In this document: positions 1 through 64,000 of the stretch, piece by piece
Position numbering within the stretch: the first letter of the stretch is position 1
How the letters are laid out: every line of letters starts with the position of its first letter
Source: Eledone cirrhosa
Taxonomy: Eukaryota
Length of the DNA stretch: 64,000 bases
Reading direction: 5' to 3'
Assembly: GCA_964016885.1 (NCBI GenBank)
Contig: OZ024741.1
Span: 11,284,001-11,348,000, forward strand
Made by a program: the position numbers and the translations under genes
The notes under the pieces: model-generated
Databases searched by the model: none
What the model saw: the letters and a program-made list of their open reading frames with translations, nothing else
Told to the model about the DNA's origin: nothing

Positions 1-39
<39 letters not shown>

Positions 40-540
40 TATATATATATATATATAGTATATATATATATATATATAGTATATATATATATATATATAG
101 TATATATATATATAGTATATAGTATATATATATATAGTATATATATATATATATAGTATATATATATATATATATAGTATATATAAATATAGTATATATA
201 TATATATATATATAGTATATATATATATGTATATAGTATATATATATATATATAGTATATATATATATATAGTATATATATATATATATATAGTATATAT
301 ATATATATATATATATATAGTATATATATATATATATATAGTATATATATATATATATATATAGTATATATATATATAGTATATAGTATATATAGTATAT
401 ATATATATAGTATATATATATATATATATAGTATATAGTATATATATATATATATATAGTATATATATATATATATATAGTATATAGTATATATATATAT
501 ATATATAGTATATAGTATATATATATATATATATATAGTA
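1..540. repeat. Interrupted microsatellite (TA)nG, runs off the window start
   Basis: TA runs of variable length punctuated by single G (TAG), always on the + strand. Confidence 0.95.
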
Positions 541-2040
541 TCATCATCATCATCATCATCACCGTTTTACGTCCGTTCTTCCACGCTAGCATGGGTTAGA
601 CGAGTTGTCCTGTTGTGGGCAGTGTCTGGTCGGCTGACCATGCCTTGCTCATACAGGAACTGATCTGGCTTGATTTCTACAGCTGGATGCCCTTCCTAAC
701 ACCAACCTCATTTACAGTGAGTGCTGGGTGCTTTTTCGTGGCGCCTACACGTCCACTTTACAGTGTGGGCTGGGTGCTTGTTTGCCGTGGCACCTCTACG
801 ACCACCTTGCGGTGGGGGGAGTGGGGGCATATTGTTTATATGCTTCAGCATGTACCCATGGGAGGTCGGGTACCCTGTATTACTGCGTGACGCCAGAAGT
901 CACGGTCGTGTGTCATTGTCTTTGAGAGGTGTAGTTGGGTAAGGTCAGCTTTTATCACCTCATCCCAAGTCATCTTGGGTCTCCCCACTCCGCGGTTTCC
1001 ATCAACTTCTAGTGCTCTGCACCTTTTTATGCAGCTGTCATCCTTCATACGCATCACATGTCCATACCAGCGTAACCGCCTCTCCTGCACGCAGCATTTG
1101 ATTCCTCTTATGCTCAGTCTCTCTCTCAATTCCTTTATGCTTTGTCGTTCACGTATATTACTGTTACACATCCATCGGAGCATGCAGGCTTCGTTTCTCT
1201 CTAATCTACGTAAGTCTTCCACCTTCAGCACCCAGGTCTCACTACCATGCAACATCGCTGTTCGGATACACGCATCATACAGTCTGCCTTTCATTCTGAG
1301 GGAGAAGCCTTTTGCAGCTAGCAGTGGTAGTAGTTCCCTAAACTTCTTCCATCCCGTTCTTACCCTAGTTATTGTACTTTCTGAGCACCCACCTCCGTTG
1401 CTAATTCGGTCACCTAGGTAGCAGAAGCTGTCTACTGTTTCTACAGGGCCCTCCCAGAGATTGGTGGTACTTGTTTCCTGTGGCTGTTTGCTTGCTGTTT
1501 CAGCACAGCTGCTGCATGTGAATCCTACATTCTTAATTAAGCTTCCTGAGATCCCGCTACATCTCTTGTGTACCCATTGTTTGCATTTGGGGCAGAGAAT
1601 GGAGTTCCTACCTACACCTTTCCTACATACTGAGCAAGGCCATTTCCCTGAGGGGATCTGGGTTCTGTTTTCTCGTCTACTTACAAGGACCTTAGTCTTT
1701 GTCATGTTGACTTTGAGGCCCTTTCTCTCTAGTCCCTGCTTCCAGGTTTGGAATTTATTCTCTAGTTCTACCAAAGATTCAGCTATGAGTGCGAGGTCAT
1801 CAGCATACAGGAGTTCCCATGGGCATCCGGTCTTAAACTCCTCCGTTATTGCCTGCAGGACTATGATGAACAGGAGAGGGCTAAGAACAGAGCCCTGGTG
1901 GACCCCAACCTGAACGCTAAATTCCTCGCTATACTCATTGCTAATCCTAACTTTGCTGACTGCTCCCCTATACATGGCTTGTACCGCTTTCACAAGCCAT
2001 TCATCTACTCCTAGTTTTCTAAGAGCCCACCAGATTACTG
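541..2040 (-). mobile_element. RTE-clade LINE, family A, 5'-truncated copy
   Basis: (TCA)n at 541-560 is a (TGA)n 3' tail. ORF 845..1993 has QGSVLSP and YADD. Near-identical to 2181-3674 and breaks off at ...CAGATTACTG. Confidence 0.95.
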
Positions 2041-2042
2041 TA

Positions 2043-2134
<92 letters not shown>

Positions 2135-2180
2135 ATATATATATGTAGTATATATATATATATATATGTAGTATATATAT
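2041..2180. repeat. (TA)nG tract with TGTAG variants
   Basis: Direct reading. Confidence 0.9.
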
Positions 2181-5100
2181 CATCATCATCATCATCACCG
2201 TTTTACGTCCGTTCTTCCACGCTAGCATGGGTTAGACGGGTTGTCCTGTTGTGGGCAGTGTCTGGTCGGCTGACCATGCCTTGCTCATACAGGAACTGAT
2301 CTGGCTTGATTTCTACAGCTGGATGCCCTTCCTAACACCAACCTCATTTACAGTGAGTGCTGGGTGCTTTTTCGTGGCGCCTACACGTCCACTTTACAGT
2401 GTGGGCTGGGTGCTTTTTTGCCGTGGCACCTCCACGACCACCTTGCGGTGGGGGGGGGGGGCATATTGTTTATATGCTTCAGCATGTACCCATGGGAGGT
2501 CGGGTACCCTGTATTACTGCGTGACGCCAGAAGTCACGGTCGTGTGTCATTGACTTTGAGAGGTGTAGTTGGGTAAGGTCGGCTTTTATCACCTCATCCC
2601 AAGTCATCTTGGGTCTCCCCACTCCGCGGTTTCCATCAACTTCTAGTGCTCTGCACCTTTTTATGCAGCTGTCATCCTTCATACGCATCACATGTCCATA
2701 CCAGCGTAACCGCCTCTCCTGCACGCAGCATTTGATTCCTCTTATGCTCAGTCTCTCTCTCAATTCATTTATGCTTTGTCGTTCACGTATATTACTGTTA
2801 CACATCCATCGGAGCATGCAGGCTTCGTTTCTCTCTAATCTACGTAAGTCTTCCACCTTCAGCGCCCAGGTCTCACTACCATGCAACATCGCTGTTCGGA
2901 TACACGCATCATACAGTCTGCCTTTCATTCTGAGGGAGAAGCCTTTTGCAGCTAGCAGTGGTAGTAGTTCCCTAAACTTCTTCCATCCCGTTCTTACCCT
3001 AGTTATTGTACTTTCTGAGCACCCACCTCCGTTGCTAATTCGGTCACCTAGGTAGCAGAAGCTGTCTACTGTTTCTACAGGGCCCTCCCAGAGATTGGTG
3101 GTACTTGTTTCCTGTGGCTGTTTGCTTGCTGTTTCAGCACAGCTGCTGCATGTGAATCCTACATTCTTAATTAAGCTTCCTGAGATCCCGCTACATCTCT
3201 TGTGTACCCATTGTTTGCATTTGGGGCAAAGAATGGAGTTCCTACCTACACCTTTCCTACATACTGAGCAAGGCCATTTCCCTGAGGGGATCTGGGTTCT
3301 GTTTTCTCGTCTACTTATAAGGACCTTAGTCTTTGTCATGTTGACTTTGAGGCCCTTTCTCTCTTGTCCCTGCTTCCAGGTTTGGAATTTATTCTCTAGT
3401 TCTACCATAGATTCAGCTATGAGTGCGAGGTCATCAGCATACAGGAGTTCCCATGGGCATCCGGTCTTAAACTCCTCCGTTATTGCCTGCAGGACTATGA
3501 TGAACAGGAGAGGGCTAAGAACAGAGCCCTGGTGGACCCCAACCTGTACGCTAAATTCCTCGCTATACTCATTGCTAATCCTAACTTTGCTGACTGCTCC
3601 CCTATACATGGCTTGTACCGCTTTCACAAGCCATTCATCTACTCCTAGTTTTCTAAGAGCCCACCAGATTACTGCACGTGGAACTCTGTCAAAGGCTTTC
3701 TCAAGGTCGACAAATGCCAAGTAGAGTGGCTTACTTTTAGCTAGGTACTTTTCCTGTAATTGCCTCACAAGGAAGAGCGCATCAGTGGTGCCTTTCCCTG
3801 GAACAAACCCAAATTGCATCTCGTCTATATTCACCCGGTCCCTAATCAGCTGTGCTATAACTCTTTCTGTTACTTTCATGACCTGGTCCATCAACTTTAT
3901 ACCTCTATAGTTTCCTCTATCTAGTGCATCGCCTTTACCTTTGTAGCAGTTGACAATGATGCTACTGCACCAATCTTTTGGTATGGCCCCCTCTAGTATT
4001 ACCTGGTTAACGATACGTGTGGTTATAGTGTGACCTACAGACCCAGATGCCTTCAGCATCTCGGCAGCTATACCCGATGGACCGGTTGCCTTCCCTATCT
4101 TCATATCTCTGATTGCCTTACTTACTACGCTGCCGCTGACTTGTACTGCTGGTCCCTCTATAGGGTCTACGTGGGGTAGGGTCTCTTCTTCCCATGCATT
4201 CTCCTCATTTAGTAATCTATCATAATGACTCTTCCATGCATCTTTCTTCTCAGCACTTGTGAGGGCAAGCTCACCTTTATCATTCCGGATACACTTCTCT
4301 CCAATGACATCACAACTATCTCTGACACACTGCCTCGCAATCTTGAATACCTCCTGTTTCTGGTCCTCACGTTGTAAAACATGCTTGAATTTTCTATCCT
4401 CTGCTTCCCTCCTAGCTAAGTATACTTGTCGCCTAGCTTCCCTCTTGGTCTCTATGTAATGTACCCTGCTCCCCCCGTTCTTCCATTCTTTCCATGCCTG
4501 TCTCTTGGCCTTGACTGCTTCATCTACCTTATTGTTCCACCACCAAGTCACTCTCCTCCTGCTTGAGGTCTTACTCCAGCCACAAACCTCATCCGTCGCC
4601 TCTAGTAAGTTATTTTTTAGGAACTCCCAGTTCTCTTCTACGTTAAATGTCTCTATCTGTTCTTCTTTACTGTCGTAGGCGTTGAGTAAAATATCTTTAA
4701 ATCTGTTACTGGTTGAGGGGACTTTCAGCTTCCAGATCTTTCTTCTCCAGGTTGGCCTCTGTTTCAGGGCTCGTCTAGTTCTGACCGTGAGGTCGCTGAC
4801 AACTAAGCTATGTTGGGATGTACATTCCTCACTAGGGAAGGCTTTTGTGTTTACGACCGTCCATCTGTCACGTCCTCTGATGAGGATAAAATCTAACTGA
4901 CTAGAGTGCTCCCCTGATCTATAGGTGATCAGGTGGTTGTCGGGTTTTTTAAAGTTTGTGTTACATATCGACATGTCATTGGCGTCGCAGAATTCTAGAA
5001 GTCTGAATCCTTCCTCATTCCTTGTGCCAACTCCATGGCCTCCATGTACTCTATTGAAGCCGTCGCAGTGTTTACCTACGTGTCCGTTAAAATCTCCTGC

Positions 5101-5783
5101 AATGATTAGGAAGTCCTTGTCGTCTGTTAGAGCAGTAGTGTGTATTAGGGACTCGTAAAACCTATCCTTAAGTTCGTCTGGCAGCCCCGATTGGGGTGCG
5201 TAAGCTGATATTATTGTGGTAATTGTCTTATTCAGGACTAGTCTGAGTTTAATGATTCTTGCATTTACCCTGTACACTGAGATTACTTTATCTACCCACT
5301 TGTCAGCTAATAGTATACCTACACCACCCATCCCATCGTCATTTCCCACCCAGAAAAATTTGTAGCACTGGCTTTTTCCTACAAGGACTCTAGCAGACCC
5401 TCCTCTCCATCTAGTCTCTTGCACACAGCATACATCAACTTCCTTTCGCTCTAGCATTTCTACGATTTCTCCTGCTCTTCCTTTCATTGAGCCTACATTG
5501 ATGGTACCAACTCGGAGTTTTGGGCATTTGTCGACACTCGTAGGGGAGGGTCTCTGGGTTGGCGCTTCACGTGGGTGCTTGGTAGCTCGCAGATTCATAT
5601 TTCATCTATTGATTCAGAGTTGCTCGTGTATTCCCAGCTCATCCATCCCTAACGGTGGGAAAATTGAGGGCTAGAAGGACAGTGGTGGTGGGGTAATGGC
5701 AGGGTGTGTTGGGATGCGCCAGAGGAGGAGAGAGTTAGTTAGGCAGGTAGTAGCAGCAGCAGCAGTGGAAATGGCATGCTAGG
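2181..5783 (-). mobile_element. RTE-clade LINE, family A, near full length
   Basis: Single APE+RT ORF, (TGA)n tail, ~185-bp 5' UTR; flanked by TATATGTAGTATATATAT at 2163-2180 and 5784-5801 (TSD). Confidence 0.95.
2479..5598 (-). CDS. Intact RTE ORF, 1039 aa: APE endonuclease + reverse transcriptase + PHD-like finger
   Basis: APE motifs GTINVG, VQETR, AYAPQ, GDFNG, LDFIL, SQH; RT motifs NYRGIKL, QFGF, FVDLEKAFDRV, QGSVLSP, YADD, YLG; no stops. Confidence 0.95.
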   Translation of the reverse strand: MNLRATKHPREAPTQRPSPTSVDKCPKLRVGTINVGSMKGRAGEIVEMLERKEVDVCCVQETRWRGGSARVLVGKSQCYKFFWVGNDDGMGGVGILLADKWVDKVISVYRVNARIIKLRLVLNKTITTIISAYAPQSGLPDELKDRFYESLIHTTALTDDKDFLIIAGDFNGHVGKHCDGFNRVHGGHGVGTRNEEGFRLLEFCDANDMSICNTNFKKPDNHLITYRSGEHSSQLDFILIRGRDRWTVVNTKAFPSEECTSQHSLVVSDLTVRTRRALKQRPTWRRKIWKLKVPSTSNRFKDILLNAYDSKEEQIETFNVEENWEFLKNNLLEATDEVCGWSKTSSRRRVTWWWNNKVDEAVKAKRQAWKEWKNGGSRVHYIETKREARRQVYLARREAEDRKFKHVLQREDQKQEVFKIARQCVRDSCDVIGEKCIRNDKGELALTSAEKKDAWKSHYDRLLNEENAWEEETLPHVDPIEGPAVQVSGSVVSKAIRDMKIGKATGPSGIAAEMLKASGSVGHTITTRIVNQVILEGAIPKDWCSSIIVNCYKGKGDALDRGNYRGIKLMDQVMKVTERVIAQLIRDRVNIDEMQFGFVPGKGTTDALFLVRQLQEKYLAKSKPLYLAFVDLEKAFDRVPRAVIWWALRKLGVDEWLVKAVQAMYRGAVSKVRISNEYSEEFSVQVGVHQGSVLSPLLFIIVLQAITEEFKTGCPWELLYADDLALIAESMVELENKFQTWKQGQERKGLKVNMTKTKVLISRRENRTQIPSGKWPCSVCRKGVGRNSILCPKCKQWVHKRCSGISGSLIKNVGFTCSSCAETASKQPQETSTTNLWEGPVETVDSFCYLGDRISNGGGCSESTITRVRTGWKKFRELLPLLAAKGFSLRMKGRLYDACIRTAMLHGSETWALKVEDLRRLERNEACMLRWMCNSNIRERQSINELRERLSIRGIKCCVQERRLRWYGHVMRMKDDSCIKRCRALEVDGNRGVGRPKMTWDEVIKADLTQLHLSKSMTHDRDFWRHAVIQGTRPPMGTC

Positions 5784-5945
5784 TATATGTAGTATATATA
5801 TATATATATATAGTATATATATATATATATATATAGTATATATATATATATATAGTATATATATATATATATATAGTATATATATATATATATATAGTAT
5901 ATATATATATATAGTATATATATATATATATATATAATATATATA
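5784..5945. repeat. (TA)nG tract
   Basis: Direct reading. Confidence 0.9.
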
Positions 5946-6054
5946 TCATCATCATCATCATCAACGTTTAACGTCCGTGTTCCACGCTTGCATGGGTTTG
6001 GACGGGGGTAGTCCCACTTGAGGCAAGAGTGATTGTCTTGCTCGCATAGGACTG
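5946..6054 (-). mobile_element. RTE family B, 3'-terminal fragment
   Basis: (TCA)n followed by sequence matching 11284-11398. Confidence 0.9.
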
Positions 6055-6061
6055 CATATAT

Positions 6062-6513
6062 ATAAAATATTAAAAAAATAATGAATAAAACAATGAAACA
6101 GTTCCTTATATTAAACAAAAAAAGTTCATTATTTAACGATAGTTTCTAGGATATATATGTGTTAGAATTGGCATGCATATTCAACAGATCTATGTACAAA
6201 ATTATACAAAATTATACAAACTATCAAAATTAAATATACATACCAACACATATATATGCCGTCTTCAGAAATAATCTAACACATATATATCCTAGAAACG
6301 ATCGTTAAATAATGAACTTTTTTTGTTTAATATAAGGAACTGTTTCATTGTTTTATTCATTATTTTTTTAATATTTTATCTTGACTCTGTATTCCGTTTA
6401 TCTTTCACCGAAAGTGATTTTTCATTGCATCTCTTCTTTCCATGATATCCGGATTACATTGAGTTCTTCATACGGATTGGACACTACCGTAAACTCTTGG
6501 TAGATTTATCTAC
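6062..6513. mobile_element. Penelope-like element (PLE) fragment with partial inverted pseudo-LTR
   Basis: ~105-bp inverted repeat (6062-6166 vs 6275-6379), embedded minimal hammerhead, both ends abut (TA)n. Confidence 0.7.
6129..6274 (-). ncRNA. Type I hammerhead ribozyme (PLE-type, long stem II)
   Basis: Minus strand reads TTATTT-CTGAAGA-[CGGCATATATATGTGTTGG...CTAACACATATATATCCTA]-GAAAC-TATC-GTT-AAATAA. Stem I is TTATTT/AAATAA. The inverted copy (6295-6312) keeps the palindromic GAAAC-GATC-GTT. Confidence 0.75.
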
Positions 6514-6661
6514 ATATATATATATATATTTATATATATATATATATATATAGTATATATATATATAGTATATATATATAGTATATATATATATATATAG
6601 TATATATATATATATAGTATATATATATATAGTATATATATATACGGGTAGTATATATATA
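6514..6661. repeat. (TA)nG tract
   Basis: Direct reading. Confidence 0.85.
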
Positions 6662-7144
6662 CAGTAGGCATCTCTATCAAAACACACCCCCGTCCCACCA
6701 CCTCCACCCCACCCACACCGCCCCTTTCAATGTAAAGTTATGTTGGTCCCACAACATCCAGGCCGAAACAAATGAGATCGTGTAGGTGTCACGACAAAAA
6801 ACACACAGTCCACACTGTAAATGTGGCCGTGTAGGCAACACGGTAAAAACCTCCCAGCCCCACACTGTAAATGTGGTTGGTGTTAGGAAAGGCATCCAGC
6901 TGTAGAAAACCCGCCAGACAGTCCACGCTGTAATGTGGCCGTGTAGGCAACACGGTAAAAACCTCCCAGCCCCACACTGTAAATGTGGTTGGTGTTAGGA
7001 AGGGCATCCAACTGTAGAAAACCCGCCAGACAGTCCTATGCGAGCAAGACAACCACTCTTGCCTCAAGTGGGAAAACCCCCGTCCAAACCCATGCAAGCG
7101 TGGAACACGGACGCTAAACCTGATGATGACGATGATGATGATGA
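6662..7144 (+). mobile_element. RTE family B, 3' UTR fragment with ~114-bp internal duplication
   Basis: Ends in (TGA)n; reverse complement of 8356-8838. Confidence 0.9.
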
Positions 7145-7207
7145 TATATATATATATATATATAGTATATATATATATAGTATATATATATATATATATA
7201 TATATAG

Positions 7208-7814
7208 TCAGGTCACCACTTGGTGCTACTGGTAACATGTATCCCAGTACAACCTGTCTCATGGTCGGGTCGTTGGCGACTAAACTGGCAACCCCACCAA
7301 GGTTTCTTTGTGAGGAGGGTGACTTTGGACATCCTGCAGGACTAAAAACAAAACCTGTCAAAGAGCAAAGGAGCTCTTAAGAGTCAATGGCCATCCAAAA
7401 TCACTGGGAGAGATGACCCCTTAGCCTTTGCCAAGGCAGAATTCTAGGAGAAGGAAAACTCTGATATAACACCTGCAACCCTGATGGTATCCAATGATGT
7501 TGACGTGTTCTTCTTTTTGGTAAATATCATCTTGGTTAAGAGAGTGGGACTGGCTTTGTGCAGTGCCTTTGCTCACTATAAAAGCTTCACGGCACAGGCA
7601 TTGCTTTATATCTGGAGATCTCCCTGCACTTGTCGTCACATGGTACCATGGGCCCAGCACTAAGTGTCAATAATTGTCACAAGTGTAGTGTTTGTACCAG
7701 AGTTTTCAGGTCGCAGGCTGGACTAAAATGTCACACTCGTTCAGCGCATCGGTAAGGGTTCTCCTACATGGATATAAAGTAGTGGCCGTACTCGAAAACG
7801 AGTTGGCAGCCACC
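7208..7814 (+). mobile_element. ~600-bp bipartite non-autonomous RTE-derived element, copy 1
   Basis: 5' part resembles RTE/BovB-type 5' UTRs (AGGAGAAGGAAAACTCTGA). 3' part encodes CSVCTRVFRSQAGLKCHTRSAHR* (7684-7755), the C2H2 end of RTE ORFs. Three copies in the window. Confidence 0.75.
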
Positions 7815-8355
7815 ATATATAGTATATATATATATATATAGTATATATATATATATATAGTATATATATATATATATAGTATATATATATATATATAGTA
7901 TATATATATATATATATTATATATATATATATATATAGTATATATATATATATATAGTATATATATATATATATATATAGTATATATATATATATATAGT
8001 ATATATATATATAGTGTATATATATATATATAGTGTATATATATATATATAGTGTATATATATATATATATATATAGTATATATATATATATATAGTATA
8101 TATATATATATATAGTATATATATATATATAGTATATATATATATAGTATATATATATATATAGTATATATATATATATATATAGTGTATATATATATAT
8201 ATAGTGTATATATATATATATATAGTGTATATATATATATATAGTGTATATATATATATATATATAGTATATATATATATATATAGTGTATATATATATA
8301 TATATATATAGTATATATATATATATATATAGTATATATATATATATATAGTATA
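7815..8355. repeat. (TA)nG tract with local TAGTG variant
   Basis: Direct reading. Confidence 0.9.
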
Positions 8356-10312
8356 TCATCATCATCATCATCATCATCAGGTTTAGCGTCCGTGTTCCAC
8401 GCTTGCATGGGTTTGGACGGGGGTTTTCCCACTTGAGGCAAGAGTGGTTGTCTTGCTCGCATAGGACTGTCTGGCGGGTTTTCTACAGTTGGATGCCCTT
8501 CCTAACACCAACCACATTTACAGTGTGGGGCTGGGAGGTTTTTACCGTGTTGCCTACACGGCCACATTACAGCGTGGACTGTCTGGCGGGTTTTCTACAG
8601 CTGGATGCCCTTCCTAACACCAACCACATTTACAGTGTGGGGCTGGGAGGTTTTTACCGTGTTGCCTACACGGCCACATTTACAGCGTGGACTGTGTGTT
8701 TTTTGTCGTGACACCTACACAATCTCATTTGTTTCGGCCTGGATGTTGTGGGACCAACATAACTTTACATTGAAAGGGGCGGTGTGGGTGGGGTGGAGGT
8801 GGTGGGACGGGGGTGTGTTTTGATAGAGGTGCCTACTGACTGTAGTAGGTTTTTACTTTGTATTTAGGTAAGGCGGGTCTTCTCTATTACTGAGTACCGC
8901 CAAAGGTCTCGGTCCAGTGACATTGTCTTGGAGAGGTGTAAGCGTGTGAGGTCGGAATTTATCAGCTCGTCCCATGTTTTTCTGGGTCTGCCTACTCCGT
9001 GGCTACCGTCTATCTTTATTGCCCTGCACTTTGTTATACAGCTGTCGTCTTTCATGCGCATCACGTGACCGTACCAACGTAGCCTTCTCTCGAGTAAACA
9101 ACATCTGATCCCTCTTATTTCTAATTTTTTCCTTAGTTCGTTTATGCTTTGCCGTTCACGTATATTACTATTGCACATCCAGCGGAGCATGCAAGCTTCG
9201 TTCCTCTCTAGTCTGCGTATATCCTCTGCACACAATGCCCAGGTCTCACTGCCATGCAGCATTGCTGTTCGTATGCAGGCATCGTATAACCTGCCTTTCA
9301 TTTTTAGGGAGAACCCTCTAGCGGCTAATAGTGGTATATGCTCTCTGAACTTTTTCCATCCAGTTCTGACTCTAGCTACTGTACTTTCAGAGCACCCTCC
9401 CCCACTGCTGATTTTGTCACCCAGATAACGGAAGCTGTCCACTATTTCTATAGAACCCTCTGCGCAGTTGAAGGAGCTAGTATTTTGTGGGCACTTGCTG
9501 CTACTTATTGCACCAGAGCACCGGCCACATGTAAAATCTATGTTCTTAGTTAGCTTACCTGTGATCCCACTACATCTTTTATGCACCCATACTTTGCATT
9601 TGGGACATAAAATGGAGTTTCTACCTACGCCTTTCCTACACACTGAGCATGGCCATTTCCCCGATGGGACCGCCGCCTTATTTTCTTTCCTACAAACTAG
9701 AACTTTAGTCTTAGCCAGGTTAATTTTAAGGCCTTTTGATTCTAGGCCGTGCTTCCACGTTTGGAATTTCTTCTCTAGTTCGGTCATTGATTCAGCTATG
9801 AGCGTTAGATCATCTGCGTATAGGAGTTCCCATGGGCAGCCGGTCTTGAACTCCTCTGTTATAGCCTGAAGGGCAATAATAAATAGTAGGGGGCTAAGTA
9901 CAGAGCCCTGATGGACACCAACTTTTACGCTAAACTCTTCACTATATTCGTTGTTAATTCTAACCTTACTGACTGTTTCTTTATACATGGCTTGTATAGC
10001 TCTCACAAGCCATTCGTCAACACCTAGTTTTCTAAGAGACCACCAGATAATGGAACGGGGGACTCTGTCGAAGGCTTTCTCCAAGTCGACGAAAGCTAAG
10101 TATAGGGGTTTACTTTTAGCTAGGTACTTCTCCTGTAGTTGTCGTACAATGAAAAGAGCGTCTGTGGTACTTTTGCCTGACACAAATCCGAACTGCATTT
10201 CATCTAGATCAATTCTCTCTCTGATTAGTTGCGCTATTACTTTTTCCGTGACCTTCATGACCTGGTCGATTAATTTAATGCCTCTATAGTTACTCCTATC
10301 TAGGGCATCTCC
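8356..10312 (-). mobile_element. RTE family B, 5'-truncated (RT + PHD-like finger + C-terminus; ORF 8864..10258)
   Basis: (TGA)n tail; FVDLEKAFD, QGSVLSP, YADD; protein clearly related to but distinct from family A. Confidence 0.95.
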
Positions 10313-10582
10313 GTAGTATATATATATATATATATATAGTATATATATATATATATAGTATATATATATATATATAGTATATATATATATAGTATATATA
10401 TATATATATATAGTATATATATATATATATAGTATATATATATATATATATATAGTATATATATATATAGTATATATATATATATATAGTATATATATAT
10501 ATAGTATATATATATATATATAGTATATATATATATAGTATATATATATATATAGAATATATATATAGTATATATATATATA

Positions 10583-10616
<34 letters not shown>
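10313..10616. repeat. (TA)nG tract
   Basis: Direct reading. Confidence 0.9.
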
Positions 10617-10618
<2 letters not shown>

Positions 10619-11224
10619 AGGTCACCACTTGGTGCTACTGGTAACATGTATCCCAGTACAACCTGTCTCATGGTCGGGTCGTTGGCGACTAAACTGGCAA
10701 CCCCACCAAGGTTTCTTGGTGAGGAGGGTGACTTTGGACATCCTGCAGGACTAAAAACAAAACCTGTCAAAGGGCAAAGGAGCTCTTAAGAGTCAATGGC
10801 CATCCAAAATCACTGGGAGAGATGACCCCTTAGCCTTTGTCAAGGCAGAATTCTAGGAGAAGGAACACTCTGATATAACACCTGCAACCCTGATGGTATC
10901 CAATGATGTTGACTTGTTCTTCTTTTTGGTAAATATCATCTTGGTTAAGAGAGTGGGACTGGCTTTGTGCAGTGCCTCTGCTCACTATAAAAGCTTCACG
11001 GCACAGGCATTGCTTTATATCTGGAGATCTCTCTGCACTTGTCGTTACATAGTACCAAAGGCAAAGCACTATGTGTCAATAATTGTCACAAGTGTAGTGT
11101 TTGTACCAGAGTTTTCAAGTCGCAGGCTGGACTAAAAAGTCACACTCGTTCAGCGCATCGGTAGGGGTTCTCCTACATGGATATAAAGTAGTGGCCGTAC
11201 TCGAAAACGAGTTGGCAGCCACCA
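10617..11224 (+). mobile_element. Bipartite non-autonomous RTE-derived element, copy 2
   Basis: Colinear with 7208-7814; finger reads CSVCTRVFKSQAGLKSHTRSAHR*. Confidence 0.75.
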
Positions 11225-11232
11225 TATATATA

Positions 11233-11283
<51 letters not shown>

Positions 11284-11286
<3 letters not shown>

Positions 11287-14079
11287 TCATCATCATCATC
11301 ATCATCAACGTTTAACGTCCGTGTTCCACGCTTGCATGGGTTTGGACGGGGGTAGTCCCACTTGAGGCAAGAGTGATTGTCTTGCTCGCATAGGACTGTC
11401 TGGCAGGTTTTCTACAGTTGGATGCCCTTCCTAACACCAACCACATTTACAGTGTGGGTCTGGGAGGTTTTTACCGTGTTGCCTACACGGCCACATTACA
11501 GCGTGGACTGTGTGTTTTTTTGTCGTGACACCTACACGATCTCATTTGTTTCGGCCTCGATGGCGCGGCACCAACATAACTTTACATAGAACGGGGTGGT
11601 GTGGATCGGGTGGGGGTGGTGGGACGGGGTGTATTTGTTAGAGATGCCTACTGGCTGGAGTAGGTTTTACTATATATTTAGGTAAGGCAGGTCTTCTCTG
11701 TTACTGAGTACCGCCAAAGGTCTCGGTCCAGTGACATTGTCTTGGAGAGGTGTAAGTGTGTGATGTCGGAGTTTATCAGCTCGTCCCAGGTTTTTCTAGG
11801 TCTGCCTATTCCGTGACTACCGTCTATCTTTATTGCCCTGCACTTTGTTATACAGCTATCGACTTTCATGCGCATCACGTGTCCATACCAACGTAGCCTT
11901 CTCTCGAGTAAACAACATCTGATCCCTCTTATCTCTAATTTATTCCTTAGTTCGTTTATGCTTTGCCGTTCACGTATATTACTGTTACACATCCAGCGGA
12001 GCATGCAAGCTTCGTTCCTCTCTAGTCTGCGTATATCCTCTGCACACAATGCCCAGGTCTCACTGCCATGCAGCATTGCTGTTCGTATGCAGGCATCGTA
12101 CAACCTGCCTTTCATTTTTAGTGAGAACCCTTTAGCAGCTAATAGTGGTATAAGCTCTCTGAACTTTTTCCAACCAGTTCTGACTCTAGCTACAGTACTT
12201 TCAGAGCACCCTCCCCCACTGCTGATTTTATCGCCCAGGTAACGGAAGCTGTCCACTATTTCTATAGAACCCTCTGCGCAATTGAAAGAGCTAGTAGTTT
12301 GTGGGCACTTGCTGCTACTTATTGCACCAGAGCACCGGCCACATGTAAAATCTATGTTCTTAGTTAGCCTACCTGTGATCCCACTACATCTTTTATGCAC
12401 CCATACTTTGCATTTAGGACATAAAATGGAGTTTCTACCTACGCCTTTCCTACACACCGAGCACGACCATTTCCCAGAAGGGACCGCCGCCTTGTTTTCT
12501 TTCCTACAAACTAGTACTTTGGTCTTAGCCAGGTTAATTTTAAGTCCTTTTGACTCTAGGCCGTGCTTCCATGTTTGGAATTTCTTCTCTAGCTCGGCCA
12601 TTGATTCCGCTATGAGTGTCAGGTCGTCTGCGTATAGGAGTTCCCATGGGAAGCCTGTCTTGAACTCCTCTGTTATGGCCTGAAGGGCAATAATAAATAG
12701 TAGTGGACTGAGAACAGAGCCCTGATGGACGCCGACTTTTACGCTAAACTCTTCACTATATTCGTTGTTAATTCTAACCTTGCTGACTGTTTCTTTATAC
12801 ATGGCTTGTATAGCCCTCACAAGCCATTCGTCAACGCCTAGTTTTCTAAGAGCCCACCAGATAATGGAGCGGGGGACTCTGTCGAAGGCTTTCTCCAAGT
12901 CGACAAAAGCTAAGTAGAGGGGTTTACCTTTAGCTAGGTACTTCTCTTGTAGTTGTCGTACTATGAAAAGAGCGTCTGTGGTACTTTTGCCTGACACAAA
13001 CCCGAACTGCATTTCATCTAGGTCAATTCTCTCTCTGATTAGTTGCGCTATTACTCTTTCCGTGACCTTCATGACCTGGTCGATTAATTTAATGCCTCTA
13101 TAGTTACTCCTATCTAGGGCGTCTCCTTTACCCTTATAACAGTTAACGATGATGCTGCTATGCCAGTCCTTCGGAACAACCCCGTTTTGTACGACTTGGT
13201 TAACTATGCGGGTGACCATGGTGTGTCCCACCGTGCCAGATGCCTTCAGCATCTCAGCAACTATTTCCGAAGGCCCAGCCGCCTTACCAGTCTTCATATC
13301 CTTGATTGCCTTACTTATTATACTCCCCTCGACTAACACTGCTGGTCCCTCTATTGGGTCGATATGGGGGAGACTGCCTTTCTCCCAATTATTCTCCTCA
13401 TTTAGAAGCCTTTCATAGTGACACTTCCAAGCTACCTTCTTATCAGCGTCGGTGATGGCAAGTGTGCCATCGTCGTTTAGTACACACTTCTCCCCGACAA
13501 TATCACGGTTTTCCTTGACGCATTGCCTAGCAATCCTGAACACCTCACGTTTTTGGTCATCGCGTTGTAGAACATGCTTGAACTTTCTTTCCTCAGCTTC
13601 CCTTCTTGCTAAGTACACTTGTCTCCTAGCTTCCCTCCTGGCCACTTGATAGTCCTCTCTACTTCCCCCATCCCGCCATACTTTCCAAGCCTGCTTTTTG
13701 GCCTTAATTGACCCCTCCACCTTACTGTTCCACCACCATGTTACTCTCCTCCTGCCTACAGGCCTGCTCCAGCCACAGACCTCGTCTGTCGCCAACAGCA
13801 GGTTTGCTTTCAGAAATTCCCACTCTCCCTCTATATTGTCCGACTCTAAATGTTCTTCCTTACTGTCGAAAGCATCAAGTAATATGCTTTGAAATTTATT
13901 CCTGGCTGTGGGGTCCTTTAGCTTCCATATTTTCCTCCTGAGGATAGTCCTCTTCTGTTGTCGAGTACGTCTCGTCCTGACTATGAGGTCGCTAATTATC
14001 AGTCTATGTTGGGAGGTGCATTCTTCATGGGGGAGGGATTTAGTGTTAACAACAGACACTCTGTCACGTCTTCTGGTAA

Positions 14080-14081
<2 letters not shown>
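11284..14081 (-). mobile_element. RTE family B, 5'-truncated within the APE domain (open ORF 11678..14059)
   Basis: (TGA)n tail; 793-aa uninterrupted frame with all RT motifs. Confidence 0.95.
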
Positions 14082-14123
<42 letters not shown>

Positions 14124-14403
14124 TATATATATATATATATATACTATATATATATAGTATATATATATATATATATATAGTATATATATATATATATAGT
14201 ATATATATATATATATAGTATATATATATATATATAGTATATATATATATATATAGTATATATATATATATATAGTATATATATATATATATAGTATATA
14301 TATATATATAGTATATATATATATATATAGTATATATATATATATATAGTATATATATATATATATAGTATATATATATATATAGTATATATATATATAT
14401 ATC

Positions 14404-14457
<54 letters not shown>

Positions 14458-14507
14458 TATATATATATATATAGTATATATATATATATATATAGTATAT
14501 ATATATT
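14082..14507. repeat. (TA)nG tract with a short inverted (TAC) segment
   Basis: C interruptions at 14123 and 14144, G interruptions from 14157. Confidence 0.9.
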
Positions 14508-14805
14508 ATCATCATCATCATCATCAACGTTTAACGTCCGTGTTCTACGCTTGCATGGGTTTGGACAGGGGTTTTCCCACTTGAGGCAAGAGTGATTGTC
14601 TTGCTCGCATAGGACTGTCTGGCAGGTTTTCTACAGTTGGATGCCCTTCCTAACACCAACCACATTTACAGTGTGGGTCTGGGAGGTTTTTACCGTGTTG
14701 CCTACACGGCCACATTACAGCGTGGACTGTGTGTTTTTTTGTCGTGACACCTACACAATCTCATTTGTTTCGGCCTGGATGGTGTGGTACCAACATAACT
14801 TTACA
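14508..14805 (-). mobile_element. RTE family B, 3' UTR fragment
   Basis: (TCA)n plus match to 11284-11586. Confidence 0.9.
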
Positions 14806-14806
14806 A

Positions 14807-16320
14807 CTGCATCAGTTGTTAGCTGTGGAGACACTGCATCCTTTAAAACCTCCATGGAACAAACTCCCTGCATCAGTTGTTAGCTGTCGAGACACTGCAT
14901 CCTTTAAAACCTCCATGGAGCAAACTACCTGCATCAGTTGTTAGCTGTCGACACACTGCATCCTTTAAAACCTCCATGGAACAAACTCCCTGCATCAGTT
15001 GTTAGCTGTCGAGACACTGCATCCTTTAAAACCTCCATGGAACAAACTCCCTGCATCAGTTGTTAGCTGTGGAGACACTGCATCCTTTAAAACCTCCATG
15101 GAACAAACTCCCTGCATCAGTTGTTAGCTGTCGAGACACTGCATCCTTTAAAACCTCCATGGAACAAACTCCCTGCATCAGTTGTTAGCTGTCGAGACAC
15201 TGCATCCTTTAAAACCTCCATGGAACAAACTCCCTGCATCAGTTGTTAGCTGTCGAGACACTGCATCTTTTAAAACTTCCATGGAGCAAACTCCCTGCAT
15301 CAGTTGTTAGCTGTGGAGACACTGCATCCTTTAAAACCTCCATGGAACAAACTCCCTGCATCAGTTGTTAGCTGTCGAGACACTGCATCCTTTAAAACCT
15401 CCATGGAACAAACTCCCTGCATCAGTTGTTAGCTGTTGAGACACTGCATCCTTTAAAACCTCCATGGAACAAACTCCCTGCATCAGTTGTTAGCTGTCGA
15501 GACACTGCATACTTTAAAACCTCTATGGAACAAACTCCCTGTATCAGTTGTTAGCTGTCGAGACACTGCATCCTTTAAAACCTCCATGGAACAAACTCCC
15601 TTCATCAGTTGTTAGCTGTCGAGACACTGCATCCTTTAAAACCTCCATGGAGCAAACTACCTGCATCAGTTGTTAGCTGTCGAGACACTGCATCCTTTAA
15701 AACCTCCATGGAACAAACTCCCTGCATCAGTTGTTAGCTGTCGAGACACTGCATCCTTTAAAACCTCCATGGAACAAACTCCCTGCATCAGTTGTTAGCT
15801 GTCGGGACACTGCATCCTTTAAAACCTCCATGGAACAAACTCCCTGCATCAGTTGTTAGCTGTCGAGACACTGCATCCTTTAAAACCTCCATGGAACAAA
15901 CTCCCTGCATCAGTTGTTAGCTGTCGAGACACTGCATCCTTTAAAACCTCCATGGAACAAACTCCCTTCATCAGTTGTTAGCTGTCGAGACACTGCATCC
16001 TTTAAAACCTCCATGGAGCAAACTACCTGCATCAGTTGTTAGCTGTCGAGACACTGCATCCTTTAAAACCTCCATGGAACAAACTCCCTGCATCAGTTGT
16101 TAGCTGTCGAGACACTGCATCCTTTAAAACCTCCATGGAACAAACTCCCTGCATCAGTTGTTAGCTGTCGGGACACTGCATCCTTTAAAACCTCCATGGA
16201 ACAAACTCCCTGCATCAGTTGTTAGCTGTCGAGACACTGCATCCTTTAAAACCTCCATGGAACAAACTCCCTGCATCAGTTGTTAGCTGTCGAGACACTG
16301 CATCCTTTAAAACCTCCATG
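14807..16320 (+). repeat. 61-bp minisatellite, ~25 copies, derived from the CR1-group ORF2 C-terminus
   Basis: Unit GGAACAAACTCCCTGCATCAGTTGTTAGCTGTCGAGACACTGCATCCTTTAAAACCTCCAT matches the reverse complement of ~25565-25628. Confidence 0.95.
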
Positions 16321-16508
16321 ATTCCTGAGATTCGCCAACACTACACCTGATATTCCCCCTCCATACACATACACACATGTATATCATGACTCATACACTG
16401 CTCACTTTCCTGACATTTGTACATTATTCTATGTTCTATACATGCACCTTTGATGAGTTGTAGTGAACCTGAGCACTGTACACAATAATTTAATTATTAT
16501 TATTATTA
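16321..16508 (+). mobile_element. CR1-group LINE 3' end (ORF2 stop, 3' UTR, (ATT)n tail)
   Basis: Matches the reverse complement of 25366-25563. Confidence 0.9.
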
Positions 16509-16836
16509 TACTGTAAAGTGGTCGTTGTTATCAAGTAGTCAGCCGTAGAATCCATGCCAAAAATAGAATGTGTGAGCACCTGACTAGTCTACCCTTAAAA
16601 CATGACAACCTGTCTAATTCATATAAAAACAATAACTGGTATAAGGTGAGGGCCTCTCTCTGGTCACTCAACCTGTTAGTAATAGCAGCCAAATCTCCTT
16701 CAAATCACACATTACCATCTTTAAAAACAGCAAAGATACATTGGACAATATATTTCTAGACATAGAAAAAGATAGGACGATCATAGTTGGAATGACTTTC
16801 ACTGTAGGTCTGATTATTAAGGGCTGAGCTGACACT

Positions 16837-18830
16837 AAACAACAGCAACAACAGTAACGATAGTAACGACAGTAACAACACCACCAACAGCAGCAACAAC
16901 ACCAACAAGAGCAACAGTAACAACAACACCACCAACATCAACATCAGCAACACCACCACCAACAGCAACATCACCAACACCAACACCAACACCAACACCA
17001 ACACCAACAACACCACCACCAACACCACCACCAACAGCAACAAGAACAACACCAACAACAACAGTAACAACAACATCACCAACAGTAGTAACAGTAACAA
17101 CAACACCACCACCAACAGTAGTAACAGTAACAACAACACCACCACCAACAGTAGTAACAGTAACAACAACAACAGCACCAACAGTAGTAACAGTAACAAC
17201 AACAACACCACCAACAGTAGTAACAGTAACAACAACAACACCACCAACAGTAGTAACAGTAACAACAACAACACCACCAACAGTAGTAACAGTAACAACA
17301 ACACCACCACCAACAGTAGTAAGAGTAACAACAACACCACCACCAACAGTAGTAAGAGTAACAACAACACCACCACCAACAGTAGTAACAGTAACAACAA
17401 CACCACCACCAACAGTAGTAACAGTAACAACAACACCACCACCAACAGTAGTAACAGTAACAACAACACCACCACCAACAGTAGTAACAGTAACAACAAC
17501 AACACCACCAACAGTAGTAACAGTAACAACAACACCACCACCAACAGTAGTAAGAGTAACAACAACACCACCACCAACAGTAGTAACAGTAACAACAACA
17601 ACACCACCAACAGTAGTAACAGTAACAACAACACCACCACCAACAGTAGTAAGAGTAACAACAACACCACCACCAACAGTAGTAACAGTAACAACAACAC
17701 CACCACCAACAGTAGTAAGAGTAACAACAACACCACCACCAACAGTAGTAACAGTAACAACAACAACACCACCAACAGTAGTAACAGTAACAACAACACC
17801 ATCACCAACAGTAGTAAGAGTAACAACAACACCACCACCAACAGTAGTAACAGTAACAACAACACCATCACCAACAGTAGTAACAGTAACAACAACACCA
17901 CCACCAACAGTAGTAACAGTAACAACAACACCACCACCAACAGTAGTAAGAGTAACAACAACACCACCACCAACAGTAGTAACAGTAACAACAACAACAC
18001 CACCAACAGTAGTAACAGTAACAACAACACCATCACCAACAGTAGTAACAGTAACAACAACACCACCACCAACAGTAGTAACAGTAACAACAACACCACC
18101 ACCAACAGTAGTAAGAGTAACAACAACACCACCACCAACAGTAGTAACAGTAACAACAACAACACCACCAACAGTAGTAACAGTAACAACAACACCATCA
18201 CCAACAGTAGTAACAGTAACAACAACACCACCACCAACAGTAGTAACAGTAACAACAACACCATCACCAACAGTAGTAACAGTAACAACAACACCATCAC
18301 CAACAGTAGTAACAGTAACAACAACACCACCACCAACAGTAGTAACAGTAACAACAACACCACCACCAACAGTAGTAAGAGTAACAACAACACCATCACC
18401 AACAGTAGTAACAGTAACAACAACAACACCACCAACAGTAGTAACAGTAACAACAACAACACCACCAACAGTAGTAACAGTAACAACAACAACACCACCA
18501 ACAGTAGTAACAGTAACAACAACAACACCACCAACAGTAGTAAGAGTAACAACAACACCACCACCAACAGTAGTAACAGTAACAACAACACCATCACCAA
18601 CAGTAGTAACAGTAACAACAACAACACCACCAACAGTAGTAACAGTAACAACAACAACACCACCAACAGTAGTAACAGTAACAACAACAACACCACCAAC
18701 AGTAGTAAGAGTAACAACAACACCACCACCAACAGTAGTAACAGTAACAACAACACCACCACCAACAGTAGTAACAGTAACAACAACAACACCACCAACA
18801 GTAGTAACACCGCCACCAACAGCAACAAGA
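16837..18830. repeat. Triplet-built 30-bp minisatellite (ACAACACCACCACCAACAGTAGTAACAGTA)n with degenerate triplet flanks
   Basis: ~58 regular units from ~17070 to 18810. Confidence 0.9.
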
Positions 18831-19041
18831 ACTAGTATCAATTCCTACAAGATCGGATGCCAATGTGATAATTTGGTCAACTTACTTTTCCAGAATTGAC
18901 ATTATAATTGGAGGAATGATGAGAATTGGAGCTGGTAAGAACATTCTAGTCAGAGCAGTTTGAAACAATGCCTGCAAGAAAATATAAAGAAATATATATA
19001 AAGACTTCAACTGTAAATAAAATTGATGTGTAATATTTACA

Positions 19042-19628
19042 TGGTGGCTGCCAACTCGTTTTTATCCATGTAGGAGAACCCCTACCGATGCGCTGAACGA
19101 GTGTGACTTTTTAGTCCAGCCAGCGACTTGAAAACTCTGGTACAAACACTACACCTGTGACAATTATTGACACATAGTGCTGGGCCCATGGTACCATGTG
19201 ATGACAAGTGCAGAGAGATCTCCAGATATAAAGCAATGCCTGTGCCGTGAAGCTTTTATAGTGAGCAAAGGCACTGCACAAAGCCAGTTCCACTCTCTTA
19301 ACCAAGATGATATTTACCAAAAAGAAGAACAAGTCAACATCATTGGATACCATCAGGGTTGCAGGTGTTATATCAGAGTTTTCCTACTCCTAGAATACTG
19401 CCTTGACAAAGGCTAAGGGGTCATCTCTCCCGGTGATTTTGGATGGCCATTGACTCTTAAGAGCTCCTTTGCCCTTTGACAGGTTTTGTTTTTAGTCCTG
19501 CAGGATGTCCAAAGTCACCCTCCTCACCAAGAAACATTGGTGGGGTTGCCAGTTTAGTCGCCAACGACCCGACCATGAGACAGGTTGTACTGGGATACAT
19601 GTTATCAGTAGCACTAACTGGTGACCTG
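19042..19628 (-). mobile_element. Bipartite non-autonomous RTE-derived element, copy 3
   Basis: Reverse complement of 7208-7814 with a ~20-bp deletion near the 3' end; 5' end abuts a TA/CA tract. Confidence 0.75.
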
Positions 19629-19687
19629 ATATACATATATACATACATATATACATACTGACATATATATATATATATATATATATA

Positions 19688-20476
19688 TCATCATCATCAT
19701 CATCACCGTTTTACGTCCGTTCTTCCACGCTAGCATGGGTTAGACGGGTTGTCCTGTTGTGGGCAGTGTCTGGTCGGCTGACCATGCCTTGCTCATACAG
19801 GAACTGATTTGGCTTGATTTCTACAGCTGGATGCCCTTCCTAACACCAACCTCATTTACAGTGAGTGCTGGGTGCTTTTTCGTGGCGCCTACACGTCCAC
19901 TTTACAGTGTGGGCTTGGTGCTTTTTTGCGGTGGCACCTCCACGACCACCTTGCGGTGGGGGGTGTGGGGGCATATTGTCTATATGCTTCAGCTTGTACC
20001 CATGGGAGGCCGGGTACTCTGTATTATTGCGTGATGCCAGAAGTCACGGTCATGTGTCATTGTCTTTGAGAGGTGCAATTGGGTAAGGTCGGCTTTTATC
20101 CCCTCATCCCAGGTCATCTTGGGTCTCCCCACTCCACGGTTTCCATCAACTTCTAGTGCTCTGCACCTTTTTATGCAGCTGTCATCCTTCATCCGCATCA
20201 CATGTCCATACCAGCACAACCGCCTCTCCTACACACAGCATTTGATTCCTCTTATGCTCAGTCTCTCTCTCAATTCATTTATGCTTTGTTGTTCACATAT
20301 ATTACTGTTACACATCAATCGGAGCATACAGGCTTCGTTTCTCTCTAATGTACGTAAGTCTTCCACCTTCAGCGCCCAGATCTCACTACCATGCAACATT
20401 GCTGTTCGGATACACGCATCATACAGTCTGCCTTTCATTCTGAGGGAGAAGCCTTTTGCAGCTAGCAGTGGTAGTA

Positions 20477-20478
<2 letters not shown>
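19688..20478 (-). mobile_element. RTE family A, 5'-truncated and decayed
   Basis: (TCA)n tail; matches 541-1334; in-frame stop near 20229. Confidence 0.9.
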
Positions 20479-20510
<32 letters not shown>

Positions 20511-20523
20511 ACAGTGGTAGTAG

Positions 20524-20559
<36 letters not shown>

Positions 20560-21660
20560 CATCATCATCATCATCATCATCGTTTAACGTCTATCTTCTA
20601 CGCTAGCATGGGTTGGACCGGTTTGTCCCACTTGAGGCAAGTTTGGTCGGGTTACCATGTCTCGCTCATATAGGACCGTTTCTAGCTGGTTTTCTATCGC
20701 TGGATGTCCTTCCTAACACCAACCACACAGTGAGGATTGAGAGCCTTTTTACCGTGTCTCCTGCACGACCACTTTACAGTGTGGACTGGGTGCTTTTTGT
20801 CGTGACACCTACATGACCACTTTACAGTGTGGACTGGGTGCTTTTTGTCGTGACACCTACATGACCACTTTACAGTGTGGACTGGGTGCTTTTTGTCGTG
20901 ACACCTACATGACCACTTTACAGTGTGGACTGGGTGCTTTTTGTCGTGACACCTACATGACCACTTTACAGTGTGGACTGGGTGCTTTTTGTCGTGACAC
21001 CTACATGACCACTTTACAGTGTGGACTGGGTGCTTTTTGTCGTGACACCTACATGACCACTTTACAGTGTGGACTGGGTGCTTTTTGTTGTGACACCTAC
21101 ATGACCACTTTACAGTGTGGACTGGGTGCTTTTTGTCGTGACACCTACATGACCACTTTACAGTGTGGACTGAGTGCTTTTTGTCGTGACACCTACATGA
21201 CCACTTTACAGTGTGGACTGGGTGCTTTTTGTCGTGACACCTACATGACCACTTTACAGTGTGGACTGGGTGCTTTTTGTCGTGACACCTACATGACCAC
21301 TTTACAGTGTGGACTGGGTGCTTTTTGTTGTGACACCTACATGACCACTTTACAGTGTGGACTGGGTGCTTTTTGTCGTGACACCTACATGACCACTTTA
21401 CAGTGTGGACTGGGTGCTTTTTGTCGTGACACCTACACAGTCACTTTAGTGTGGGCTGGATGTTCTGTGGTACCAACATAACTTTACAGAGAAAGGGTGG
21501 AGTGGCCGGAAGTGGGAGGGTGGTGTAGAGGGGGGTGTATATTGGGTTAAGAGGTGCCAACTGACTGTAGGTTTATGTTTGTATGTAAGGGAAGGCAGGT
21601 CTTTGCATTACTGCATAGCGCCAAAGATCTCGATATTGTGACACTGTCTTAGAGAGGTGA
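20560..21660 (-). mobile_element. RTE related family (C), 3' fragment
   Basis: (TCA)n tail; 3' UTR similar to A and B; ORF end near 21590-21660. Confidence 0.8.
20767..21436. repeat. 48-bp minisatellite, ~14 copies, inside the RTE 3' UTR
   Basis: Unit GACCACTTTACAGTGTGGACTGGGTGCTTTTTGTCGTGACACCTACAT. Confidence 0.95.
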
Positions 21661-21854
21661 CAGCCAAAAGAGCTCATAATGGGAAACTAATGTGAAAGGA
21701 AGTTGACCCTGAAATGGGAATACAAATGGAATAAAACAAGTTTCACGTCAATCGAACCACAGATTCCCGAGATATGGGGTTTTTCTGGATACCTTCATAA
21801 ACAAAGAGAGTGAAAGATAGAGAAGAAGAGATAGTGGTTGTAACAGAGTAGATT

Positions 21855-22119
21855 GAAAGAGAGACATAGACAGAGAAGGAGAATGGAAGAGAGAGAGAGA
21901 GCTGGTGGTGGTGTTGTGTATGTATATATATATGTGTGTGTGTCTATGACCAGTGTATATAGATCACAGACACCCACATATATATATACACACCCACATA
22001 TATATATATATACACACACACATATATATATATATATACACACACACATATACATATATATATATATATATGTATACACACACATTTATATATACATACA
22101 CACACATATATATATATAT
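21855..22119. repeat. Compound GA/TA/CA microsatellite
   Basis: Direct reading. Confidence 0.8.
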
Positions 22120-22796
22120 GGGTCTTCCAGTTTCATTTCACATTATATACATGTCTGTGTATATTTTAATTATTTTCAAGTGAACATGATTTTTAAAAAC
22201 TATTTTGAAGTGAACGTGACCTAACAGATGACAGGTGGTCTAGTTTATATATCAACCACGATGACAAAAACACAAACCAACGAGAAGATTATTTGTCAAT
22301 TAATTTGCTAAAGATAGCCTCCAAATGTCCGTTAAATTATAAGTTAATGTCTGATATAAAGGTAACATAATGTAGTCTGAGATACATTTGTCTGAAAACG
22401 AGATTATCAAGGCTGGGACATCTTGTTGACATAGTTTAGTTGTATCAGAGCTGACCTGCAACTAAACAACAACCACCATAGGAGACTCAATATGGTCACT
22501 CAACCTAATAGAAATAGCAGTCAACTACCCATCAAAAGTCAGTCTAAAGCCTATATAAAGAACACATTAAGTGATGTAGTCCTAGATATATATATATTCA
22601 ATCTCAATAAAAGACTACGAAGTCATGGCCAGAACACTAATCAAACAATTTCGCTGATTAGTTGTTTCCCTTGTGTTGTATCGCAAGTTAACATGAGTTA
22701 CTTCCCTTGTTTAAAATAACACAATTATAAAAAAAATACTGTCTTAAAACTAAATCTGCAACAATTTGATCGTAACACCAACACCATGAGATATGG

Positions 22797-23040
22797 TGGA
22801 GGCATATAATCTAGTGGCAAGGGTTATGGGTTCGATTCCTGGACTGGGTTGTGTTCTTGAGCAAAACACTTCATTCCACATATATTCAGCCTAAAATAAG
22901 TACCAGCAGCAATAGCTGGGGTTTAACTCTGTGATGGACCAGGGTCTTATCTAGGGGAAGTCTTGTACTCTCAGTCACTTAACCCCACAAAACGGGCATA
23001 AGCACCAGACTGATGTGTTTCCAGACTCAAGACAAACTTT
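22797..23040 (+). mobile_element. Degenerate tRNA-derived SINE
   Basis: A-box-like TAATCTAGTGG, B-box GGTTCGATTCC, CORE-like GTGTTCTTGAGCAAAACACTTCA. Confidence 0.55.
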
Positions 23041-23229
23041 TTAGACCAACACTAGGGAAGTTGTTATATTTTTGACACAACTGAAGAGTCCACTCAACAC
23101 TTTATTTGGTGAGTTTTCTATAGCTGGATGGCAATCTTATCTTTACCACTACAACATAAGGAGGATGGGTGTTTTTGATCGTGGTACCAGCAGGACTACT
23201 TCACAGAGCGGACTATGGGGTGCATTTAT

Positions 23230-23420
23230 AATAATAACAATAATGAAAATTATTGTGTACAGTACTCAGGTGCACAACAACTCATCAAAGGTGCATGTAT
23301 AGTACATAGAATAATGTACAAATGTCAGGAAAGTGAACTGTGTATGTATGGAGGGGGAATATCAGGTGTAGTGTTGGTGAATTTCAAGAAGCATGGATAT
23401 TTTGAAGGATGCAGTGTCAA
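23230..23420 (-). mobile_element. CR1-group 3' fragment (partially duplicated at 23655-23802)
   Basis: (TAA)n plus match to 25237-25590. Confidence 0.8.
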
Positions 23421-23465
23421 GGTATGAAAAAAACAAAATATTCCTTATATATAACCAAAAATATA

Positions 23466-23654
23466 ATTGTTTCTACTTTTGGTACAAAGCCAGCAATTAT
23501 TCCAATGCATTACTGGTACTTTATTTTATCGACCCCATAAGGATGAAAGGCAAAGTTAATCTCGGGGGGGGGATTTGAACTCAGATCATAAAGGGCCGTA
23601 ACTCTATGCTAGAAAGCATGACGTCCGACCCTCTACCAATACTGCCAATCCACC
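23466..23654 (-). mobile_element. tRNA-derived SINE
   Basis: Same family as 31425-31612; B-box GAGTTCAAATCC; central TTGCCTTTCATCCTT..GGGTCGATAAAAT. Confidence 0.8.
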
Positions 23655-24544
23655 AGAATAATGTACAAATGTCAGGAAAGTGAACTGTGTATGAGTCATG
23701 ATATACACACAGATACATGCGTGCTTGTGTGTGGAGGTGGAATATCAGGTGTAGTGTTGGTGAATTTCAGGAAGCATGGAGGTTTTGAAGGATGCAGTGT
23801 CAAGCTATGAAAAAAAAAAAAAAATATTCCTTATATACATATATACCAAAAATATAATAATCTAAAGACTGTTCTCACCATTTTTGCTGCTACAACTGAA
23901 GAACCAAGGGGTTTGTTCTTGCTGTCATATACTTCAATACCTTGTGGTATTTCACTGTTCCTCATCAGCACCACATTACAAGTACTTGCTGTGGCTATCA
24001 ACAAATATAAATACAAACATATATCATCATCATCATCATCACAATCATTATCCTCATCACTATCACCATCATCATCATCATTACATCTACTTATCCAAGC
24101 TGTCATAGGTTTGATGGAATGTTTTGAGACAATATTTAACATCAGAGTGCCCTTCCTGACACCAACCTTTCTAGTTGCATCTTACAACACACAGACATAT
24201 GGTGTACCTATTCTAAAAACTGGGATACACATGGCATTATCTCAGCCCAAATATAAATTAGGGTAGACGTGACTGTGGAATACACAACCACTCATTTTAA
24301 TTAACAAATTGGACATTCAGGTAATCAAAGAACCAGGGGCTGACTATTGAAATTAACACAAGATCCATCATTTAATGTTAATAGAAATGTTATTTGTGTT
24401 AGTAGAGGGTCCTTACTTAAAAGTAATATATTCATCCTTTCTCCAAGCTGTGTATAATTGTCATCTAACTTCTCTCTTAGCTACCTGGCACTGATCTCTG
24501 CTACCCACATTCTTACACTCTTTCCATGTCTGCCTCTTGGCTGT

Positions 24545-24950
24545 GACTGCAGCAGACATGTATAAACTGGAGAGAAATGGAGCAACCATGCTTTATTGGA
24601 TGTGCAATGTAAACACGAGAGAAAGGCAGAGCTTGGATGAACTGAGGGAGAAGCTGGGTTTAAGAGGGATCTGAGGTGGTGTGCAGGAGAGAAGACTGCA
24701 CTGGTATGGTCATGTGATGCGCATGGATGATGACCGATGGGTGAAGATGTGCCAGGAAATGGCAGTGGATGGAAGTTGCAGTAGAGGTAGACTGAGAAAG
24801 ACCTGGGCAGAGGTGGTGAGAGCTGACTTTAAATCACTGAGACTCACAAAGGAGATGACAAAGGAATGCGACTTGTGGAGAGATGGTGTGCTGAGAAGGA
24901 TCTGTCCAACCCATGGAAGCGTGGAAAAACGGACGTAAGAACAAAGATGA
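24545..24950 (+). mobile_element. Old RTE 3' fragment
   Basis: QERRLHWYGHVMRMDD...RKTWAEVVRAD is homologous to the RTE C-terminus. Confidence 0.8.
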
Positions 24951-25533
24951 TTTGGTCATTCTATGAGAGTATCTTGATTAGCCTATCAACTTTTCAGCCT
25001 AATATATAATATTCTTCTTCTTTGCTCACTTATATTTGAGGGGGTGACAGAGTCCTCAGACACATCTTCTAGGTGTTCCTATTGAAAGCAACCAAATGGT
25101 CCAGATGAATCCCCAAGTGTGATAGATCTAGCTTATGGATGTTATCATCATCATTGTTGTTTAACATCTATTTTCCATGCTAGCACGGATTAGATGGGTT
25201 GTCCTGTTTGAGGCAAATCAGGTCAGGTTATGGATATTAATAATAATAATAATGAAATTATTGTGTACAGTGCTCAGGTGCACTACAACTCATCAAAGGT
25301 GCATGTATAGTACATAGAATAATGTACAAATGTCAGGAAAATGAACAGTGTATGAGTCATGATATAATAATAATAATAACAATAATAATGAAATATTGTG
25401 TACAGTGCCCAGGTGCACCACAACTCATCAAAAAGTGCATGTACAGTACATAGGGCAATGCACAAACATCAGTAAAATGAACAGTGCACGAGTCATGATA
25501 CACACATGTGTGCATGTGTATGGAAGGGGTACA

Positions 25534-28301
25534 TCAGGTGTAGTTTTGGCGTATTTCGGGAAGCATGAGTGTTTTAAAGGATGCAGTGTCTCGGCAGCTA
25601 ACAACTGACACAGGTAGTTTGTTCCATGCTTCAGCAACTCTGAGCGTGAAAAAATGTCTACGAAAGTCATGGGAGCTGTGCTGTTTTCTGATTTTGTAGG
25701 CATGTCCACGTGTGTTAGACACATGGAGATCAAAAAGGTGCTCAGGGTTGCAATTGGCGAGATGGTTAATAACTTTGTGGGTATTCATCAAGTCCATTGC
25801 CAGACATCGGAGCTTCAATGAATCCATGCCCAGGGAAGCAAGGTGTTCAGAGTATGGTAGGTGTCTGATGGAGGGTATGCGCTTGGTTGCACGTCTCTGA
25901 ACAGTTTCCAGGAGGTCAATGTTCTGAGCAAGATAGGGGTTCCAGATTGATGATGCGAATTCCAAGTGTGGTCGTACCATAGCTGTATACAGTTTTAAAT
26001 AGATGGCTGGAGAGCGGCTAACAAAGGCCTTGCTGAGTGATGCCAAGACACCCTCGGCCTTCTTGACAATCTTAGAGACATGCTTTGTCCAACGCAAATC
26101 GCTGCTGACAGTAATGCCCAGGTCACGTTCACAAGAGGACTTCTTGATATCAGTGTTGTGGAGGGAGTATGTGGACGCTGGATTTTTCCTTCCAAAATGC
26201 ATGGTGGTACACTTGTCCACAGCCAGCTTCAGTTGACAGTCTGTGATCCATTGCTGCATTGTGTCCATGTCTGATTGTAGGAAAGAGTTGTAAATTTCAG
26301 GATCAGTCCTTTTGATTTCAAGGTACAGCTTGATGTCATCTGCATATTTCAGTACCGTGGCATTCTGTAAGTTGGCATCTATGTCATTAATATATGCCAC
26401 AAACAAAAGGGGACCAAGAACAGATCCCTGTGGTACACCAGATGACATCTCATATGGTGAAGAATGCTGTCCTAGAACCGTGACTACTTCTTTTCGGCTG
26501 AGAATGAAGGATTTCAACCAGTCGTAAAGATCATCCCTCACACCCATTGCAGAGAGTTTTGCCATAAGTCTTTTGGGTGGCACAGAATTAAAAGCCTTAG
26601 CAAAGTCAAGGTAAACAACATCCACCCATGAGCTGCTGTCAGTGATCCGGGTGATGTCTTCAAGGAACTCGATAAGCTGATCACAGCAGCTGGAGTTAGG
26701 GATAAATCCAAACTGTGAGGGCCGGATGAGGCTGTGAGAGCTCCAGAAGTTCCAAAGTGTTTCTCTGACACAGGATTCCATCAGTTTGGCCATACAGCTA
26801 GTAAGACTGACTGGACGATAGTTGACAGGTGACATGCGGTTGCCCTTTTTGAACAGGGGAATGACACTGGCAGTTTTCCACTGCTCCGGAGTAGCACCAT
26901 TGTTGAGACAGTATTGAAAGAAGAAAGAAAGCTGGCGCAAAAGGAAATACCCGCCATGTTTGAGAAGCAGGTATGTCACACCATCAAGACCAGGGGAGCC
27001 ATAGTTGCGCTTATTCTTAAGGTGACGTCGCAACATTGCGGGTGTAAATTCCATAGTTGTTATAGAATTTGATGTTAGAGATGGTGGAGATGGTACATTC
27101 TGGTTTTCAACAGTAAAAATACTTGCATAGCACTCAGCAATGAGTTCTGCGCATTCTTTGGGATCGTCAGTGATCTGGCTTGTGTGGGGATTGCGAAGAG
27201 GACCAACTGGAGAGTGAGGTCTCTGCTTTGAATGGACATATTTCCAGAACACCTTACTGTCAGGATTGGTTGCTATGCACTGTTCAAATTCAATCACTGC
27301 CTTCTTTGTCACTTGCTTGAGATGGTTAGAAGATTTATTCCGCTTTTTTTCTGTTGGCATCTGATCTATGCAGTTTATATTCCCGTTCAGCGTTCTAACG
27401 TTCTTTCCTGGCAAGTCGAACCGCTGAAGTTTCCCAAATTGCACTTTTGGGGTGGTTATTTTTCCGCTTACGTGGCACCGATGCTGCACACACTATCCAT
27501 ATTGAGTCCAGGATGCTCTGGAGTATAGTATTCACATCTCCAGAGTTATACATCTCATGCCAGTTTGGGCGCTGTAGCTCAGTGCAATACAAGTTCCAAT
27601 CCGCCCTCTTCCAATCAAAGCAAGCAGATTGGAGATGGCTCTGGTTTTTGTTGCTGCCCTCAAGTGCCAGATTGGCAATGATCATAGCATGATCAGAGTC
27701 GCCTAGAGGTTCCTCAGTAGTACAACTGATAACCACTTCAGGAGTAGTGGTGAAGATCAGGTCCAAAGTGTTGTCACCTCTTGTTGGAGAGGTGACTACT
27801 TGTGACCAGTTTGAGTCCAGCACTAGTTCAAGGAAATCGTTTGCACCTTGTGGCCAACGAAAGGTTTCCCAATCGATCTCAGAATGATTGAAGTCACCTG
27901 CAATAAACACATAAGTGGCTGTTTTCTTGGCAGCAACTCTGAGAATATCGCAAAGCTGTGTGTCCTGATGGTAGTTTGGGGGGGCGATAAACAACACCAA
28001 GCAGAAGTGTTGACATGGTCATACGTATGTCACAGAAAAAAACTTCTTCCTGTGATCCGTTCAAATCAACGCAAGGAATTACCAAAAAGTTTGAACGAAC
28101 GTAGACCATCACACCACCACCACGGCGATTAATGCGGTCCTTGCGGAAAAGGTTGTACCCAGTAATGCTGAAAACCCCATCACAGAGTAAGGAATGTGCC
28201 CATGTTTCTGTGACTGTGATGAAGTCAGGGTCGATGCTTCTGACGTAGGATTCAAACAGATGTATCTTGTTGCATAAACTGCGAGCATTTAAGGACAACA
28301 A
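25534..28301 (-). pseudogene. CR1-group ORF2 (APE + RT), two frameshifts (~27990, ~27480)
   Basis: LNARSL, VTETW, GGGV, VYRPP, GDFN, LDLI, SDH; NYRPVSL, QFGF, YLDFAKAF, GVPQGSVLGPLLF, YADD, RDLG. Confidence 0.9.
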
Positions 28302-28357
28302 TTTGTACCCTGCTCGCAGTTTATGATGGTGTGTAGAGGGTGGCAGGTTGTTCTGGT

Positions 28358-29760
28358 TTAGTTTCCCAGAGTTGTAGCAGTTTTTACATTGCCAGTTATT
28401 GTGGGTAGATCACACTCAGACCAGCTGGTATCTCTCTTCCACATTTCACCAGCCTTGACAAACCTCCAGATCTGCCCATCATCACGCAGACTAAAACTTT
28501 CATGTTGTGCTGAGTTCCGATTCAAGGAAGCTGCAGCATGGAGCTTTGGACGTACATGGGGTGGTAGGCCTGGGCGTGTTCGGAAGGTAATCCGATTTTC
28601 ACGCCCAGCTTTAACAGAGGCCAGATGGTATGAGGTTGCCTCAGTGGGGTCCGAAAAAGACAGCCTGATGAGTCTGGGTTTTGGACCAGGTCGACCAAGG
28701 AGGAGAGCACCCTTTGGGGGAACACAGCCTAGGTCTTTGTCTGAGCTGGCAGCAAATGCCTGAAGATCAGCCTTGTCCTCTGGTACCCCAATGGCAATCA
28801 CTTCATGGGTAGCAGATTCCGCAGTCTTTTCAGTGTGGCCAGATACGGCAAGAGGTACAGGGAGATTCTTTAGCAAGGCATTCCGATAAGACTCCTCATT
28901 GTGGGGTCCTACCCGAATGCTTGCCTTTATTCCTGTTACTTCCCTTCTTAAAGCAGAAATCATTAGTTGCAATTCTGCAAAATCTGTACTGGTCGGTTGT
29001 TGTTGTTGTTGTTGCTGTTGTTGTTGTTGTTGCTGTTATTGTTGGTGATGATGATGTTCCTCCACGGGAATGGTAGGGGAAGACACAGTCGCAGGTTGTT
29101 GCTGCTGTTGCTGTTGTTGTGGTTGGTGATGATGATGTTCCTCCACGGGAATGGTAGGGGAAGACACAGTCGCAGGTTGTTGCTGCTGTTGCTGTTGTTG
29201 TTGTTGGTGATGATGATGTTCCTCCACAGGAATGATAGGGGAAGACACAGCGCAGGTTGCTGGTGTCGAGATGTACTGGGAGCGGAAGACATGGGTTGTT
29301 GTTGTTTCTGATGTTCTCCCACAGGAATAGCAGTAGAAGCCAGTGTCATAGGTTTTTGCCGTTGTTCCGTAACAATGGTAGAGGAAGACACAGTCATTGG
29401 TTTTTGTTGTTGTTGTTGTTTTTCAATAACATTAATAACATTAGTGGAGGCAGGCACACAGGCCAGACACTGAAAGGACCAGGATTTTAGCTGGACCATC
29501 TCCCAGATTCCATCCATCATAGCATTATGATGTCTCTTTTTTTGGCCTGGGATCCTCCGGAAGCCTGTGGCGCATTGAAGGCAGACAGAGATGCGACAAG
29601 TTCCACATTCGACCCAGCGATTACGGAACGAGTTTTCGGGTTCCGCACAGATATGGCAGATGTGGTTTTCTGGGCAATGTTCTATTTTGGAACATCGACC
29701 AGTTTTGTCGCATATTTCATCGATGGATATCACCATGGCAATTTTGTTATTTCTGCCCAT
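28358..29760 (-). pseudogene. CR1-group ORF1 with N-terminal PHD finger and Q/H-rich 60-bp repeats, frameshifted
   Basis: CHIC...WVECGTC..VCLQC...FQCLAC; C-terminal LGRPGPKPRLIRLSF (RRM/L1-like ORF1 tail). Confidence 0.7.
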
Positions 29761-31302
29761 CCGTAGAAAAACACAGAATGTAAACAATATAGGTTTAGCG
29801 CACTTGATTACGATAGAAATAAAATGTCTGTTTTTTGTTTTGTTTTTTGTGTATTTTGTTTCCGTTTTCCTAAATGCTGTGTGTGTGTACAGAAGAGTCT
29901 GTGCATGAAACAAATAAATATGCTGCGTAAGTTAAATGAAACGTACTGTAGAAGGCAACAGTTTATTAACAGCGAAATAACGTTTTTTTTCCCTGATACT
30001 GCTTCTTTATAATAAACTTTCAATAATATTTTTCAAATTATTAACTTTCGGCTGCTAGCATATATATATAATTACCAATGTATGTAAGATTGGCCGGTAT
30101 AGTGTCTCACACGAAATAGTGTGGTTTCTTTTCACGTGTGTGTATATGCATGTGGTATGTATCTGTATATAAATCTGTGTGTATATTGTTGTTTATATGT
30201 TTTGTGAAGTACTTACTGCGATCCCTAAGGGATGTAGTGATTTGTTTGTTTTTTTCCCTTTTTCCCCGTCCATGTCCACACGTGGTTTGTTGGCGAAAAT
30301 CAAGTCAAATTAAATATACTTCATCTAGCTTGTGGTCTACCTCTGGGTTACCTATCAGTTAGCTTTGCCTGTAAAATCTGTCCTGTGATTTTTACTCAGA
30401 TCTTTTAACCAAATGGCTGTAATACGAGAGCTGTGATCTCTCAATGTGGAGAAATAGCGGTTCAACCTGCAGTGACTCCCTTATCTCTGAGTTACACACC
30501 CTAATATTGTTTTTGCAAACTGTCCTATAACAGTTAAACCCTGCACTCCTGGGTCAGGAAGAACAGATGTCTCAAACAGTAATACAGGTGAGAGAAGATA
30601 GAAAACATTAAAGGAAATATTTTTACCCCCTTCATTACTGCATTTCTAATGAATAACTCTGTAGTTGGATTCATTATCTCTTAACATCTAACAATTTAGG
30701 AGAAAATAACTAAAGATAGGTTTGTTAATTCCAATATTTATAATATCTTTACTGGTAGTTAATAGATTGATGTGAAACTTTATAGTAACAACTTCAATTT
30801 TTAATATGATGCAGTCATAATGTGGTTTTGTACTTTTCAAAAATGTTTTGTTAATGTAACCCATGCTAGCATAGAAGACAGACGTTAAATGATGATGATG
30901 ATGGTGGTTTCATGAAGTACAGGATGGTAAAAGGTAATGAAGAATTTGGTGGGGATTTACTAAAATTATCAAACATTAAAATAGTATTTATTATATAACC
31001 TATGGAAAGTTTCTCATACCAAATTATATTGGGAGATTTTAATTTAAATAGGAACCCTTTAAAATGGGGGTTTCATGGAAACATGGGAAGTTTTGGCTGG
31101 GTTTATATAAAAAGGGTAAAATATGGATGAAATATAATACACCAACAGATAGAACAGTGTCCACTCACCAACAGCAGGAAACGGTACAAATCTTTTGATG
31201 AATATTTTGGTAGCAGGACTAAAACGTTCAGCTTTTTCTATAAGGACACTAATACCAACCTGGAATAAAATTACCAAAGAAGACTAATTTATAGTCATAA
31301 CA

Positions 31303-31731
31303 TTAACCTTTTAGCATTTACATTACTCTATATTTACCATTGTATTTTCATGGTAAAAGCTTTATCTCACATATAATATCGAATCTATGAGATTTTGATA
31401 TTATTTATTTTGAAATTTATTTTAGGGGCTGTGAATTGGCAGTATTGGTAGAGGGTTGGACACCATGCTTTCTAGCATAGTTATGTCCCTTTATGGTCTG
31501 AGTTCAAATCCCGTCGAGGTTAACTTTGCCTTTCATCCTTACGGAGTCGATAAAATAAAGTACCAGTAATGTACTGGGTAATTGCTGGCCTTGTGCCAAA
31601 AGTAGAAACAATTATTTATTTTGAAAACAATACCTTAACATCAGTATGAGTGGCCAGTTATGGTCAGTTTGAACAGAAAGAAGTGAGAGAATTCTGGCCA
31701 GATACAACCAGTTTAAATGCTAAAGGGTTAA
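31303..31731. mobile_element. piggyBac-like MITE
   Basis: TTAA-CCTTTTAGCATTTA ... TAAATGCTAAAGGG-TTAA (13/14-bp TIR, TTAA TSD). Confidence 0.75.
31425..31612 (+). mobile_element. tRNA-derived SINE nested in the MITE
   Basis: A/B boxes TGGCAGTATTGG and GAGTTCAAATCC; flanking repeat TTATTTATTTTGAAA at 31401 and 31612. Confidence 0.85.
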
Positions 31732-32057
31732 ACAGCATTTGTAGTTCTTTAAATGTGTATAAAGATCAACTTAATATTTTTTGACAGACACAGCAAAGAT
31801 TTTCACAAATATAAACAAACAGCATGTTGATATCTCATCTGTGGACAGAAAAAACCCTATACCTACCACTATTGTCCATGAAGAGATATATAGCTAATAG
31901 CTATAACTACTATCTACAGCAACCAATGTACAATATTGTACATTGGTCATTCTCTCACCATTACTTCAGCAAGTATTGTGGTGAAGTTTAGTCAAGGAGT
32001 ATAATATGATGGCAACATCTCCAAAGTTAATTCCTATTTTCCCTAAAAGACTTACAA

Positions 32058-32245
32058 TAATTGTTTCTACTTTTGGCACAAGGCCAGCAATTACCCCAGT
32101 GTATTACTGGAACTTTATTTTATCGACCCTGTAAGGATGAAAGGCAAAGTTAACTTCGGCGGGATTTGAACTCAAATCGTAAAGGGGCGTAACTCTATGC
32201 TGCAAAGCATGGCGTCCGATCCTCTACCAATACTGCCAATCCACC
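32058..32245 (-). mobile_element. tRNA-derived SINE, same family
   Basis: Reverse complement of 31425-31612; TSD ACTTACAA(T/C)AAT. Confidence 0.85.
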
Positions 32246-32806
32246 ACTTACAACAATATTACTCAATGACAAATATAACATTTTTTTTACCTCACCACAT
32301 TCTTTTCCTTGTTACTCTTGGATCTCGAATAATCTTCACCCCCCCTCCTCGTCCCATTAAGTTTTCAGGTTCCCCCACCCCACTCCTCTAATTCCACCCC
32401 CCACCCCACTAATTAAATTTTACTAATTTTATTTTAAGTGGTAGCATTCCTGTGATAATTTATTTTCTTTATACATTAAAAAACATTATACATGAAAAAA
32501 AAGGACATGACTAGAAATCCAATATGTTATAAAATAAATAGGATGTGTTGGGGTCTCAATATGTAAACTAAACGACTAATTCTGGGGTTTTTTTAATATC
32601 AACAGAGACAACCTAGAAAAATTACCGATTTTCCAAACCACCTCGCTTATTCCAACCCCCTACCCCCCATTATATACGACCCGAGAGTAATTTGTTGTTT
32701 CCCTGCATATTAATTATGTTAACATTAACTTGACGATATAACAATTGTAAGGGAGATAACTTTGTGTTGACTACTTACGGCTATTGATACGGCAGATGAA
32801 ACAGCT

Positions 32807-33070
32807 CCAAGGTAACCTGTTATAAACCTCTTCATGGGAGTTGGCTGTACAAGATAAAATATATACAGTATCATATAACAGTGTTATGTAGTCAGAATTA
32901 ACCGATTCAAGGTAACCTATTATAAACCTCTTCATAGGAAGTGGCTGTACAAGATAACAAAATATATAGTGTTATGTAGTCAGAATTAACTGATTCATTG
33001 CTGCATTTCTAATGGTTGTACAAGATAAATAACAAAATATAAGCATTGTCATGTAGTCAGAATTAACCCA
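32807..33070. repeat. Degenerate ~95-bp tandem duplication, 2-3 copies
   Basis: CAAGGTAACCT..TATAAACCTCTTCAT x2; GTACAAGATAA..ATGTAGTCAGAATTAAC x3. Confidence 0.7.
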
Positions 33071-33145
33071 TTGAAGTCATGACCTGGATGTGACCCAGCC
33101 CCCTTAGAGTTAAGGGCTGAAAAACTCGCTTGAGGGGGGAGGGGG

Positions 33146-33910
33146 GATTTCTTCTCTGAAGACCTTCTCCTGCCCAGCTCACCTGAGAGTTTCTTCTCTG
33201 AAGACCTTCTCCTGTCCAACTATCCTCACAGTTTCTTCTCTGAAGACCTTCTCCTGTTCAGCTATCTGGACAGTTTCTTCTCTGAAGACCTTCTCCTGCC
33301 CAGCTCACCTGAGAGTTTCTTCTCTGAAGACTTTCTACTGTCCATCTCTCCTCACAGTTTCTTCTCTGAAGACCTTATGTTGTCCAGCTCACCTGAGAGT
33401 TTCTTCTCTGAAGACCTGCTGCTGTTCAGCTCTCCAGCGAGTTTCTTCTCTGAAGACCTACAGCTGTCCAACTCTCCTCAGAGTTTTTTATCTGAAGACC
33501 TTCTGCTGTCCAACTCACCTGAGAGTTTCTCCTCTGAAGACCTTCTGCTGTCCAGCTCTCCTGACAGTTTTTTATCTGAAGACCTTCTGCTGTCCAGCTC
33601 TCCTGACAGTTTTGTCTCTGAAGACCTTCTGCTGTCCAGCTCTCCTGACAGTTTTTTATCTGAAGACCTTCTGCTGTCCAGCTCTCCTCACAGTTTTGTC
33701 TCTGAAGACCTTCTGCTGTCTAGCTCACCTGACAGTTTCTTCTCTGAAGACCTTATGTTGCCCAGCTCACCTGAGAGTTTCTTCTCTGAAGACCTGCTGT
33801 CCAGCTCTCCTGACAGTTTTGTCTCTGAAGACCTTCTGTTGTCCAGCTCTCCTGACAGTTTTTTATCTGAAGACCTTCTGCTGTCCAGCTCTCCTGGGAG
33901 ATTTTTATCA
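33146..33910. repeat. 42-bp minisatellite, ~18 diverged copies
   Basis: Unit TTCTTCTCTGAAGACCTTCTGCTGTCCAGCTCACCTGAGAGT. Confidence 0.9.
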
Positions 33911-34209
33911 GTGCATTTCTAATAAAATACACAGTATATATTTAAATAGAAGGTAATATGCAAAATAATATGACTGAATACCATTGGCCAAAGTGGGGTT
34001 CCTCTGAAGAGTTTTATGAAGTAACATTACTAGATACAGTGCATAGCTAAGGGACCGGGGAATTGCTACAGGTAGAGTTAGTACTTCTACGATACAGCAG
34101 AACTCTGCTCAATATGACCCCCCCCCCCCCCCTCATGTAATTACACTCTAACAAGTAAAACTACAAACTTTAATTCTTAATATCCTGTACCACATGAAAC
34201 AACGTTAAA

Positions 34210-37200
34210 ATGTACTAAACAGTACTATAACTACATCACATGTACTAAACAGTACTATGACTACATCACATGTACTAAACAGTACTATGACTACATCACA
34301 TGTGCTAAACAGTACTATAACTACATCACATGTACTAAACAGTACTATGGCTACATCACATGTACTAAACAGTACTATGACTACATCACATGTACTAAAC
34401 AGTACTATGGCTACATCACATGTGCTAAACAGTACTATAACTACATCACATGTACTAAACAGTACTATGGCTACATCACATGTGCTAAAAAGTACTATAA
34501 CTACATCACATGTACTAAACAGTACTATGGCTACATCACATGTGCTAAACAGTACTATAACTACATCACATGTACTAAACAGTACTATGGCTACATCACA
34601 TGTGCTAAACAGTACTATGACTACATCACATCAAATATGTACTAAACAGTACTATGACTACATCACATGTACTAAACAGTACTATAACTACATCACATGT
34701 ACTAAACAGTACTATGACTACAACACATGTACTAAACAGTACTATAAATACATCACATCAAATATGTACTATATACAGTACTATGGCTACATCACATGTA
34801 CTAAACAGTACTATGGCTACATCACATATACTAAACAGTACTATAACTACATCACATCGAATATGTACTAAACAGTACTATGACTACATCACATGTACTA
34901 AACAGTACTATGGCTACATCACATGTACTAAACAGTAATATGACTACAACACATGTACTAAACAGTACTATGACTACATCACATGTACTAAATAGTACTA
35001 TGAGTACATCACATGTACTAAACAGTACTATGACTACATCACATGTACTAAACAATACTATGACTACATCACACCAAATATGTACTAAACAGTACTATGA
35101 CTACATCACATGTACTAAACAGTACTATGACTACATCACATGTACTAAACAGTACTATGACTACATCACATGTACTAAACAGTACTATGACTACATCACA
35201 TGTACTAAACAGTACTATGACTACATCACATGTACTAAACAGTACTATGACTACATCACATGTACTAAACAGTACTATAACTACATCACACCAAATATGT
35301 ATTAAACAGTACTATGACTACATAACATGTACTAAACAGTACTATAACTACATCACATGTACTAAACAGTACTATAACTACATCACATCAAATATGTACT
35401 AAACAGTACTATGACTACATCACATGTACTAAACAGTACTATGGCTACATCACATGTACTAAACAGTACTATAACTACATCACATGTACTAAACAGTACT
35501 ATGACTACATCACATGTACTAAACAGTACTATGACTACATCACATGTGTTAAACAGTACTATGACTACATCACATGTACTAAACAGTACTATGGCTACAT
35601 CACATGTACTAAACAGTACTATGGCTACATCACATGTACTAAGCAGTACTATGACTACATCACATGTGCTAAACAGTACTATGACTACATCACATGTACT
35701 AAACAGTACTATAACTACATCACATGTACTAAACAGTACTATGGCTACATCACATGTACTAAACAGTACTATGGCTACATCACATGTACTAAACAGTACT
35801 ATGACTACATCACATGTACTAAACAGTACTATGGCTACATCACATGTACTAAACAGTACTATGGCTACATCACATGTACTAAACAGTACTATGGCTACAT
35901 CACATGTACTAAACAGTACTATGGCTACATCACATGTACTAAACAGTACTATGACTACATCACATGTACTAAACAGTACTATGACTACATCACATGTGCT
36001 AAACAGTACTATGACTACATCAGATGTACTAAACAGTACTATGACTACATCACATCAAATATGTACTAAACAGTACTATGACTACATCACATGTGCTAAA
36101 CAGTACTATGACTACATCACACCAAATATGTACTAAACAGTACTATGACTACATCACACCAAATATGTACTAAACAGTACTATGACTACATCACATGTAC
36201 TAAACAGTACTATGACTACATCACATGTACTAAACAGTACTATGGCTACATCACATGTACTAAACAGTACTATGGCTACATCACATGTACTAAACAGTAC
36301 TATGGCTACATCACATGTACTAAACAGTACTATGACTACAACACATGTGCTAAACAGTACTATAACTACATCACATGTACTAAATAGTACTATGACTACA
36401 TCACATGTACTAAACAGTACTATAACTACATCACATGTACTAAACAGTACTATGACTACATCACATGTACTAAACAGTACTATGACTACATCACATGTGT
36501 TAAACAGTACTATGACTACATCACATGTACTAAACAGTACTATGACTACATCACATGTACTAAACAGTACTATGGCTACATCACATGTACTAAGCAGTAC
36601 TATGACTACATCACATGTGCTAAACAGTACTATGACTACATCACATGTACTAAACAGTACTATAACTACATCACATGTACTAAACAGTACTATGGCTACA
36701 TCACATGTACTAAACAGTACTATGGCTACATCACATGTACTAAACAGTACTATGACTACATCACATGTACTAAACAGTACTATGGCTACATCACATGTAC
36801 TAAACAGTACTATGGCTACATCACATGTACTAAACAGTACTATGGCTACATCACATGTACTAAACAGTACTATGACTACATCACATGTACTAAACAGTAC
36901 TATGACTACATCACATGTGCTAAACAGTACTATGACTACATCACATGTACTAAACAGTACTATGACTACAACACATCAAATATGTACTAAACAGTACTAT
37001 GACTACATCACATGTGCTAAACAGTACTATGACTACATCACACCAAATATGTACTAAACAGTACTATGACTACATCACACCAAATATGTACTAAACAGTA
37101 CTATGACTACATCACATGTACTAAACAGTACTATGACTACATCACATGTACTAAACAGTACTATGGCTACATCACATGTACTAAGCAGTACTATGGTTAC

Positions 37201-40200
37201 ATCACATGTACTAAACAGTACTATGGCTACATCACATGTACTAAACAGTACTATGACTACATCACATGTGCTAAACAGTACTATAACTACATCACATGTA
37301 CTAAATAGTACTATGACTACATCACATGTACTAAACAGTACTATAACTACATTACATGTACTAAATAGTACTAAGAGTACATCACATGTACTAAACAGTA
37401 CTATGACTACATCACATGTACTAAATAGTACTATGAGTACATAACATGTACTAAACAGTACTATGACTACATCACATGTACTAAACGATACTATGACTAC
37501 ATCAAACCAAATATGTACTAAACAGTACTATGACTACATCACATGTACTAAACAATACTATGACTACATCACATATACTAAACAGTACTATAACTACGTC
37601 ACATCAAATATGTACTAAACAGTACTATGACTACATCACATGTACTAAACAGTACTATAACCACATCACATGTACTAAACAGTACTATAACTACAACACA
37701 TCAAATATGTACTAAACAGTACTATGACTACATCACATGTGCTAAACAGTACTATGACTACATCACATGTACTAAACAGTACTATAACTACATCAGATGT
37801 ACTAAACAGTACTATGGCTACATCACATGTACTAAACAGTACTATGGGTACATCACATGTACTAAACAGTACTATGACTACATCACACTAAATATGTACT
37901 AAACAGTACTATGACTACATCACATGTACTAAACAGTACTATGACTACATCACACCAAATATGTACTAAACAGTACTATGACTACATCACATGTACTAAA
38001 CAGTACTATGACTACATCACATGTACTAAACAGTACAATGGCTACATCACATGTACTAAACAGTACTATGACTACATCACATGTGCTAAACAGTACTATG
38101 GCTACATCACATGTACTAAACAGTACTATGACTACATCACATGTACTAAGCAGTACTATGACTACATCACATGTACTAAACAGTACTATAACTACACCAC
38201 ATGTACTAAACAGTACTATGACTACATCACATGTACTAAACAGTACTATGACTACATCACATGTACTAAATAGTACTATGAGTACATCACATGTACTAAA
38301 CAGTACTATGACTACATCACATGTACTAAACAGTACTATGACTACATCACACCAAATATGTACTAAACAGTACTATGACTACATCACATGTACTAAACAG
38401 TACTATGGCTACATCACATGTACTAAACAGTACTATGGCTACATCACATGTACTAAACAGTACTATGACTACATCACATGTACTAAGCAGTACTATGACT
38501 ACATCACATGTACTAAACAGTACTATGACTACATCACATGTACTAAACAATACTATGACTTCATCACATGTACTAAACAGTACTATGACTACATCACATG
38601 TACTAAACAGTACTATGACTACATCACATGTACTAAACAGTACTATGACTACATCACACCAAATATGTACTAAACAGTACTATGACTACATCACATGTAC
38701 TAAACAGTACTATGACTACATCACATGTACTAAGCAGTACTATGACTACATCACATGTACTAAACAGTACTATGGCTACATCACATGTACTAAACAGTAC
38801 TATAACTACATCACATGTACTAAACAGTACTATGACTACATCACATGTGCTAAACAGTACTATAACTACATCACATGTACTAAACAGTACTATGACTACA
38901 TCACATGTGCTAAACAGTACTATGACTACATCACATGTACTAAACAGTACTATAACTACATCACATGTACTAAACAGTACTATGGCTACATCACATGTAC
39001 TAAACAGTACTATAACTACATCACATGTACTAAATAGTACTATGACTACATCACATGTGCTAAACAGTACTATAACTACATCACATGTACTAAACAGTAC
39101 TATGACAACATCACATGTGCTAAACAGTACTATGACTACATCACATGTACTAAACAGTACTATGAGTACATCACATGTACTAAACAGTACTATGACTACA
39201 TCACATGTGCTAAACAGTACTATAACTACATCACATGTACTAAATAGTACTATGAGTACATCACATGTACTAAACAGTACTATGACTACATCACATGTAC
39301 TAAACAGTACTATGACTACATAACATGTACTAAACAGTACTATGACTACATCACACCAAATATGTACTAAACAGTACTATGACTACATCACATGTACTAA
39401 ACAGTACTATGGCTACATCACATGTACTAAACAGTACTATGGCTACATCACATGTACTAAACAGTACTATGATTATATCACATGTACTAAGCAGTACTAT
39501 GACTACATCACATGTGCTAAACAGTACTATAACTACATCACATGTACTAAATAGTACTATGACTACATCACATGTACTAAACAGTACAATAACTACATCA
39601 CATGTACTAAACAGTATTATAACTACATCACATGTACTAAATAGTACTATGACTACATCACATGTACTAAACAGTACTATAACTACATCACATGTACTAA
39701 ACAATACTATGACTACATCACATGTGCTAAACAGTACTATAACTACATCACATGTACTAAATAGTACTATGACTACATCACATGTACTAAACAGTACTAT
39801 GACTACATCACATGTACTAAACAGTACTATGGCTACATCACATGTACTAAACAGTACTATGGCTACATCACATGTACTAAACAGTACTATGGCTACATCA
39901 CATGTACTAAACAGTACTATGACTACATCACATGTACTAAACAGTACTATGACTACATCACATGTGCTAAACAGTACTATGACTACATCACATGTACTAA
40001 ACAGTACTATGACTACATCACATCAAATATGTACTAAACAGTACTATGACTACATCACATGTGCTAAACAGTACTATGACTACATCACACCAAATATGTA
40101 CTAAACAGTACTATGACTACATCACACCAAATATGTACTAAACAGTACTATGACTACATCACATGTACTAAACAGTACTATGACTACATCACATGTACTA

Positions 40201-43200
40201 AACAGTACTATGGCTACATCACATGTACTAAACAGTACTATGGCTACATCACATGTACTAAACAGTACTATGGCTACATCACATGTACTAAACAGTACTA
40301 TGACTACATCACATGTGCTAAACAATACTATAACTACATCACATGTACTAAATAGTACTATGACTACATCACATGTACTAAACAGTACTATAACTACATT
40401 ACATGTACTAAATAGTACTAAGAGTACATCACATGTACTAAACAGTACTATGACTACATCACATGTACTAAATAGTACTATGAGTACATAACATGTACTA
40501 AACAGTACTATGACTACATCACATGTACTAAACGATACTATGACTACATCACACCAAATATGTACTAAACAGTACTATGACTACATCACATGTACTAAAC
40601 AGTACTATGACTACATCACATATACTAAACAGTACTATAACTACGTCACATCAAATATGTACTAAACAGTACTATGACTACATCACATGTACTAAACAGT
40701 ACTATAACCACATCACATGTACTAAACAGTACTATAACTACAACACATCAAATATGTACTAAACAGTACTATGACTACATCACATGTGCTAAACAGTACT
40801 ATGACTACATCACATGTACTAAACAGTACTATAACTACATCAGATGTACTAAACAGTACTATGGCTACATCACATGTACTAAACAGTACTATGGGTACAT
40901 CACATGTACTAAACAGTACTATGACTACATCACACTAAATATGTAATAAACAGTACTATGACTACATCACATGTACTAAACAGTACTATGACTACATCAC
41001 ACCAAATATGTACTAAACAGTACTATGACTACATCACATGTACTAAACAGTACTATGACTACATCACATGTACTAAACAGTACAATGGCTACATCACATG
41101 TACTAAACAGTACTATGACTACATCACATGTGCTAAACAGTACTATGGCTACATCACATGTACTAAACAGTACTATGACTACATCACATGTACTAAGCAG
41201 TACTATGACTACATCACATGTACTAAACAGTACTATAACTACATCACATGTACTAAACAGTACTATGACTACATCACATGTACTAAACAGTACTATGACT
41301 ACATCACATGTACTAAATAGTACTATGAGTACATCACATGTACTAAACAGTACTATGACTACATCACATGTACTAAACAGTACTATGACTACATCACACC
41401 AAATATGTACTAAACAGTACTATGACTACATCACATGTACTAAACAGTACTATGGCTACATCACATGTACTAAACAGTACTATGGCTACATCACATGTAC
41501 TAAGCAGTACTATGACTACATCACATGTACTAAACAGTACTATGACTACATCACATGTACTAAACAATACTATGACTTCATCACATGTACTAAACAGTAC
41601 TATGACTACATCACATGTACTAAACAGTACTATGACTACATCACATGTACTAAACAGTACTATGACTACATCACACCAAATATGTACTAAACAGTACTAT
41701 GACTACATCACATGTACTAAACAGTACTATGACTACATCACATGTACTAAGCAGTACTATGACTACATCACATGTACTAAACAGTACTATGGCTACATCA
41801 CATGTACTAAACAGTACTATAACTACATCACATGTACTAAACAGTACTATGACTACATCACATGTGCTAAACAGTACTATAACTACATCACATGTACTAA
41901 ACAGTACTATGACTACATCACATGTGCTAAACAGTACTATGACTACATCACATGTACTAAACAGTACTATAACTACATCACATGTACTAAACAGTACTAT
42001 GGCTACATCACATGTACTAAACAGTACTATAACTACATCACATGTACTAAATAGTACTATGACTACATCACATGTGCTAAACAGTACTATAACTACATCA
42101 CATGTACTAAACAGTACTATGACAACATCACATGTGCTAAACAGTACTATGACTACATCACATGTACTAAACAGTACTATGAGTACATCACATGTACTAA
42201 ACAGTACTATGACTACATCACATGTGCTAAACAGTACTATAACTACATCACATGTACTAAATAGTACTATGAGTACATCACATGTACTAAACAGTACTAT
42301 GACTACATCACATGTACTAAACAGTACTATGACTACATAACATGTACTAAACAGTACTATGACTACATCACATGTACTAAACAGTACTATGGCTACATCA
42401 CATGTACTAAACAGTACTATGGCTACATCACATGTACTAAACAGTACTATGATTATATCACATGTACTAAGCAGTACTATGACTACATCACATGTGCTAA
42501 ACAGTACTATAACTACATCACATGTACTAAATAGTACTATGACTACATCACATGTACTAAACAGTACAATAACTACATCACATGTACTAAACAGTATTAT
42601 AACTACATCACATGTACTAAATAGTACTATGACTACATCACATGTACTAAACAGTACTATAACTACATCACATGTACTAAACAATACTATGACTACATCA
42701 CATGTGCTAAACAGTACTATAACTACATCACATGTACTAAACAGTACTATGGCTACATCACATGTACTAAACAGTACTATAACTACATCACATGTACTAA
42801 ATAGTACTATGACTACATCACATGTGCTAAACAGTACTATAACTACATCACATGTACTAAACAGTACTATAACTACATCACATGTACTAAATAGTACTAT
42901 GAGTACATCACATGTACTAAACAGTACTATGACTACATCACACCAAATATGTACTAAACAGTACTATGACTACATCACATGTACTAAACAGTACTATGAC
43001 TACATCAGATGTACTAAACAATACTATGACTACATCACACCAAATATGTACTAAACAGTACTATGACTACATCACATGTACTAAACAGTACTATGACTAC
43101 ATCACACCAAATATGTACTAAACAGTACTATGACTACATCACATGTACTAAACAGTACTATGACTACATCACATGTACTAAACAGTACTATGACTACATC

Positions 43201-43392
43201 ACATGTACTAAACAATACTATAACTACATCACATGTACTAAACAGTACTATGACTACATCACACCAAATATGTACTAAACAGTACTATGACTACATCACA
43301 TGTACTAAACAGTACTATAAATACATCACATGTGCTAAACAGTACTATAACTACATCACATGTACTAAACAATACTATAAATACATCACATC
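34210..43392. repeat. 30-bp satellite, ~300 units, with 37-bp variant units
   Basis: Unit TGTACTAAACAGTACTATGACTACATCACA; recurrent 7-bp insert (C/T)CAAATA. Confidence 0.97.
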
Positions 43393-43456
43393 AAAAACTT
43401 TACTCTCTAACAAATGTTCACAATGATCTGTCCTCTAATAAAGATAGTGTAAACAT

Positions 43457-44383
43457 TTAACCCTTCCCCATTTACATTACTCTATATATACTATTTTATT
43501 TTCACAGTAAAGGCTTTACCTCACATAATATCTCACATAACATTAACATTACTCTATATATACTATTTTATTTTCACAGTAAAGGCTTTAGCTCACATAA
43601 TATCTCACATAACATTTACATTACTTTATATATACTATTTTATTTTCACAGTAAAGGCTTTACCTCACATAATATCTCACATAACATTAACATTACTCTA
43701 TATATACTATTTTATTTTCACAGTAAAGGCTTTACCTCACATAATATCTCACATAACATTTACATTACTCTATATATACTATTGTATTTTCACAGTAAAG
43801 GCTTTACCTCACATAATATCTCACATAACATTAACATTACTCTATATATACTATTTTATTTTCACAGTAAAGGCTTTACCTCACATAATATCTCACATAA
43901 CATTTACATTACTCTATATATACTATTGTATTTTCACAGTAAAGGCTTTACCTCACATAATATCTCACATAACATTTACATTACTCTATATATACTATTG
44001 TATTTTCACAGTAAAGGCTTTACCTCACATAATATCTCACATAACATTTATATTACTCTATATATACTATTGTATTTTCACAGTAAAGGCTTTACCTCAC
44101 ATAATATTTACATTACTCTATATATACTATTGTATTTTCACAGTAAAGGCTTTACCTCACATAATATCTCACATAACATTTACATTATTCTATATATACT
44201 ATTGTATTTTCACAGTAAAGGCTTTACCTCACATAACATTTACATTACTCTATATATACTATTATATTTTCACAGTAAAGGCTTTACCTCACATAAAATC
44301 TCACATAACATTTACACTACTCTATATATACTATTGTATTTTCACAGTAAAGGCTTTACCTCACATAATATCTCACATAACAT
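43457..44383. repeat. 72-bp satellite (60-bp variants), continuing at 49594-49753 and 53359-53444
   Basis: Unit TACTCTATATATACTATTGTATTTTCACAGTAAAGGCTTTACCTCACATAATATCTCACATAACATTTACAT. Confidence 0.95.
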
Positions 44384-44578
44384 CTCGTATACAAGAGACG
44401 TGTGTTGACGTGTGTGAACAAGCTCGGCTACCGAGTTGGATTTACTTACTCAAAAGTGAGTTTTGATTAATTTTTTTATACTGTAATATACGTTAACTCC
44501 TTGCCTTGGTCGTCAAACTTTGAGTTTATTTATTTTCGAATTTTCCAGTTAAAAATTTATTACGGCAAACTAATAGAA

Positions 44579-46013
44579 ATGGACGGAATTTTCACATCTC
44601 ATCCTAACGAGAAAGGCACGCCCCCTAAGAAAGGTGATACAGAGAAGTTAGAAGCACAAGGCTCTAAGTCTTCCCTCCTCACTTCTGCAAAAGAAACATG
44701 GAACACGGAATTAAAAGAAAAATTTGTAAAAATGGGTGAAAACCCAGAAAGTCACATAAACGCAGACAAAAACAACAATGACAATAACAGCAATAGTCAC
44801 AGCACCAACCAAGGAAAAAATAACGATAACACCAAACAAAGCGAACCCACTACTGGTGCCTCCTTTGCACAGGCGGTCCGGAAAACACAGACCTGCAAGC
44901 AACTGGACATTACAACTCTGAGAGAAAAGTTGAAGGAAGCAAAACAGTATGTAACTTTCAAAGAAGGAGGAGACTTCACAATCACCTTCCCACAAGAAAT
45001 CAAAAGAGACACGACACTAAGAACGATATCTTTCAGAACCATCTCCAACATAACAAGGAAACCAGCTCAATTATCCCAAAAAGATATTGAGCTGGTCCTA
45101 AAAAATGTGTGGAGTGATATATCGTTCATACAAAAAGGGCCACTCTATGGGAATATAACGGTGCTAATGAAGGATCAATTGACGGCCAGGAAATACTCTG
45201 TGGCGCCAATTGTTTCCAAGCTACACACATTTTTCCCCACATATTTAGGGAAAAGGACGCAGAAAATAAGAGTCTCCGGAATCCGGCCAAATGCATGCAT
45301 TTCCTGGGTACTAACAGGATTTTTAGAAGATGAGGACGGAATCCTCTCAGTAGGAGAAGTCACCACAGACGTTTTCGGCGGTTTGAGCGTGGAGGTTCTG
45401 GTCCAAATGAGACCAGAACGAATAGCTAGAATACCACAGAGGGTGTCCCTCGATGGAGAAACATTTATATACATTTCAGCGAGGGTAGGAGGCCCATATG
45501 TTACTACTGTTCAAACAGGAGTCATCTAAGGGCTGCCTGTCCTCAATTGACAAAAAAAAAGGCTCTTTTGCCTACACCCCACACACCACCACTGCCACCA
45601 CCACCACCACCACAACAACAAAAACAACAACAACAACAAAAAGAAAACACCACACGAACATAAACGAAACAAACACACAACCACCAACAGAAACAAAACA
45701 AACAGAACAAACAAAAACCATCCCACCCCAAAACATAACACATACAACAAAACGTAAGCACACACAACAACAACAAACAAACACAACACAAATAAAACAG
45801 TATACATACATTAACACAAATAACAAAGAACTAGTAAAAACAATACACAAAGACCCTTCGGTGGAAACTGAAGGGCAATTCTTTGCAAGCGCGGCCAACA
45901 AACCACATTTAAAAATGATAAGACTCCCAATGGACACCTATACAAAACTAAGAGAGAACTTCCTGAGGACGTGGGGAAAACATGTACTCGACCCTATAAC
46001 CGCGTCCTCTTGA
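44579..46013 (+). pseudogene. Tx1-type ORF1 with CCHC zinc knuckle, frameshifted
   Basis: SFAQAV motif; CYYCSNRSHLRAAC (CX2CX4HX4C) at ~45498-45540 in a shifted frame; T/Q-rich linker. Confidence 0.75.
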
Positions 46014-46159
46014 AACGTTTCCCCACCCACACCTCACCAAACACCCCCACCCCACCACAGAACAACACCCCACCAAACAACCCCTCCAATACACCCATGG
46101 ATATTGAGCAACCTGCTCCTCAAGAGCCGAACAGGTAGGTCCTTCCTCTTTTAACCAAC

Positions 46160-49100
46160 ATGGCTGATATAAGAGTTGGGTGTCTGAATGTACGCGGCCT
46201 GCGACTGTCTTGGAAACAAGGCAAACTTTTAAACGATCTCAGGTCGCATAGAATGGATGTAATGGCTATTTGCGAGTCCAGGATCAGCAGCGAGCGCCAA
46301 CTGGCGCCCCTCTTCGACGACTTTGAGATCTTCGCATCTCTCTGTCAACTGGGGGGTGGAGGTGGAGCTGTCGTTCTGCTGCGAAAACACCTGGGCCTCG
46401 CCATACAGAAGGTGCACCTGGACCCGGAGGGTCGACTGGTGGTTTTAGACGTCGGCAGTAGTGAAAGTGGGGCCCTTAGACTAATTGCTGTGTACGCCCC
46501 TTTTTGGGCAGCGCGGCCGGAATACTTCCAACGTCTGGAAACTTTTCTGGGAACGTCCCGCTCCTTGCTTTTAGTGGGAGACTGGAATGGTATCCTGGAT
46601 GCACGTTGGGACTATGTAGGGGCATGTGCCAATAGAGGGGGGTGTAAAAGCCTCAAAAGGTTAATCGGCCGATTTGACCTGGCCGATAGATATCGACTAG
46701 ATTTTCCGACTGTACCACTATGGACGTGGACCAATCGCAGCGGAACATCTAGGTCGTACCTAGATAGGGTCCTAGTTAGAGATAAGGATAGGGACACATT
46801 TAGCTGTCCAAAAATGTTCATGGTTGACTATTCGGATCACAAGTTAGTGACCTGCATAGCCAACCTTGATAGAACCCATAGACAGGGACCCGGTTACTGG
46901 AAGCTGAACTTGTCCTTACCGACAAGCAAAGCTTACAGTAAACGGATTAGCACGTTAGTTAAGCAGAATTTGACAGGGGCAATTGTCAACAACAGGTGGT
47001 GGAGCTCTCTTAAGAGAGCAATTAGAATAGAATCGAATAGGTTTTAGTCAGGAATTAGCAAGGGATAGGAACAAGACGGAAAGGGAATTAGTAGATAGAG
47101 TAGAAGAGGCGATTAGGAGTGGCAATGTAGCCAGCGTGCTGGCATCAAGAATGGCCTTAGACCAGTTCTTTGATGTGAAGCGCGAGGGCTGCGTTGTCAG
47201 GAGTAAAATACGTGCTCTGGGTAATGAGGGAGCCAAAGCTGTGAGCTGGGTCCGAGTGACAGAGGCAAAAAGTGGAAACAAGTCCACGATTCGGTCTTTG
47301 AAAGACCAGGATGGGCATGTGATCCTTGAACCTGGGCAGATGTGTGCGGCCTTTCAGCGGCACTTTGCACGACTGTTCGAGAGGGGCGGCGCGCCGGGTG
47401 AGACTATGGATTTCAATCCATACCTCGACGGTCTGCCGCGCCTCTCGGACGCGGAGGCGAAGTCCTGCAAAAGGCCGATTTCAGCTGCTGAGATAGGGGC
47501 GGCGCTGAGCCAATGCGGCAAACGCAAATCCCCGGGTCTCGATGGTCTACCATACGAGCTATATGTAGCGATGCCGGACTTGTTCTCTGATATCCTCGAA
47601 GCGGTCTACTGCAACTGGCAGCAGAACGGAAGAATTCCCACTTCTGTGACCAAGGGCGTAGTTACGCTGGTGAGGAAGCATGAGAACAAGGGGGATGACA
47701 TAAGTAACTTCAGGCCCATAACTCTGCTAAATACAGAGTTAAAGATTTTGGCCAAGGTGTTTGCGAAGAGGTTGGCGCTTGTCGTTGGAAACCAGGTGGG
47801 AGAAGCGCAGACATGCGCAATCCCGTCCAGGTCCATTCACGACAATCTCCACCTTATGCGATACATCATAGAGAGGGTAGGGAATGAACCCGGCCTTGGT
47901 GGGGCCCTACTGCGAAAGTTGGAGTGGTTGCAGGGCATCCCTTTGGAACCGGGATTGCAGAAAGCGGCGTCGGCCTACGCCGATGACGTGACAGTAATGG
48001 TGTCGAAAACCTCGCAAATCGGTGAGATCGGCACCTTACTGGAGGGATATGAAAGGTTTACAGGAGCCAAGCTTAACCGGGACAAGTCCGTCGGTTTGCA
48101 ACTCGGAACATGGAGAGGCAAACCGATGCCCTCCAATGATGTCGTCGGACGGTGGACGGAGGGCCCGGTGAAGCTGCTTGGGGTCTGGTTCGGACCAGAC
48201 CTCCAGGTGGAGAAAAAATGGAACGAGGTAACGGCCAGGGTGTTTGCACTCACCCAGAAGTGGGCCCAGTGCAAACTATCCCTGAAAGGTCGAGCGGAGG
48301 TGGCGAATACTTATATAGCATCCGTCATCTACTACCGCTTGACCGTCATGCCTTGCCCAGTGAAAAGACTCGCCAAAATGGAGTGCGCGCTGTTCCAATT
48401 TCTTTGGAACAAGCGGACCCCTTTGGTGAGGAGATCCATCTGCTGTCAACACCCTTAGAAAGGAGGGCTGGGGATGCCGTGGCTACAGATGCGTAAACAC
48501 GCATTAAGGCTACAGCACCTCCGGGTATTCCTCACCGGTCAACCGGTGTGGGCCCCGTTTGTGAGGCGAGCCTTTCCCAGACTCGTCTCGCTCACCGAAC
48601 TGCAATCCTGGGTCAAGCAAAGACCGAGAAAAGTGGGCGACTGGCACATTGAATGTGCCCAGGCGCTCGCAGCCCTCTGGAAAGCGGACCCAGCAATCAG
48701 TGGAGACTCCACCTCGACATTCTATAGAGGGTTGGTACACAGCAGGTGCGATGATGCTCTCGGAGAAGCTCTAGGCATGGAGGAAGATGAACTGGCCAGT
48801 CTGTTCGGTAGGACGTTTGGCCCTGGACCGATGGACAACTTCCAAAAGTCCCTGGCTTGGCAGTGCTACCGAGGGGCTCTACCCGTTCGAGACAAGCTCC
48901 ACAGGCATGGGAGCCTGGGTAGGGATCCTTTGAATAAGATCTGTCCAAGATGCGTGCATGACGACGAAACCGTTGCGCACGCATTCGTACACTGCCCAGG
49001 CATTGCTGACTTGTGGGGCTATGTGGAACGACTACTGTCGAGGGTGGGACCAATCCGGTTGACCACCGAGTCCATTGTCACAATCAAACCGCCTCCCCCT

Positions 49101-49358
49101 TTCAAAAACGAAGGAGAGGCGGTTTTTCTCTGTGTGATAGCCATGGCTAAAGAAGTTGTATGGTGGACGAGACTGAAAGGGCTGAGGTCAGACACCTTTC
49201 TCTCCGGCCAACAACTGGTCCCCTTTTTCAAATACCATTTTAAAAGAAGGATCAGAATGGAGAGAGGGGTGCTCTACCCCAGCAAGTTTTATGAAAGGTG
49301 GGTGAAAGTAGGGAGAATGGCCAGAGTGAATGGGTCTTCTCTCTATATCAGCCTGTAG
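46160..49358 (+). pseudogene. Tx1-type ORF2 (APE + RT + C-terminal CCHC), two in-frame stops and an internal RT deletion
   Basis: LNVRGL, GDWN, LDR, SDH, GYWKLN, KSPGLDGLP, FRPITLLN, YADD, CPRC..ETVAHAFVHC; DxxKAFD-to-QG segment missing at ~47910. Confidence 0.9.
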
Positions 49359-49753
49359 GTGAAAGAAGAGGAAAAAGAGGAGACGAGGGAAGCACCTACT
49401 CTTTGTGCTCCTGAGGAGAAGGGTTGCACATTTTTTCCGGGGTGTGAGCGACCCATGTTAATGCCCCCTCCCTATTGAGGACTTCGTTTGTTGTTGTTAT
49501 TTCATTGTTATATTTTTGTACTCGTTAGTTATATATGTAAACTTCCCCCCTTGTATCTGTCCCTACCTTTTGTGCCCTGGTGGCAAATAAAGAAATTACT
49601 CTATATGTACTTTTGTATTTTCACAGTAAAGGCTTTACCTCACATAATATCTCACATAGCATTAACATTACTCTATATATACTATTGTATTTTCACAGTA
49701 AAGGCTTTACCTCACATAATATCTCACATAACATTTACATTCCTCTATATATA

Positions 49754-52700
49754 CACATTTATTTTGTTACCCTCATTTTCTCTACCATGCTGCCTCTCTA
49801 TCTGTCTATTTTGCCATCAAAGGCTACAGGCCATGACTTGGCTATCTACCTCACAATTTCCCTCACACCACCATAGCCTATTCGACCAATCAAACCTCAG
49901 CATGCCCCCCCTCCCACTACCAACCCCAACAAACCCTGCCATTTCTACTACTACCTAACTCTCTCCTCCCCCGTCCCAGCCCAACACACCCTGCCATTAT
50001 CACCACCACGACTGTTCTTCTAGCCCTGAATTTTCCTACCGTTATGTATGGATGAGCTGAGAATAAATTGGAGCAACTCTGAATTAATAGATGAAATGAA
50101 TATGATTCCGCAAGCTACCAAGCACCCATGTGAAGCCCCAATCCAGAGACAGGAAGCGCACACACACACCTCTGCAAAAATCGACCCTTCCCTATGAATG
50201 TCAAAACTCCAAGTTGGTACCATCAATGTAAGCACAATGAAAGGAAGAGCAGGAGAAATCGTAGAAATGCTAGAGCAAAAGGAAATTGACGTATGCTGTG
50301 TGCAAGAGACTAGATGGAGAGGAGAGTCTGCTAGAGTCCTTGTAGGAAAAAGTCAGTGCTACAAATTTTTCTGGGTGGGAAATGACGATGGGATGGGTGG
50401 TGTAGGTATACTACTAGCTGACAAGTGGGTAGATAAAGTAATCTCAGTGTACAGGGTAAATGCAAGAATCATTAAACTCAGACTAGTCCTGAATAAAACA
50501 ATTACCACAATAATATCAGCTTACGCACCCCAATCGGGGTTGCCAGACGAACTTAAGGATAGGTTTTACGAGTCCCTAATGCACACTACTGCTCTAACAA
50601 ACGACAATGACTTCCTAATCATCGCAGGAGATTTTAACGGACACGTAGGTAAACACTGTGATGGCTTCAATAGAGTCCATGGAGACCATGGGGTTGGCAC
50701 AAGAAATGAAGAAGGATTCCGACTTCTAGAATTCTGCGACGCCAATGACATGTCGATATGTAACACAAACTTCAAAAAGCCCGACAACCACATGATCACC
50801 TATAGATCAGGGGAGCATTCTAGTCAGATAGATGTTATCCTCATCAGAGGACGTGACAGATGGACGGTTGTAAACACAAAAGCCTACCCTAGTGAGGAAT
50901 GTACCTCCCAACATAGCTTAGTTGTCAGCGACCTCACGGTCAGAACTAGACGAACCTGGAAACAGAGGCCAACCTGGAGAAGAAAGATCTGGAAGCTGAA
51001 AGACCCCTCAGCCAGTAACAGATTTAAAGATATTTTACTCAACGCCTATGACAGTAAAGAAGAACAGATAGAGACATTCAATGTAGAAGAGCACTGGGAG
51101 TTCCTAAAAAATAACTTACTAGAGGCGATGGATGAGATCTGTAGCTGGAGTAAGACCACAAGCAGGAGGAGAGTGACTTGGTGGTGGAACAATAAGGTAG
51201 ATGAGGCAGTTAAGGCCAAGAGACAGGCATGGAAAGAATGGAAGAACGGGGGGAGCAGGGTACATTACATAGAGACCAAGAGGGAAGCTAGGCGACAAGT
51301 TTACTTAGCTAGGAGGGAAGCAGAGGAGTCAAAATTCAAGCATGTTTTGCAACATGAGGACCAGAAACAAGAGGTGTTCAAGATTGCAAGGCAGTGTGTC
51401 AGAGAGAATTGTGATGTCATTGGAGAGAAGTGTATCCGGAATGATAAGGGTGAGCTTGCCTTCACAAGTGCTGCGAAGAAAGATGTATGGAAGAGCCATT
51501 ATGATAGATTACTAAATGAGGAGAATGCATGGGAAGAAGAGACCCTACCCCAAGTAGACTCTATAGAGGGGCCAGCAGTACAAGTCAGCAGCAGCATAGT
51601 AAGTAAGGCAATCAAAGATATGAAGATGGGGAAGGCAACCGGTCCATCGGGTATAGCTGCCAAGATGTTGAAGGCATCTGGGTCTGTGGGTCACACTATA
51701 ACCACACGTATTGTTAACCAGGTAATACTAGAAGGTGTCATACCAAAAGATTGGTGCAGTAGCATCATTGTCAACTGCTACAAAGGTAAAGGTGATGCAC
51801 TAGATAGAGGAAACTATAGAGGTATAAAGCTGATGGACCAGGTCATGAAAGTAACAGAAAGAGTTATTGCACAGTTGATTAGGGACCGGGTGAAACTAGA
51901 TGAGATGCAATTTGGGTTTGTACCAGGAAGAGGTACCACTGATGCCCTCTTCCTTGTGAGGCAGTTACAGGAAAAGTACCTAGCTAAAAGTAAGCCACTC
52001 TACCTGGCATTCGTCGATCTCGTGGGCTCTTAGAAAACTAGGAGTAGATGAATGGCTTGTGAAAGCTGTACAAGCCATGTATAGGGGAGCAGTCAGCAAA
52101 GTTAGGATTAGCAATGAGTATAGCGAGGAATTTAGCGTACAGGTTGGGGTCCACCAGGGCTCTGTTCTTAGCCCTCTCCTGTTCATCATAGTCCTCCAGG
52201 CAATAACGGAGGAGTTTAAGACCGGATGCCCATGGGAACTCCTGTAAGCTGATGACCTTGCACTTATAGCTGAATCTATGGTAGAACTGGAGAAGAAATT
52301 TCAAACTTGGAAGCAGGGACTAGAAAGAAAGAAAGGGTCTCAAAGTCAACATGACAAAGACTAAGGTTCTTGTAAGTAGATGAGAAAACAAAACCCATAT
52401 TCCCTCAGGGAAATGGCCTTGCTCAGTATGTAGGAAAGGTGTAGGTAGGAACTTCATTCTCTGCTCCAAATGCAAACAATGGGTACACAAGAGATGTAGC
52501 GGGATCTCAGGAAGCTTAACTAAGAATGTAGGCTTCACATGTAGCAGCTGTGCTGGGACAGCAAGCAGCAAACAGCCACAGGAAACAAGTACCACCAATC
52601 TCTGGGAGGGCTCTGTAGAAACAGTAGACAGCTTCTTCTACCTAGGTGACCAAATTAGCAGCAGAGGTGGGTGTTCAGAAAGTACAATAACTAGGGTAAG

Positions 52701-53358
52701 AACGGGATGGAAGAAGTTCAGGGAACTACTGCCACTGCTAGCTGCAAAAGGCTTCTCCCTCAAAATGAAAGGCAGACTGTATGATGCGTGTTTCCGCACA
52801 GCAATGTTACATGGTAGTGAGACCTGGGTGCTGAAGGTGGAAGACTTACGTAGATTAGAAAGAAATGAAGCCTGCATGCTCCGATGGATGTGTAATAGTA
52901 ATATACGCGAACGATAAAGCATAAAGTCAATGGAAACCGCGGAGTGGGGAGACCCAAGAAGACCTGGGATGAGGTGATAAAAGCTGACCTTACTCAATTA
53001 CACCTCTCAAAGGCGATGACACACGACCGTGACCTCTGGTGTCACTCAGTAATACAGAGTACCCGACCTCCCATGGGTACAAGGTGAAGCATTAGACAAT
53101 ATGCCCCCACACCCTCCCACGGCAAAAAAGGACCCAGCCCACACTGTAAAGTGGACGTGTAGGCGCCACGAAAAAGCACCCAGCACTCACTGTAAATGAG
53201 ATTGGTGTTAGGAAGGGCATCCAGCTGTAGAAATCAAGCCAAAATCAGTTCGTGAATGAGCAATGCATGGTCAGCCGACCAGACACTGCCCACAACAGGA
53301 CAACCCGTCTAACCCATGCTAGCATGGAAGAACGGATGTAAAACGGTGATGATGATGA
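49754..53358 (+). mobile_element. RTE family A, long-5'-UTR copy, decayed (ORF 50198..52033 then broken)
   Basis: Colinear with the reverse complement of 2181-5783; deletions at ~52020 and ~52925; (GAT)n tail; splits the TATATATA of a 72-bp unit. Confidence 0.93.
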
Positions 53359-53926
53359 TACTATTGTATTTTCACAGTAAAGGGTTTACCTCACATAATA
53401 TCTCACATAACATTTACATTACTCTATATATACTATTGTATTTTTATGGTATTTTTATCTTACACTAGCAGAATGGCCTGGCGTTGCTCGGGATTCTAAA
53501 CATAGATTGGCATGTTTATCCCTCCTTTCAGAAACACTACAGAGAAGTACGGAATACCTCGGCCTGGGGATGATGTCTACATTTTGTGCTTATAAAAGAA
53601 GTTTGTTGTAGATTACCAGGGGTGTAACTTAATTGGGTGCCTGAGAGTAAAATGTTCAACCCACGAAAGCCAAGACGATAGGGTTAAGTAAAAAGGCATT
53701 TGACAAACCGAACATGTATTTGTTGTGCTATGGTACAATGAAAGAAATAGTTACAGAGCAGTAAGCATGTGGGACTGCAGTGGTGGAGAGCATGAAGGAA
53801 TTTAGTTGGATACTTTTAATGTTACAGGCCCTAACGCAACCAAAATGCTAAACAATGCGGTCCCTGGGCAAAAATTTGAATTCTTTTTCAGTCAAAAAAA
53901 TTTGTGAAACAAGTAATGCATATGCA

Positions 53927-56900
53927 AGGTACAGACAGGGTGTAGACAGGGTACAGACAGGGTGTAGGCAGGGTACAGACAGGGTACAGACAGGGTACAG
54001 ACAGGGTGTAGACAGGGTACAGACAGGGTACAGACAGGGTACAGACAGGGTGTAGACAGGGTACAGACAGGGTGTAGACAGGGTACAGACAGGGTACAGA
54101 CAGGGTACAGACAGGGTGTAGACAGGGTACAGACAGGGTGTAGACAGGGTGTAGACAAGGTACAGACAGGGTGTAGACAGGGTACAGACAGGGTGTAGGC
54201 AGGGTACAGACAGGGTACAGACAGGGTACAGACAGGGTGTAGACAGGGTACAGACAGGGTGTAGACAGGGTACAGACAGGGTACAGACAGGGTACAGACA
54301 GGGTGTAGACAGGGTGTAGACAGGGTACAGACAGGGTGTAGGCAGGGTACAGACAGGGTGTAGACAGGGTACAGACAGGGTGTAGGCAGGGTACAGACAG
54401 GGTACAGACAGGGTACAGACAGGGTGTAGACAGGGTACAGACAGGGTGTAGACAGGGTGTAGACAAGGTACAGACAGGGTGTAGGCAGGGTACAAACAGG
54501 GTACAGACAGGGTGTAGGCAGGGTACAGACAGGGTGTAGACAGGGTACAGACAGGGTGTAGGCAGGGTACAGACAGGGTGTAGACAGGGTACAGACAGGG
54601 TGTAGGCAGGGTGTAGACAGGGTACAGACAGGGTACAGACAAGGTGTAGACAGGGTACAGACAGGGTGTAGACAGGGTACAGACAGGGTACAGACAAGGT
54701 GTAGACAGGGTGTAGACAGGGTGTAGACAGGGTACAGACAGGGTACAGACAAGGTGTAGACAGGGTGTAGACAGGGTACAGACAGGGTACAGACAAGGTG
54801 TAGACAGGGTGTAGACAGGGTACAGACAGGGTACAGACAAGGTGTAGACAGGGTGTAGACAGGGTACAGACAGGGTACAGACAAGGTGTAGACAGGGTAC
54901 AGACAGGGTGTAGACAGGGTACAGACAGGGTGTAGACAGGGTGTAGACAGGGTGTAGGCAGGGTGTAGACAGGGTACAGACAGGGTACAGACAAGGTGTA
55001 GACAGGGTACAGACAGGGTGTAGACAGGGTACAGACAGGGTGTAGACAGGGTGTAGACAGGGTACAGACAGGGTACAGACAAGGTGTAGACAGGGTACAG
55101 ACAGGGTGTAGACAGGGTACAGACAGGGTGTAGACAGGGTACAGACAGGGTGTAGACAGGGTACAGACAGGGTGTAGACAGGGTACAGACAGGGTGTAGA
55201 CAGGGTGTAGACAGGGTGTAGGCAGAGTACAGACAGGGTGTAGACAGGGTACAGACAGGGTGTAGACAGGGTGTAGACAGGGTGTAGGCAGGGTGTAGAC
55301 AGGGTGTAGGCAGAGTACAGACAGGGTGTAGACAGGGTACAGACAGGGTACAGACAAGGTGTAGACAGGGTGTAGACAGGGTGTAGACAGGGTACAGACA
55401 GGGTACAGACAAGGTGTAGACAGGGTGTAGACAGGGTACAGACAGGGTACAGACAAGGTGTAGACAGGGTGTAGACAGGGTACAGACAGGGTACAGACAA
55501 GGTGTAGACAGGGTACAGACAGGGTGTAGACAGGGTACAGACAGGGTGTAGACAGGGTGTAGACAGGGTGTAGGCAGGGTGTAGACAGGGTACAGACAGG
55601 GTACAGACAAGGTGTAGACAGGGTACAGACAGGGTGTAGACAGGGTACAGACAGGGTGTAGACAGGGTGTAGACAGGGTACAGACAGGGTACAGACAAGG
55701 TGTAGACAGGGTGTAGACAGGGTACAGACAGGGTACAGACAAGGTGTAGGCAGGGTACAGACAGGGTGTAGACAGGGTACAGACAGGGTGTAGACAGGGT
55801 GTAGACAGGGTACAGACAGGGTACAGACAAGGTGTAGACAGGGTGTAGACAGGGTACAGACAGGGTGTAGACAGGGTGTAGACAGGGTACAGACAGGGTA
55901 CAGACAAGGTGTAGACAGGGTACAGACAGGGTGTAGACAGGGTACAGACAGGGTGTAGACAGGGTGTAGACAGGGTACAGACAGGGTGTAGACAGGGTAC
56001 AGACAGGGTACAGACAAGGTGTAGACAGGGTGTAGACAGGGTACAGACAGGGTACAGACAAGGTGTAGACAGGGTGTAGACAGGGTACAGACAGGGTGTA
56101 GACAGGGTGTAGACAGGGTACAGACAGGGTACAGACAAGGTGTAGACAGGGTACAGACAGGGTGTAGACAGGGTACAGACAGGGTGTAGACAGGGTGTAG
56201 ACAGGGTACAGACAGGGTACAGACAAGGTGTAGACAGGGTGTAGACAGGGTACAGACAGGGTACAGACAAGGTGTAGACAGGGTGTAGACAGGGTACAGA
56301 CAGGGTACAGACAAGGTGTAGACAGGGTACAGACAGGGTGTAGACAGGGTACAGACAGGGTGTAGACAGGGTGTAGACAGGGTGTAGGCAGGGTGTAGAC
56401 AGGGTACAGACAGGGTACAGACAAGGTGTAGACAGGGTACAGACAGGGTGTAGACAGGGTACAGACAGGGTGTAGACAGGGTGTAGACAGGGTACAGACA
56501 GGGTACAGACAAGGTGTAGACAGGGTGTAGACAGGGTACAGACAGGGTACAGACAAGGTGTAGGCAGGGTACAGACAGGGTGTAGACAGGGTACAGACAG
56601 GGTGTAGACAGGGTGTAGACAGGGTACAGACAGGGTACAGACAAGGTGTAGACAGGGTGTAGACAGGGTACAGACAGGGTACAGACAAGGTGTAGACAGG
56701 GTACAGACAGGGTGTAGACAGGGTACAGACAGGGTGTAGACAAGGTACAGACAGGGTGTAGACAGGGTGTAGGCAGGGTGTAGACAGGGTACAGACAGGG
56801 TACAGACAAGGTGTAGACAGGGTACAGACAGGGTGTAGACAGGGTACAGACAGGGTGTAGACAGGGTGTAGACAGGGTACAGACAGGGTACAGACAAGGT

Positions 56901-59900
56901 GTAGACAGGGTGTAGACAGGGTACAGACAGGGTACAGACAAGGTGTAGACAGGGTACAGACAGGGTGTAGACAGGGTACAGACAGGGTGTAGACAGGGTA
57001 CAGACAGGGTGTAGACAGGGTACAGACAAGGTGTAGACAGGGTACAGACAAGGTGTAGGCAGGGTACAGACAGGGTGTAGACAGGGTGTAGGCAGGGTGT
57101 AGACAGGGTACAGACAGGGTACAGACAAGGTGTAGACAGGGTACAGACAGGGTGTAGACAGGGTACAGACAGGGTGTAGACAGGGTGTAGACAGGGTACA
57201 GACAGGGTACAGACAAGGTGTAGACAGGGTGTAGACAGGGTACAGACAGGGTACAGACAAGGTGTAGACAGGGTACAGACAGGGTGTAGACAGGGTACAG
57301 ACAGGGTGTAGACAGGGTACAGACAGGGTGTAGACAGGGTACAGACAAGGTGTAGACAGGGTACAGACAAGGTGTAGGCAGGGTACAGACAGGGTGTAGG
57401 CAGGGTACAGACAGGGTGTAGGCAGAGTACAGACAGGGTGTAGACAGGGTACAGACAGGGTGTAGACAGGGTACAGACAGGGTGTAGACAGGGTGTAGAC
57501 AGGGTACAGACAGGGTACAGACAAGGTGTAGACAGGGTACAGACAGGGTGTAGACAGGGTACAGACAGGGTGTAGACAGGGTGTAGACAGGGTACAGACA
57601 GGGTACAGACAAGGTGTAGACAGGGTACAGACAGGGTGTAGACAGGGTACAGACAGGGTGTAGACAGGGTACAGACAGGGTGTAGACAGGGTACAGACAA
57701 GGTGTAGGCAGGGTACAGACAGGGTGTAGGCAGGGTACAGACAGGGTGTAGGCAGGGTGTAGGCAGGGTACAGACAGGGTGTAGGCAGGGTACAGACAGG
57801 GTGTAGACAGGGTACAGACAGGGTGTAGGCAGGGTACAGACAGGGTGTAGACAGGGTACAGACAGGGTGTAGACAGGGTACAGACAGGGTGTAGACAGGG
57901 TACAGACAGGGTGTAGACAGGGTACAGACAAGGTGTAGGCAGGGTACAGACAGGGTGTAGACAGGGTACAGACAGGGTACAGATGGGGTACAGACAAGGT
58001 GTAGACAGGGTGTAGGCAGGGTACAGACAGGGTGTAGACAGGGTACAGACAGGGTGTAGACAGGGTACAGACAGGGTACAGATGGGGTACAGACAAGGTG
58101 TAGACAGGGTGTAGGCAGGGTACAGACAGGGTGTAGACAGGGTACAGACAGGGTGTAGACAGGGTACAGACAAGGTGTAGGCAGGGTACAGACAGGGTGT
58201 AGACAGGGTACAGACAGGGTACAGACAGGGTGTAGACAGGGTACAGACAGGGTGTAGACAGGGTACAGACAGGGTGTAGACAGGGTACAGACAGGGTGTA
58301 GACAGGGTACAGACAAGGTGTAGGCAGGGTACAGACAGGGTGTAGACAGGGTGTAGACAGGGTACAGACAGGGTACAGACAGGGTGTAGACAGGGTGTAG
58401 ACAGGGTACAGACAGGGTACAGATGGGGTACAGACAAGGTGTAGACAGGGTGTAGGCAGGGTACAGACAGGGTGTAGACAGGGTACAGACAGGGTGTAGA
58501 CAGGGTACAGACAGGGTACAGATGGGGTACAGACAAGGTGTAGACAGGGTGTAGGCAGGGTACAGACAGGGTGTAGACAGGGTACAGACAGGGTGTAGGC
58601 AGGGTACAGACAAGGTGTAGGCAGGGTACAGACAGGGTGTAGACAGGGTACAGACAGGGTACAGATGGGGTACAGACAAGGTGTAGACAGGGTGTAGGCA
58701 GGGTACAGACAGGGTGTAGACAGGGTACAGACAGGGTGTAGGCAGGGTACAGACAGGGTGTAGACAGGGTACAGACAGGGTGTAGACAGGGTGTAGACAG
58801 GGTACAGACAGGGTACAGACAAGGTGTAGACAGGGTGTAGACAGGGTACAGACAGGGTACAGACAAGGTGTAGACAGGGTACAGACAGGGTGTAGACAGG
58901 GTACAGACAGGGTGTAGACAGGGTGTAGACAGGGTACAGACAGGGTACAGACAAGGTGTAGACAGGGTGTAGACAGGGTACAGACAGGGTACAGACAAGG
59001 TGTAGACAGGGTACAGACAGGGTGTAGACAGGGTACAGACAGGGTGTAGACAGGGTACAGACAGGGTGTAGACAGGGTACAGACAAGGTGTAGGCAGGGT
59101 ACAGACAGGGTGTAGACAGGGTGTAGACAGGGTACAGACAGGGTACAGACAGGGTGTAGACAGGGTGTAGACAGGGTACAGACAGGGTACAGACAAGGTG
59201 TAGACAGGGTACAGACAGGGTGTAGACAGGGTACAGACAGGGTGTAGACAGGGTACAGACAGGGTGTAGACAGGGTACAGACAAGGTGTAGGCAGGGTAC
59301 AGACAGGGTGTAGACAGGGTACAGACAGGGTGTAGGCAGGGTACAGACAGGGTGTAGACAGGGTGTAGACAGGGTACAGACAGGGTACAGACAAGGTGTA
59401 GACAGGGTACAGACAGGGTGTAGACAGGGTACAGACAGGGTGTAGGCAGGGTACAGACAAGGTGTAGACAGGGTACAGACAGGGTGTAGACAGGGTACAG
59501 ACAGGGTGTAGACAGGGTACAGACAGGGTGTAGACAGGGTACAGACAGGGTGTAGACAGGGTACAGACAGGGTGTAGACAGGGTACAGACAGGGTGTAGA
59601 CAGGGTACAGACAGGGTGTAGACAGGGTACAGACAGGGTGTAGACAGGGTACAGACAAGGTGTAGACAGGGTACAGACAAGGTGTAGGCAGGGTACAGAC
59701 AGGGTGTAGACAGGGTACAGACAGGGTGTAGACAGGGTACAGACAGGGTGTAGGCAGGGTACAGACAGGGTGTAGACAGGGTACAGACAGGGTGTAGGCA
59801 GGGTACAGACAGGGTGTAGACAGGGTACAGACAGGGTGTAGGCAGGGTACAGACAAGGTGTAGACAGGGTACAGACAGGGTGTAGACAGGGTACAGACAG

Positions 59901-62900
59901 GGTACAGATGGGGTACAGACAAGGTGTAGACAGGGTGTAGGCAGGGTACAGACAGGGTGTAGACAGGGTACAGACAGGGTGTAGGCAGGGTACAGACAGG
60001 GTACAGATGGGGTACAGACAAGGTGTAGACAGGGTGTAGGCAGGGTACAGACAGGGTGTAGACAGGGTACAGACAAGGTGTAGACAGGGTACAGACAGGG
60101 TGTAGACAGGGTACAGACAGGGTACAGATGGGGTACAGACAAGGTGTAGACAGGGTGTAGGCAGGGTACAGACAGGGTGTAGACAGGGTACAGACAAGGT
60201 GTAGGCAGGGTACAGACAGGGTGTAGGCAGGGTACAGACAGGGTACAGACAGGGTACAGACAGGGTGTAGGCAGGGTACAGACAAGGTGTAGGCAGGGTA
60301 CAGACAGGGTGTAGGCAGGGTACAGACAGGGTGTAGACAGGGTACAGACAGGGTGTAGACAGGGTACAGACAGGGTGTAGGCAGGGTACAGACAGGGTGT
60401 AGACAGGGTACAGACAGGGTGTAGACAGGGTACAGACAGGGTACAGATGGGGTACAGACAAGGTGTAGACAGGGTGTAGGCAGGGTACAGACAGGGTGTA
60501 GACAGGGTACAGACAGGGTGTAGGCAGGGTACAGACAGGGTGTAGACAGGGTACAGACAGGGTGTAGGCAGGGTACAGACAGGGTGTAGACAGGGTACAG
60601 ACAGGGTGTAGGCAGGGTACAGACAGGGTACAGACAGGGTACAGACAGGGTGTAGGCAGGGTACAGACAAGGTGTAGGCAGGGTACAGACAGGGTGTAGG
60701 CAGGGTACAGACAGGGTACAGACAGGGTACAGACAGGGTGTAGGCAGGGTACAGACAAGGTGTAGGCAGGGTACAGACAGGGTGTAGGCAGGGTACAGAC
60801 AGGGTGTAGACAGGGTACAGACAGGGTACAGACAGGGTACAGACAGGGTGTAGGCAGGGTACAGACAGGGTGTAGGCAGGGTACAGACAGGGTGTAGGCA
60901 GGGTACAGACAGGGTACAGACAGGGTACAGACAGGGTGTAGGCAGGGTACAGACAAGGTGTAGGCAGGGTACAGACAGGGTGTAGGCAGGGTACAGACAG
61001 GGTGTAGACAGGGTACAGACAGGGTGTAGGCAGGGTACAGACAGGGTGTAGACAGGGTACAGACAGGGTGTAGACAGGGTACAGACAGGGTACAGATGGG
61101 GTACAGACAAGGTGTAGACAGGGTACAGACAGGGTGTAGACAGGGTACAGACAGGGTGTAGACAGGGTACAGACAGGGTGTAGACAGGGTACAGACAGGG
61201 TGTAGACAGGGTACAGACAGGGTGTAGACAGGGTACAGACAGGGTGTAGACAGGGTACAGACAGGGTGTAGACAGGGTACAGACAGGGTACAGACAGGGT
61301 ACAGACAGGGTGTAGACAGGGTACAGACAGGGTGTAGACAGGGTACAGACAGGGTGTAGACAGGGTAGAGACAGGGTGTAGACAGGGTACGGACAGGGTG
61401 TAGATAGGGTGTAGACAGGGTACAGACAGGGTACAGACAGGGTGTAGACAGGGTGTAGACAGGGTGTAGACAGGGTACAGACAGGGTGTAGACAGGATGT
61501 AGAGACAGGGTGTAGACAGGATGTAGAGACAGAGTACTGACAGGGTGTAGACAGGGTGTAGACAGGGTACAGACAGGGTGTAGACAGGGTGTATACAGGG
61601 TACTGACAGGGTGTAGACAGGGTACAGATAGGGTGTAGACAGGGTACAGACAGGGTGTAGACAGGGTACTGACAGGTTGTAGACAGGGTGTAGACAGGGT
61701 GTAGACAGGGTACAGACAGGGTGTAGACAGGGTACAGACAGGGTGTAGGCAGGGTACAGACAGGGTGTAGACAGGGTACAGACAGGGTACAGACAGGGTG
61801 TAGGCAGGGTACAGACAGGGTACAGACAGGGTGTAGACAGGGTACAGACAGGGTACAGACAGGGTACAGACAGGGTGTAGACAGGGTACAGACAGGGTGT
61901 AGGCAGGGTACAGACAGGGTACAGACAGGGTACAGACAGGGTGTAGACAGGGTACAGACAGGGTGTAGACAGGGTGTAGACAAGGTACAGACAGGGTGTA
62001 GACAGGGTACAAACAGGGTACAGATAGGGTGTAGACAGGGTACAGACAGGGTGTAGGCAGGGTGTAGACAGGGTACAGACAAGGTGTAGGCAGGGTACAG
62101 ACAGGGTCTAGACAGGGTGTTGACAGGGTACAGACAGGGTGTAGACAGGATGTAGAGACAGGGTACTGACAGGGTGTAGACAGGGTGTAGACAGGGTGTA
62201 GACAGGGTGTAGACAGGGTATAGACAGGGTGTAGACAGGGTACTGACAGGGTGTAGACAGGGTACAGATAGGGTGTAGACAGGGTACAGACAGGGTGTAG
62301 ACAGGGTGTAGAGACAGGGTACAGACAGGGTGTAGACAGGGTACAGACAGGGTGTAGACAGGGTGTACACAGGGTGTACACAGGGTGTAGACAGGGTACA
62401 GACAAGGTGTAGACAGGGTGTAGACAGGGTACAGACAGGGTGTAGACAGGGTACAGACAGGGTGTAGACAGGGTGTACACAGGGTGTAGACAGGGTGTAG
62501 ACAGGGTGTAGACAGGGTACTGACAGGGTGTAGAGAGGGTGTAGACAGGGTACAGACAGGGTGTAGACAGGGTAGAGACAGGTTACAGACAGGGTACAGA
62601 CAGGGTACAGACAGGGTGTAGACAGGGATAGACAGGGTAGAGACAGGGTGTAGACAGGGTACAGACAGGGTGTAGACAGGGTACAGACAGGGTCTAGACA
62701 GGGTACAGACAGGGTGTAGGCAGGGTACAGACAGGGTACAGACAGGGTACAGACAGGGTGTAGACAGGGTACAGACAGGGTGTAGACAGGGTGTAGACAA
62801 GGTACAGACAGGGTGTAGACAGGGTACAAACAGGGTACAGATAGGGTGTAGACAGGGTACAGACAGGGTGTAGGCAGGGTACAGACAGGGTGTAGACAGG

Positions 62901-64000
62901 GTGCAGACAGGGTGTAGGCAGGGTGTAGACAGGGTACAGACAAGGTGTAGGCAGGGTACAGACAGGGTGTAGACAGGGTGTAGACAGGGTACAGACAGGG
63001 TGTAGACAGGGTACAGACAGGGTGTAGACAGGGTGTAGACAGGGTACAGACAGGGTACAGACAAGGTGTAGACAGGGTACAGACAGGATGTAGACAGGGT
63101 ACAGACAGGGTGTAGGCAGGGTACAGACAGGGTGTAGACAGGGTACAGACAGGGTGTAGACAGGGTACAGACAAGGTGTAGGCAGGGTACAGACAGGGTG
63201 TAGACAGGGTACAGACAGGGTGTAGGCAGGGTACAGACAGGGTGTAGACAGGGTACAGACGAGGTGTAGACAGGGTACAGACAGGGTGTAGACAGGGTAC
63301 AGACAAGGTGTAGACAGGGTACAGACAGGGTGTAGACAGGGTACAGACAGGGTGTAGGCAGGGTACAGACAGGGTGTAGGCAGGGTGTAGACAGGGTACA
63401 GATGGGGTACAGACAAGGTGTAGACAGGGTGTAGGCAGGGTACAGACAGGGTGTAGACAGGGTGTAGACAGGGTACGGACAGGGTGTAGATAGGGTGTAG
63501 ACAGGGTACAGACAGGGTACAGACAGGGTGTAGACAGGGTGTAGACAGGGTGTAGACAGGGTGTAGACAGTGTGTAGACAGGGTGTAGACAGGGTACAGA
63601 CAGGGTGTAGACAGGATGTAGAGACAGGGTGTAGACAGGATGTAGAGACAGGGTACTGACAGGGTGTAGACAGGGTGTAGACAGGGTGTAGACAGGGTAC
63701 AGACAGGGTGTAGACAGGGTGTAGACAGGGTATAGACAGGGTGTAGACAGGGTACTGACAGGGTGTAGACAGGGTACAGATAGGGTGTAGACAGGGTACA
63801 GACAGGGTGTAGACAGGGTGTAGAGACAGGGTACAGACAGGGTGTAGACAGGGTACAGACAGGGTGTAGACAGGGTACAGACAGGGTGTAGACAGGGTGT
63901 ACACAGGGTGTAGACAGGGTGTAGACAGGGTACAGACAAGGTGTAGACAGGGTGTAGACAGGGTACAGACAGGGTGTAGACAGGGTGTAGACAGGGTAGA
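53927..64000. repeat. 11-bp satellite, >900 units, two main variants GGGTACAGACA and GGGTGTAGACA
   Basis: Direct reading; runs off the window end. Confidence 0.97.

What the first reader, a model, noticed from the sequence alone, without database searches (positions are those of the whole stretch)
1..14805. Polarised (TA)nG microsatellite used as a landing pad by at least 10 retroelements
Seen: remove the inserts and ~2.5 kb of (TA)nG remains, with G essentially always on the + strand. Seven RTE A/B copies, two bipartite RTE derivatives and a PLE fragment sit in it. RTE tails join at ...TA|TCATCA, and TSDs are readable (TATATGTAGTATATATAT around 2181-5783; TAGTA(TA) around 541-2040 and 8356-10312). 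The family A copy at 49754 independently splits the only TATATATA of a 72-bp satellite unit. Known: microsatellite or telomere-repeat specificity is established for several non-LTR lineages (Waldo, Mino, Kibi/Koshi, Dong, SART/TRAS), whereas RTE-clade APE elements are usually treated as weakly specific. Inference: a TA-specific RTE lineage plus passengers building a nested array.
Basis: partly seen in the sequence, partly recalled or inferred. Interest (0 to 1): 0.75.

Follow-up and report, generated by a model that had tools for sequence, protein, structure and literature searches.

The report
TA-seeking LINEs piled in a microsatellite
Ten separate retroelement copies sit in one long TA repeat; half of the sampled copies of the two main families land in TA repeats elsewhere in this genome too, likely because their cutting and priming step favours short TATA runs, so the pile-up is a dense example of a general preference, not a dedicated landing pad.

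Summary
The anatomy is right: 2,360 bp of (TA)nG (122 G, 4 C on +) split by seven RTE-type LINE copies, two 608-bp non-coding retroposons and a Penelope-like fragment, all independent insertions. The TA preference holds elsewhere: 55 of 109 sampled family A/B copies have a TA-microsatellite 3' flank, against 4.0% background and 3 of 30 for a CR1-type control; the 5' flank is TA as often, so the TA predates insertion. It is a preference, not specificity: 54 of 109 lie elsewhere, and a 4-6-bp TATA(TA) preference fits the data. The G polarity plays no part: orientation splits 9:6 against it, polarity flips upstream, and multi-kb (TA)nG arrays are common, mostly with few inserts. Local density exceeds that of other arrays but matches the flanking region. 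Closest known: the Tn-TA signature of RTE LINEs. The endonuclease shows the plant-RTE-type D229Q and short loop; the RT carries an inserted PHD finger. This scan found the same TA-seeking families before on other DNA of this genome.

The parts
1..14506 (+). Interrupted (TA)nG microsatellite, nine tracts, 2,360 bp, units mostly 15-23 bp; continues to about -21,200 upstream with a C-polarity block
541..2040 (-). Family A RTE-type LINE, 5'-truncated, (TGA)n tail, TSD ATACTA (sense)
2181..5783 (-). Family A copy with an open 1040-aa frame (2479-5601): APE endonuclease, RT, PHD finger inserted before the YLG motif; truncated inside the 5' UTR; 18-bp TSD
5947..6054 (-). Family B 3' stub (108 bp) next to the Penelope-like fragment
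6055..6513 (.). Penelope-pLTR/retrozyme-like fragment with internal inversion; hammerhead-like motif read by eye on the minus strand (about 6128-6276); 2,754 exact matches genome-wide; 9 of 10 sampled start directly in (TA)n
   Evidence: Rfam and Pfam gave no confirmation
6662..7143 (+). Family B 3' fragment in the opposite orientation
7207..7814 (+). Element X, 608-bp non-coding retroposon; 23,448 exact 3'-end matches
8356..10312 (-). Family B, 5'-truncated, RT and PHD, 112-bp duplication in the 3' UTR, TSD ATATACTA (sense)
10616..11223 (+). Element X, second copy (97.2% to the first)
11285..14081 (-). Family B, 5'-truncated, RT and PHD
14507..14805 (-). Family B 3' stub; TA on its 3' side only, 5' end abuts a CR1-derived 61-bp tandem
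49755..53369 (+). Older family A copy (91.7% to 2181-5783), broken frame, inserted in the TATATATA of a 72-bp unit with a 3-4-bp TSD

Best explanation
The array is a long TA microsatellite that took independent insertions from two very abundant RTE-type LINE families whose copies favour alternating-TA sites elsewhere in the genome too, likely because their endonuclease nicks at T|A inside a short TATA(TA) run and the (UGA)n RNA tail pairs with the first base or two to prime reverse transcription. Shown: independence, TA on both flanks, short TSDs starting at the last A of the tail and mostly preceded by T, no link to the G. Inferred: the nick chemistry and the priming. The G polarity is ordinary head-to-tail amplification of one interruption (inferred). 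X, the Penelope-like fragment, SINEs and a LINE fragment upstream use the same TA-rich substrate. The extra local density is likely a property of this repeat-dense chromosome region.
For: TA-microsatellite 3' flank (at least 15 of 20 nt in phase): A 14/30 and 25/52, B 18/30, X 24/30, CR1-type control 3/30, background 4.0% (bootstrap 1.6-7.1%); A+B vs control odds ratio 9.2, p=5e-5. With both junctions resolved, the 5' flank is TA in 34 of 53 A/B copies and only 2 of 53 are 3'-only; the interrupting base agrees on both sides in 17 of 21. Outside microsatellites 15 of 54 sites start TATA vs 0.9% background, and a TSD of 4 nt or more anchored at the tail's last A occurs in 10 of 23 vs 4.1 in shuffled pairings, preceded by T in 7 of 10. 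Given a TATAT or TATATA start, microsatellite sites are no more frequent than background (p=0.32, 0.79). All 14 array copies have a dispersed copy as close as or closer than any array copy. Orientation vs G: 9:6, p=0.61. Endonuclease catalytic motifs are present.
Against: A bare TpA or TAT preference does not explain the enrichment (p=3e-19, 4e-9), so the known two-base signature is not enough; the conditional test is partly circular for long prefixes. This array holds 14 A/B/X 3' ends in 9.25 kb of TA (1.5/kb) against 17 in 101 kb at 16 other (TA)nG loci (0.17/kb) and about 0.25/kb genome-wide (Poisson p about 1e-7; 0.004 with a 2.6-fold regional factor), which sequence preference alone does not explain. 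13 of 23 non-microsatellite sites had no anchored TSD of 4 nt or more. A/B samples come from contig C1 only, and 60 of them from its first 2.1 Mb. No biochemical test.
Confidence: 0.72

Rival explanations
1. A truly microsatellite-specific RTE lineage recognises long (TA)n tracts (for example as cruciform or flexible DNA), possibly helped by the PHD finger tethering it to repeat-dense chromatin; the other copies are leakage.
For: About 12-fold enrichment over background; two-base preference rejected; lineage-wide D229Q and short hairpin loop (55 and 52 of 57 homologues with an endonuclease) and PHD insert (120 of 120 with YADD); clumped pile-ups (25 of 31 inserts at 2 of 17 arrays).
Against: Half the copies lie outside microsatellites; short TATA starts are about 30-fold enriched there; no excess of long tracts once TATAT is given; uninterrupted 3-6 kb tracts exist. 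The PHD role is untested.
Confidence: 0.15
2. TA tracts are generic fragile or tolerated sites; any retroelement accumulates there by break repair or retention, without element-encoded preference.
For: Unrelated passengers share the array (X, Penelope-like fragments, SINEs, a LINE fragment); 13 of 23 non-microsatellite sites lack a clear TSD.
Against: The CR1-type family of the same genome is at 3/30, not above background (p=0.12), and 16 of 19 have neither flank TA; A/B TSDs are phased on the tail's last A.
Confidence: 0.08
3. The array is a product of local duplication of one or two insertions, or the TA grew out of the element tails.
For: The order X-TA-B occurs twice; B 8356 and an upstream B copy are 100% identical over 376 bp. 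X is 3'-only TA in 10 of 30, so it may partly carry its own AT/ATGT tail.
Against: Dispersed copies are equally close; every A/B copy has its own 5' truncation; the two B copies after X are only 94% alike while the X copies are 97%; 5' flanks are TA as often as 3' flanks for A/B.
Confidence: 0.05

Closest known systems
RTE-clade LINEs and SINEs with the Tn-TA insertion signature (plant RTE/Au SINE, Bov-B/Sauria SINE; PMC6007223 part 1 of 6 and passages; PMC13295347 passages)
   Same: Single APE+RT frame, microsatellite tail, TSD starting at a T|A step and matching the tail base; D229Q and a hairpin loop two residues shorter than L1, described there for plant RTEs.
   Different: Here half the copies are in TA microsatellites and the preference spans about 4-6 alternating bases; TSDs are often short (4-18 bp); a PHD finger sits inside the RT; the upstream T stretch was not tested.
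Microsatellite-specific non-LTR elements Waldo, Mino, Kibi/Koshi, Dong (recalled, from no call)
   Same: Non-LTR elements found in simple repeats.
   Different: Those are strictly site-specific R1, Tx1 or RLE-clade elements; A/B are promiscuous, with 54 of 109 copies elsewhere.
SaTar and MuTAnT Mutator-like elements (PMC5907723 abstract; PMC4486113 search listing)
   Same: Non-nested linear arrays of unrelated elements built inside microsatellites; MuTAnT targets TA.
   Different: DNA transposons of plants, not retroelements.
Naiad/Neptune Penelope-like elements with (TA)n bias (PMC8557442 passages)
   Same: TA-microsatellite insertion bias; a likely parallel for the 6055-6513 passenger.
   Different: GIY-YIG endonuclease, different class; Naiads lack hammerheads.
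Lepidopteran RTEs that generate microsatellites from their tails (PMC2887409 passages)
   Same: RTE copies beside simple repeats.
   Different: There the repeat comes from the tail and insertion is called non-specific; here the TA predates insertion.

Membership tests
RTE clade LINE (families A, B) | One frame with APE endonuclease plus RT | tested here: met
   1040-aa frame, PF03372/PF14529 and PF00078; the long repeated 5' UTR was not scanned for frames
RTE clade LINE (families A, B) | 3' end in short tandem repeats | tested here: met
   (TGA)n tails of about 1-10 units
RTE clade LINE (families A, B) | Short 3' UTR | tested here: inconclusive
   About 290 nt in A (2185-2478); 14 nt in HmRTE-e01, about 600 in RTE-2_OV
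RTE clade LINE (families A, B) | RT phylogeny within the RTE clade | not testable with these tools
   No named RTE reference was available; homologues are unnamed, PDB holds only L1 and R2. The clade call rests on anatomy and recalled C-terminal motifs
Tn-TA signature RTEs | TSD begins at the A of a T|A step | tested here: met
   10 of 23 non-microsatellite sites vs 4.1 shuffled; T before the TSD in 7 of 10, 23 of 31 overall
Tn-TA signature RTEs | T stretch about 10 nt upstream of the TSD | not tested
   Too few clear TSDs outside microsatellites
Site-specific microsatellite-targeting non-LTR elements (Waldo, Mino, Kibi/Koshi, Dong) | Nearly all copies in one repeat at one phase | tested here: not met
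   55 of 109 in TA tracts, of many local variants; both orientations
Bipartite non-autonomous RTE (element X) | 5' and 3' parts homologous to an autonomous RTE | tested here: inconclusive
   No hit to A/B or to 121 RTE-type proteins; no autonomous partner in 1.4 Mb held; definition from PMC5786205 passages
Penelope-like pLTR / retrozyme (6055-6513) | Hammerhead motif, inverted pLTR, link to an RT+GIY-YIG frame | tested here: inconclusive
   Motif read by eye around a long hairpin (z -6.5, whose fold does not form the ribozyme stems); inversions in relatives and PLE-like frames near 2 of 10 loci; Rfam and Pfam silent

The most novel reading that the evidence does not exclude
Families A and B belong to a widespread RTE sublineage (D229Q, short hairpin loop, PHD finger inserted in the RT) whose endonuclease is tuned to alternating TA and whose PHD finger tethers it to repeat-dense chromatin: a microsatellite-seeking, chromatin-guided RTE that uses the 4% of the genome that is TA repeat as a safe haven and builds pile-ups.
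Probability: 0.2. Interest if true: 0.62.

Novelty: new variant of a known kind. Interest (0 to 1): 0.36.

Why it matters
RTE LINEs are described as having only a weak TpA-centred signature. Here tens of thousands of young copies show a much stronger alternating-TA bias, and open frames exist, so the link between endonuclease loop, RNA tail and target choice becomes testable in one family. It also shows how TA-rich genomes pile retroelements into simple repeats. The locus itself, and its G polarity, are ordinary.

Tried and rejected
G polarity as a targeting cue: rejected (9:6; polarity flips upstream; other sites carry C, G, AA or TT variants). Local duplication: rejected. Tail-seeded TA for A/B: rejected. 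Two- or three-base preference alone: rejected. A DNA search of the own genome with the A 3' end returned nothing because common words are skipped; exact patterns were used. A direct genome-wide count of TA-flanked junctions could not be run, so flank numbers are samples. Rfam at 5900-7900 gave only chance hits. Pfam did not name the frames beside the Penelope-like fragment. No autonomous partner of X was found. One search used 15 inserts for this array by miscount; one search repeats it with 14. Paper searches that found no report of a (TA)n-seeking RTE or of a PHD inside an RTE RT; Repbase and supplements were not seen and may hold such reports. No structure or complex was predicted.
Full report
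Observation. The window is G000:C2:11284001-11348000 of a 3.0-Gb genome; the organism was not established. In 1-14805 nine TA tracts total 2,360 bp and carry 122 G and 4 C on the + strand. Ten inserts separate them: two family A and five family B LINE copies (A and B are about 75% alike), two copies of a 608-bp element X and a 460-bp Penelope-like fragment. Six A/B copies are on the minus strand, one on the plus. They lie side by side; none interrupts another. The array continues to about 21 kb upstream, with five more A/B copies, SINE-like and LINE fragments, and about 2.5 kb of tract in the opposite polarity.

The elements. The copy at 2181-5783 has an open 1040-aa frame with APE endonuclease, RT and a PHD finger. 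The PHD lies between the YADD motif and the YLG motif; 120 of the 120 proteins with YADD held here (the query and homologues, whose query region included the PHD) carry it. Against L1 ORF2 the catalytic endonuclease residues are present, the residue before the last His is Q and the hairpin loop is two residues shorter; 55 and 52 of 57 proteins with an endonuclease share these. Nishiyama and Ohshima describe both features for plant RTEs (PMC6007223, passages). Exact patterns give 14,015 A 3' ends, 17,101 B, 23,448 X, 2,754 Penelope-like and 547 A copies reaching the 5' UTR. The RTE label rests on anatomy and recalled motifs, not on a tree.

Independence. Each of the 14 array copies tested has a dispersed copy as close as or closer than any array copy, and each A/B copy has its own 5' truncation. 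Local duplication is rejected.

Preference elsewhere in the genome. A flank was scored TA if at least 15 of 20 bases were in phase with (TA)n. Background in 20 random 10-kb stretches of C1 and C2 is 4.0% (bootstrap 1.6-7.1%). 3' flanks: A 14 of 30 (first 30 of 14,015), A long copies 25 of 52 (60 of 547 fetched along C1, 8 dropped for lack of a 3' end), B 18 of 30, X 24 of 30, a CR1-type control 3 of 30 (CR1 label by recalled motif). After dropping three rows with identical flanks (one true duplicate, two pure TA), A+B is 55 of 109; odds ratio against the control 9.2, p=5e-5. Both junctions were resolved for 53 A/B copies: both TA 25, 5' only 9, 3' only 2, neither 17 (the 5' window could slide 6 nt). 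The interrupting base matches on both sides in 17 of 21 informative sites. So the TA was there first. X is 3'-only in 10 of 30, so it may partly bring its own tail.

How long a motif. Among sites starting TA, 43 of 67 are microsatellite against 15.5% expected; starting TAT, 40 of 59 against 30.6%; TATA, 39 of 54 against 58.6% (p=0.03); TATAT and TATATA fit background (p=0.32, 0.79). Outside microsatellites 15 of 54 sites start TATA against 0.9%. A preference for about 4-6 alternating bases in a genome that is 4% TA repeat fits; a two-base one does not. The test is partly circular for long prefixes. Of 49 resolved copies (four of 53 left out as inverted or doubtful), 23 are outside microsatellites; 10 have a TSD of 4 nt or more starting at the last A of the (TGA)n tail, against 4.1 in shuffled pairings (0 of 2000 reached 10), with T before it in 7; 13 have none. 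This matches the T|A part of the Tn-TA signature (PMC6007223; PMC13295347, passages). Nicking at T|A and tail-assisted priming are inferred.

Polarity. A three-unit (TA)9G pattern matches 279 times on both strands at many loci. At this array and 16 others, A/B sense flanks carry the G variant 9 times and the C variant 6 times (p=0.61). Dispersed sites carry other interruptions. One-strand polarity follows from tandem amplification of an asymmetric unit (inference) and does not guide insertion.

Is it a hotspot? This array has 14 A/B/X 3' ends in 9.25 kb of TA; 16 other (TA)nG loci have 17 in 101 kb, 11 of them at C1:292.39 Mb. That is above the genome average of about 0.25 per kb of TA (Poisson about 1e-7; 0.004 with a 2.6-fold regional factor). 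But the 18 kb upstream of the array holds 6 A/B 3' ends, the same per kb of DNA as the array's 12 in 36 kb, about 30 times the exact-match genome average. Region, array age and selection of a dense window are the likely causes; chromatin tethering by the PHD is not excluded.

Passengers. The 6055-6513 fragment starts directly in (TA)n in 9 of 10 sampled loci; (TA)n bias is known for some Penelope-like clades (PMC8557442, passages). Its hammerhead-like motif was read by eye; Rfam and Pfam did not confirm the class. X showed no homology to A, B or RTE proteins, so 'bipartite RTE derivative' (PMC5786205, passages) is unverified.

Comparison and verdict. It works like a strengthened RTE Tn-TA preference and builds non-nested arrays like plant SaTar elements (PMC5907723, abstract). 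It is not a member of the strictly microsatellite-specific lineages (names recalled). Searches found no report of a (TA)n-seeking RTE; Repbase and supplementary files were not seen. RTE-2_OV (PMC9115989, section 6 and passages) is described with a C2H2 finger, and no target preference appears in the passages seen. Earlier notes of this scan reach the same reading on other DNA of this genome; they are not independent evidence. New variant of a known kind; interest 0.36.

Noticed in passing
window 44385-49594 (+); loci L237-L266: An L1/Tx1-type LINE (APE, RT, zf-RVT) with 55 exact 3'-end matches. All 30 sampled copies are followed at the same base by the 72-bp repeat unit; the window copy and truncated L265 have that unit at the 5' junction too. 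Likely a strictly site-specific element targeting this repeat, like Tx1L in Tx1D (recalled).
   Followed up: partly
window 3139-3268 region of the A frame (residues 778-821); P0002-P0121: PHD finger (C4HC3) inserted inside the RT before the YLG motif, conserved across the homologues held; no paper found describing it.
   Followed up: partly
L127-L186, upstream of the A frame: The family A 5' UTR is built of long tandem repeats; many copies run more than 1.3 kb upstream without a resolved start.
   Followed up: partly
window 14807-16510: The 61-bp tandem (25 copies) is an amplified piece of the 3' end of the CR1-type LINE seen at 25560-25640, followed by its 3' UTR and (ATT)n tail.
   Followed up: no
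window 20563-21660: A third RTE-type 3' end whose 48-bp 3' UTR motif is amplified 14 times.
   Followed up: no
G000:C1:292393001-292423000 (L270-L272): A second (TA)nG pile-up with nine B copies in both orientations and repeated polarity switches inside tracts.
   Followed up: partly
window 14082-14145; L032 tract at -13639..-13200: Short runs of reversed (C) polarity inside G tracts next to element junctions, possibly fold-back or inversion within the palindromic TA.
   Followed up: no
L031, about 3770-1370 bases upstream of the window: A 2.4-kb unidentified insert between TA tracts with a long T run.
   Followed up: no
window 17005-18809, 34210-43391, 53928-64000: Large satellites of 33, 30 and 22 bp; more follow beyond the window (19, 56, 61 bp), marking a satellite-rich region.
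   Followed up: no
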